Assembly: GCA_964057225.1 (NCBI GenBank) | Contig: OZ059895.1 | Coordinates: 4,464,001 to 4,528,000 of the forward strand | Reading direction: 5' to 3' | Source: Auanema rhodensis | Taxonomy: Eukaryota; Animalia; Nematoda | DNA: 64,000 nucleotides | Shown here: positions 1-64,000 of the stretch, in pieces | How the letters are laid out: the number at the start of each line of letters is the position of its first letter | Position numbering within the stretch: position 1 is the stretch's first letter | Made by a program: the position numbers and the translations under genes | The notes under the pieces: model-generated | Seen by the model: only the letters and a program-made list of their open reading frames with translations | The model's database searches: none | Told to the model about the DNA's origin: nothing

Positions 1-3000
1 AGTTGATATCTCGGTGCATTTTCAAGCTAGCGCAAATCTGATAACACAGATCGACGCAGCTTAAAAATCCGCATCGAATGCACTATACTTCATTAAGAAA
101 CGCTTAATACAAAAATTAGTTATGATCGTTTGAAAAATGATGCATTAGTGTATGTTGAGTTTCCATGTACACTCAACATTGCTTCCAAAAACATTTTGAC
201 AAAAATTTTTTCGAAAAATTTCAAAATAATATAGCAAAAAGTAGATGTTTTTAGATTCCTTTTTTCAAGGCAAAGACGATGGACATTGTTATTCAACGAA
301 AAAATTAATTCTTCAGGGTGAAAATCGAGGATATAAGTGTGAACTTATATCAGTTGATATCTCGGTGCATTTTCAAGCTAGCGCAAATCTGATAACACAG
401 ATCGACGCAGCTTAAAAATCCGCATCGAATGCAGTATACTTCATTGAGAAACGCTTAATACAAAAATTAGTTATGATCGTTTGAAAAATGATGCATTAGT
501 GTATGTTGAGTTTCCATGTACACTCAACATTGCTTCCAAAAACATTTTGACAACAATTTTTTCGAAAAATTTCAAAATAATTTAGCAAAAAGTAGATGTT
601 TTTAGATTCCTTTTTTCAAGGCAAAGATGATGGACAATGTTATTCAACGAAAAAATTAATTCTTCAGGGTGAAAATCGAGGATATAAGTGTGAACATATA
701 TCAGTTGATATCTCGGTGCATTTTCAAGCTAGCGCAAATCTGATAACACAGATCGACGCAGCTTAAAAATCCGCATCGAATGCACTATACTTCATTGAGA
801 AACGCTTAATACAAAAATTAGTTACGATCGTTTGAAAAATGATGCATTAGTGTATGTTGAGTTTCCATGTACACTCAACATTGCTTCCAAAAACATTTTG
901 ACAAAAATTTTTTCGAAAAATTTCAAAATAATTTAGCAAAAAGTAGATGTTTTTAGATTCCTTTTTTCAAGGCAAAGATGATGGACAATGTTATTCAACG
1001 AAAAAATCAATTCTTCAGGGTGAAAATCGAGGATATAAGTGTGAACTTATATCAGTTGATATCTCGGTGCATTTTCAAGCTAGCGCAAATCTGATAACAC
1101 AGATCGACGCAGCTTAAAAATCCGCATCGAATGCACTATACTTCATTGAGAAACGCTTAATACAAAAATTAGTTATGATCGTTTGAAAAATGATGCATTA
1201 GTGTATGTTGAGTTTCCATGTACACTCAACATTGCTTACAAAAACATTTTGACAACAATTTTTTCGAAAAATTTCAAAATAATTTAGCAAAAAGTAGATG
1301 TTTTTAGATTCCTTTTTTCAAGGCAAAGATGATGGACAATGTTATTCAACGAAAAAATTAATTCTTCAGGGTGAAAATCGAGGATATAAGTGTGAACATA
1401 TATCAGTTGATATCTCGGTGCATTTTCAAGCTAGCGCAAATCTGATAACACAGATCGACGCAGCTTAAAAATCCGCATCGAATGCACTATACTTCATTAA
1501 GAAACGCTTAATACAAAAATTAGTTATGATCGTTTGAAAAATGATGCATTAGTGTATGTTGAGTTTCCATGTACACTCAACATTGCTTCCAAAAACATTT
1601 TGACAAAAATTTTTTCGAAAAATTTCAAAATAATTTAGCAAAAAGTAGATGTTTTTAGATTCCTTTTTTCAAGGCAAAGATGATGGACAATGTTATTCAA
1701 CGAAAAAATCAATTCTTCAGGGTGAAAATCGAGGATATAAGTGTGAACTTATATCAGTTGATATCTCGGTGCATTTTCAAGCTAGCGCAAATCTGATAAC
1801 ACAGATCGACGCAGCTTAAAAATCCGCATCGAATGCACTATACTTCATTGAGAAACGCTTAATACAAAAATTAGTTATGATCGTTTGAAAAATGATGCAT
1901 TAGTGTATGTTGAGTTTCCATGTACACTCAACATTGCTTACAAAAACATTTTGACAACAATTTTTTCGAAAAATTTCAAAATAATTTAGCAAAAAGTAGA
2001 TGTTTTTAGATTCCTTTTTTCAAGGCAAAGATGATGGACAATGTTATTAACGAAAAAATTAATTCTTCAGGGTGAAAATCGAGGATATAAGTGTGAACAT
2101 ATATCAGTTGATATCTCGGTGCATTTTCAAGCTAGCGCAAATCTGATAACACAGATCGACGCAGCTTAAAAATCCGCATCGAATGCACTATACTTCATTA
2201 AGAAACGCTTAATACAAAAATTAGTTATGATCGTTTGAAAAATGATGCATTAGTGTATGTTGAGTTTCCATGTACACTCAACATTGCTTCCAAAAACATT
2301 TTGACAAAAATTTTTTCGAAAAATTTCAAAATAATTTAGCAAAAAGTAGATGTTTTTAGATTCCTTTTTTCAAGGCAAAGATGATGGACAATGTTATTCA
2401 ACGAAAAAATCAATTCTTCAGGGTGAAAATCGAGGATATAAGTGTGAACTTATATCAGTTGATATCTCGGTGCATTTTCAAGCTAGCGCAAATCTGATAA
2501 CACAGATCGACGCAGCTTAAAAATCCGCATCGAATGCAGTATACTTCATTGAGAAACGCTTAATACAAAAATTAGTTATGATCGTTTGAAAAATGATGCA
2601 TTAGTGTATGTTGAGTTTCCATGTACACTCAACATTGCTTCCAAAAACATTTTGACAACAATTTTTTCGAAAAATTTCAAAATAATTTAGCAAAAAGTAG
2701 ATGTTTTTAGATTCCTTTTTTCAAGGCAAAGATGATGGACAATGTTATTCAACGAAAAAATTAATTCTTCAGGGTGAAAATCGAGGATATAAGTGTGAAC
2801 ATATATCAGTTGATATCTCGGTGCATTTTCAAGCTAGCGCAAATCTGATAACACAGATCGACGCAGCTTAAAAATCCGCATCGAATGCACTATACTTCAT
2901 TGAGAAACGCTTAATACAAAAATTAGTTATGATCGTTTGAAAAATGATGCATTAGTGTATGTTGAGTTTCCATGTACACTCAACATTGCTTCCAAAAACA

Positions 3001-6000
3001 TTTTGACAAAAATTTTTTCGAAAAATTTCAAAATAATTTAGCAAAAAGTAGATGTTTTTAGATTCCTTTTTTCAAGGCAAAGATGATGGACAATGTTATT
3101 CAACGAAAAAATCAATTCTTCAGGGTGAAAATCGAGGATATAAGTGTGAACTTATATCAGTTGATATCTCGGTGCATTTTCAAGCTAGCGCAAATCTGAT
3201 AACACAGATCGACGCAGCTTAAAAATCCGCCTCGAATGCACTATACTTCATTGAGAAACGCTTAATACAAAAATTAGTTATGATCGTTTGAAAAATGATG
3301 CATTAGTGTATGTTGAGTTTCCATGTACACTCAACATTGCTTACAAAAACATTTTGACAACAATTTTTTCGAAAAATTTCAAAATAATTTAGCAAAAAGT
3401 AGATGTTTTTAGATTCCTTTTTTCAAGGCAAAGATGATGGACAATGTTATTCAACGAAAAAATTAATTCTTCAGGGTGAAAATCGAGGATATAAGTGTGA
3501 ACATATATCAGTTGATATCTCGGTGCATTTTCAAGCTAGCGCAAATCTGATAACACAGATCGACGCAGCTTAAAAATCCGCATCGAATGCACTATACTTC
3601 ATTGAGAAACGCTTAATACAAAAATTAGTTATGATCGTTTGAAAAATGATGCATTAGTGTATGTTGAGTTTCCATGTACACTCAACATTGCTTACAAAAA
3701 CATTTTGACAACAATTTTTTCGAAAAATTTCAAAATAATTTAGCAAAAAGTAGATGTTTTTAGATTCCTTTTTTCAAGGCAAAGATGATGGACAATGTTA
3801 TTCAACGAAAAAATTAATTCTTCAGGGTGAAAATCGAGGATATAAGTGTGAACATATATCAGTTGATATCTCGGTGCATTTTCAAGCTAGCGCAAATCTG
3901 ATAACACAGATCGACGCAGCTTAAAAATCCGCATCGAATGCACTATACTTCATTAAGAAACGCTTAATACAAAAATTAGTTATGATCGTTTGAAAAATGA
4001 TGCATTAGTGTATGTTGAGTTTCCATGTACACTCAACATTGCTTCCAAAAACATTTTGACAAAAATTTTTTCGAAAAATTTCAAAATAATATAGCAAAAA
4101 GTAGATGTTTTTAGATTCCTTTTTTCAAGGCAAAGACGATGGACATTGTTATTCAACGAAAAAATTAATTCTTCAGGGTGAAAATCGAGGATATAAGTGT
4201 GAACTTATATCAGTTGATATCTCGGTGCATTTTCAAGCTAGCGCAAATCTGATAACACAGATCGACGCAGCTTAAAAATCCGCATCGAATGCAGTATACT
4301 TCATTGAGAAACGCTTAATACAAAAATTAGTTATGATCGTTTGAAAAATGATGCATTAGTGTATGTTGAGTTTCCATGTACACTCAACATTGCTTCCAAA
4401 AACATTTTGACAACAATTTTTTCGAAAAATTTCAAAATAATTTAGCAAAAAGTAGATGTTTTTAGATTCCTTTTTTCAAGGCAAAGATGATGGACAATGT
4501 TATTCAACGAAAAAATTAATTCTTCAGGGTGAAAATCGAAGATATAAGTGTGAACATATATCAGTTGATATCTCGGTGCATTTTCAAGCTAGCGCAAATC
4601 TGATAACACAGATCGACGCAGCTTAAAAATCCGCATCGAATGCACTATACTTCATTGAGAAACGCTTAATACAAAAATTAGTTACGATCGTTTGAAAAAT
4701 GATGCATTAGTGTATGTTGAGTTTCCATGTACACTCAACATTGCTTCCAAAAACATTTTGACAAAAATTTTTTCGAAAAATTTCAAAATAATTTAGCAAA
4801 AAGTAGATGTTTTTAGATTCCTTTTTTCAAGGCAAAGATGATGGACAATGTTATTCAACGAAAAAATCAATTCTTCAGGGTGAAAATCGAGGATATAAGT
4901 GTGAACTTATATCAGTTGATATCTCGGTGCATTTTCAAGCTAGCGCAAATCTGATAACACAGATCGACGCAGCTTAAAAATCCGCATCGAATGCACTATA
5001 CTTCATTGAGAAACGCTTAATACAAAAATTAGTTATGATCGTTTGAAAAATGATGCATTAGTGTATGTTGAGTTTCCATGTACACTCAACATTGCTTACA
5101 AAAACATTTTGACAACAATTTTTTCGAAAAATTTCAAAATAATTTAGCAAAAAGTAGATGCTTTAGATTCCTTTTTTCAAGGCAAAGATGATGGACAATG
5201 TTATTCAACGAAAAAATTAATTCTTCAGGGTGAAAATCGAGGATATAAGTGTGAACATATATCAGTTGATATCTCGGTGCATTTTCAAGCTAGCGCAAAT
5301 CTGATAACACAGATCGACGCAGCTTAAAAATCCGCATCGAATGCACTATACTTCATTAAGAAACGCTTAATACAAAAATTAGTTATGATCGTTTGAAAAA
5401 TGATGCATTAGTGTATGTTGAGTTTCCATGTACACTCAACATTGCTTCCAAAAACATTTTGACAAAAATTTTTTCGAAAAATTTCAAAATAATATAGCAA
5501 AAAGTAGATGTTTTTAGATTCCTTTTTTCAAGGCAAAGACGATGGACATTGTTATTCAACGAAAAAATTAATTCTTCAGGGTGAAAATCGAGGATATAAG
5601 TGTGAACTTATATCAGTTGATATCTCGGTGCATTTTCAAGCTAGCGCAAATCTGATAACACAGATCGACGCAGCTTAAAAATCCGCATCGAATGCAGTAT
5701 ACTTCATTGAGAAACGCTTAATACAAAAATTAGTTATGATCGTTTGAAAAATGATGCATTAGTGTATGTTGAGTTTCCATGTACACTCAACATTGCTTCC
5801 AAAAACATTTTGACAACAATTTTTTCGAAAAATTTCAAAATAATTTAGCAAAAAGTAGATGTTTTTAGATTCCTTTTTTCAAGGCAAAGATGATGGACAA
5901 TGTTATTCAACGAAAAAATTAATTCTTCAGGGTGAAAATCGAGGATATAAGTGTGAACATATATCAGTTGATATCTCGGTGCATTTTCAAGCTAGCGCAA

Positions 6001-9000
6001 ATCTGATAACACAGATCGACGCAGCTTAAAAATCCGCATCGAATGCACTATACTTCATTGAGAAACGCTTAATACAAAAATTAGTTACGATCGTTTGAAA
6101 AATGATGCATTAGTGTATGTTGAGTTTCCATGTACACTCAACATTGCTTCCAAAAACATTTTGACAAAAATTTTTTCGAAAAATTTCAAAATAATTTAGC
6201 AAAAAGTAGATGTTTTTAGATTCCTTTTTTCAAGGCAAAGATGATGGACAATGTTATTCAACGAAAAAATCAATTCTTCAGGGTGAAAATCGAGGATATA
6301 AGTGTGAACTTATATCAGTTGATATCTCGGTGCATTTTCAAGCTAGCGCAAATCTGATAACACAGATCGACGCAGCTTAAAAATCCGCATCGAATGCACT
6401 ATACTTCATTGAGAAACGCTTAATACAAAAATTAGTTATGATCGTTTGAAAAATGATGCATTAGTGTATGTTGAGTTTCCATGTACACTCAACATTGCTT
6501 ACAAAAACATTTTGACAAAAATTTTTTCGAAAAATTTCAAAATAATTTAGCGAAAAGTAGATGTTTTTAGATTCCTTTTTTCAAGGCAAAGATGATGGAC
6601 AATGTTATTCAACGAAAAAATTAATTCTTCAGGGTGAAAATCGAGGATATAAGTGTGAACATATATCAGTTGATATCTCGGTGCATTTTCAAGCTAGCGC
6701 AAATCTGATAACACAGATCGACGCAGCTTAAAAATCCGCATCGAATGCACTATACTTCATTAAGAAACGCTTAATACAAAAATTAGTTATGATCGTTTGA
6801 AAAATGATGCATTAGTGTATGTTGAGTTTCCATGTACACTCAACATTGCTTCCAAAAACATTTTGACAAAAATTTTTTCGAAAAATTTCAAAATAATTTA
6901 GCGAAAAGTAGATGTTTTTAGATTCCTTTTTTCAAGGCAAAGATGATGGACAATGTTATTCAACGAAAAAATTAATTCTTCAGGGTGAAAATCGAGGATA
7001 TAAGTGTGAACATATATCAGTTGATATCTCGGTGCATTTTCAAGCTAGCGCAAATCTGATAACACAGATCGACGCAGCATAAAAATCCGCATCGAATGCA
7101 CTATACTTCATTGAGAAACGCTTAATACAAAAATTAGTTATGATCGTTTGAAAAATGATGCATTAGTGTATGTTGAGTTTCCATGTACACTCAACATTGC
7201 TTCCAAAAACATTTTGACAAAAATTTTTTCGAAAAATTTCAAAATAATTTAGCAAAAAGTAGATGTTTTTAGATTCCTTTTTTCAAGGCAAAGACGATGG
7301 ACAATGTTATTCAACGAAAAAATTAATTCTTCAGGGTGAAAATCGAGGATATAAGTGTGAACTTATATCAGTTGATATCTCGGTGCATTTTCAAGCTAGC
7401 GCAAATCTGATAACACAGATCGACGCAGCTTAAAAATCCGCATCGAATGCACTATACTTCATTGAGAAACGCTTAATACAAAAATTAGTTATGATCGTTT
7501 GAAAAATGATGCATTAGTGTATGTTGAGTTTCCATGTACACTCAACATTGCTTACAAAAACATTTTGACAAAAATTTTTTCGAAAAATTTCAAAATAATT
7601 TAGCAAAAAGTAGATGTTTTTAGATTCCTTTTTTCAAGGCAAAGATGATGGACAATGTTATTCAACGGAAAAATCAATTCTTCAGGGTGAAAATCGAGGA
7701 TATAAGTGTGAACTTATATCAGTTGATATCTCGGTGCATTTTCAAGCTAGCGCAAATCTGATAACACAGATCGACGCAGCTTAAAAATCCGCATCGAATG
7801 CACTATACTTCATTAAGAAACGCTTAATACAAAAATTAGTTATGATCGTTTGAAAAATGATGCATTAGTGTATGTTGAGTTTCCATGTACACTCAACATT
7901 GCTTCCAAAAACATTTTGACAAAAATTTTTTCGAAAAATTTCAAAATAATATAGCAAAAAGTAGATGTTTTTAGATTCCTTTTTTCAAGGCAAAGACGAT
8001 GGACATTGTTATTCAACGAAAAAATTAATTCTTCAGGGTGAAAATCGAGGATATAAGTGTGAACTTATATCAGTTGATATCTCGGTGCATTTTCAAGCTA
8101 GCGCAAATCTGATAACACAGATCGACGCAGCTTAAAAATCCGCATCGAATGCAGTATACTTCATTGAGAAACGCTTAATACAAAAATTAGTTATGATCGT
8201 TTGAAAAATGATGCATTAGTGTATGTTGAGTTTCCATGTACACTCAACATTGCTTCCAAAAACATTTTGACAACAATTTTTTCGAAAAATTTCAAAATAA
8301 TTTAGCAAAAAGTAGATGTTTTTAGATTCCTTTTTTCAAGGCAAAGATGATGGACAATGTTATTCAACGAAAAAATCAATTCTTCAGGGTGAAAATCGAG
8401 GATATAAGTGTGAACTTATATCAGTTGATATCTCGGTGCATTTTCAAGCTAGCGCAAATCTGATAACACAGATCGACGCAGCTTAAAAATCCGCATCGAA
8501 TGCACTATACTTCATTGAGAAACGCTTAATACAAAAATTAGTTATGATCGTTTGAAAAATGATGCATTAGTGTATGTTGAGTTTCCATGTACACTCAACA
8601 TTGCTTCCAAAAACATTTTGACAAAAATTTTTTCGAAAAATTTCAAAATAATTTAGCAAAAAGTAGATGTTTTTAGATTCCTTTTTTCAAGGCAAAGATG
8701 ATGGACAATGTTATTCAACGAAAAAATTAATTCTTCAGGGTGAAAATCGAGGATATAAGTGTGAACATATATCAGTTGATATCTCGGTGCATTTTCAAGC
8801 TAGCGCAAATCTGATAACACAGATCGACGCAGCTTAAAAATCCGCATCGAATGCACTATACTTCATTGAGAAACGCTTAATACAAAAATTAGTTATGATC
8901 GTTTGAAAAATGATGCATTAGTGTATGTTGAGTTTCCATGTACACTCAACATTGCTTCCAAAAACATTTTGACAAAAATTTTTTCGAAAAATTTCAAAAT

Positions 9001-12000
9001 AATTTAGCAAAAAGTAGATGTTTTTAGATTCCTTTTTTCAAGGCAAAGATGATGGACAATGTTATTCAACGAAAAAATTAATTCTTCAGGGTGAAAATCG
9101 AGGATATAAGTGTGAACATATATCAGTTGATATCTCGGTGCATTTTCAAGCTAGCGCAAATCTGATAACACAGATCGACGCAGCTTAAAAATCCGCATCG
9201 AATGCACTATACTTCATTGAGAAACGCTTAATACAAAAATTAGTTATGGTCGTTTGAAAAATGATGCATTAGTGTATGTTGAGTTTCCATGTACACTCAA
9301 CATTGCTTCCAAAAACATTTTGACAAAAATTTTTTCGAAAAATTTCAAAATAATTTAGCAAAAAGTAGATGTTTTTAGATTCCTTTTTTCAAGGCAAAGA
9401 TGATGGACAATGTTATTCAACGAAAAAATTAATTCTTCAGGGTGAAAATCGAGGATATAAGTGTGAACATTTATCAGTTGATATCTCGGTGCATTTTCAA
9501 GCTAGCGCAAATCTGATAACACAGATCGACGCAGCTTAAAAATCCGCATCGAATGCACTATACTTCATTGAGAAACGCTTAATACAAAAATTAGTTATGA
9601 TCGTTTGAAAAATGATGCATTAGTGTATGTTGAGTTTCCATGTACACTCAACATTGCTTCCAAAAACATTTTGACAAAAATTTTTTCGAAAAATTTCAAA
9701 ATAATTTAGCAAAAAGTAGATGTTTTTAGATTCCTTTTTTCAAGGCAAAGATGATGGACAATGTTATTCAACGAAAAAATTAATTCTTCAATGTGAAAAT
9801 CGAGGATATAAGTGTGAACATATATCAGTTGATATCTCGGTGCATTTTCAAGCTAGCGCAAATCTGATAACACAGATCGACGCAGCTTAAAAATCCGCAT
9901 CGAATGCATTATACTTCATTGAGAAACGCTTAATACAAAAATTAGTTATGATCGTTTGAAAAATGATGCATTAGTGTATGTTGAGTTTCCATGTACACTC
10001 AACATTGCTTCCAAAAACATTTTGACAAAAATTTTTTCGAAAAATTTCAAAATAATTTAGGAAAAAGTAGATGTTTTTAGATTCCTTTTTTCAAGGCAAA
10101 GACGATGGACAATGTTATTCAACGAAAAAATTAATTCTTCAGGGTGAAAATCGAGGATATAAGTGTGAACTTATATCAGTTGATATCTCGGTGCATTTTC
10201 AAGCTAGCGCAAATCTGATAACACAGATCGACGCAGCTTAAAAATTTGCATCGAATGCACTATACTTCATTGAGAAACGCTTAATACAAAAACTAGTTAT
10301 GATCGTTTGAAAAATGATGCATTAGTGTATGTTGAGTTTCCATGTACACTCAACATTGCTTCCAAAAACATTTTGACAAAAATTTTTTCGAAAAATTTCA
10401 AAATAATTTAGCGAAAAGTAGATGTTTTTAGATTCCTTTTTTCAAGGCAAAGATGATGGACAATGTTATTCAACGAAAAAATTAATTCTTCAGGGTGAAA
10501 ATCGAGGATATAAGTGTGAACATATATCAGTTGATATCTCGGTGCATTTTCAAGCTAGCGCAAATCTGATAACACAGATCGACGCAGCTTAAAAATCCGC
10601 ATCGAATGCACTATACTTCATTGAGAAACGCTTAATACAAAAATTAGTTATGATCGTTTGAAAAATGATGCATTAGTGTATGTTGAGTTTCCATGTACAC
10701 TCAACATTGCTTCCAAAAACATTTTGACAAAAATTTTTTCGAAAAATTTCAAAATAATTTAGCGAAAAGTAGATGTTTTTAGATTCCTTTTTTCAAGGCA
10801 AAGATGATGGACAATGTTATTCAACGAAAAAATTAATTCTTCAGGGTGAAAATCGAGGATATAAGTGTGAACATATATCAGTTGATATCTCGGTGCATTT
10901 TCAAGCTAGCGCAAATCTGATAACACAGATCGACGCAGCATAAAAATCCGCATCGAATGCACTATACTTCATTGAGAAACGCTTAATACAAAAATTAGTT
11001 ATGATCGTTTGAAAAATGATGCATTAGTGTATGTTGAGTTTCCATGTACACTCAACATTGCTTCCAAAAACATTTTGACAAAAATTTTTTCGAAAAATTT
11101 CAAAATAATTTAGCAAAAAGTAGATGTTTTTAGATTCCTTTTTTCAAGGCAAAGACGATGGACAATGTTATTCAACGAAAAAATTAATTCTTCAGGGTGA
11201 AAATCGAGGATATAAGTGTGAACTTATATCAGTTGATATCTCGGTGCATTTTCAAGCTAGCGCAAATCTGATAACACAGATCGACGCAGCTTAAAAATCC
11301 GCATCGAATGCACTATACTTCATTGAGAAACGCTTAATACAAAAATTAGTTATGATCGTTTGAAAAATGATGCATTAGTGTATGTTGAGTTTCCATGTAC
11401 ACTCAACATTGCTTACAAAAACATTTTGACAAAAATTTTTTCGAAAAATTTCAAAATAATTTAGCAAAAAGTAGATGTTTTTAGATTCCTTTTTTTAAGG
11501 CAAAGATGATGGACATTGTTATTCAACGAAAAAATTAATTCTTCAGGGTGAAAATCGAGGATATAAGTGTGAACTTATATCAGTTGATATCTCGGTGCAT
11601 TTTCAAGCTAGCGCAAATCTGATAACACAGATCGACGCAGCTTAAAAATCCGCATCGAATGCACTATACTTCATTGAGAAACGCTTAATACAAAAATTAG
11701 TTATGATCGTTTGAAAAATGATGCATTAGTGTATGTTGAGTTTCCATGTACACTCAACATTGCTTACAAAAACATTTTGACAACAATTTTTTCGAAAAAT
11801 TTCAAAATAATTTAGCAAAAAGTAGATGTTTTTAGATTCCTTTTTTCAAGGCAAAGATGATGGACAATGTTATTCAACGAAAAAATTAATTCTTCAGGGT
11901 GAAAATCGAGGATATAAGTGTGAACATATATCAGTTGATATCTCGGTGCATTTTCAAGCTAGCGCAAATCTGATAACACAGATCGACGCAGCTTAAAAAT

Positions 12001-15000
12001 CCGCATCGAATGCACTATACTTCATTAAGAAACGCTTAATACAAAAATTAGTTATGATCGTTTGAAAAATGATGCATTAGTGTATGTTGAGTTTCCATGT
12101 ACACTCAACATTGCTTCCAAAAACATTTTGACAAAAATTTTTTCGAAAAATTTCAAAATAATATAGCAAAAAGTAGATGTTTTTAGATTCCTTTTTTCAA
12201 GGCAAAGACGATGGACATTGTTATTCAACGAAAAAATTAATTCTTCAGGGTGAAAATCGAGGATATAAGTGTGAACTTATATCAGTTGATATCTCGGTGC
12301 ATTTTCAAGCTAGCGCAAATCTGATAACACAGATCGACGCAGCTTAAAAATCCGCATCGAATGCAGTATACTTCATTGAGAAACGCTTAATACAAAAATT
12401 AGTTATGATCGTTTGAAAAATGATGCATTAGTGTATGTTGAGTTTCCATGTACACTCAACATTGCTTCCAAAAACATTTTGACAAAAATTTTTTCGAAAA
12501 ATTTCAAAATAATTTAGCAAAAAGTAGATGTTTTTAGATTCCTTTTTTCAAGGCAAAGATGATGGACAATGTTATTCAACGAAAAAATTAATTCTTCAGG
12601 GTGAAAATCGAGGATATAAGTGTGAACATATATCAGTTGATATCTCGGTGCATTTTCAAGCTAGCGCAAATCTGATAACACAGATCGACGCAGCTTAAAA
12701 ATCCGCATCGAATGCACTTTATTTCATTGAGAAACGCTTAATACAAAAATTAGTTATGATCGTTTGAAAAATGATGCATTAGTGTATGTTGAGTTTCCAT
12801 GTACACTCAACATTGCTTCCAAAAACATTTTGACAAAAATTTTTTCGAAAAATTTCAAAATAATTTAGCAAAAAGTAGATGTTTTTAGATTCCTTTTTTC
12901 AAGGCAAAGATGATGGACAATGTTATTCAACGAAAAAATTAATTCTTCAGGGTGAAAATCGAGGATATAAGTGTGAACATATATCAGTCGATATCTCGGT
13001 GCATTTGCGAGCTAGCGCAAATCTGATAACACAGATCGACGCAGCTTAAAAATCCGCATCGAATGCACTATACTTCATTGAGAAACGCTTAATACAAAAA
13101 TTAGTTATGATCGTTTGAAAAATGATGCATTAGTGTATGTTGAGTTTCCATGTACACTCAACATTGCTTCCAAAAACATTTTGACAAAAATTTTTTCGAA
13201 AAATTTCAAAATAATTTAGCAAAAAGTAGATGTTTTTAGATTCCTTTTTTCAAGGCAAAGATGATGGACAATGTTATTCAACGAAAAAATTAATTCTTCA
13301 GGGTGAAAATCGAGGATATAAGTGTGAACATATATCAGTTGATATCTCGGTGCATTTTCAAGCTAGCGCAAATCTGATAACACAGATCGACGCAGCTTAA
13401 AAATCCGCATCGAATGCACTATACTTCATTGAGAAACGCTTAATACAAAAATTAGTTATGATCGTTTGAAAAATGATGCATTAGTGTATGTTGAGTTTCC
13501 ATGTACACTCAACATTGCTTCCAAAAACATTTTGACAAAAATTTTTTCGAAAAATTTCAAAATAATTTAGGAAAAAGTAGATGTTTTTAGATTCCTTTTT
13601 TCAAGGCAAAGACGATGGACAATGTTATTCAACGAAAAAATTAATTCTTCAGGGTGAAAATCGAGGATATAAGTGTGAACTTATATCAGTTGATATCTCG
13701 GTGCATTTTCAAGCTAGCGCAAATCTGATAACACAGATCGACGCAGCTTAAAAATTTGCATCGAATGCACTATACTTCATTGAGAAACGCTTAATACAAA
13801 AACTAGTTATGATCGTTTGAAAAATGATGCATTAGTGTATGTTGAGTTTCCATGTACACTCAACATTGCTTCCAAAAACATTTTGACAAAAATTTTTTCG
13901 AAAAATTTCAAAATAATTTAGGAAAAAGTAGATGTTTTTAGATTCCTTTTTTCAAGGCAAAGACGATGGACAATGTTATTCAACGAAAAAATTAATTCTT
14001 CAGGGTGAAAATCGAGGATATAAGTGTGAACTTATATCAGTTGATATCTCGGTGCATTTTCAAGCTAGCGCAAATCTGATAACACAGATCGACGCAGCTT
14101 AAAAATTTGCATCGAATGCACTATACTTCATTGAGAAACGCTTAATACAAAAACTAGTTATGATCGTTTGAAAAATGATGCATTAGTGTATGTTGAGTTT
14201 CCATGTACACTCAACATTGCTTCCAAAAACATTTTGACAAAAATTGTTTCGAAAAATTTCAAAATAATTTAGCGAAAAGTAGATGTTTTTAGATTCCTTT
14301 TTTCAAGGCAAAGATGATGGACAATGTTATTCAACGAAAAAATTAATTCTTCAGGGTGAAAATCGAGGATATAAGTGTGAACATATATCAGTTGATATCT
14401 CGGTGCATTTTCAAGCTAGCGCAAATCTGATAACACAGATCGACGCAGCATAAAAATCCGCATCGAATGCACTATACTTCATTGAGAAACGCTTAATACA
14501 AAAATTAGTTATGATTGTTTGAAAAATGATGCATTAGTGTATGTTGAGTTTCCATGTACACTCAACATTGCTTCCAAAAACATTTTGACAAAAATTTTTT
14601 CGAAAAATTTCAAAATAATTTAGCAAAAAGTAGATGTTTTTAGATTCCTTTTTTCAAGGCAAAGACGATGGACAATGTTATTCAACGAAAAAATTAATTC
14701 TTCAGGGTGAAAATCGAGGATATAAGTGTGAACTTATATCAGTTGATATCTCGGTGCATTTTCAAGCTAGCGCAAATCTGATAACACAGATCGACGCAGC
14801 TTAAAAATCCGCATCGAATGCACTATACTTCATTGAGAAACGCTTAATACAAAAATTAGTTATGATCGTTTGAAAAATGATGCATTAGTGTATGTTGAGT
14901 TTCCATGTACACTCAACATTGCTTCCAAAAACATTTTGACAAAAATTTTTTCGAAAAATTTCAAAATAATTTAGCAAAAAGTAGATGTTTTTAGATTCCT

Positions 15001-18000
15001 TTTTTCAAGGCAAAGATGATGGACAATGTTATTCAACGAAAAAATCAATTCTTCAGGGTGAAAATCGAGGATATAAGTGTGAACTTATATCAGTTGATAT
15101 CTCGGTGCATTTTCAAGCTAGCGCAAATCTGATAACACAGATCGACGCAGCTTAAAAATCCGCATCGAATGTACTATACTTCATTGAGAAACGCTTAATA
15201 CAAAAATTAGTTATGATCGTTTGAAAAATGATGCATTAGTGTATGTTGAGTTTCCATGTACACTCAACATTGCTTCCAAAAACATTTTGACAAAAATTTT
15301 TTCGAAAAATTTCAAAATAATTTAGCAAAAAGTAGATGTTTTTAGATTCCTTTTTTCAAGGCAAAGATGATGGACAATGTTATTCAACGAAAAAATTAAT
15401 TCTTCAGGGTGAAAATCGAGGATATAAGTGTGAACATATATCAGTTGATATCTCGGTGCATTTTCAAGCTAGCGCAAATCTGATAACACAGATCGACGCA
15501 GCTTAAAAATCCGCATCGAATGCACTATACTTCATTGAGAAACGCTTAATACAAAAATTAGTTATGATTGTTTGAAAAATGATGCATTAGTGTATGTTGA
15601 GTTTCCATGTACACTCAACATTGCTTCCAAAAACATTTTGACAAAAATTTTTTCGAAAAATTTCAAAATAATATAGCAAAAAGTAGATGTTTTTAGATTC
15701 CTTTTTTCAAGGCAAAGACGATGGACAATGTTATTCAACGAAAAAATTAATTCTTCAGGGTGAAAATCGAGGATATAAGTGTGAACTTATATCAGTTGAT
15801 ATCTCGGTGCATTTTCAAGCTAGCGCAAATCTGATAACACAGATCGACGCAGCTTAAAAATCCGCATCGAATGCACTATACTTCATTGAGAAACGCTTAA
15901 TACAAAAATTAGTTATGATCGTTTGAAAAATGATGCATTAGTGTATGTTGAGTTTCCATGTACACTCAACATTGCTTCCAAAAACATTTTGACAAAAATT
16001 TTTTCGAAAAATTTCAAAATAATTTAGCGAAAAGTAGATGTTTTTAGATTCCTTTTTTCAAGGCAAAGATGATGGACAATGTTATTCAACGAAAAAATTA
16101 ATTCTTCAGGGTGAAAATCGAGGATATAAGTGTGGACATATATCAGTTGATATCTCGGTGCATTTTCAAGCTAGCGCAAATCTGATAACACAGATCGACG
16201 CAGCTTAAAAATCCGCATCGAATGCACTATACTACATTGAGAAACGCTTAATACAAAAATTAGTTATGATCGTTTGAAAAATGATTTATTAGTGTATGTT
16301 GAGTTTCCATGTACACTCAACATTGCTTCCAAAAACATTTTGACAAAAATTTTTTCGAAAAATTTCAAAATAATTTAGCAAAAAGTAGATGTTTTTAGAT
16401 TCCTTTTTTCAAGGCAAAGACGATGGACAATGTTATTCAACGAAAAAATTAATTCTTCATTGTGAAAATCGAGGATATAAGTGTGAACTTATATCAGTTG
16501 ATATCTCGGTGCATTTTCAAGCTAGCGCAAATCTGATAACACAGATCGACGCAGCTTAAAAATCCGCATCGAATGCACTATACTTCATTGAGAAACGCTT
16601 AATACAAAAATTAGTTATGATCGTTTGAAAAATGATGCATTAGTGTATGTTGAGTTTCCATGTACACTCAACATTGCTTCCAAAAACATTTTGACAAAAA
16701 TTTTTTCGAAAAATTTCAAAATAATTTAGCGAAAAGTAGATGTTTTTAGATTCCTTTTTTCAAGGCAAAGATGATGGACAATGTTATTCAACGAAAAAAT
16801 TAATTCTTCAGGGTGAAAATCGAGGATATAAGTGTGAACATATATCAGTTGATATCTCGGTGCATTTTCAAGCTAGCGCAAATCTGATAACACAGATCGA
16901 CGCAGCTTAAAAATCCGCATCGAATGCACTATACTTCATTGAGAAACGCTTAATACAAAAATTAGTTATGATCGTTTGAAAAATGATGCATTAGTGTATG
17001 TTGAGTTTCCATGTACACTCAACATTGCTTCCAAAAACATTTTGACAAAAATTTTTTCGAAAAATTTCAAAATAATTTAGCAAAAAGTAGATGTTTTTAG
17101 ATTCCTTTTTTCAGGGCAAAGACGATGGACAATGTTATTCAACGAAAAAATTAATTCTTCAGGGTGAAAATCGAGGATATAAGTGTGAACTTATATCAGT
17201 TGATATCTCGGTGCATTTTCAAGCTAGCGCAAATCTGATAACACATATCGACGCAGCTTAAAAATCCGCATCGAATGCACTATACTTCATTGAGAAACGC
17301 TTAATACAAAAATTAGTTATGATCGTTTGAAAAATGATGCATTAGTGTATGTTGAGTTTCCATGTACACTCAACATTGCTTCCAAAAACATTTTGACAAA
17401 AATTTTTTCGAAAAATTTCAAAATAATTTAGCAAAAAGTAGATGTTTTTAGATTCCTTTTTTCAAGGCAAAAATGATGGACAATGTTATTAAACGAAAAA
17501 ATCAATTCTTCAGGGTGAAAATCGAGGATATAAGTGTGAACTTATATCAGTTGATATCTCGGTGCATTTTCAAGCTAGCGCAAATCTGATAACACAGATT
17601 GACGCAGCTTAAAAATCCGCATCGAATGCACTATACTACATTGAGAAACGCTTAATACAAAAATTAGTTATGATCGTTTGAAAAATGATGCATTAGTGTA
17701 TGTTGAGTTTCCATGTACACTCAACATTGCTTCCAAAAACATTTTGACAAAAATTTTTTCGAAAAATTTCAGAATAATTTAGCAAAAAGTAGATGTTTTT
17801 AGATTCCTTTTTTCAAGGCAAAGACGATGGACAATGTTATTCAACGAAAAAATCAATTCTTCAGGGTGAAAATCGAGGATATAAGTGTGAACTTATATCA
17901 GTTGATATCTCGGTGCATTTTCAAGCTAGCGCAAATCTGATAACACAGATCGACGCAGCTTAAAAATCCGCATCGAATGCACTATACTACATTGAGAAAC

Positions 18001-21000
18001 GCTTAATACAAAAATTAGTTATGATCGTTTGAAAAATGATGCATTAGTGTATGTTGAGTTTCCATGTACACTCAACATTGCTTCCAAAAACATTTTGACA
18101 AAAATTTTTTCGAAAAATTTCAAAATAATTTAGCAAAAAGTAGATGTTTTTAGATTCCTTTTTTCAAGGCAAAGACGATGGACAATGTTATTCAACGAAA
18201 AAATTAATTCTTCAGGGTGAAAATCGAGGATATAAGTGTGAACTTATATCAGTTGATATCTCGGTGCATTTTCAAGCTAGCGCAAATCTGATAACACAGA
18301 TCGACGCAGCTTAAAAATCCGCATCGAATGCACTATACTACATTGAGAAACGCTTAATACAAAAATTAGTTATGATCGTTTGAAAAATGATGCATTAGTG
18401 TATGTTGAGTTTCCATGTACACTCAACATTGCTTCCAAAAACATTTTGACAAAAATTTTTTCGAAAAATTTCAAAATAATTTAGCAAAAAGTAGATGTTT
18501 TTAGATTCCTTTTTTCAAGGCAAAGACGATGGACAATGTTATTCAACGAAAAAATTAATTCTTCAGGGTGAAAATCGAGGATATAAGTGTGAACTTATAT
18601 CAGTTGATATCTCGGTGCATTTTCAAGCTAGCGCAAATCTGATAACACAGATCGACGCAGCTTAAAAATCCGCATCGAATGCACTATACTTCATTGAGAA
18701 ACGCTTAATACAAAAATTAGTTATGATCGTTTGAAAAATGATGCATTAGTGTATGTTGAGTTTCCATGTACACTCAACATTGCTTCCAAAAACATTTTGA
18801 CAAAAATTTTTTCGAAAAATTTCAAAATAATTTAGCGAAAAGAAGATGTTTTTAGATTCCTTTTTTCAAGGCAAAGATGATGGACAATGTTATTCAACGA
18901 AAAAATTAATTCTTCAGGGTGAAAATCGAGGATATAAGTGTGAACATATATCAGTTGATATCTCGGTGCATTTTCAAGCTAGCGCAAATCTGATAACACA
19001 GATCGACGCAGCTTAAAAATCCGCATCGAATGCACTATACTTCATTGAGAAACGCTTAATACAAAAATTAGTTATGATCGTTTGAAAAATGATGCATTAG
19101 TGTATGTTGAGTTTCCATGTACACTCAACATTGCTTCCAAAAACATTTTGACAAAAATTTTTTCGAAAAATTTCAAAATAATTTAGCAAAAAGTAGATGT
19201 TTTTAGATTCCTTTTTTCAAGGCAAAAATGATGGACAATGTTATTAAACGAAAAAATCAATTCTTCAGGGTGAAAATCGAGGATATAAGTGTGAACTTAT
19301 ATCAGTTGATATCTCGGTGCATTTTCAAGCTAGCGCAAATCTGATAACACAGATCGACGCAGCTTAAAAATCCGCATCGAATGCACTATACTACATTGAG
19401 AAACGCTTAATACAAAAATTAGTTATGATCGTTTGAAAAATGATGCATTAGTGTATGTTGAGTTTCCATGTACACTCAACATTGCTTCCAAAAACATTTT
19501 GACAAAAATTTTTTCGAAAAATTTCAGAATAATTTAGCAAAAAGTAGATGTTTTTAGATTCCTTTTTTCAAGGCAAAGACGATGGACAATGTTATTCAAC
19601 GAAAAAATTAATTCTTCAGGGTGAAAATCGAGGATATAAGTGTGAACTTATATCAGTTGATATCTCGGTGCATTTTCAAGCTAGCGCAAATCTGATAACA
19701 CAGATCGACGCAGCTTAAAAATCCGCATCGAATGCACTATACTACATTGAGAAACGCTTAATACAAAAATTAGTTATGATCGTTTGAAAAATGATGCATT
19801 AGTGTATGTTGAGTTTCCATGTACACTCAACATTGCTTCCAAAAACATTTTGACAAAAATTTTTTCGAAAAATTTCAAAATAATTTAGCAAAAAGTAGAT
19901 GTTTTTAGATTCCTTTTTTCAAGGCAAAAATGATGGACAATGTTATTAAACGAAAAAATCAATTCTTCAGGGTGAAAATCGAGGATATAAGTGTGAACTT
20001 ATATCAGTTGATATCTCGGTGCATTTTCAAGCTAGCGCAAATCTGATAACACAGATCGACGCAGCTTAAAAATCCGCATCGAATGCACTATACTACATTG
20101 AGAAACGCTTAATACAAAAATTAGTTATGATCGTTTGAAAAATGATGCATTAGTGTATGTTGAGTTTCCATGTACACTCAACATTGCTTCCAAAAACATT
20201 TTGACAAAAATTTTTTCGAAAAATTTCAAAATAATTTAGCAAAAAGTAGATGTTTTTAGATTCCTTTTTTCAAGGCAAAAATGATGGACAATGTTATTAA
20301 ACGAAAAAATCAATTCTTCAGGGTGAAAATCGAGGATATAAGTGTGAACTTATATCAGTTGATATCTCGGTGCATTTTCAAGCTAGCGCAAATCTGATAA
20401 CACAGATCGACGCAGCTTAAAAATCCGCATCGAATGCACTATACTACATTGAGAAACGCTTAATACAAAAATTAGTTATGATCGTTTGAAAAATGATGCA
20501 TTAGTGTATGTTGAGTTTCCATGTACACTCAACATTGCTTCCAAAAACATTTTGACAAAAATTTTTTCGAAAAATTTCAGAATAATTTAGCAAAAAGTAG
20601 ATGTTTTTAGATTCCTTTTTTCAAGGCAAAGACGATGGACAATGTTATTCAACGAAAAAATTAATTCTTCAGGGTGAAAATCGAGGATATAAGTGTGAAC
20701 TTATATCAGTTGATATCTCGGTGCATTTTCAAGCTAGCGCAAATCTGATAACACAGATCGACGCAGCTTAAAAATCCGCATCGAATGCACTATACTACAT
20801 TGAGAAACGCTTAATACAAAAATTAGTTATGATCGTTTGAAAAATGATGCATTAGTGTATGTTGAGTTTCCATGTACACTCAACATTGCTTCCAAAAACA
20901 TTTTGACAAAAATTTTTTCGAAAAATTTCAAAATAATTTAGCAAAAAGTAGATGTTTTTAGATTCCTTTTTTCAAGGCAAAAATGATGGACAATGTTATT

Positions 21001-24000
21001 AAACGAAAAAATCAATTCTTCAGGGTGAAAATCGAGGATATAAGTGTGAACTTATATCAGTTGATATCTCGGTGCATTTTCAAGCTAGCGCAAATCTGAT
21101 AACACAGATCGACGCAGCTTAAAAATCCGCATCGAATGCACTATACTACATTGAGAAACGCTTAATACAAAAATTAGTTATGATCGTTTGAAAAATGATG
21201 CATTAGTGTATGTTGAGTTTCCATGTACACTCAACATTGCTTCCAAAAACATTTTGACAAAAATTTTTTCGAAAAATTTCAAAATAATTTAGCAAAAAGT
21301 AGATGTTTTTAGATTCCTTTTTTCAAGGCAAAAATGATGGACAATGTTATTAAACGAAAAAATCAATTCTTCAGGGTGAAAATCGAGGATATAAGTGTGA
21401 ACTTATATCAGTTGATATCTCGGTGCATTTTCAAGCTAGCGCAAATCTGATAACACAGATCGACGCAGCTTAAAAATCCGCATCGAATGCACTATACTAC
21501 ATTGAGAAACGCTTAATACAAAAATTAGTTATGATCGTTTGAAAAATGATGCATTAGTGTATGTTGAGTTTCCATGTACACTCAACATTGCTTCCAAAAA
21601 CATTTTGACAAAAATTTTTTCGAAAAATTTCAGAATAATTTAGCAAAAAGTAGATGTTTTTAAATTCCTTTTTTCAAGGCAAAGACGATGGACAATGTTA
21701 TTCAACGAAAAAATCAATTCTTCAGGGTGAAAATCGAGGATATAAGTGTGAACTTATATCAGTTGATATCTCGGTGCATTTTCAAGCTAGCGCAAATCTG
21801 ATAACACAGATCGACGCAGCTTAAAAATCCGCATCGAATGCACTATACTACATTGAGAAACGCTTAATACAAAAATTAGTTATGATCGTTTGAAAAATGA
21901 TGCATTAGTGTATGTTGAGTTTCCATGTACACTCAACATTGCTTCCAAAAACATTTTGACAAAAATTTTTTCGAAAAATTTCAAAATAATTTAGCAAAAA
22001 GTAGATGTTTTTAGATTCCTTTTTTCAAGGCAAAGACGATGGACAATGTTATTCAACGAAAAAATTAATTCTTCAGGGTGAAAATCGAGGATATAAGTGT
22101 GAACTTATATCAGTTGATATCTCGGTGCATTTTCAAGCTAGCGCAAATCTGATAACACAGATCGACGCAGCTTAAAAATCCGCATCGAATGCACTATACT
22201 TCATTGAGAAACGCTTAATACAAAAATTAGTTATGATCGTTTGAAAAATGATGCATTAGTGTATGTTGAGTTTCCATGTACACTCAACATTGCTTCCAAA
22301 AACATTTTGACAAAAATTTTTTCGAAAAATTTCAAGATAATTTAGCAAAAAGTAGATGTTTTTAGATTCCTTTTTTCAAGGCAAAGATGATGGACAATGT
22401 TATTCAACGAAAAAATCAATTCTTCAGGGTGAAAATCGAGGATATAAGTGTGAACTTATATCAGTTGATATCTCGGTGCATTTTCAAGCTAGCGCAAATC
22501 TGATAACACAGATCGACGCAGCTTAAAAATCCGCATCGAATGCACTATACTACATTGAGAAACGCTTAATACAAAAATTAGTTATGATCGTTTGAAAAAT
22601 GATGCATTAGTGTATGTTGAGTTTCCATGTACACTCAACATTGCTTCCAAAAACATTTTGACAAAAATTTTTTCGAAAAATTTCAAAATAATTTAGCAAA
22701 AAGTAGATGTTTTTAGATTCCTTTTTTCAAGGCAAAGACGATGGACAATGTTATTCAACGAAAAAATTAATTCTTCAGGGTGAAAATCGAGGATATAAGT
22801 GTGAACTTATATCAGTTGATATCTCGGTGCATTTTCAAGCTAGCGCAAATCTGATAACACAGATCGACGCAGCTTAAAAATCCGCATCGAATGCACTATA
22901 CTTCATTGAGAAACGCTTAATACAAAAATTAGTTATGATCGTTTGAAAAATGATGCATTAGTGTATGTTGAGTTTCCATGTACACTCAACATTGCTTCCA
23001 AAAACATTTTGACAAAAATTTTTTCGAAAAATTTCAAAATAATTTAGCGAAAAGTAGATGTTTTTAGATTCCTTTTTTCAAGGCAAAGATGATGGACAAT
23101 GTTATTCAACGAAAAAATTAATTCTTCAGGGTGAAAATCGAGGATATAAGTGTGAACATATATCAGTTGATATCTCGGTGCATTTTCAAGCTAGCGCAAA
23201 TCTGATAACACAGATCGACGCAGCTTAAAAATCCGCATCGAATGCACTATACTTCATTGAGAAACGCTTAATACAAAAATTAGTTATGATCGTTTGAAAA
23301 ATGATGCATTAGTGTATGTTGAGTTTCCATGTACACTCAACATTGCTTCCAAAAACATTTTGACAAAAATTTTTTCGAAAAATTTCAAAATAATTTAGCA
23401 AAAAGTAGATGTTTTTAGATTCCTTTTTTCAAGGCAAAGATGATGGACAATGTTATTCAACGAAAAAATCAATTCTTCAGGGTGAAAATCGAGGATATAA
23501 GTGTGAACTTATATCAGTTGATATCTCGGTGCATTTTCAAGCTAGCGCAAATCTGATAACACAGATCGACGCAGCTTAAAAATCCGCATCGAATGCACTA
23601 TACTACATTGAGAAACGCTTAATACAAAAATTAGTTATGATCGTTTGAAAAATGATGCATTAGTGTATGTTGAGTTTCCATGTACACTCAACATTGCTTC
23701 CAAAAACATTTTGACAAAAATTTTTTCGAAAAATTTCAAAATAATTTAGCAAAAAGTAGATGTTTTTAGATTCCTTTTTTCAAGGCAAAGACGATGGACA
23801 ATGTTATTCAACGAAAAAATTAATTCTTCAGGGTGAAAATCGAGGATATAAGTGTGAACTTATATCAGTTGATATCTCGGTGCATTTTCAAGCTAGCGCA
23901 AATCTGATAACACAGATCGACGCAGCTTAAAAATCCGCATCGAATGCACTATACTTCATTGAGAAACGCTTAATACAAAAATTAGTTATGATCGTTTGAA

Positions 24001-27000
24001 AAATGATGCATTAGTGTATGTTGAGTTTCCATGTACACTCAACATTGCTTCCAAAAACATTTTGACAAAAATTTTTTCGAAAAATTTCAAAATAATTTAG
24101 CGAAAAGTAGATGTTTTTAGATTCCTTTTTTCAAGGCAAAGATGATGGACAATGTTATTCAACGAAAAAATTAATTCTTCAGGGTGAAAATCGAGGATAT
24201 AAGTGTGAACATATATCAGTTGATATCTCGGTGCATTTTCAAGCTAGCGCAAATCTGATAACACAGATCGACGCAGCTTAAAAATCCGCATCGAATGCAC
24301 TATACTTCATTGAGAAACGCTTAATACAAAAATTAGTTATGATCGTTTGAAAAATGATGCATTAGTGTATGTTGAGTTTCCATGTACACTCAACATTGCT
24401 TCCAAAAACATTTTGACAAAAATTTTTTCGAAAAATTTCAAAATAATTTAGCAAAAAGTAGATGTTTTTAGATTCCTTTTTTCAAGGCAAAAATGATGGA
24501 CAATGTTATTAAACGAAAAAATCAATTCTTCAGGGTGAAAATCGAGGATATAAGTGTGAACTTATATCAGTTGATATCTCGGTGCATTTTCAAGCTAGCG
24601 CAAATCTGATAACACAGATCGACGCAGCTTAAAAATCCGCATCGAATGCACTATACTACATTGAGAAACGCTTAATACAAAAATTAGTTATGATCGTTTG
24701 AAAAATGATGCATTAGTGTATGTTGAGTTTCCATGTACACTCAACATTGCTTCCAAAAACATTTTGACAAAAATTTTTTCGAAAAATTTCAAAATAATTT
24801 AGCGAAAAGTAGATGTTTTTAGATTCCTTTTTTCAAGGCAAAGATGATGGACAATGTTATTCAACGAAAAAATTAATTCTTCAGGGTGAAAATCGAGGAT
24901 ATAAGTGTGAACATATATCAGTTGATATCTCGGTGCATTTTCAAGCTAGCGCAAATCTGATAACACAGATCGACGCAGCTTAAAAATCCGCATCGAATGC
25001 ACTATACTTCATTGAGAAACGCTTAATACAAAAATTAGTTATGATCGTTTGAAAAATGATGCATTAGTGTATGTTGAGTTTCCATGTACACTCAACATTG
25101 CTTCCAAAAACATTTTGACAAAAATTTTTTCGAAAAATTTCAAAATAATTTAGCAAAAAGTAGATGTTTTTAGATTCCTTTTTTCAAGGCAAAGATGATG
25201 GACAATGTTATTCAACGAAAAAATCAATTCTTCAGGGTGAAAATCGAGGATATAAGTGTGAACTTATATCAGTTGATATCTCGGTGCATTTTCAAGCTAG
25301 CGCAAATCTGATAACACAGATCGACGCAGCTTAAAAATCCGCATCGAATGCACTATACTACATTGAGAAACGCTTAATACAAAAATTAGTTATGATCGTT
25401 TGAAAAATGATGCATTAGTGTATGTTGAGTTTCCATGTACACTCAACATTGCTTCCAAAAACATTTTGACAAAAATTTTTTCGAAAAATTTCAAAATAAT
25501 TTAGCGAAAAGTAGATGTTTTTAGATTCCTTTTTTCAAGGCAAAGATGATGGACAATGTTATTCAACGAAAAAATTAATTCTTCAGGGTGAAAATCGAGG
25601 ATATAAGTGTGAACATATATCAGTTGATATCTCGGTGCATTTTCAAGCTAGCGCAAATCTGATAACACAGATCGACGCAGCTTAAAAATCCGCATCGAAT
25701 GCACTATACTTCATTGAGAAACGCTTAATACAAAAATTAGTTATGATCGTTTGAAAAATGATGCATTAGTGTATGTTGAGTTTCCATGTACACTCAACAT
25801 TGCTTCCAAAAACATTTTGACAAAAATTTTTTCGAAAAATTTCAAAATAATTTAGCAAAAAGTAGATGTTTTTAGATTCCTTTTTTCAAGGCAAAGATGA
25901 TGGACAATGTTATTCAACGAAAAAATCAATTCTTCAGGGTGAAAATCGAGGATATAAGTGTGAACTTATATCAGTTGATATCTCGGTGCATTTTCAAGCT
26001 AGCGCAAATCTGATAACACAGATCGACGCAGCTTAAAAATCCGCATCGAATGCACTATACTACATTGAGAAACGCTTAATACAAAAATTAGTTATGATCG
26101 TTTGAAAAATGATGCATTAGTGTATGTTGAGTTTCCATGTACACTCAACATTGCTTCCAAAAACATTTTGACAAAAATTTTTTCGAAAAATTTCAAAATA
26201 ATTTAGCAAAAAGTAGATGTTTTTAGATTCCTTTTTTCAAGGCAAAGACGATGGACAATGTTATTCAACGAAAAAATTAATTCTTCAGGGTGAAAATCGA
26301 GGATATAAGTGTGAACTTATATCAGTTGATATCTCGGTGCATTTTCAAGCTAGCGCAAATCTGATAACACAGATCGACGCAGCTTAAAAATCCGCATCGA
26401 ATGCACTATACTTCATTGAGAAACGCTTAATACAAAAATTAGTTATGATCGTTTGAAAAATGATGCATTAGTGTATGTTGAGTTTCCATGTACACTCAAC
26501 ATTGCTTCCAAAAACATTTTGACAAAAATTTTTTCGAAAAATTTCAAAATAATTTAGCGAAAAGTAGATGTTTTTAGATTCCTTTTTTCAAGGCAAAGAT
26601 GATGGACAATGTTATTCAACGAAAAAATTAATTCTTCAGGGTGAAAATCGAGGATATAAGTGTGAACATATATCAGTTGATATCTCGGTGCATTTTCAAG
26701 CTAGCGCAAATCTGATAACACAGATCGACGCAGCTTAAAAATCCGCATCGAATGCACTATACTTCATTGAGAAACGCTTAATACAAAAATTAGTTATGAT
26801 CGTTTGAAAAATGATGCATTAGTGTATGTTGAGTTTCCATGTACACTCAACATTGCTTCCAAAAACATTTTGACAAAAATTTTTTCGAAAAATTTCAAAA
26901 TAATTTAGCAAAAAGTAGATGTTTTTAGATTCCTTTTTTCAAGGCAAAAATGATGGACAATGTTATTAAACGAAAAAATCAATTCTTCAGGGTGAAAATC

Positions 27001-30000
27001 GAGGATATAAGTGTGAACTTATATCAGTTGATATCTCGGTGCATTTTCAAGCTAGCGCAAATCTGATAACACAGATCGACGCAGCTTAAAAATCCGCATC
27101 GAATGCACTATACTACATTGAGAAACGCTTAATACAAAAATTAGTTATGATCGTTTGAAAAATGATGCATTAGTGTATGTTGAGTTTCCATGTACACTCA
27201 ACATTGCTTCCAAAAACATTTTGACAAAAATTTTTTCGAAAAATTTCAAAATAATTTAGCAAAAAGTAGATGTTTTTAGATTCCTTTTTTCAAGGCAAAG
27301 ACGATGGACAATGTTATTCAACGAAAAAATTAATTCTTCAGGGTGAAAATCGAGGATATAAGTGTGAACTTATATCAGTTGATATCTCGGTGCATTTTCA
27401 AGCTAGCGCAAATCTGATAACACAGATCGACGCAGCTTAAAAATCCGCATCGAATGCACTATACTTCATTGAGAAACGCTTAATACAAAAATTAGTTATG
27501 ATCGTTTGAAAAATGATGCATTAGTGTATGTTGAGTTTCCATGTACACTCAACATTGCTTCCAAAAACATTTTGACAAAAATTTTTTCGAAAAATTTCAA
27601 AATAATTTAGCGAAAAGTAGATGTTTTTAGATTCCTTTTTTCAAGGCAAAGATGATGGACAATGTTATTCAACGAAAAAATTAATTCTTCAGGGTGAAAA
27701 TCGAGGATATAAGTGTGAACATATATCAGTTGATATCTCGGTGCATTTTCAAGCTAGCGCAAATCTGATAACACAGATCGACGCAGCTTAAAAATCCGCA
27801 TCGAATGCACTATACTTCATTGAGAAACGCTTAATACAAAAATTAGTTATGATCGTTTGAAAAATGATGCATTAGTGTATGTTGAGTTTCCATGTACACT
27901 CAACATTGCTTCCAAAAACATTTTGACAAAAATTTTTTCGAAAAATTTCAAAATAATTTAGCAAAAAGTAGATGTTTTTAGATTCCTTTTTTCAAGGCAA
28001 AAATGATGGACAATGTTATTAAACGAAAAAATCAATTCTTCAGGGTGAAAATCGAGGATATAAGTGTGAACTTATATCAGTTGATATCTCGGTGCATTTT
28101 CAAGCTAGCGCAAATCTGATAACACAGATCGACGCAGCTTAAAAATCCGCATCGAATGCACTATACTACATTGAGAAACGCTTAATACAAAAATTAGTTA
28201 TGATCGTTTGAAAAATGATGCATTAGTGTATGTTGAGTTTCCATGTACACTCAACATTGCTTCCAAAAACATTTTGACAAAAATTTTTTCGAAAAATTTC
28301 AGAATAATTTAGCAAAAAGTAGATGTTTTTAGATTCCTTTTTTCAAGGCAAAGACGATGGACAATGTTATTCAACGAAAAAATTAATTCTTCAGGGTGAA
28401 AATCGAGGATATAAGTGTGAACTTATATCAGTTGATATCTCGGTGCATTTTCAAGCTAGCGCAAATCTGATAACACAGATCGACGCAGCTTAAAAATCCG
28501 CATCGAATGCACTATACTACATTGAGAAACGCTTAATACAAAAATTAGTTATGATCGTTTGAAAAATGATGCATTAGTGTATGTTGAGTTTCCATGTACA
28601 CTCAACATTGCTTCCAAAAACATTTTGACAAAAATTTTTTCGAAAAATTTCAAAATAATTTAGCAAAAAGTAGATGTTTTTAGATTCCTTTTTTCAAGGC
28701 AAAGACGATGGACAATGTTTTTAAACGAAAAAATTAATTCTTCAGTGTGAAAATCGAGGATATAAGTGTGAACTTATATCAGTTGATATCTCGGTGCATT
28801 TTCAAGCTAGCGCAAATCTGATAACACAGATCGACGCAGCTTAAAAATCCGCATCGAATGCACTATACTTCATTGAGAAACGCTTAATACAAAAATTAGT
28901 TATGATCGTTTGAAAAATGATGCATTAGTGTATGTTGAGTTTCCATGTACACTCAACATTGCTTCCAAAAACATTTTGACAAAAATTTTTTCGAAAAATT
29001 TCAAAATAATTTAGCAAAAAGTAGATGTTTTTAGATTCCTTTTTTCAAGGCAAAGACGATGGACAATGTTATTCAACGAAAAAATTAATTCTTCAGTGTG
29101 AAAATCGAGGATATAAGTGTGAACTTATATCAGTTGATATCTCGGTGCATTTTCAAGCTAGCGCAAATCTGATAACACAGATCGACGCAGCTTAAAAATC
29201 CGCATCGAATGCACTATACTTCATTGAGAAACGCTTAATACAAAAATTAGTTATGATTGTTTGAAAAATGATGCATTAGTGTATGTTGAGTTTCCATGTA
29301 CACTCAACATTGCTTCCAAAAACATTTTGACAAAAATTTTTTCGAAAAATTTCAAAACAATATAGCAAAAAGTAGATGTTTTTAGATTCCTTTTTTCAAG
29401 GCAAAGACGATGGACAATGTTATTCAACGAAAAAATTAATTCTTCAGGGTGAAAATCGAGGATATAAGTGTGAACTTATATCAGTTGATATCTCGGTGCA
29501 TTTTTAAGCTAGCGCAAATCTGATAACACAGATCGACGCAGCTTAAAAATCCGCATCGAATGCACTATACTTCATCGAGAAACGCTTAATACAAAAATTA
29601 GTTATGATCGTTTGAAAAATGATGCATTAGTGTATGTTGAGTTTCCATGTACACTCAACATTGCTTCCAAAAACATTTTGACAAAAATTTTTTCGAAAAA
29701 TTTCAAAATAATTTAGCAAAAAGTAGATGTTTTTAGATTCCTTTTTTCAAGGCAAAGACGATGGACAATGTTTTTAAACGAAAAAATTAATTCTTCAGTG
29801 TGAAAATCGAGGATATAAGTGTGAACTTATATCAGTTGATATCTCGGTGCATTTTCAAGCTAGCGCAAATCTGATAACACAGATCGACGCAGCTTAAAAA
29901 TCCGCATCGAATGCACTATACTTCATTGAGAAACGCTTAATACAAAAATTAGTTATGATCGTTTGAAAAATGATGCATTAGTGTATGTTGAGTTTCCATG

Positions 30001-33000
30001 TACACTCAACATTGCTTCCAAAAACATTTTGACAAAAATTTTTTCGAAAAATTTCAAAATAATTTAGCAAAAAGTAGATGTTTTTAGATTCCTTTTTTCA
30101 AGGCAAAGATGATGGACAATGTTATTCAACGAAAAAATTAATTCTTCAGGGTGAAAATCGAGGATATAAGTGTGAACATATATCAGTTGATATCTCGGTG
30201 CATTTTCAAGCTAGCGCAAATCTGATAACACAGATCGACGCAGCTTAAAAATCCGCATCGAATGCACTATACTTCATTGAGAAACGCTTAATACAAAAAT
30301 TAGTTATGATCGTTTGAAAAATGATGCATTAGTGTATGTTGAGTTTCCATGTACACTCAACATTGCTTCCAAAAACATTTTGACAAAAATTTTTTCGAAA
30401 AATTTCGAAATAATTTAGCAAAAAGTAGATGTTTTTAGATTCCTTTTTTCAAGGCAAAGATGATGGACAATGTTATTCAACGAAAAAATTAATTCTTCAG
30501 GGTGAAAATCGAGGATATAAGTGTGAACATATATCAGTTGATATCTCGGTGCATTTTCAAGCTAGCGCAAATCTGATAACACAGATCGACGCAGCTTAAA
30601 AATCCGCATCGAATGCACTATACTTCATTGAGAAACGCTTAATACAAAAATTAGTTATGATCGTTTGAAAAATGATGCATTAGTGTATGTTGAGTTTCCA
30701 TGTACACTCAACATTGCTTCCAAAAACATTTTGACAAAAATTTTTTCGAAAAATTTCAAAATAATTTAGCAAAAAGTAGATGTTTTTAGATTCCTTTTTT
30801 CAAGGCAAAGATGATGGACAATGTTATTCAACGAAAAAATTAATTCTTCAGGGTGAAAATCGAGGATATAAGTGTGAACATATATCAGTTGATATCTCGG
30901 TGCATTTTCAAGCTAGCGCAAATCTGATAACACAGATCGACGCAGCTTAAAAATCCGCATCGAATGCACTATACTTCATTGAGAAACGCTTAATACAAAA
31001 ATTAGTTATGATCGTTTGAAAAATGATGCATTAGTGTATGTTGAGTTTCCATGTACACTCAACATTGCTTCCAAAAACATTTTGACAAAAATTTTTTCGA
31101 AAAATTTCGAAATAATTTAGCAAAAAGTAGATGTTTTTAGATTCCTTTTTTCAAGGCAAAGATGATGGACAATGTTATTCAACGAAAAAATTAATTCTTC
31201 AGGGTGAAAATCGAGGATATAAGTGTGAACATATATCAGTTGATATCTCGGTGCATTTTCAAGCTAGCGCAAATCTGATAACACAGATCGACGCAGCTTA
31301 AAAATCCGCATCGAATGCACTATACTTCATTGAGAAACGCTTAATACAAAAATTAGTTATGATCGTTTGAAAAATGATTTATTAGTGTATGTTGAGTTTC
31401 CATGTACACTCAACATTGCTTCCAAAAACATTTTGACAAAAATTTTTTCGAAAAATTTCAAAATAATTTAGCAAAAAGTAGATGTTTTTAGATTCCTTTT
31501 TTCAAGGCAAAGACGATGGACAATGTTATTCAACGAAAAAATTAATTCTTCAGGGTGAAAATCGAGGATATAAGTGTGAACATATATCAGTTGATATCTC
31601 GGTGCATTTTCAAGCTAGCGCAAATCTGATAACACAGATCGACGCAGCTTAAAAATCCGCATCGAATGCACTATACTTCATTGAAAAACGCTTAATACAA
31701 AAATTAGTTATGATCGTTTGAAAAATGATGCATTAGTGTATGTTGAGTTTCCATGTACACTCAACATTGCTTCCAAAAACATTTTGACAAAAATTTTTTC
31801 GAAAAATTTCAAAATAATTTAGCAAAAAGTAGATGTTTTTAGATTCCTTTTTTCAAGGCAAAGACGATGGACAATGTTATTCAACGAAAAAATTAATTCT
31901 TCAGGGTGAAAATCGAGGATATAAGTGTGAACTTATATCAGTTGATATCTCGGTGCATTTTCAAGCTAGCGCAAATCTGATAACACAGATCGACGCAGCT
32001 TAAAAATCTGCATCGAATGCACTATACTTCATTGAGAAACGCTTAATACAAAAATTAGTTATGATCGTTTGAAAAATGATGCATTAGTGTATGTTGAGTT
32101 TCCATGTACACTCAACATTGCTTCCAAAAACATTTTGACAAAAATTTTTTCGAAAAATTTCAAAATAATTTAGCAAAAAGTAGATGTTTTTAGATTCCTT
32201 TTTTCAAGGCAAAGATGATGGACAATGTTATTCAACGAAAAAATCAATTCTTCAGGGTGAAAATCGAGGATATAAGTGTGAACTTATATCAGTTGATATC
32301 TCGGTGCATTTTCAAGCTAGCGCAAATCTGATAACACAGATCGACGCAGCTTAAAAATCCGCATCGAATGCACTATACTTCATTGAGAAACGCTTAATAC
32401 AAAAATTAGTTATGATCGTTTGAAAAATGATGCATTAGTGTATGTTGAGTTTCCATGTACACTCAACATTGCTTCCAAAAACATTTTGACAAAAATTTTT
32501 TCGAAAAATTTCAAAATAATTTAGCAAAAAGTAGATGTTTTTAGATTCCTTTTTTCAAGGCAAAGATGATGGACAATGTTATTCAACGAAAAAATTAATT
32601 CTTCAGGGTGAAAATCGAGGATATAAGTGTGAACTTATATCAGTTGATATCTCGGTGCATTTTCAAGCTACCGCAAATCTGATAACACAGATCGACGCAG
32701 CTTAAAAATCCGCATCGAATGCACTATACTTCATTGAGAAACGCTTAATACAAAAATTAGTTATGATCGTTTGAAAAATGATGCATTAGTGTATGTTGAG
32801 TTTCCATGTACACTCAACATTGCTTCCAAAAACATTTTGACAAAAATTTTTTCGAAAAATTTCAAAATAATTTAGCGAAAAGTAGATGTTTTTAGATTCC
32901 TTTTTTCAAGGCAAAGATGATGGACAATGTTATTCAACGAAAAAATTAATTCTTCAGGGTGAAAATCGAGGATATAAGTGTGAACATATATCAGTTGATA

Positions 33001-36000
33001 TCTCGGTGCATTTTCAAGCTAGCGCAAATCTGATAACACAGATCGACGCAGCTTAAAAATCCGCATCGAATGCACTATACTTCATTGAGAAACGCTTAAT
33101 ACAAAAATTAGTTATGATCGTTTGAAAAATGATGCATTAGTGTATGTTGAGTTTCCATGTACACTCAACATTGCTTCCAAAAACATTTTGACAAAAATTT
33201 TTTCGAAAAATTTCAAAATAATTTAGCAAAAAGTAGATGTTTTTAGATTCCTTTTTTCAAGGCAAAAATGATGGACAATGTTATTAAACGAAAAAATCAA
33301 TTCTTCAGGGTGAAAATCGAGGATATAAGTGTGAACTTATATCAGTTGATATCTCGGTGCATTTTCAAGCTAGCGCAAATCTGATAACACAGATCGACGC
33401 AGCTTAAAAATCCGCATCGAATGCACTATACTACATTGAGAAACGCTTAATACAAAAATTAGTTATGATCGTTTGAAAAATGATGCATTAGTGTATGTTG
33501 AGTTTCCATGTACACTCAACATTGCTTCCAAAAACATTTTGACAAAAATTTTTTCGAAAAATTTCAGAATAATTTAGCAAAAAGTAGATGTTTTTAGATT
33601 CCTTTTTTCAAGGCAAAGACGATGGACAATGTTATTCAACGAAAAAATTAATTCTTCAGGGTGAAAATCGAGGATATAAGTGTGAACTTATATCAGTTGA
33701 TATCTCGGTGCATTTTCAAGCTAGCGCAAATCTGATAACACAGATCGACGCAGCTTAAAAATCCGCATCGAATGCACTATACTACATTGAGAAACGCTTA
33801 ATACAAAAATTAGTTATGATCGTTTGAAAAATGATGCATTAGTGTATGTTGAGTTTCCATGTACACTCAACATTGCTTCCAAAAACATTTTGACAAAAAT
33901 TTTTTCGAAAAATTTCAAAATAATTTAGCAAAAAGTAGATGTTTTTAGATTCCTTTTTTCAAGGCAAAAATGATGGACAATGTTATTAAACGAAAAAATC
34001 AATTCTTCAGGGTGAAAATCGAGGATATAAGTGTGAACTTATATCAGTTGATATCTCGGTGCATTTTCAAGCTAGCGCAAATCTGATAACACAGATCGAC
34101 GCAGCTTAAAAATCCGCATCGAATGCACTATACTACATTGAGAAACGCTTAATACAAAAATTAGTTATGATCGTTTGAAAAATGATGCATTAGTGTATGT
34201 TGAGTTTCCATGTACACTCAACATTGCTTCCAAAAACATTTTGACAAAAATTTTTTCGAAAAATTTCAGAATAATTTAGCAAAAAGTAGATGTTTTTAGA
34301 TTCCTTTTTTCAAGGCAAAGACGATGGACAATGTTATTCAACGAAAAAATTAATTCTTCAGGGTGAAAATCGAGGATATAAGTGTGAACTTATATCAGTT
34401 GATATCTCGGTGCATTTTCAAGCTAGCGCAAATCTGATAACACAGATCGACGCAGCTTAAAAATCCGCATCGAATGCACTATACTACATTGAGAAACGCT
34501 TAATACAAAAATTAGTTATGATCGTTTGAAAAATGATGCATTAGTGTATGTTGAGTTTCCATGTACACTCAACATTGCTTCCAAAAACATTTTGACAAAA
34601 ATTTTTTCGAAAAATTTCAAAATAATTTAGCAAAAAGTAGATGTTTTTAGATTCCTTTTTTCAAGGCAAAAATGATGGACAATGTTATTAAACGAAAAAA
34701 TCAATTCTTCAGGGTGAAAATCGAGGATATAAGTGTGAACTTATATCAGTTGATATCTCGGTGCATTTTCAAGCTAGCGCAAATCTGATAACACAGATCG
34801 ACGCAGCTTAAAAATCCGCATCGAATGCACTATACTACATTGAGAAACGCTTAATACAAAAATTAGTTATGATCGTTTGAAAAATGATGCATTAGTGTAT
34901 GTTGAGTTTCCATGTACACTCAACATTGCTTCCAAAAACATTTTGACAAAAATTTTTTCGAAAAATTTCAGAATAATTTAGCAAAAAGTAGATGTTTTTA
35001 GATTCCTTTTTTCAAGGCAAAGACGATGGACAATGTTATTCAACGAAAAAATCAATTCTTCAGGGTGAAAATCGAGGATATAAGTGTGAACTTATATCAG
35101 TTGATATCTCGGTGCATTTTCAAGCTAGCGCAAATCTGATAACACAGATCGACGCAGCTTAAAAATCCGCATCGAATGCACTATACTACATTGAGAAACG
35201 CTTAATACAAAAATTAGTTATGATCGTTTGAAAAATGATGCATTAGTGTATGTTGAGTTTCCATGTACACTCAACATTGCTTCCAAAAACATTTTGACAA
35301 AAATTTTTTCGAAAAATTTCAAAATAATTTAGCAAAAAGTAGATGTTTTTAGATTCCTTTTTTCAAGGCAAAGACGATGGACAATGTTATTCAACGAAAA
35401 AATTAATTCTTCAGGGTGAAAATCGAGGATATAAGTGTGAACTTATATCAGTTGATATCTCGGTGCATTTTCAAGCTAGCGCAAATCTGATAACACAGAT
35501 CGACGCAGCTTAAAAATCCGCATCGAATGCACTATACTTCATTGAGAAACGCTTAATACAAAAATTAGTTATGATCGTTTGAAAAATGATGCATTAGTGT
35601 ATGTTGAGTTTCCATGTACACTCAACATTGCTTCCAAAAACATTTTGACAAAAATTTTTTCGAAAAATTTCAAAATAATTTAGCAAAAAGTAGATGTTTT
35701 TAGATTCCTTTTTTCAAGGCAAAGATGATGGACAATGTTATTCAACGAAAAAATCAATTCTTCAGGGTGAAAATCGAGGATATAAGTGTGAACTTATATC
35801 AGTTGATATCTCGGTGCATTTTCAAGCTAGCGCAAATCTGATAACACAGATCGACGCAGCTTAAAAATCCGCATCGAATGCACTATACTACATTGAGAAA
35901 CGCTTAATACAAAAATTAGTTATGATCGTTTGAAAAATGATGCATTAGTGTATGTTGAGTTTCCATGTACACTCAACATTGCTTCCAAAAACATTTTGAC

Positions 36001-39000
36001 AAAAATTTTTTCGAAAAATTTCAAAATAATTTAGCAAAAAGTAGATGTTTTTAGATTCCTTTTTTCAAGGCAAAGACGATGGACAATGTTATTCAACGAA
36101 AAAATTAATTCTTCAGGGTGAAAATCGAGGATATAAGTGTGAACTTATATCAGTTGATATCTCGGTGCATTTTCAAGCTAGCGCAAATCTGATAACACAG
36201 ATCGACGCAGCTTAAAAATCCGCATCGAATGCACTATACTTCATTGAGAAACGCTTAATACAAAAATTAGTTATGATCGTTTGAAAAATGATGCATTAGT
36301 GTATGTTGAGTTTCCATGTACACTCAACATTGCTTCCAAAAACATTTTGACAAAAATTTTTTCGAAAAATTTCAAAATAATTTAGCGAAAAGTAGATGTT
36401 TTTAGATTCCTTTTTTCAAGGCAAAGATGATGGACAATGTTATTCAACGAAAAAATTAATTCTTCAGGGTGAAAATCGAGGATATAAGTGTGAACATATA
36501 TCAGTTGATATCTCGGTGCATTTTCAAGCTAGCGCAAATCTGATAACACAGATCGACGCAGCTTAAAAATCCGCATCGAATGCACTATACTTCATTGAGA
36601 AACGCTTAATACAAAAATTAGTTATGATCGTTTGAAAAATGATGCATTAGTGTATGTTGAGTTTCCATGTACACTCAACATTGCTTCCAAAAACATTTTG
36701 ACAAAAATTTTTTCGAAAAATTTCAAAATAATTTAGCAAAAAGTAGATGTTTTTAGATTCCTTTTTTCAAGGCAAAAATGATGGACAATGTTATTAAACG
36801 AAAAAATCAATTCTTCAGGGTGAAAATCGAGGATATAAGTGTGAACATATATCAGTTGATATCTCGGTGCATTTTCAAGCTAGCGCAAATCTGATAACAC
36901 AGATCGACGCAGCTTAAAAATCCGCATCGAATGCACTATACTACATTGAGAAACGCTCAATACAAAAATTAGTTATGATCGTTTGAAAAATGATGCATTA
37001 GTGTATGTTGAGTTTCCATGTACACTCAACATTGCTTCCAAAAACATTTTGACAAAAATTTTTTCGAAAAATTTCAGAATAATTTAGCAAAAAGTAGATG
37101 TTTTTAGATTCCTTTTTTCAAGGCAAAGACGATGGACAATGTTATTCAACGAAAAAATTAATTCTTCAGGGTGAAAATCGAGGATATAAGTGTGAACTTA
37201 TATCAGTTGATATCTCGGTGCATTTTCAAGCTAGCGCAAATCTGATAACACAGATCGACGCAGCTTAAAAATCCGCATCGAATGCACTATACTACATTGA
37301 GAAACGCTTAATACAAAAATTAGTTATGATCGTTTGAAAAATGATGCATTAGTGTATGTTGAGTTTCCATGTACACTCAACATTGCTTCCAAAAACATTT
37401 TGACAAAAATTTTTTCGAAAAATTTCAAAATAATTTAGCAAAAAGTAGATGTTTTTAGATTCCTTTTTTCAAGGCAAAGACGATGGACAATGTTTTTAAA
37501 CGAAAAAATTAATTCTTCAGTGTGAAAATCGAGGATATAAGTGTGAACTTATATCAGTTGATATCTCGGTGCATTTTCAAGCTAGCGCAAATCTGATAAC
37601 ACAGATCGACGCAGCTTAAAAATCCGCATCGAATGCACTATACTTCATTGAGAAACGCTTAATACAAAAATTAGTTATGATCGTTTGAAAAATGATGCAT
37701 TAGTGTATGTTGAGTTTCCATGTACACTCAACATTGCTTCCAAAAACATTTTGACAAAAATTTTTTCGAAAAATTTCAAAATAATTTAGCAAAAAGTAGA
37801 TGTTTTTAGATTCCTTTTTTCAAGGCAAAGACGATGGACAATGTTATTCAACGAAAAAATTAATTCTTCAGTGTGAAAATCGAGGATATAAGTGTGAACT
37901 TATATCAGTTGATATCTCGGTGCATTTTCAAGCTAGCGCAAATCTGATAACACAGATCGACGCAGCTTAAAAATCCGCATCGAATGCACTATACTTCATT
38001 GAGAAACGCTTAATACAAAAATTAGTTATGATTGTTTGAAAAATGATGCATTAGTGTATGTTGAGTTTCCATGTACACTCAACATTGCTTCCAAAAACAT
38101 TTTGACAAAAATTTTTTCGAAAAATTTCAAAATAATATAGCAAAAAGTAGATGTTTTTAGATTCCTTTTTTCAAGGCAAAGACGATGGACAATGTTATTC
38201 AACGAAAAAATTAATTCTTCAGGGTGAAAATCGAGGATATAAGTGTGAACTTATATCAGTTGATATCTCGGTGCATTTTCAAGCTAGCGCAAATCTGATA
38301 ACACAGATCGACGCAGCTTAAAAATCCGCATCAAATGCACTATACTTCATCGAGAAACGCTTAATACAAAAATTAGTTATGATCGTTTGAAAAATGATGC
38401 ATTAGTGTATGTTGAGTTTCCATGTACACTCAACATTGCTTCCAAAAACATTTTGACAAAAATTTTTTCGAAAAATTTCAAAATAATTTAGCAAAAAGTA
38501 GATGTTTTTAGATTCCTTTTTTCAAGGCAAAGATGATGGACAATGTTATTCAACGAAAAAATTAATTCTTCAGGGTGAAAATCGAGGATATAAGTGTGAA
38601 CATATATCAGTTGATATCTCGGTGCATTTTCAAGCTAGCGCAAATCTGATAACACAGATCGACGCAGCTTAAAAATCCGCATCGAATGCACTATACTTCA
38701 TTGAGAAACGCTTAATACAAAAATTAGTTATGATTGTTTGAAAAATGATGCATTAGTGTATGTTGAGTTTCCATGTACACTCAACATTGCTTCCAAAAAC
38801 ATTTTGACAAAAATTTTTTCGAAAAATTTCAAAATAATATAGCAAAAAGTAGATGTTTTTAGATTCCTTTTTTCAAGGCAAAGACGATGGACAATGTTAT
38901 TCAACGAAAAAATTAATTCTTCAGGGTGAAAATCGAGGATATAAGTGTGAACTTATATCAGTTGATATCTCGGTGCATTTTTAAGCTAGCGCAAATCTGA

Positions 39001-42000
39001 TAACACAGATCGACGCAGCTTAAAAATCCGCATCGAATGCACTATACTTCATCGAGAAACGCTTAATACAAAAATTAGTTATGATCGTTTGAAAAATGAT
39101 GCATTAGTGTATGTTGAGTTTCCATGTACACTCAACATTGCTTCCAAAAACATTTTGACAAAAATTTTTTCGAAAAATTTCAAAATAATTTAGCAAAAAG
39201 TAGATGTTTTTAGATTCCTTTTTTCAAGGCAAAGACGATGGACAATGTTTTTAAACGAAAAAATTAATTCTTCAGTGTGAAAATCGAGGATATAAGTGTG
39301 AACTTATATCAGTTGATATCTCGGTGCATTTTCAAGCTAGCGCAAATCTGATAACACAGATCGACGCAGCTTAAAAATCCGCATCGAATGCACTATACTT
39401 CATTGAGAAACGCTTAATACAAAAATTAGTTATGATCGTTTGAAAAATGATGCATTAGTGTATGTTGAGTTTCCATGTACACTCAACATTGCTTCCAAAA
39501 ACATTTTGACAAAAATTTTTTCGAAAAATTTCAAAATAATTTAGCAAAAAGTAGATGTTTTTAGATTCCTTTTTTCAAGGCAAAGACGATGGACAATGTT
39601 TTTAAACGAAAAAATTAATTCTTCAGTGTGAAAATCGAGGATATAAGTGTGAACTTATATCAGTTGATATCTCGGTGCATTTTCAAGCTAGCGCAAATCT
39701 GATAACACAGATCGACGCAGCTTAAAAATCCGCATCGAATGCACTATACTTCATTGAGAAACGCTTAATACAAAAATTAGTTATGATCGTTTGAAAAATG
39801 ATGCATTAGTGTATGTTGAGTTTCCATGTACACTCAACATTGCTTCCAAAAACATTTTGACAAAAATTTTTTCGAAAAATTTCAAAATAATTTAGCAAAA
39901 AGTAGATGTTTTTAGATTCCTTTTTTCAAGGCAAAGATGATGGACAATGTTATTCAACGAAAAAATTAATTCTTCAGGGTGAAAATCGAGGATATAAGTG
40001 TGAACATATATCAGTTGATATCTCGGTGCATTTTCAAGCTAGCGCAAATCTGATAACACAGATCGACGCAGCTTAAAAATCCGCATCGAATGCACTATAC
40101 TTCATTGAGAAACGCTTAATACAAAAATTAGTTATGATCGTTTGAAAAATGATGCATTAGTGTATGTTGAGTTTCCATGTACACTCAACATTGCTTCCAA
40201 AAACATTTTGACAAAAATTTTTTCGAAAAATTTCGAAATAATTTAGCAAAAAGTAGATGTTTTTAGATTCCTTTTTTCAAGGCAAAGATGATGGACAATG
40301 TTATTCAACGAAAAAATTAATTCTTCAGGGTGAAAATCGAGGATATAAGTGTGAACATATATCAGTTGATATCTCGGTGCATTTTTAAGCTAGCGCAAAT
40401 CTGATAACACAGATCGACGCAGCTTAAAAATCCGCATCGAATGCATTATACTACATTGAGAAACGCTTAATACAAAAATTAGTTTAGATCGTTTGAAAAA
40501 TGATGCATTAGTGTATGTTGAGTTTCCATGTACACTCAACATTGCTTCCAAAAACATTTTGACAAAAATTTTTTCGAAAAATTTCAAGATAATTTAGCAA
40601 AAAGTAGATGTTTTTAGATTCCTTTTTTCAAGGCAAAGACGATGGACAATGTTATTCAACGAAAAAATTAATTCTTCAGGGTGAAAATCGAGGATATAAG
40701 TGTGAACTTATATCAGTTGATATCTCGGTGCATTTTCAAGCTAGCGCAAATCTGATAACACAGATCGACGCAGCTTAAAAATCCGCATCGAATGCACTAT
40801 ACTTCATTGAGAAACGCTTAATACAAAAATTAGTTATGATCGTTTGAAAAATGATGCATTAGTGTATGTTGAGTTTCCATGTACACTCAACATTGCTTCC
40901 AAAAACATTTTGACAAAAATTTTTTCGAAAAATTTCAAAATAATTTAGCAAAAAGTAGATGTTTTTAGATTCCTTTTTTCAAGGCAAAGACGATGGACAA
41001 TGTTATTCAACGAAAAAATTAATTCTTCAGGGTGAAAATCGAGGATATAAGTGTGAACTTATATCAGTTGATATCTCGGTGCATTTTCAAGCTAGCGCAA
41101 ATCTGATAACACAGATCGACGCAGCTTAAAAATCCGCATCGAATGCACTATACTTCATTGAGAAACGCTTAATACAAAAATTAGTTATGATCGTTTGAAA
41201 AATGATGCATTAGTGTATGTTGAGTTTCCATGTACACTCAACATTGCTTCCAAAAACATTTTGACAAAAATTTTTTCGAAAAATTTCAAAATAATTTAGC
41301 AAAAAGTAGATGTTTTTAGATTCCTTTTTTCAAGGCAAAGACGATGGACAATGTTATTCAACGAAAAAATTAATTCTTCAGGGTGAAAATCGAGGATATA
41401 AGTGTGAACATATATCAGTTGATATCTCGGTGCATTTTCAAGCTAGCGCAAATCTGATAACACAGATCGACGCAGCTTAAAAATCCGCATCGAATGCACT
41501 ATACTTCATTGAGAAACGCTTAATACAAAAATTAGTTATGATCGTTTGAAAAATGATGCATTAGTGTATGTTGAGTTTCCATGTACACTCAACATTGCTT
41601 CCAAAAACATTTTGACAAAAATTTTTTCGAAAAATTTCAAAATAATTTAGCAAAAAGTAGATGTTTTTAGATTCCTTTTTTCAAGGCAAAGACGATGGAC
41701 AATGTTATTCAACGAAAAAATTAATTCTTCAGGGTGAAAATCGAGGATATAAGTGTGAACATATATCAGTTGATATCTCGGTGCATTTTCAAGCTAGCGC
41801 AAATCTGATAACACAGATCGACGCAGCTTAAAAATCCGCATCGAATGCACTATACTTCATTGAAAAACGCTTAATACAAAAATTAGTTATGATCGTTTGA
41901 AAAATGATGCATTAGTGTATGTTGAGTTTCCATGTACACTCAACATTGCTTCCAAAAACATTTTGACAAAAATTTTTTCGAAAAATTTCAAAATAATTTA

Positions 42001-45000
42001 GCAAAAAGTAGATGTTTTTAGATTCCTTTTTTCAAGGCAAAGACGATGGACAATGTTATTCAACGAAAAAATTAATTCTTCAGGGTGAAAATCGAGGATA
42101 TAAGTGTGAACTTATATCAGTTGATATCTCGGTGCATTTTCAAGCTAGCGCAAATCTGATAACACAGATCGACGCAGCTTAAAAATCTGCATCGAATGCA
42201 CTATACTTCATTGAGAAACGCTTAATACAAAAATTAGTTATGATCGTTTGAAAAATGATGCATTAGTGTATGTTGAGTTTCCATGTACACTCAACATTGC
42301 TTCCAAAAACATTTTGACAAAAATTTTTTCGAAAAATTTCAAAATAATTTAGCAAAAAGTAGATGTTTTTAGATTCCTTTTTTCAAGGCAAAGATGATGG
42401 ACAATGTTATTCAACGAAAAAATCAATTCTTCAGGGTGAAAATCGAGGATATAAGTGTGAACTTATATCAGTTGATATCTCGGTGCATTTTCAAGCTAGC
42501 GCAAATCTGATAACACAGATCGACGCAGCTTAAAAATCCGCATCGAATGCACTATACTTCATTGAGAAACGCTTAATACAAAAATTAGTTATGATCGTTT
42601 GAAAAATGATGCATTAGTGTATGTTGAGTTTCCATGTACACTCAACATTGCTTCCAAAAACATTTTGACAAAAATTTTTTCGAAAAATTTCAAAATAATT
42701 TAGCAAAAAGTAGATGTTTTTAGATTCCTTTTTTCAAGGCAAAGACGATGGACAATGTTATTCAACGAAAAAATTAATTCTTCAGGGTGAAAATCGAGGA
42801 TATAAGTGTGAACATATATCAGTTGATATCTCGGTGCATTTTCAAGCTAGCGCAAATCTGATAACACAGATCGACGCAGCTTAAAAATCCGCATCGAATG
42901 CACTATACTTCATTGAAAAACGCTTAATACAAAAATTAGTTATGATCGTTTGAAAAATGATGCATTAGTGTATGTTGAGTTTCCATGTACACTCAACATT
43001 GCTTCCAAAAACATTTTGACAAAAATTTTTTCGAAAAATTTCAAAATAATTTAGCAAAAAGTAGATGTTTTTAGATTCCTTTTTTCAAGGCAAAGACGAT
43101 GGACAATGTTATTCAACGAAAAAATTAATTCTTCAGGGTGAAAATCGAGGATATAAGTGTGAACTTATATCAGTTGATATCTCGGTGCATTTTCAAGCTA
43201 GCGCAAATCTGATAACACAGATCGACGCAGCTTAAAAATCTGCATCGAATGCACTATACTTCATTGAGAAACGCTTAATACAAAAATTAGTTATGATCGT
43301 TTGAAAAATGATGCATTAGTGTATGTTGAGTTTCCATGTACACTCAACATTGCTTCCAAAAACATTTTGACAAAAATTTTTTCGAAAAATTTCAAAATAA
43401 TTTAGCAAAAAGTAGATGTTTTTAGATTCCTTTTTTCAAGGCAAAGATGATGGACAATGTTATTCAACGAAAAAATCAATTCTTCAGGGTGAAAATCGAG
43501 GATATAAGTGTGAACTTATATCAGTTGATATCTCGGTGCATTTTCAAGCTAGCGCAAATCTGATAACACAGATCGACGCAGCTTAAAAATCCGCATCGAA
43601 TGCACTATACTTCATTGAGAAACGCTTAATACAAAAATTAGTTATGATCGTTTGAAAAATGATGCATTAGTGTATGTTGAGTTTCCATGTACACTCAACA
43701 TTGCTTCCAAAAACATTTTGACAAAAATTTTTTCGAAAAATTTCAAAATAATTTAGCAAAAAGTAGATGTTTTTAGATTCCTTTTTTCAAGGCAAAGACG
43801 ATGGACAATGTTATTCAACGAAAAAATTAATTCTTCAGGGTGAAAATCGAGGATATAAGTGTGAACTTATATCAGTTGATATCTCGGTGCATTTTCAAGC
43901 TAGCGCAAATCTGATAACACAGATCGACGCAGCTTAAAAATCCGCATCGAATGCACTATACTTCATTGAGAAACGCTTAATACAAAAATTAGTTATGATC
44001 GTTTGAAAAATGATGCATTAGTGTATGTTGAGTTTCCATGTACACTCAACATTGCTTCCAAAAACATTTTGACAAAAATTTTTTCGAAAAATTTCAAAAT
44101 AATTTAGAAAAAGTAGATGTTTTTAGATTCCTTTTTTCAAGGCAAAGACGATGGACAATGTTATTCAACGAAAAAATTAATTCTTCAGGGTGAAAATCGA
44201 GGATATAAGTGTGAACTTATATCAGTTGATATCTCGGTGCATTTTCAAGCTAGCGCAAATCTGATAACACAGATCGACGCAGCTTAAAAATCCGCATCGA
44301 ATGCACTATACTTCATTGAGAAACGCTTAATACAAAAATTAGTTATGATCGTTTGAAAAATGATGCATTAGTGTATGTTGAGTTTCCATGTACACTCAAC
44401 ATTGCTTCCAAAAACATTTTGACAAAAATTTTTTCGAAAAATTTCAAAATAATTTAGCAAAAAGTAGATGTTTTTAGATTCCTTTTTTCAAGGCAAAGAC
44501 GATGGACAATGTTATTCAACGAAAAAATTAATTCTTCAGGGTGAAAATCGAGGATATAAGTGTGAACTTATATCAGTTGATATCTCGGTGCATTTTCAAG
44601 CTAGCGCAAATCTGATAACACAGATCGACGCAGCTTAAAAATCTGCATCGAATGCACTATACTTCATTGAGAAACGCTTAATACAAAAATTAGTTATGAT
44701 CGTTTGAAAAATGATGCATTAGTGTATGTTGAGTTTCCATGTACACTCAACATTGCTTCCAAAAACATTTTGACAAAAATTTTTTCGAAAAATTTCAAAA
44801 TAATTTAGCAAAAAGTAGATGTTTTTAGATTCCTTTTTTCAAGGCAAAGATGATGGACAATGTTATTCAACGAAAAAATCAATTCTTCAGGGTGAAAATC
44901 GAGGATATAAGTGTGAACTTATATCAGTTGATATCTCGGTGCATTTTCAAGCTAGCGCAAATCTGATAACACAGATCGACGCAGCTTAAAAATCCGCATC

Positions 45001-48000
45001 GAATGCACTATACTTCATTGAGAAACGCTTAATACAAAAATTAGTTATGATCGTTTGAAAAATGATGCATTAGTGTATGTTGAGTTTCCATGTACACTCA
45101 ACATTGCTTCCAAAAACATTTTGACAAAAATTTTTTCGAAAAATTTCAAAATAATTTAGCAAAAAGTAGATGTTTTTAGATTCCTTTTTTCAAGGCAAAG
45201 ACGATGGACAATGTTATTCAACGAAAAAATTAATTCTTCAGGGTGAAAATCGAGGATATAAGTGTGAACTTATATCAGTTGATATCTCGGTGCATTTTCA
45301 AGCTAGCGCAAATCTGATAACACAGATCGACGCAGCTTAAAAATCCGCATCGAATGCACTATACTTCATTGAGAAACGCTTAATACAAAAATTAGTTATG
45401 ATCGTTTGAAAAATGATGCATTAGTGTATGTTGAGTTTCCATGTACACTCAACATTGCTTCCAAAAACATTTTGACAAAAATTTTTTCGAAAAATTTCAA
45501 AATAATTTAGCAAAAAGTAGATGTTTTTAGATTCCTTTTTTCAAGGCAAAGACGATGGACAATGTTATTCAACGAAAAAATTAATTCTTCAGGGTGAAAA
45601 TCGAGGATATAAGTGTGAACTTATATCAGTTGATATCTCGGTGCATTTTCAAGCTAGCGCAAATCTGATAACACAGATCGACGCAGCTTAAAAATCTGCA
45701 TCGAATGCACTATACTTCATTGAGAAACGCTTAATACAAAAATTAGTTATGATTGTTTGAAAAATGATGCATTAGTGTATGTTGAGTTTCCATGTACACT
45801 CAACATTGCTTCCAAAAACATTTTGACAAAAATTTTTTCGAAAAATTTCAAAATAATTTAGCAAAAAGTAGATGTTTTTAGATTCCTTTTTTCAAGGCAA
45901 AGATGATGGACAATGTTATTCAACGAAAAAATCAATTCTTCAGGGTGAAAATCGAGGATATAAGTGTGAACTTATATCAGTTGATATCTCGGTGCATTTT
46001 CAAGCTAGCGCAAATCTGATAACACAGATCGACGCAGCTTAAAAATCCGCATCGAATGCACTATACTTCATTGAGAAACGCTTAATACAAAAATTAGTTA
46101 TGATCGTTTGAAAAATGATGCATTAGTGTATGTTGAGTTTCCATGTACACTCAACATTGCTTCCAAAAACATTTTGACAAAAATTTTTTCGAAAAATTTC
46201 AAAATAATTTAGCAAAAAGTAGATGTTTTTAGATTCCTTTTTTCAAGGCAAAGACGATGGACAATGTTATTCAACGAAAAAATTAATTCTTCAGGGTGAA
46301 AATCGAGGATATAAGTGTGAACTTATATCAGTTGATATCTCGGTGCATTTTCAAGCTAGCGCAAATCTGATAACACAGATCGACGCAGCTTAAAAATCCG
46401 CATCGAATGCACTATACTTCATTGAGAAACGCTTAATACAAAAATTAGTTATGATCGTTTGAAAAATGATGCATTAGTGTATGTTGAGTTTCCATGTACA
46501 CTCAACATTGCTTCCAAAAACATTTTGACAAAAATTTTTTCGAAAAATTTCAAAATAATTTAGAAAAAGTAGATGTTTTTAGATTCCTTTTTTCAAGGCA
46601 AAGACGATGGACAATGTTATTCAACGAAAAAATTAATTCTTCAGGGTGAAAATCGAGGATATAAGTGTGAACTTATATCAGTTGATATCTCGGTGCATTT
46701 TTAAGCTAGCGCAAATCTGATAACACAGATCGACGCAGCTTAAAAATCCGCATCGAATGCACTATACTTCATTGAGAAACGCTTAATACAAAAATTAGTT
46801 ATGATCGTTTGAAAAATGATGCATTAGTGTATGTTGAGTTTCCATGTACACTCAACATTGCTTCCAAAAACATTTTGACAAAAATTTTTTCGAAAAATTT
46901 CAAAATAATTTAGCAAAAAGTAGATGTTTTTAGATTCCTTTTTTCAAGGCAAAGATGATGGACAATGTTATTCAACGAAAAAATCAATTCTTCAGGGTGA
47001 AAATCGAGGATATAAGTGTGAACTTATATCAGTTGATATCTCGGTGCATTTTCAAGCTAGCGCAAATCTGATAACACAGATCGACGCAGCTTAAAAATCC
47101 GCATCGAATGCACTATACTTCATTGAGAAACGCTTAATACAAAAATTAGTTATGATCGTTTGAAAAATGATGCATTAGTGTATGTTGAGTTTCCATGTAC
47201 ACTCAACATTGCTTCCAAAAACATTTTGACAAAAATTTTTTCGAAAAATTTCAAAATAATTTAGCAAAAAGTAGATGTTTTTAGATTCCTTTTTTCAAGG
47301 CAAAGGCGATGGACAATGTTATTCAACGAAAAAATTAATTCTTCAGGGTGAAAATCGAGGATATAAGTGTGAACATATATCAGTTGATATCTCGGTGCAT
47401 TTTCAAGCTAGCGCAAATCTGATAACACAGATCGACGCAGCTTAAAAATCCGCATCGAATGCACTATACTTCATTGAAAAACGCTTAATACAAAAATTAG
47501 TTATGATCGTTTGAAAAATGATGCATTAGTGTATGTTGAGTTTCCATGTACACTCAACATTGCTTCCAAAAACATTTTGACAAAAATTTTTTCGAAAAAT
47601 TTCAAGATAATTTAGCAAAAAGTAGATGTTTTTAGATTCCTTTTTTCAAGGCAAAGACGATGGACAATGTTATTCAACGAAAAAATTAATTCTTCAGGGT
47701 GAAAATCGAGGATATAAGTGTGAACTTATATCAGTTGATATCTCGGTGCATTTTCAAGCTAGCGCAAATCTGATAACACAGATCGACGCAGCTTAAAAAT
47801 CCGCATCGAATGCACTATACTTCATTGAGAAACGCTTAATACAAAAATTAGTTATGATCGTTTGAAAAATGATTTATTAGTGTATGTTGAGTTTCCATGT
47901 ACACTCAACATTGCTTCCAAAAACATTTTGACAAAAATTTTTTCGAAAAATTTCAAAATAATTTAGCAAAAAGTAGATGTTTTTAGATTCCTTTTTTCAA

Positions 48001-51000
48001 GGCAAAGGCGATGGACAATGTTATTCAACGAAAAAATTAATTCTTCAGGGTGAAAATCGAGGATATAAGTGTGAACATATATCAGTTGATATCTCGGTGC
48101 ATTTTCAAGCTAGCGCAAATCTGATAACACAGATCGACGCAGCTTAAAAATCCGCATCGAATGCACTATACTTCATTGAAAAACGCTTAATACAAAAATT
48201 AGTTATGATCGTTTGAAAAATGATGCATTAGTGTATGTTGAGTTTCCATGTACACTCAACATTGCTTCCAAAAACATTTTGACAAAAATTTTTTCGAAAA
48301 ATTTCAAGATAATTTAGCAAAAAGTAGATGTTTTTAGATTCCTTTTTTCAAGGCAAAGACGATGGACAATGTTATTCAACGAAAAAATTAATTCTTCAGG
48401 GTGAAAATCGAGGATATAAGTGTGAACTTATATCAGTTGATATCTCGGTGCATTTTCAAGCTAGCGCAAATCTGATAACACAGATCGACGCAGCTTAAAA
48501 ATCCGCATCGAATGCACTATACTTCATTGAGAAACGCTTAATACAAAAATTAGTTATGATCGTTTGAAAAATGATGCATTAGTGTATGTTGAGTTTCCAT
48601 GTACACTCAACATTGCTTCCAAAAACATTTTGACAAAAATTTTTTCGAAAAATTTCAAAATAATTTAGCGAAAAGTAGATGTTTTTAGATTCCTTTTTTC
48701 AAGGCAAAGATGATGGACATTGTTATTCAACGAAAAAATTAATTCTTCAGGGTGAAAATCGAGGATATAAGTGTGAACATATATCAGTTGATATCTCGGT
48801 GCATTTTCAAGCTAGCGCAAATCTGATAACACAGATCGACGCAGCTTAAAAATCCGCATCGAATGCACTATACTTCATTGAGAAACGCTTAATACAAAAA
48901 TTAGTTATGATCGTTTGAAAAATGATGCATTAGTGTATGTTGAGTTTCCATGTACACTCAACATTGCTTCCAAAAACATTTTGACAAAAATTTTTTCGAA
49001 AAATTTCAAAATAATTTAGCAAAAAGTAGATGTTTTTAGATTCCTTTTTTCAAGGCAAAGATGATGGACAATGTTATTCAACGAAAAAATCAATTCTTCA
49101 GGGTGAAAATCGAGGATATAAGTGTGAACTTATATCAGTTGATATCTCGGTGCATTTTCAAGCTAGCGCAAATCTGATAACACAGATCGACGCAGCTTAA
49201 AAATCCGCATCGAATGCACTATACTTCATTGAGAAACGCTTAATACAAAAATTAGTTATGATCGTTTGAAAAATGATGCATTAGTGTATGTTGAGTTTCC
49301 ATGTACACTCAACATTGCTTCCAAAAACATTTTGACAAAAATTTTTTCGAAAAATTTCAAAATAATTTAGCAAAAAGTAGATGTTTTTAGATTCCTTTTT
49401 TCAAGGCAAAGATGATGGACAATGTTATTCAACGAAAAAATCAATTCTTCAGGGTGAAAATCGAGGATATAAGTGTGAACTTATATCAGTTGATATCTCG
49501 GTGCATTTTCAAGCTAGCGCAAATCTGATAACACAGATCGACGCAGCTTAAAAATCCGCATCGAATGCACTATACTTCATTGAGAAACGCTTAATACAAA
49601 AATTAGTTATGATCGTTTGAAAAATGATGCATTAGTGTATGTTGAGTTTCCATGTACACTCAACATTGCTTCCAAAAACATTTTGACAAAAATTTTTTCG
49701 AAAAATTTCAAAATAATTTAGCAAAAAGTAGATGTTTTTAGATTCCTTTTTTCAAGGCAAAGATGATGGACAATGTTATTCAACGAAAAAATCAATTCTT
49801 CAGGGTGAAAATCGAGGATATAAGTGTGAACTTATATCAGTTGATATCTCGGTGCATTTTCAAGCTAGCGCAAATCTGATAACACAGATCGACGCAGCTT
49901 AAAAATCCGCATCGAATGCACTATACTTCATTGAGAAACGCTTAATACAAAAATTAGTTATGATCGTTTGAAAAATGATGCATTAGTGTATGTTGAGTTT
50001 CCATGTACACTCAACATTGCTTCCAAAAACATTTTGACAAAAATTTTTTCGAAAAATTTCAAAATAATTTAGCAAAAAGTAGATGTTTTTAGATTCCTTT
50101 TTTTAAGGCAAAAATGATGGACAATGTTATTCAACGAAAAAATCAATTCTTCAGGGTGAAAATCGAGGATATAAGTGTGAACTTATATCAGTTGATATCT
50201 CGGTGCATTTTCAAGCTAGCGCAAATCTGATAACACAGATCGACGCAGCTTAAAAATCCGCATCGAATGCACTATACTTCATTGAGAAACGCTTAATACA
50301 AAAATTAGTTATGATCGTTTGAAAAATGATGCATTAGTGTATGTTGAGTTTCCATGTACACTCAACATTGCTTCCAAAAACATTTTGACAAAAATTTTTT
50401 CGAAAAATTTCAAAATAATTTAGCAAAAAGTAGATGTTTTTAGATTCCTTTTTTAAGGCAAAAATGATGGACAATGTTATTAAACGAAAAAATTAATTCT
50501 TCAGGGTGAAAATCGAGGATATAAGTGTGAACTTATATCAGTTGATATCTCGGTGCATTTTCAAGCTAGCGCAAATCTGATAACACAGATCGACGCAGCT
50601 TAAAAATCCGCATCGAATGCACTATACTACATTGAGAAACGCTTAATACAAAAATTAGTTATGATCGTTTGAAAAATGATGCATTAGTGTATGTTGAGTT
50701 TCCATGTACACTCAACATTGCTTCCAAAAACATTTTGACAAAAATTTTTTCGAAAAATTTCAAAATAATTTAGCAAAAAGTAGATGTTTTTAGATTCCTT
50801 TTTTCAAGGCAAAGACGATGGACAATGTTATTCAACGAAAAAATTAATTCTTCAGGGTGAAAATCGAGGATATAAGTGTGAACTTATATCAGTTGATATC
50901 TCGGTGCATTTTCAAGCTAGCGCAAATCTGATAACACAGATCGACGCAGCTTAAAAATCCGCATCGAATGCACTATACTTCATTGAGAAACGCTTAATAC

Positions 51001-54000
51001 AAAAATTAGTTATGATCGTTTGAAAAATGATGCATTAGTGTATGTTGAGTTTCCATGTACACTCAACATTGCTTCCAAAAACATTTTGACAAAAATTTTT
51101 TCGAAAAATTTCAAAATAATTTAGCAAAAAGTAGATGTTTTTAGATTCCTTTTTTCAAGGCAAAGATGATGGACAATGTTATTCAACGAAAAAATCAATT
51201 CTTCAGGGTGAAAATCGAGGATATAAGTGTGAACTTATATCAGTTGATATCTCGGTGCATTTTCAAGCTAGCGCAAATCTGATAACACAGATCGACGCAG
51301 CTTAAAAATCCGCATCGAATGCACTATACTTCATTGAGAAACGCTTAATACAAAAATTAGTTATGATCGTTTGAAAAATGATGCATTAGTGTATGTTGAG
51401 TTTCCATGTACACTCAACATTGCTTCCAAAAACATTTTGACAAAAATTTTTTCGAAAAATTTCAAAATAATTTAGCAAAAAGTAGATGTTTTTAGATTCC
51501 TTTTTTCAAGGCAAAGACGATGGACAATGTTATTCAACGAAAAAATTAATTCTTCAGGGTGAAAATCGAGGATATAAGTGTGAACTTATATCAGTTGATA
51601 TCTCGGTGCATTTTCAAGCTAGCGCAAATCTGATAACACAGATCGACGCAGCTTAAAAATCCGCATCGAATGCACTATACTTCATTGAGAAACGCTTAAT
51701 ACAAAAATTAGTTATGATCGTTTGAAAAATGATGCATTAGTGTATGTTGAGTTTCCATGTACACTCAACATTGCTTCCAAAAACATTTTGACAAAAATTT
51801 TTTCGAAAAATTTCAAGATAATTTAGCGAAAAGTAGATGTTTTTAGATTCCTTTTTTCAAGGCAAAGATGATGGACAATGTTATTCAACGAAAAAATTAA
51901 TTCTTCACGGTGAAAATCGAGGATATAAGTGTGAACATATATCAGTTGATATCTCGGTGCATTTTCAAGCTAGCGCAAATCTGATAACACAGATCGACGC
52001 AGCTTAAAAATCCGCATCGAATGCACTATACTTCATTGAGAAACGCTTAATACAAAAATTAGTTATGATCGTTTGAAAAATGATGCATTAGTGTATGTTG
52101 AGTTTCCATGTACACTCAACATTGCTTCCAAAAACATTTTGACAAAAATTTTTTCGAAAAATTTCAAAATAATTTAGCGAAAAGTAGATGTTTTTAGATT
52201 CCTTTTTTCAAGGCAAAGATGATGGACAATGTTATTCAACGAAAAAATTAATTCTTCAGGGTGAAAATCGAGGATATAAGTGTGAACATATATCAGTTGA
52301 TATCTCGGTGCATTTTCAAGCTAGCGCAAATCTGATAACACAGATCGACGCAGCTTAAAAATCCGCATCGAATGCACTATACTTCATTGAGAAACGCTTA
52401 ATACAAAAATTAGTTATGATCGTTTGAAAAATGATTTATTAGTGTATGTTGAGTTTCCATGTACACTCAACATTGCTTCCAAAAACATTTTGACAAAAAT
52501 TTTTTCGAAAAATTTCAAAATAATTTAGCAAAAAGTAGATGTTTTTAGATTCCTTTTTTCAAGGCAAAGGCGATGGACAATGTTATTCAACGAAAAAATT
52601 AATTCTTCAGGGTGAAAATCGAGGATATAAGTGTGAACATATATCAGTTGATATCTCGGTGCATTTTCAAGCTAGCGCAAATCTGATAACACAGATCGAC
52701 GCAGCTTAAAAATCCGCATCGAATGCACTATACTTCATTGAAAAACGCTTAATACAAAAATTAGTTATGATCGTTTGAAAAATGATGCATTAGTGTATGT
52801 TGAGTTTCCATGTACACTCAACATTGCTTCCAAAAACATTTTGACAAAAATTTTTTCGAAAAATTTCAAGATAATTTAGCAAAAAATAGATGTTTTTAGA
52901 TTCCTTTTTTCAAGGCAAAGACGATGGACAATGTTATTCAACGAAAAAATTAATTCTTCAGGGTGAAAATCGAGGATATAAGTGTGAACTTATATTAGTT
53001 GATATCTCGGTGCATTTTTAAGCTAGCGCAAATCTGATAACACAGATCGACGCAGCTTAAAAATCCGCATCGAATGCACTATACTTCATTGAGAAACGCT
53101 TAATACAAAAATTAGTTATGATCGTTTGAAAAATGATGCATTAGTGTATGTTGAGTTTCCATGTACACTCAACATTGCTTCCAAAAACATTTTGACAAAA
53201 ATTTTTTCGAAAAATTTCAAAATAATTTAGCGAAAAGTAGATGTTTTTAGATTCCTTTTTTCAAGGCAAAGATGATGGACATTGTTATTCAACGAAAAAA
53301 TTAATTCTTCAGGGTGAAAATCGAGGATATAAGTGTGAACATATATCAGTTGATATCTCGGTGCATTTTCAAGCTAGCGCAAATCTGATAACACAGATCG
53401 ACGCAGCTTAAAAATCCGCATCGAATGCACTATACTTCATTGAGAAACGCTTAATACAAAAATTAGTTATGATCGTTTGAAAAATGATGCATTAGTGTAT
53501 GTTGAGTTTCCATGTACACTCAACATTGCTTCCAAAAACATTTTGACAAAAATTTTTTCGAAAAATTTCAAAATAATTTAGCAAAAAGTAGATGTTTTTA
53601 GATTCCTTTTTTCAAGGCAAAGATGATGGACAATGTTATTCAACGAAAAAATCAATTCTTCAGGGTGAAAATCGAGGATATAAGTGTGAACTTATATCAG
53701 TTGATATCTCGGTGCATTTTCAAGCTAGCGCAAATCTGATAACACAGATCGACGCAGCTTAAAAATCCGCATCGAATGCACTATACTTCATTGAGAAACG
53801 CTTAATACAAAAATTAGTTATGATCGTTTGAAAAATGATGCATTAGTGTATGTTGAGTTTCCATGTACACTCAACATTGCTTCCAAAAACATTTTGACAA
53901 AAATTTTTTCGAAAAATTTCAAAATAATTTAGCAAAAAGTAGATGTTTTTAGATTCCTTTTTTCAAGGCAAAGATGATGGACAATGTTATTCAACGAAAA

Positions 54001-56306
54001 AATCAATTCTTCAGGGTGAAAATCGAGGATATAAGTGTGAACTTATATCAGTTGATATCTCGGTGCATTTTCAAGCTAGCGCAAATCTGATAACACAGAT
54101 CGACGCAGCTTAAAAATCCGCATCGAATGCACTATACTTCATTGAGAAACGCTTAATACAAAAATTAGTTATGATCGTTTGAAAAATGATGCATTAGTGT
54201 ATGTTGAGTTTCCATGTACACTCAACATTGCTTCCAAAAACATTTTGACAAAAATTTTTTCGAAAAATTTCAAAAAAATTTAGCAAAAAGTAGATGTTTT
54301 TAGATTCCTTTTTTTAAGGCAAAAATGATGGACAATGTTATTCAACGAAAAAATCAATTCTTCAGGGTGAAAATCGAGGATATAAGTGTGAACTTATATC
54401 AGTTGATATCTCGGTGCATTTTCAAGCTAGCGCAAATCTGATAACACAGATCGACGCAGCTTAAAAATCCGCATCGAATGCACTATACTTCATTGAGAAA
54501 CGCTTAATAAAAAAATTAGTTATGATCGTTTGAAAAATGATGCATTAGTGTATGTTGAGTTTCCATGTACACTCAACATTGCTTCCAAAAACATTTTGAC
54601 AAAAATTTTTTCGAAAAATTTCAAAATAATTTAGCAAAAAGTAGATGTTTTTAGATTCCTTTTTTAAGGCAAAAATGATGGACAATGTTATTAAACGAAA
54701 AAATTAATTCTTCAGGGTGAAAATCGAGGATATAAGTGTGAACTTATATCAGTTGATATCTCGGTGCATTTTCAAGCTAGCGCAAATCTGATAACACAGA
54801 TCGACGCAGCTTAAAAATCCGCATCGAATGCACTATACTACATTGAGAAACGCTTAATACAAAAATTAGTTATGATCGTTTGAAAAATGATGCATTAGTG
54901 TATGTTGAGTTTCCATGTACACTCAACATTGCTTCCAAAAACATTTTGACAAAAATTTTTTCGAAAAATTTCAAAATAATTTAGCAAAAAGTAGATGTTT
55001 TTAGATTCCTTTTTTTAAGGCAAAAATGATGGACAATGTTATTCAACGAAAAAATCAATTCTTTAGGGTGAAAATCGAGGATATAAGTGTGAACTTATAT
55101 CAGTTGATATCTCGGTGCATTTTCAAGCTAGCGCAAATCTGATAACACAGATCGACGCAGCTTAAAAATCCGCATCGAATGCACTATACTTCATTGAGAA
55201 ACGCTTAATACAAAAATTAGTTATGATCGTTTGAAAAATGATGCATTAGTGTATGTTGAGTTTCCATGTACACTCAACATTGCTTCCAAAAACATTTTGA
55301 CAAAAATTTTTTCGAAAAATTTCAAAATAATTTAGCAAAAAGTAGATGTTTTTAGATTCCTTTTTTAAGGCAAAAATGATGGACAATGTTATTAAACGAA
55401 AAAATTAATTCTTCAGGGTGAAAATCGAGGATATAAGTGTGAACTTATATCAGTTGATATCTCGGTGCATTTTCAAGCTAGCGCAAATCTGATAACACAG
55501 ATCGACGCAGCTTAAAAATCCGCATCGAATGCACTATACTACATTGAGAAACGCTTAATACAAAAATTAGTTATGATCGTTTGAAAAATGATGCATTAGT
55601 GTATGTTGAGTTTCCATGTACACTCAACATTGCTTCCAAAAACATTTTGACAAAAATTTTTTCGAAAAATTTCAAAATAATTTAGCAAAAAGTAGATGTT
55701 TTTAGATTCCTTTTTTCAAGGCAAAGACGATGGACAATGTTATTCAACGAAAAAATTAATTCTTCAGGGTGAAAATCGAGGATATAAGTGTGAACTTATA
55801 TCAGTTGATATCTCGGTGCATTTTCAAGCTAGCGCAAATCTGATAACACAGATCGACGCAGCTTAAAAATCCGCATCGAATGCACTATACTACATTGAGA
55901 AACGCTAAATACAAAAATTAGTTATGATCGTCTGAAAAATGATGCATTAGTGTATGTTGAGTTTCCATGTACACTCAACATTGCTTCCAAAAACATTTTG
56001 ACAAAAATTTTTTCGAAAAATTTCAAAATAATTTAGCAAAAAGTAGATGTTTTTAAATTCCTTTATTCGAGGCAAAGATGATGGACAATGTTATTCAACG
56101 AAAAAACTTCAGGGTGAAAATCGAGGATATAAGTGTGAACTTATATCAGTTGATATCTCGGTGCATTTTCAAGCTAGCGCAAATCTGATAACACAGATCG
56201 ACGCAGCTTAAAAATCCGCATCGAATGCACTATACTACATTGAGAAACGCTTAATACAAAAATTAGTTATGATCGTTTGAAAAATGATGCATTAGTGTAT
56301 GTTGAG
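1..56306. repeat. Satellite DNA array: ~160 head-to-tail copies of a 351-bp AT-rich monomer, continuing off the left edge
   Basis: The monomer start AGTTGATATCTCGGTGCATT recurs at 1, 352, 703, 1054 and onward (period 351). Copies differ by a few substitutions and rare 1-bp indels. The last full copy (55803-56147) is more diverged, and the final copy is truncated at ...GTGTATGTTGAG (56306). Confidence 0.99.
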
Positions 56307-56967
56307 CGTTCCGTTATGCTCCCGCGTCGATCTTACAGACCAATGGAGTCTACAAGATGAGCGTGGTAGTATTCCAGATGTAGCGGTTAAACATGGAGCA
56401 TAAGGATAAACATAAGACTCGAGAAAGATTGGTTTATTATATCTACGTGATTACAATAAGATACATATAACTAAGTAAAGGTTAAACTAATAGAGAACAG
56501 AGAGAGAACGACCAACCATCCATGATCGTCCCTGAGGCAAAGCTGAAGTGTTGTAATATGGAAAAGGGCGGGTCGTCTTCTCTCAGTCTCGCATTCTCTG
56601 ACTCTAACCCGCCTGCTACAGCTTCGTCATATGAATGTAATGCATTGATCATCCGAATGGAACGTGCCCTTTTTCGAGTTTATGTCGCGTCCTCGCGACA
56701 ATCAAAAGTTTTGACTTGATTAACTGTAGCAGAAGGGTTAATGTGTGTATTAAAGTACATGTTACAATACAATATTTTACGTAAAATTCTTATAATATGA
56801 ACATAATACAATATAAAACATCAGTATCTGAAAAGAATTAAAAAAAATTTTTTTAACCAAATTATGAAAGTTTTAACCCTCTTTAACGAATACTAGACTA
56901 TGTTTTATTGGCGAACGTGCTTATAAAATAATAAAAAAAAAAAGTTTTTAAGCATAACGCTCCAACA
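56300..56967 (-). mobile_element. 668-bp TG...CA element with terminal inverted repeats and a 6-bp TSD; probable solo LTR (BEL/Pao-like TGTT...AACA ends)
   Basis: The left end reads TGTTGAGCGTTCCGTTATGCT. The right end reads AGCATAACGCTCCAACA (reverse complement TGTTGGAGCGTTATGCT). AGTGTA lies immediately on both sides (56294-56299, 56968-56973). The strand is tentative, based on a minus-strand AATAAA at 56433-56438. No PPT or PBS adjoins the right end. Confidence 0.7.
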
Positions 56968-56973
56968 AGTGTA
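56968..56973. repeat. Right copy of putative target-site duplication AGTGTA (left copy 56294-56299)
   Basis: An exact 6-bp direct repeat abuts both the TG and the CA terminus of the 668-bp element. Confidence 0.65.
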
Positions 56974-57222
56974 GATAAAAAATTAACTATTTTTTTGCTA
57001 GAGCTCGGTTGTTTGTTTCAATTTGTGTGAGTTTAGAAAAAAAAGAAAAGTTTTGCGTAATACCAAATAACTTCCAAATTGAGTCATTGATTACTCAAGT
57101 GAAGACTGTTGCTCAGATATTGTTGCAAACTATGTCTTTCATTTTTCATCTCATCTAGTATGGGGAAGTTAGTTGAAATTAGGAAGGTTCGAACTATATG
57201 ATAAAAGAATTATCTTCTCACA
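56970..57222 (-). repeat. Candidate (possibly truncated) 3' LTR of the gypsy element, with a weak PPT at 57223-57234
   Basis: The + strand reads TGTAGATA... at 56970 and ...TATCTTCTCACA at 57222. On the minus strand GAACACGGGAAA precedes TGTGAG. The 5' LTR is not in the window, so this cannot be confirmed. Confidence 0.3.
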
Positions 57223-57360
57223 TTTCCCGTGTTCATTATGCTCTAGTTTACTTTTTTGACTTAAGAGTGACTTGTTTTAGAGGAGTCGTTACAAAATTTG
57301 TGTTCTAGTATTACTTTAAAGAAAGTTATTACAAAACAATTTACAATAAAATCTCATGAG

Positions 57361-60300
57361 TTAATGGTTTTTTCTTGATGGTAGCCAATTTGTATCCGAA
57401 AGGTCTTCTGGTTCGTCATAAGAGTCTTCATCGTTGTTGTTTCCGTTGATAACCTCTATGATTTCAATATCGCTGTCATCGTCTGAGCTGTCTGTACGTG
57501 TACTGGGCTTATGTGCGATTCCGTCATCTGTTTCTCGATTAAATAATTTGAGATTGTCCTTGTGAACGTCTTGGATCTTTCCGAAAAGGTTTTTGATTTG
57601 AACCATGTTTCCCTTCACATTAATAACTTCAAATGGTCCATCATAAGCTTTCCGAAGCTTTTGTCCTGGCTTGTGCATTTTCACAGCTAACATAACGCAG
57701 TCTCCTTCTTGTATATCTCTTTCGTGAGTGCGTAATCGAGCATCATGTTTCTTTTTTGCTAATTCTTGATGCTTTTCCAAATTTTCTTGAATGATTGTTT
57801 TCTGTTTGCTTCGGATTTTCTCAATATTTTCAACCTCCTTTGAAATTTCCTTTGGTTCAGTTGTTTCGGGGTATAAATCTTTATCCAATCTCAAACGGCT
57901 TTCTTTCCCGAATAGTACAACGTATGGTGATATTCCTGTGGTTGCATGCGTTGTGGTGTTCAATGCAAAGGTAATTTTTGGCAAAAACATGTCCCAATCA
58001 GTGACATCTTCGTTGAGATAATGTGTGAGTCCTTCTTCTAACGTTCTATGAAGTCTTTCTACTTGTCCATTGGAATTCTTCTGATGTGGGAGTGTTGATT
58101 CATGTTTGATACCGAGTTTTTCGCACATGTCTTCAAATTTCCTTGATAGGAAGTTGGAACCGCGGTCTGTTATTAAGCGGTTCGGTGGTCCATAGACATA
58201 TACAAAGTTTCTGAGGAATCTATCAATGACAACTTCACTAACAATTGTTGGTATGGCGATAGTTGTAGCCCATTTGGAGAAAGAGTCTTGTATTGTGAGG
58301 ACATAGCTGTTGTTCCTTTTTGATGTTGGGAATGGTCCCATGATATCCATATGTATTCTCTCAAATGGTTTTGATGGTATGTTAAATTGACCCATCGGTT
58401 GTACGGTCATAGCATGAGGATCTTTCTTTCGTTGTGCACATTTGATGCACTGTTTTACGTATTTTGCTATGTCGTTCTGCATGTTAGTCCAGGAAAATCT
58501 TCGTAATATGGCTTCTTTTGTTTTGTTGATTCCTTGATGCGCCCCGATTGTTGGGTCTTCATGAAATTCTTCAATGATTTTGTTAATTATATCACTATCC
58601 GATGGCAATATTAACGCTGGATGAGGTCTTTTGACGCTTGGTTTTGTGTAGAGTAAGTTGTTTATAACACAATAACGGTCATTTTGAATCATATTTTTCT
58701 TCGTTCTGTATTCAATCTCAGCTATTGTTCTCTTGATCCAAGGAGTATTTTGTTGGATTGAGCTGAATTCTGGTAACTTCACAACATTTACTTGTTGTGT
58801 CTCAATTTTCTCTTTCGAATTCGTCTTTTGTTTCTTGTTCGACGTCTTTGGATCGTTAGCTTCATCTCCAATGTATCTAGAGAGTGCGTCACAGACTTTG
58901 TTTAATCTGCCTTCTCGATATTTGATCTCAATATCGTATTCCTGTATGACCAATTGGAACTTTGCTAGTCTTCCAAATAGGTCTCTTCTAGTTAGTAAGC
59001 TTGTCAATGGGCGATGATCGGTGATGCAAATTGAATGTGATCCAAGTATGTATGTTCGAAACTGTGCTAGAGCGTAAACTAAGCCTAAGGCTTCTATCTC
59101 TATGGGAGCATAGTTACGTTCTGCTTTTACTAATTTCCTACTTGCGAAAGCAATTGGATGTAAGTTCTTGAATGGTTCGTTTGGATCTTCGGGCTGCAGT
59201 AATACTGCGCCTATGATGTTGCTGCCATCACTTTCAATGATGAAAGTTCGGTCTGATCGTGGTGGTTTCAGTACCGGTGCTTCGATTAGTCGTTCCTTTA
59301 GCTTATCTAGTGAACGTTGACATTCGCTAGTCCAATTGAAGTCTGCGTCTAGCTTAGTAAGGTCATACAGCGGACTTGCTATATGTGCAAAATCTTTAAT
59401 AAATTTTCTAAAGAATCCGACCATTCCTAAGAATGCTCTTACTCCTGTGGGTGTTTGAGGAGCAGGGTAATCGCGGATGGCGGAAACTTTCTGTTGATCG
59501 GGCTTAACTCCGTCTCTTCCGACAATGAGTCCGAGAAATTTCACTTCTGGTCTTGCAAATGAACATTTCTTGAGTTTAATCTTAAATCCTAGTCTTTCTA
59601 CAGCGAGTAATACTTCTTTGATGTCTTCGAGGTGTTGTTCTGCGCTGTCTGATATGACTAGTAAATCGTCCAAATAGACAAATAGTCGGCATTTACATTT
59701 ACTTTGGAGATATCTCACGGCTGTTTGAAAGGTATGTGGCGCACCACATAATCCCATAGGCATTCTCCTGTACTGATAAGTCCCACTATTGGTGGTAAAG
59801 GATGTGAGTGGTCTATCCTTCTTCAATAATGGTATTTGGAAAAAGCCAGAAACAAGATCAAAATTAGAAAAGTATTGTGATCCAGCCGCTAAGTCAATGA
59901 TATCAGAGATGTTAGGAATCACATATGTCTGTTTTCTTGTAACGTTATTTAAGGCTCGGAAATCCGTAACGAAACGGAATGTTTCGTCTTTTTTCTTAAC
60001 GAGAACGACAGGGCTGTTGAACAAAGATGTCGATCGTTCTATTATCCCTTGCTCGAGCATTTCTTGGACTTGTTTTTCTACCTCTTCTTGTTTCCCGAGA
60101 GGTATACGTGAAATTCGTGGCTTTGGCATATCCATATCCGTTCGTAGTGGTATCTTGTGTTCTACTGGTCCTTTGAACAATCCTATCTTTTTATCTTCAT
60201 TGAGGAATGCCTTCTTACGCTGACGAATGATGTTTCGTAGTTCGTCTTTTTGTCGTTGCGTAAGATCAGCCTCTTTTAGGTCAAGTTCTTTCATGAAATC

Positions 60301-63300
60301 ACCAGGGAAGTGAGGTAATTTGCCTTCCCAGTCTGCTTCTGGTGGAATATAGTCGTACTGTTGTTCTGTTGAGAAGATTTCATAGTCCGGTATAGATCCT
60401 ATTTCGGCTTCTGCAATCACAGTGCCGGCCGGTATTTCTATGAATTCTTTAGAATTGTTCCGGAATTGGATATTGATGGAGTTAACATCGCGAAATGCTG
60501 TGTCGTATCGAGGTGAGAGAGGAGTATTGTCGTTTGGTTTAATCATAGCGATTAAGTCTTCTCCGATTGGGTTCTCTAATTGGACTTGGAAATTAAAAAC
60601 TTGTCGAGGAAGTAGACTCCGCGGCTCCAAGGTTATCAAATTAACAGTTTTTGATATCCTGTTAATATCCCCGTTAATTCCGCTAGCCAAAGGTACTACA
60701 TGATTTCCAATTTCCAGTGTTCTTTTGTATGGTCTTAGTTTCATGCCAATGTTTTGACAGTCAAGTGTTTTCATGAAATCTAATCCAATCAACGCTGGCG
60801 ATGGACAGTCTTTGTCGTCTGATATGAAGAATGTATGGTCGATTTCGTAACCGGCTATTTCGACGGTTAAGTCGATAGTACCAATGAATACAAATTCTGA
60901 TCCGTTCGCTGTTGTTGCTCTTAATGTATTCTTCTTAACAAAGTCATTCAAAGCTAAGTAGTGTAGTGTCGATATTCTTATGTAACTGACGGACGAACCT
61001 GAGTCCCATAAAGTTAGGATCAGTCTATCATTAACAGTCATCCATAGAAGTGGTAGTGCTTGATCTTTCTTTTTGGAAATCGAGCAAACTAATGGTAGTG
61101 CGATTGGTATGAATGTGAGCATTGATGGATAGTATTGTTTCATTATGTGTCTTGGAATCGGTTGATCCGGATGACTAACTAATTCCAAAGTTTCTTCGTA
61201 TGTTGGTAGATCACTGTCGTGATCTTTGAGTGCAATATGCATAACTGGTATGCCTACTGGTTTGAAGAAATAGATCTTTACAATGAAACCTATCACAAAG
61301 AGTATGATGGTAAATAATGTAATTGCACCGATCGTTATTAGTGTTCGCTCAATCGTTCCTGCAATTGTATCGATGAATGACTTCCATGTGCTCTTGGTGA
61401 ATTCTTGAGCTTTCGATATGTAGTCGCTACTTTTCTTTAGTACACTGAATGTAGCTGATATCTTTGGATCATTGTGAATTGTGTGAAGAACGTGATTCTG
61501 ACGAATCGATGCTAAACTCGCACCGTAAGCTATGGCTGTGGTCATTGAGTATACACGAGACGATAAATTAGTGTATAAGTGAGCTCCGGTGAATTTTAAT
61601 GGTGTTATTTTTTCGTGATGAAGTCCGTCCCACATTGATACAAGACTGACGTCTGCAGTCCCATTAATTCCTTTCCATTCACCTTCGCTAGACCAGATAT
61701 CTGTTGGTACGTGATCACAGCTTATTTCTTTACCATGAGGTAAAAGATCCTTGGATCCGGGTGCTGCAAACAGTAACTGTCCGTCTTGTGTCCAGACTGG
61801 GGTTTCGAGATAGCATGTGCCATTTACGGTGTGATTGTGATAAATGGTTTTCTCTAGCACTGTAGGGCATACATGTATATGCAAAATTTCATTGCCTACA
61901 AACCGTGCGGCTATATCTTCTCTTCCCAGTATTGTTCGCATTGCGATTGTTGGTTCAATTTGTAGAATTGATTTCCATAATTCCAGATACCGATTTTGTA
62001 TCTCGCAAATCGATTCGTATGATTCTTCAAAATGTTTCTGCAATTCCTCTTGGATCATTGTAGTAGCATACTGTAAATGATCTTGGGCTATTTTGTTCGA
62101 TATATTTTGACGAAACTCTTGTACCGAGTCAATTTTCGTTGCTATGTATCTCGCATTTGCTTCCACTAAATTTGAGGTTTCTACTGATGGTGTTGAAGAA
62201 GCTCGGTTTTTTCGAATCAATGTTGGAGAGGCTTCGGTTGTCTCTTGTATTTTTGGAATCTGTGCGTCTTTGTATATGGCATAGCTTCTTGTTGTTGTTG
62301 GCGAACGAGCGGTTGATGTTGTGGTGCGTGCTGTTGTCGCAGCGGTCGTGTGAGGCGCCGTTGTTGATGGCTGTTGCTTCCATGATGGTGCTCTTGTGGT
62401 GGTTGATGCATTTGTGTGAGGATTGTTCGTTATTTGCGGCTGTATTGTGGTAACTGATTGGATTGTTCCCTTCTGTTCGATCAAAGGTTGGACTGGTGTC
62501 ACAACCGCGCCGCTAGCCGCGCCGCCTGCAGCGACGCTAGCCGCGCCGCCTGCCGCGACGCTGGATGTCCGTGTTGCGATTTGCCGAAAATTTGTTTCAT
62601 TTTCCTCTGCCATTAAGATTTGAAGTTGTTCTTGTGTTATCCTACTTGATGTATAAGGTGTTTTTACATTATTGAGCAGGGGTAAAAATATTTCCAATAA
62701 TAATTTCTTTGAAAGATTGCTGGGCTTGATCAGCTTAGGGTGTGGACCGATCGGTATTCCATAATTATTCTTCCTGTCATAAAATAGTTTATCTGTATTT
62801 GGCATGAATTGTCGTGATGCTGGCAATTTTATAAATTTTCTGTCATCAATAAATGCTGCAGTTTTATTCCATCGTACTGTTGTGAGGGTTTTTAGTTCTC
62901 TTAGTAAATTGATCGTTGCCTTAATGAATTCGCTTTTCTTCTGTTCCTCGTCAGTTAGTATACGTTTCCTTATTGGTGGCATTTGTATGAACGTTTGTAG
63001 GACTTCTTGTCGTGATGGAACTGTCAGTCCTTCTTCAATTATAACTGGTGTATTGGTTAAATTGAGAGCTATGCTTTCAATTCGTTCGCGATATGAACCT
63101 TCTTTCTTCCTTATGATTTCATCGAATTCGATTACTGTCAAACGATCTGATATTTGTTCGAGAAGCTGTTCAGATGTTAAGTATGATATTGCTGCCTTTG
63201 TAGTAATGGCTAATTCTCTTTGTGCTATATAATATAGCAGAGCTTCTTCTTTATCACTGAAATCGTATTGCTTGAGAAAATGTCGAACAGAATGTTCATT

Positions 63301-63999
63301 TATTTGAATTCTGAAGAAAAATTCGAATTTTTCTTTATGTGATGTTATCCATGCCTTTAGAGAGTATGTTGGATCTACTAAACGTCTTCCTTTGATTATA
63401 GGAATAATTGAAGTAATACCGGGATTACTCATTAATGGTCTTAGGAAAGTATATGGACAGACGTGAAGCAATACTGTTTCATAATCTTCAACTTCGTTGA
63501 TCCGATCTTGATCCAGTGGGAAAGAACATCCTTCGGTGACTGCACGTTTTGGTCTTTTAAACGGCAGCTTTTTGAACTCTCTTTCAATAAGGGTGGTTAT
63601 ATTGTTGTCGTTTGGAAATTTAGGAAGAATGATATAATTTCCTGATGTCGTATGGAACGCTGGCTGCCTGAAGCAAGAAGAAATAGGTTTCGGAGTTGGT
63701 TTGCTCGAAAGAATAAGTGCCGATTGTGTACTAGGGATTAAAATAGTATCTTGACTAATGATAGCGTCATATGTATGCATATCGATGTAATTACAACGTG
63801 AAGCAGTGGTTTGTGGGTCCCATATTATTATTGATGTACTTGATTCACAATTACCATGATGTGCATTGCATCCTTCCGTGTTTAATATTAAGTTTGACAA
63901 TATTGTATCGTCAGGCATACGGGTCATGACTCCGCGCTCTAATATTAGACGTGACCGCTCCTCGCACGCGTCGCGGTTGAACGCGCGCGCTGGGTCATA
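57361..63999 (-). CDS. Env(gB-like)-TM-PR-RT-RNaseH-IN polyprotein, 5'-partial
   Basis: ORF track gives 57361..63927 (2188 aa). I translated the frame upstream of that Met and found no stop to the window edge (YDPARAFNRDACEERSRLILERGV-MTRMPDD), so the true start probably lies outside the window. Stop TAA at 57361-57363; no internal stops or frameshifts. Confidence 0.95.
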   Translation of the reverse strand, partial: YDPARAFNRDACEERSRLILERGVMTRMPDDTILSNLILNTEGCNAHHGNCESSTSIIIWDPQTTASRCNYIDMHTYDAIISQDTILIPSTQSALILSSKPTPKPISSCFRQPAFHTTSGNYIILPKFPNDNNITTLIEREFKKLPFKRPKRAVTEGCSFPLDQDRINEVEDYETVLLHVCPYTFLRPLMSNPGITSIIPIIKGRRLVDPTYSLKAWITSHKEKFEFFFRIQINEHSVRHFLKQYDFSDKEEALLYYIAQRELAITTKAAISYLTSEQLLEQISDRLTVIEFDEIIRKKEGSYRERIESIALNLTNTPVIIEEGLTVPSRQEVLQTFIQMPPIRKRILTDEEQKKSEFIKATINLLRELKTLTTVRWNKTAAFIDDRKFIKLPASRQFMPNTDKLFYDRKNNYGIPIGPHPKLIKPSNLSKKLLLEIFLPLLNNVKTPYTSSRITQEQLQILMAEENETNFRQIATRTSSVAAGGAASVAAGGAASGAVVTPVQPLIEQKGTIQSVTTIQPQITNNPHTNASTTTRAPSWKQQPSTTAPHTTAATTARTTTSTARSPTTTRSYAIYKDAQIPKIQETTEASPTLIRKNRASSTPSVETSNLVEANARYIATKIDSVQEFRQNISNKIAQDHLQYATTMIQEELQKHFEESYESICEIQNRYLELWKSILQIEPTIAMRTILGREDIAARFVGNEILHIHVCPTVLEKTIYHNHTVNGTCYLETPVWTQDGQLLFAAPGSKDLLPHGKEISCDHVPTDIWSSEGEWKGINGTADVSLVSMWDGLHHEKITPLKFTGAHLYTNLSSRVYSMTTAIAYGASLASIRQNHVLHTIHNDPKISATFSVLKKSSDYISKAQEFTKSTWKSFIDTIAGTIERTLITIGAITLFTIILFVIGFIVKIYFFKPVGIPVMHIALKDHDSDLPTYEETLELVSHPDQPIPRHIMKQYYPSMLTFIPIALPLVCSISKKKDQALPLLWMTVNDRLILTLWDSGSSVSYIRISTLHYLALNDFVKKNTLRATTANGSEFVFIGTIDLTVEIAGYEIDHTFFISDDKDCPSPALIGLDFMKTLDCQNIGMKLRPYKRTLEIGNHVVPLASGINGDINRISKTVNLITLEPRSLLPRQVFNFQVQLENPIGEDLIAMIKPNDNTPLSPRYDTAFRDVNSINIQFRNNSKEFIEIPAGTVIAEAEIGSIPDYEIFSTEQQYDYIPPEADWEGKLPHFPGDFMKELDLKEADLTQRQKDELRNIIRQRKKAFLNEDKKIGLFKGPVEHKIPLRTDMDMPKPRISRIPLGKQEEVEKQVQEMLEQGIIERSTSLFNSPVVLVKKKDETFRFVTDFRALNNVTRKQTYVIPNISDIIDLAAGSQYFSNFDLVSGFFQIPLLKKDRPLTSFTTNSGTYQYRRMPMGLCGAPHTFQTAVRYLQSKCKCRLFVYLDDLLVISDSAEQHLEDIKEVLLAVERLGFKIKLKKCSFARPEVKFLGLIVGRDGVKPDQQKVSAIRDYPAPQTPTGVRAFLGMVGFFRKFIKDFAHIASPLYDLTKLDADFNWTSECQRSLDKLKERLIEAPVLKPPRSDRTFIIESDGSNIIGAVLLQPEDPNEPFKNLHPIAFASRKLVKAERNYAPIEIEALGLVYALAQFRTYILGSHSICITDHRPLTSLLTRRDLFGRLAKFQLVIQEYDIEIKYREGRLNKVCDALSRYIGDEANDPKTSNKKQKTNSKEKIETQQVNVVKLPEFSSIQQNTPWIKRTIAEIEYRTKKNMIQNDRYCVINNLLYTKPSVKRPHPALILPSDSDIINKIIEEFHEDPTIGAHQGINKTKEAILRRFSWTNMQNDIAKYVKQCIKCAQRKKDPHAMTVQPMGQFNIPSKPFERIHMDIMGPFPTSKRNNSYVLTIQDSFSKWATTIAIPTIVSEVVIDRFLRNFVYVYGPPNRLITDRGSNFLSRKFEDMCEKLGIKHESTLPHQKNSNGQVERLHRTLEEGLTHYLNEDVTDWDMFLPKITFALNTTTHATTGISPYVVLFGKESRLRLDKDLYPETTEPKEISKEVENIEKIRSKQKTIIQENLEKHQELAKKKHDARLRTHERDIQEGDCVMLAVKMHKPGQKLRKAYDGPFEVINVKGNMVQIKNLFGKIQDVHKDNLKLFNRETDDGIAHKPSTRTDSSDDDSDIEIIEVINGNNNDEDSYDEPEDLSDTNWLPSRKNH
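57530..58565 (-). other. Integrase: HHCC zinc finger, DD(35)E core, GPF C-terminal module
   Basis: FHEDPTIGAH...CIKC; D at 58345-58347 (IHMDIMGP), D at 58165-58167 (TDRGSNF), E at 58057-58059 (NGQVER), with 35 residues between the second D and E; GPF at 57631-57639. An acidic tail follows; no chromodomain is evident. Confidence 0.96.
58876..59247 (-). other. RNase H domain
   Basis: IESDGS..IGAVLLQ, PIAFASRKL..AERNYAPIEIEALG, TDHRPL, N.VCDALSR. Confidence 0.95.
59518..60125 (-). other. Reverse transcriptase domain (Ty3/gypsy type)
   Basis: SPVVLVKKKDETFRFVTDFRALN, DLVSGFFQIPL, MPMGLCGAPHTFQ, YLDD (59665-59676), KKCSF, VKFLG. Confidence 0.97.
60760..61050 (-). other. Retropepsin aspartic protease domain
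   Basis: LWDSGSSVSYI (catalytic D at 61003-61005), flap TANGS, and C-terminal ALIGLDFM. Confidence 0.92.
61264..61344 (-). other. Predicted transmembrane helix (aa ~862-888 of the ORF-track protein)
   Basis: TLITIGAITLFTIILFVIGFIVKIYFF has more than 20 uncharged, mostly hydrophobic residues followed by Lys. Confidence 0.9.
62511..62562. repeat. GC-rich 24-bp tandem duplication within the ORF, encoding (SVAAGGAA)x2
   Basis: CGCTAGCCGCGCCGCCTGCAGCGA, then CGCTAGCCGCGCCGCCTGCCGCGA, then CGCT. Confidence 0.9.
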
Positions 64000-64000
64000 G

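Follow-up and report, generated by a model that had tools for sequence, protein, structure and literature searches.

The locus described here raises the question of how a retroelement would make and process its proteins when the envelope glycoprotein stands in one reading frame with, and ahead of, its enzymes. In the 64,000-nucleotide stretch of DNA that was analysed (the window), the minus-strand frame at 57361-63999 runs for 2212 codons without a stop and is still open at the window edge, a run that would arise by chance with a probability of about 1e-63 at the local base composition. The frame belongs to a Ty3/gypsy element with a gB-type env in frame with, and ahead of, the enzyme genes. 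We consider it likely that the element is a nematode gag-env-pol endogenous retrovirus whose 3' part lies in the window. Its single long protein is predicted to pass through the ER membrane two times and would be cut by furin and signal peptidase as well as by the protease that it contains.

Architecture of the open frame

A reading of the same DNA made from its letters (the sequence-only reading) had described a single stop-free frame leading from a glycoprotein through a transmembrane (TM) helix to protease (PR), reverse transcriptase (RT), RNase H (RH), and integrase (IN), and the open reading frame listing together with Pfam searches confirms both this order and its coordinates. The 2212-residue Env-TM-PR-RT-RH-IN frame (57361-63999, minus strand, as for all features of the element given below) was assigned from Pfam domains and from the alignment with a relative, P0002. 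Gag, the signal, the first third of the Env N-half, the PBS, and the 5' LTR lie beyond the window edge.

The frame opens with the C-terminal part of the Env N-half (63556-63999, aa 1-148), which is cysteine-rich, consists of beta-strands in the model, and aligns to residues 294-441 of P0002. It is followed by a furin-type site, RPKR (63544-63555, aa 149-152), the sole R-x-[KR]-R in the protein; by an inserted domain, predicted from its model to be all-helical (62620-63543, aa 153-460); and by a mucin-like Ser/Thr/Pro-rich stretch (62164-62619, aa 461-612), predicted to be disordered from its composition and pLDDT. The Env C-half (61345-62163, aa 613-885) comprises a long central helix and a part similar to gB domain IV, as indicated by Pfam, PDB, and Foldseek matches. 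In Pfam, Monjiviricetes_fusion (PF24664) covers aa 642-913 (E 8.6e-13, above the cut-off) and Glycoprotein_B (PF00606) covers aa 639-721 (E 1.3e-8, below the cut-off).

Next comes the TM helix (61282-61338, aa 888-906) and a predicted cytoplasmic linker (61039-61281), defined by its position between this helix and the protease domain. The aspartyl protease (60769-61038; Pfam match at aa 988-1077) has its DSG at aa 999, and the RT core (59524-60000; RVT_1 at aa 1334-1492) has YLDD at aa 1442. RNase H (58936-59334), assigned by Pfam (RT_RNaseH, aa 1556-1688), precedes the integrase (57607-58596), in which Pfam detects an H2C2 zinc finger (Integrase_H2C2, aa 1802-1859), the core (rve, aa 1876-1971), and a weak SH3-like C-terminal match (SH3_Tf2-1, only E 0.061). 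Between the frame and the inferred LTR, no ORF of at least 100 aa is present in the window.

According to a hydropathy scan, the 19-mer at aa 888-906 is the only strongly hydrophobic one (KD 2.66), and it falls within the TM segment that had been read at 61264-61344. The DSG is 92 aa past this 19-mer and about 85 aa past the end of the segment read earlier, in agreement with the distance of ~85 aa given for it. The 92 aa of the window compares with a median of 94 aa, ranging from 22 to 436, in 55 proteins. A second TM helix at aa 957-975 (61075-61131) was considered and rejected because this segment is proline-rich and has a poor insertion score. As a separate observation, the proline-rich hydrophobic stretch at 61075-61131, just before the protease, is kept across the rhabditid clade.

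Gene order in relatives and in published nematode elements

A search with aa 615-1100 among proteins of near length returned one match, P0002 from Auanema sp. JU1783, which aligns from its residue 294 with 45% identity over 1414 columns. In this protein, a basic Asn/Arg-rich start is followed by a hydrophobic signal, located at residue 158, and then by the N-half of Env. It resembles the protein of the window in its furin site, helical insert, and TM-PR linker. Nonetheless, it represents a distinct family, and its mucin-like stretch fails to align with that of the window. Fragments from Auanema sp. JU1783 are found beside P0002 (P0003-5, P0009, P0011, P0014, P0034, and P0155).

The same segment was also compared with 1.84 billion representatives, giving 319 matches at E<=0.001, and the best 150 of these 319 were examined by local searches with the domains of the window. 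Env was detected in 124 of the best 150, and Env plus a Pol domain in one chain in 62 of them, Env being first in all 62. The order is thus conserved in diverged relatives, although many of these sequences come from eukaryotic gene models, in which splicing might bridge a stop codon. Moreover, 40 proteins have more than 120 aa before Env; this region is Gag-like in 36 of them (similar to Pfam-confirmed Gag regions), 26 of these 36 having Pol too, and a signal-like stretch stands directly before Env in 36 of the 40. Gag precedes Env in one frame in P0159, P0161, P0165, and others, and the full chain is also present in P0036, P0041, and P0053 (JGI and Logan). The named env-bearing relatives belong to Caenorhabditis, Acrobeloides, Aphelenchus, and Auanema, the rest being JGI, ENA, or Logan proteins, and the nearest named relatives overall are from Auanema, Heterorhabditis, Caenorhabditis, and Diploscapter. 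Two peculiarities were seen in passing: a tandem pair of protease domains is apparent in the env-first P0032, P0188, P0019, and P0008, which may be an effect of gene models or assembly, and P0237 is a 3096-aa gypsy polyprotein with Upf1-like helicase Pfam domains (PF13086 and PF13087) in the chain.

In the NERVs of Sacco et al. 2022 (J Gen Virol 103:001739), gag, env, pro, and pol reportedly follow one another in a single continuous frame, the RT being of the metavirus type and the glycoprotein similar to those of RNA viruses; a helicase or a further small ORF is said to be present in some of them. Two features of the nematode GAG-ENV-POL elements and NERVs are present in the window, namely env upstream of pol and an Env of the HSV/gB type. 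Chary and Hayashi (eLife 2026, PMC13524379) report GAG-ENV-POL errantiviruses in Nematoda, Bryozoa, and Platyhelminthes, all with only HSV/gB-type ENV, and credit Sacco et al. 2022 with the first report of the flipped ENV/POL order in nematodes. Their nematode elements are like the one described here in having a Ty3/gypsy Pol and a gB-type Env ahead of it, and their Caenorhabditis rows list LTRs of a similar length (~300-400 bp). Supplementary file 1 of that paper has 36 nematode rows, none of them from Auanema, and ENV-POL matches are recorded in two Auanema assemblies. In a word search, its main text proved silent on in-frame fusion, on the processing of a polyprotein, on splicing, and on any mucin-like part or insert of Env. 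The gene order of the window is genuine, though for nematode elements it has been published before. The sequence-only reading had taken env to lie downstream of pol, a premise that is wrong for the nematode GAG-ENV-POL lineages of PMC13524379, and since the order is catalogued there for nematode gypsy elements, its suggestion of a possibly undescribed layout does not hold.

Placement of the reverse transcriptase

Among solved structures, Ty3 is the nearest to the RT-RH region (E 1e-76), the next one being at 2e-46, and this result and the Pol order PR-RT-RH-IN bear out the Ty3/gypsy identity proposed from the letters. The env-bearing elements of the BEL/Pao group (Tas, Cer7/13, and Anakin) have env after the integrase, whereas in the window Env precedes the protease and no BEL/Pao-specific Pfam domain is found in the protein at E<=0.1. 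A search with RT-RH gave 432 matches at E<=1e-60; among the 120 of these 432 that were listed, 11 relatives have at least 54% identity, all of them from rhabditid nematodes and 10 of the 11 with a gB-type Pfam domain.

A quick maximum-likelihood tree places the RT of the window among env-first elements of nematodes; the clade (SH-aLRT 99) has 13 sequences, 12 of them with a gB Env. This tree holds 82 of the 148 RT-bearing sequences (all 40 with Env, 12 named, and 30 random) and was built without a BEL/Pao or copia outgroup and without the sequences named in PMC13524379 or Sacco 2022. The env-first layout needs about 10 changes on the tree, whose deep forks are weak, both in agreement with the published statement that env-first elements are not one clade. 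Two proteins from Strongyloides papillosus, P0193 and P0196, have an RT near the clade of the window, with ~900-1000 aa before the RT and a hydrophobic stretch at ~430-456; they give no match to the Env queries, and this part is possibly a far-diverged Env. A separate scan for RT loci returned one locus, L001, without an LTR pair and without Env.

Topology and processing of the chain

Because relatives carry Gag fused in front of Env via an internal signal, the element likely encodes one Gag-Env-Pol chain that crosses the membrane twice. Following its domain anatomy and standard membrane-protein biogenesis, Gag would be translated first, in the cytoplasm, the internal signal would send Env into the ER lumen, and the TM helix would stop transfer, Pol then following in the cytoplasm. 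This predicted topology supports the earlier view that Pol follows the Env anchor as a cytoplasmic tail. On the inner face of the Env-bearing membrane, Gag would be retained through its signal anchor and Pol through that of Env, and the two anchors would bring Gag, Env, and Pol to one budding site. It had also been proposed that Pol could be packaged through Env; such packaging need not replace that through Gag because in relatives Gag is part of the same chain. Furin would cut Env ahead of the variable insert. Cleavage by the protease at sites similar to [VI][NH]x[VIL] would detach Gag, shorten the Env tail, and set PR, RT-RH, and IN free.

This motif, which may be read as a candidate site of the element's protease, occurs in 33 of 47 TM-PR linkers (shuffles, mean 2.9 and maximum 9), with 8 of the 55 linkers left out for being empty or of excessive or insufficient length, and in 18 of 40 Gag-signal junctions (mean 1.5 and maximum 7), two counts that are not independent because the motif was chosen by eye from these two sets, the related proteins not being independent either. 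It is also present in 16 of 40 RH-IN linkers (shuffles, mean 3.4 and maximum 8) and in 15 of 41 PR-RT linkers (mean 6.5 and maximum 13), being enriched at every junction that the predicted topology leaves cytoplasmic. In the lumenal Env, no enrichment is observed (9 of 136 stretches versus 14.2 expected). The TM-PR linker of the window is without the strict motif and has the looser MHIA and VCSI, with strict matches at aa 1119 and 1737. A late-domain idea was also considered, given LPTY in the tail of the window's Env and PPSY in P0002; however, [LP]PxY occurs in only 3 of 55 linkers and therefore is not a family feature.

As judged from the sequence, Gag, Env, and Pol are likely all made together. 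Equal amounts of the three would be odd for a retroelement, and a shorter RNA, spliced or ending early, is the likely source of a Gag excess. Splicing could also have a larger role, with Pol and Env coming mainly from spliced RNAs (either a separate RNA for env or one that skips env and joins gag to protease) and the membrane-tethered Pol being a minor product. This would solve the Gag:Pol ratio, and the nematode gypsy element Cer1 is described as having no stop between gag and pol and a spliced mRNA derived from the genome RNA (PMC10309623). However, between the TM and the DSG no acceptor exceeds 4 of the 7 letters of TTTTCAG, in line with the earlier remark that this interval holds no TTTCAG-type acceptor, and the only TTTCAG of the frame is at 63262. 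Moreover, the frame from Env to PR and the length of the linker are kept in dozens of relatives at 25-35% identity, which would be needless if env were spliced out. We regard such a dominant use of spliced RNAs as unlikely.

The Env glycoprotein and its insert

The membrane fusogen recognized in the sequence-only reading corresponds to a class III, gB-type protein according to Pfam, PDB sequence matches, and fold matches. In the sequence search of PDB, the top matches of Env are herpesvirus gB, and the Foldseek search with the Env model also has gB on top, over the C-half only; the model of the whole Env is weak (pTM 0.39). Herpesvirus gB and the Monjiviricetes (chuvirus-type) class III fusogens share with this Env the central helix and domain IV region, and a furin site ahead of the central helix. 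In contrast, those fusogens stand alone as type I proteins, whereas the Env of the window is one part of a polyprotein encoded by a retroelement and carries an insert of 460 aa.

What had been read as a glycoprotein ectodomain includes this insert of ~460 aa (aa 153-612), behind RPKR and before the central helix. It consists of a conserved domain of ~300 aa and then the Ser/Thr/Pro-rich stretch, where these three residues make up 38% of aa 461-612 and pLDDT is below 50 over aa 476-605. Among the 58 proteins having both Env halves, a furin-type site is found near the spacer in 30; the spacer has a median of 54 aa and reaches at least 200 aa in 17 of the 58, that of the window being among the three longest. 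Within the mucin-like part, a 24-bp tandem repeat is located at 62507-62562, and in three runs the contigs lack one of its 24-base units.

A model of the helical insert domain from five sequences reached a pTM of 0.65. Its fold has no Foldseek match at E<=0.001 in PDB and BFVD (best VIA Z 3.6), and the domain is without a Pfam match and without a usable ESM Atlas match. A search among shorter proteins also gave no match, and this search was insensitive, since known Auanema fragments were missed too. None of this shows a new fold for the insert. In a comparison of 269 proteins, the domain is common to only P0002, P0014, P0034, and P0155, all of them from Auanema sp. JU1783, and an all-against-all comparison of 32 long spacers gave at least five unrelated groups. 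Thus, unrelated insert families are seen in the Env spacer across lineages (62164-63543 in the window; P0007, P0008, P0020, P0032, and P0159), often followed by a Ser/Thr/Pro-rich stretch. A role of the insert in receptor binding or shielding is a guess.

An insert of this size, at the junction of the Env halves, could instead block fusion, the layout being inherited from an ancestor and the chain acting as a membrane scaffold for intracellular particles. The length of the spacer speaks for this possibility, but the window's Env keeps its furin site, invariant cysteines, and central helix, and each of its halves shares ~50-60% identity with the Auanema relative, a level not below that of the protease region. 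Also, long spacers recur in other lineages, so a non-fusing Env seems to us quite improbable.

Integration site and further copies

The element is inserted inside a unit of a host satellite array with a 351-bp unit (1-56306; 160.5 copies, 98% matches). Directly where the satellite stops, at 56306, begins the inferred 3' LTR (56307-56664), which has 358 bp, 6-bp inverted ends, and AATAAA at 56438. A probable polypurine tract, likewise inferred from the letters, lies two bases before this LTR (56667-56675). The ends of the inferred LTR read CG...CG, a pattern that was read off the sequence, so that its shuffle count is no test, and the boundary is tentative, with only one LTR inside the window. 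LTR ends are usually TG...CA, with known exceptions. Contigs from public runs depart from the window at 56305-56307 and continue in different flanking sequence, and one contig breaks off at 56665; this pattern suggests further copies and is consistent with the LTR boundary.

Whole or in part, the stretch is present in 12 of the 14 public runs listed, with half or more of it in 10; these runs come from four studies, one of which may be the source of the window itself. Four runs were aligned in detail. In X1, a contig at 60354-62935 bridges Env, TM, and protease with nine other letters and one in-frame 24-base gap, and overlapping contigs of X2 and X4 cover the Env-TM-protease stretch. The length differences within the frame, among the alignments listed, are of 3 and 24 bases, all in frame. 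In X12, a run that is RNA only by guess, the TM-PR linker is covered by a 224-base contig at a depth of 2.4, which was not counted toward expression or the absence of splicing. A one-off chimera or assembly error joining a viral glycoprotein to a gypsy pol, considered in the sequence-only reading and conceivable in a long satellite where assembly is hard, has a practically negligible probability because the X1 contig crosses the junctions without a frameshift, X2 and X4 cover them, and the 62 relatives with Env and Pol in one chain share the order.

Implications for nematode gag-env-pol elements

Taken together, the observations on the insert and the LTR allow a tentative reading, which we hold as possible rather than probable. 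The furin loop would be a swappable module, accepting at least five unrelated insert families that are usually followed by a mucin-like stalk. The helical domain of 300 aa of the Auanema type would be a receptor-binding or shielding head, making Env a class III fusogen of one chain that brings its own targeting domain, and the integrase would act on LTR ends with CG and not CA.

The layout itself is not new, and the interest of the likely Gag-Env-Pol chain is in how it would be threaded through the membrane, cut, and balanced. For the cutting, the motif counts at the junctions point to specific candidate sites of processing. Also, the cells that such elements enter may depend in part on the variable insert of Env. 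Finally, if the host belongs to a free-living nematode lineage of the laboratory type, this copy, which looks recent, would offer a convenient natural setting for studying how the chain is threaded, cut, and balanced.

What the first reader, a model, noticed from the sequence alone, without database searches (positions are those of the whole stretch)
61700..62090. Envelope is a herpesvirus gB-like class III fusogen in a gypsy element
Seen: LQY..IQ, CEIQN..LW, P.IAM..LGR...ARFVGN, C and CY motifs at spacings matching the gB central helix and domain IV. Established: insect gypsy envs derive from baculovirus F (class I), and Cer7/13 envs are phlebovirus-like (class II). gB-like or chuvirus-G-like envs are known mainly from BEL/Pao elements such as Ascaris Tas. 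Inference: an independent capture of a class III fusogen by a gypsy lineage, or an exchange with a BEL/Pao element.
Basis: partly seen in the sequence, partly recalled or inferred. Interest (0 to 1): 0.85.

Follow-up and report, generated by a model that had tools for sequence, protein, structure and literature searches.

The report
Nematode retroelement with gB-type envelope
This is a young retrovirus-like jumping gene, likely from a roundworm, whose envelope protein matches herpesvirus gB and related class III membrane-fusion proteins and is read in one frame ahead of its enzymes; the match is real, but this kind of element has already been published for nematodes.

Summary
Window 61700-62090 (minus strand) encodes the central helix and domain IV of a class III fusogen: Pfam Monjiviricetes_fusion above its cut-off, profile match to herpesvirus gB at E 2e-12, Foldseek hits to gB and chuvirus-type G. 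It lies in one open frame of at least 2212 aa, env-TM-PR-RT-RH-IN, followed by an LTR inserted in a 351-bp satellite. The novelty claim fails. gB-type env in Ty3/gypsy elements, and the nematode GAG-ENV-POL order, are published (Chary and Hayashi, PMC13524379: 36 of 36 nematode elements; Sacco 2022, title only). The closest relatives are rhabditid-nematode polyproteins with the same layout. Env and RT trees place the window with the same elements, and grouping this env with the BEL/Pao envs is rejected (p-AU 1e-7), so neither a recent independent capture nor a BEL/Pao swap is supported. What I did not find described: a roughly 450-aa insert between domains II and III (furin motif, helical domain, Thr-rich stretch) and LTR ends reading CG...CG. 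Verdict: new member of a known kind; interest 0.2.

The parts
1..56306 (.). 351-bp AT-rich satellite array (about 160 copies, mostly 98-100% alike) into which the element is inserted
56307..56664 (-). 3' LTR, about 358 bp, with inverted ends CGTTCC...GGAACG (CG...CG, not TG...CA); the inner end may be 56665
   Evidence: other flanks begin at 56307 in runs X2, X4, X6 and at 56665 in X4, X6; sequence
56667..56675 (-). polypurine-tract-like stretch, 2 nt before the LTR
   Evidence: sequence; function inferred
56676..57360 (-). AT-rich untranslated stretch after integrase; no ATG-started ORF of 40 aa or more on either strand, so no env after pol
57361..63999 (-). single open frame, 2212 aa, open at the window edge: env (C-terminal part)-TM-PR-RT-RH-IN
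58087..58596 (-). integrase zinc finger and core (aa 1802-1971)
   Evidence: Pfam PF17921, PF00665
58936..59334 (-). RNase H (aa 1556-1688)
   Evidence: Pfam PF17919, PF17917
59524..60000 (-). reverse transcriptase core (aa 1334-1492; YLDD at 1442)
   Evidence: Pfam PF00078 E 1e-30
60769..61038 (-). aspartyl protease (aa 988-1077; DSGS at 999)
   Evidence: Pfam PF13975
61264..61356 (-). single predicted transmembrane anchor of env (about aa 882-912)
   Evidence: only hydrophobic peak in the frame, KD 2.66
61630..61926 (-). gB domain IV-like beta domain (aa 692-790; C711, C729, C761)
   Evidence: AlphaFold pLDDT about 90; top Foldseek hit PRV gB domain IV 5ys2
61927..62190 (-). gB domain III-like central helix (aa 604-691; C665)
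62191..62562 (-). disordered Thr/Ser/Ala-rich, mucin-like stretch (about aa 480-603) with a 24-nt tandem duplication that other copies lack
   Evidence: pLDDT under 50; 42 of 131 residues T or S
63025..63423 (-). inserted, mostly helical folded domain (about aa 193-325); no family assigned
   Evidence: pLDDT about 80 over aa 201-310; homologous in P0127, P0124, P0005, weakly in P0011, P0001
63544..63555 (-). furin-type motif RPKR (aa 149-152) just after domain II
   Evidence: motif in this position in 18 of 29 long-loop proteins against 1.4 expected
63595..63999 (-). likely end of domain I and domain II (aa 1-135; C12, C44, C51, C69, C109); the rest of env, gag and the 5' LTR lie beyond the window
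   Evidence: conserved in relatives; the profile of A4 runs from this part into the gB helix of VZV, EBV and HCMV gB

Best explanation
The window holds the 3' part of a young nematode-type Ty3/gypsy element of the published env-before-pol kind, whose env is a class III (gB/chuvirus-G-type) glycoprotein that likely forms a trimer and fuses membranes so that particles can pass between cells. Shown: one open frame env-TM-PR-RT-RH-IN, the class III match of domains III-IV, conserved cysteines, an LTR with several insertion junctions, and env and RT that share the same nearest relatives. Inferred: gag lies upstream in the same frame, as in relative P0001. The env part would be threaded into the ER and anchored by the TM at aa 882-912, which leaves PR-RT-RH-IN in the cytosol to be released by the element's protease. 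Furin would cut at RPKR after domain II, giving two subunits likely held by disulfides, as in cleaved herpesvirus gB (recalled). The helical domain and Thr-rich stretch would hang from the C-terminal subunit as an exposed accessory or shielding module. The env was inherited within the clade, not captured recently.
For: Pfam; PDB sequence and profile searches; Foldseek PDB, where all 35 rows shown are herpesvirus gB and 28 matches reach E<=0.001; BFVD, with chuvirus, herpes gB, nyamivirus and xinmovirus G. The top Pol relatives are nematode proteins, 53% for P0001, which carries gag, gB-type env and pol in one chain. 54 of 54 proteins with both an env and a gypsy-RT hit have env first. The RT tree puts the window in a 14-row rhabditid clade (FastTree 0.999); the env tree puts it with five Auanema proteins (SH-aLRT 97) inside a 17-row group of the same elements (94). 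RT and env distances correlate (Spearman 0.33, 0 of 999 permutations, 41 rows; kinship alone gives this). Chary and Hayashi describe the class.
Against: Domain I with the fusion loops, the signal or first TM and gag are outside the window, so the fusogen is seen only in part. Structural scores are modest: TM-scores about 0.3, VIA Z 6.9 (rmsd 3.7 over 137 residues of HSV-1 gB), tied with plain coiled coils. PF00606 is below its curated cut-off. Disulfide geometry and the trimer were not tested. No named gypsy reference was in my RT tree. No fusion activity is shown for this protein, and the paper says the entry mechanism of gB-type elements is unknown.
Confidence: 0.9

Rival explanations
1. The env came recently from a BEL/Pao (Tas-like) element by recombination.
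For: BEL/Pao proteins with the same env family exist among the hits: 10 carry Peptidase_A17 or DUF5641. Some sit among other gypsy envs in the env tree.
Against: The window's nearest envs are gypsy-linked nematode proteins at 56-64% identity. A clade of window plus BEL envs is rejected (p-AU 9.8e-8), also with the five Auanema proteins added (p-AU 0.0014), while BEL envs alone are not rejected as a clade (p 0.24). BEL envs have a short domain II-III loop (110-150 between anchor cysteines, 10 of 10) and lie after pol.
Confidence: 0.03
2. The env is an independent, recent capture from a herpesvirus or an RNA virus by this one gypsy lineage.
For: Significant matches to herpes gB and to chuvirus and nyamivirus G.
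Against: Identity to viral proteins is under about 21% in the fold matches, against 25-60% to retroelement envs across nematodes. The same env-pol fusion occurs in Caenorhabditis, Diploscapter, Heterorhabditis, Panagrolaimus, Aphelenchus and others.
Confidence: 0.03
3. The long insert has turned this env into a non-fusing or decoy surface protein, so the element spreads as an ordinary intracellular retrotransposon.
For: The loop is the second longest of 77 measured (596 residues between anchor cysteines, median 158). No activity is shown.
Against: All four cysteines of domains III-IV are kept, the furin motif is kept, the insert sits where relatives also carry long loops (19 of 77 at 300 or more), and the indels listed for other copies within the frame are multiples of three.
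Confidence: 0.1

Closest known systems
HSV/gB-type GAG-ENV-POL 'errantiviruses' of Nematoda (Chary and Hayashi, eLife 2026, PMC13524379; read: abstract, one 10,000-character part with the start of Results, section 6, Discussion part 1, sections 18 and 22, passages, Nematoda rows of supplements 1 and 4)
   Same: Ty3/gypsy pol, gB-type env, env before pol, nematode host, intact frame, several near-identical copies.
   Different: Auanema is not among the 36 nematode rows. The text searched has no 'mucin', 'linker', 'fused' or 'polyprotein', so the long insert and the single-frame fusion are not discussed there in words; its figures (Fig. 5 supplement 1) could not be seen and may show them.
Non-canonical nematode endogenous retroviruses (Sacco et al. 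2022, J Gen Virol 103:1739, PMID 35550022; only the title and how PMC13524379 cites it were seen; paper not held)
   Same: Metavirus with flipped ENV-POL order and a glycoprotein attributed to RNA-virus capture. From recall, it describes a continuous gag-env-pro-pol frame with nyamivirus-like env, which fits.
   Different: Could not check whether it describes the insert or the LTR ends. From recall some members carry an extra small ORF or helicase; none is seen between integrase and LTR here.
Herpesvirus glycoprotein B and Monjiviricetes (chuvirus, nyamivirus, xinmovirus) G
   Same: Central helix, domain IV fold, cysteine positions, furin motif in the domain II-III loop.
   Different: About 20% identity; the loop is several times longer; fused to a retroelement polyprotein; no gH/gL partners seen.
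Ascaris Tas and other BEL/Pao elements with gB-like env (Tas as cited in PMC9094657, passages only)
   Same: Same env family (PF24664).
   Different: BEL/Pao pol, env after pol, short loop; not one clade with this env.

Membership tests
Class III viral fusogen, gB/Monjiviricetes type | significant profile match to the family | tested here: met
   PF24664 52.4 bits against cut-off 27; profile to gB E 1.9e-12
Class III viral fusogen, gB/Monjiviricetes type | long central helix (domain III) followed by beta domain IV | tested here: met
   helix aa 604-681 then beta strands at pLDDT about 90; Foldseek top hit gB domain IV; VIA Z 6.9, rmsd 3.7, 137 aligned, modest on its own
Class III viral fusogen, gB/Monjiviricetes type | conserved cysteines at gB positions | tested here: met
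   C665, C711, C729, C761 invariant in 21 of 21; the first three columns align with gB cysteines
Class III viral fusogen, gB/Monjiviricetes type | gB disulfide pairing in three dimensions | not testable with these tools
   the fold tool returns no coordinates
Class III viral fusogen, gB/Monjiviricetes type | domain II (PH-like) before the loop | tested here: inconclusive
   beta-rich and confidently modelled; included in A4 profile matches to VZV, EBV, HCMV gB; the profile of this part alone found nothing
Class III viral fusogen, gB/Monjiviricetes type | domain I with hydrophobic fusion loops | not testable with these tools
   outside the window; no genome held
Class III viral fusogen, gB/Monjiviricetes type | trimer and fusion activity | not tested
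   no complex job sent; needs the bench
Class III viral fusogen, gB/Monjiviricetes type | C-terminal membrane anchor | tested here: met
   one TM-like segment aa 882-920
Herpesvirus gB proper (Pfam PF00606) | score at or above the curated cut-off | tested here: not met
   38.7 against 43 bits: gB-like, not filed as herpesvirus gB
Ty3/gypsy (Metaviridae) | order PR-RT-RH-IN with gypsy-type domains | tested here: met
Ty3/gypsy (Metaviridae) | RT groups with named gypsy references | tested here: inconclusive
   groups with nematode env-pol elements, but no named reference was in the tree; relative P0001 has Retrotrans_gag and a weak Ty3_capsid hit
BEL/Pao (Belpaoviridae) | Peptidase_A17, DUF1759, DUF5641 domains | tested here: not met
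   none at E<=1 in the 2212-aa frame, while true BEL proteins score them
Nematode GAG-ENV-POL elements | env before pol | tested here: met
   no env after integrase
Nematode GAG-ENV-POL elements | gag upstream of env | not testable with these tools
   outside the window; present in relative P0001
Nematode GAG-ENV-POL elements | nematode host | tested here: inconclusive
   nearest env and RT relatives are named Auanema, Caenorhabditis, Heterorhabditis; the window itself is unnamed and holds no host gene

The most novel reading that the evidence does not exclude
Nematode gB-type envs have turned the furin-cleaved domain II-III loop into a cargo site: here about 450 residues with a folded helical domain of no assigned family and a mucin-like stretch. 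It could serve as a built-in receptor-binding or fusion-triggering module that replaces the gD/gH/gL partners of herpesvirus gB, which would answer how these elements use gB alone.
Probability: 0.2. Interest if true: 0.55.

Novelty: new member of a known kind. Interest (0 to 1): 0.2.

Why it matters
As a claim of a new capture it matters little: the class is in print. The copy is still a useful specimen: intact over the part seen, multi-copy, and probably from a culturable free-living nematode. The open question named by Chary and Hayashi is how gB-type elements enter cells without the herpesvirus helper glycoproteins. The long, furin-flanked loop with a conserved helical domain is a concrete candidate for that role, and I did not find it described in what I could read.

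Tried and rejected
No genome is held, so the upstream part could not be read. The word-indexed protein search with env aa 600-916 found nothing among 1852 candidates, nor with the insert among 1497 longer proteins; both are weak negatives, since full HMMER found 222 env relatives at E<=0.001. Insert: no Pfam family at a useful score, no PDB sequence match (best E 0.19), no Atlas hit for aa 150-480. For aa 191-323 the Atlas gave SPFH/Band_7 at 0.91, but recognition was 2198 (below 2300) with 128 of 256 shared features, so it is only a lead. The fold searches with the 790-aa model were filled by gB and coiled-coil rows, so the insert's fold is untested, not shown to be new. A profile of five Caenorhabditis-type inserts did not detect the window's insert above shuffles; the link to them rests on weak reverse hits (P0011 iE 0.0016, P0001 iE 0.044) and a motif seen by eye. 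The idea that the insert is cut out by two furin sites was dropped: a strict motif at the far end occurs in 3 of 29 against 1.4 expected. Alignment A2 was misaligned and unused; three rows of A3 were misaligned. No RNA holder was listed; two short contigs of depth under 3 in a run only guessed to be RNA say nothing on expression. No Rfam match in 55500-64000. Sacco 2022 is not held and searches found only the paper citing it. No complex job was sent, as a gB-like trimer would likely pass by likeness to solved structures.

Full report
Anatomy. Bases 1-56306 are a 351-bp satellite of about 160 copies. A minus-strand frame runs from the window edge at 63999 to a stop at 57361, 2212 aa without a break. 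Pfam finds, in order, a viral fusion glycoprotein (aa 642-913), aspartyl protease (988-1077), RT (1334-1492), RNase H (1556-1688) and integrase (1802-1971), and no BEL/Pao-specific domain. One hydrophobic segment (aa 882-920) separates env from protease. No ATG-started ORF of 40 aa or more lies between integrase and LTR. So env precedes pol in the same frame, which the finding did not stress.

The observation. For aa 584-916, PF24664 Monjiviricetes_fusion scores 52.4 bits (cut-off 27) and PF00606 Glycoprotein_B 38.7 (cut-off 43). phmmer against PDB sequences gives VZV gB first, E 5e-4. A profile from 39 aligned sequences reaches E 1.9e-12 on HSV-2 gB; 54 of its 58 matches are herpesvirus gB. 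AlphaFold models the helix and the beta domain at pLDDT about 90. Foldseek ranks pseudorabies gB domain IV first (E 7e-5), and all 35 rows shown are gB. In BFVD the best are chuvirus-type G (E 2e-8), then herpes gB, nyamivirus, xinmovirus and entomopoxvirus proteins. Against this, TM-scores are about 0.3 and the VIA Z of 6.2-6.9 ties with unrelated coiled coils, so the sequence profiles carry the case. Four cysteines are invariant in 21 of 21 sequences; in a wider set of 39, two are invariant and two are kept in at least 90%.

Relatives. The Pol search returned 415 proteins (120 listed). The best are nematode polyproteins, most already carrying PF24664 or PF00606: Caenorhabditis auriculariae (53%), Heterorhabditis, C. 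nigoni, C. remanei, Auanema, Diploscapter. P0001 has gag, env and pol in one chain. The env search found 222 relatives; the best four (56-60%) are from Auanema sp. JU1783. Of 168 held proteins with an env hit, 54 also had a gypsy-RT hit, and all 54 have env first. The host is therefore likely a rhabditid nematode; this is inference.

Origin. In an RT/RNase H tree of 86 rows (41 with env, and the first 45 of 99 without), the window is sister to an Auanema protein inside a 14-row rhabditid clade (support 0.999). In an env tree of 55 rows (170 aa of domains III-IV; 44 gypsy-linked, 10 BEL/Pao), it sits with five Auanema proteins (SH-aLRT 97) inside a 17-row group of the same elements (94); half of the inner branches are unresolved. 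Forcing it with the BEL/Pao envs is rejected (p-AU 9.8e-8; 0.0014 with its Auanema kin), while BEL envs alone are not (0.24). Env has travelled with this RT through rhabditid evolution. The first capture lies deeper than these trees resolve, and no viral sequences were included.

Literature. Chary and Hayashi (PMC13524379) classify env of metazoan Ty3/gypsy elements as F-type or HSV/gB-type, 'equally abundant and widespread'. They state that elements of Nematoda, Bryozoa and Platyhelminthes carry only the gB type, in GAG-ENV-POL order, model the five gB domains as trimers and compare them with BEL/Pao gB-like proteins. All 36 nematode rows of their supplement 1 are ENV_HSV; none is Auanema. 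They cite Sacco et al. 2022 for nematode elements with flipped ENV-POL order; I saw only that title. Earlier notes of this scan reached the same verdict for other genomes; they are not independent evidence.

What is left. (a) The loop between domains II and III. The distance between two anchor cysteines is 596 aa here, against a median of 158 in 77 proteins, 110-150 in 10 BEL/Pao envs, and 597 in one Aphelenchus element; 19 of 77 reach 300. It opens with RPKR. A strict furin motif lies in the first 60 residues of the loop in 18 of 29 long-loop proteins against 1.4 expected (related sequences, so not independent). A helical domain follows (pLDDT about 80), shared with three Auanema proteins and weakly with Caenorhabditis ones, then a disordered Thr-rich stretch. 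No family could be assigned and its fold was not properly searched. The eLife text has no 'mucin' or 'linker', but its figures and Sacco 2022 were not visible to me. (b) LTR ends. Other flanks start at 56307 in three runs (two different flanks besides the satellite) and at 56665 in two, which bounds an LTR whose ends read CGTTCC...GGAACG, with a purine tract 2 nt before it. One literature search on such ends returned plant and software papers only, too thin for a novelty claim.

Youth. Contigs of three DNA runs cover the frame with few differences, for example 10 other letters and one 24-nt gap over 61125-64000 in run X4. Of 24 listed differences inside the frame I classed 18 (six from short side contigs were left out, and 15 rows were not shown): 10 synonymous, 8 not, none a stop. 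The two indels listed in the frame are 3 and 24 nt. Several insertion junctions and an unbroken frame fit a recently active family; they do not prove present activity.

Mechanism. Most likely one Gag-Env-Pol polyprotein is made (gag inferred from relatives). Env would be luminal between an upstream signal or TM and the TM at 882-912, and Pol cytosolic and freed by the protease. Furin would cut after domain II, and the trimer would fuse membranes as class III proteins do (established for gB; untested here). The insert would be an exposed accessory part. Confidence in the classification is 0.9; in fusion competence lower, about 0.75.

Verdict. Observation confirmed; interpretation partly supported; a new member of a published kind; interest 0.2.

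Noticed in passing
window 56307-56664: The LTR ends read CG...CG (6-bp inverted repeat) instead of TG...CA; the outer end is fixed by two other flanks at 56307, the inner by one at 56665.
   Followed up: partly
loose end before window 56307 in run X2: This other copy's flank looks by eye like the 5' end of a tRNA gene starting 5 nt from the LTR, as in Ty3-type targeting. One case, 30 letters seen, not tested.
   Followed up: no
window 1-56306: Very homogeneous 351-bp satellite. In Auanema rhodense, large tandem arrays with 167-504-nt units are germline-limited and half of the eliminated genes are TE-like (bioRxiv 10.64898/2026.08.27.747507, passages only). If the host does the same, this copy could be absent from soma, which would not fit a Drosophila-style soma-to-germline route for this copy. 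The host species was not established.
   Followed up: partly
window 62507-62562: 24-nt tandem duplication in the Thr/Ala-rich stretch; contigs of three runs have one unit fewer, in frame.
   Followed up: yes
protein P0010 (C. nigoni): One predicted chain holds a gB-type env with gypsy pol and, further on, DUF5641 with a phlebovirus G2 domain: probably two neighbouring elements joined by gene prediction.
   Followed up: no
protein P0206: A gB-type env in one chain with an Upf1-like AAA_11/AAA_12 helicase; from recall, Sacco 2022 reports such helicases in nematode elements.
   Followed up: no
window 56404, 56652, 56707, 57035: Further loose ends inside or near the LTR and the untranslated stretch suggest truncated copies or a related family sharing short pieces.
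   Followed up: no
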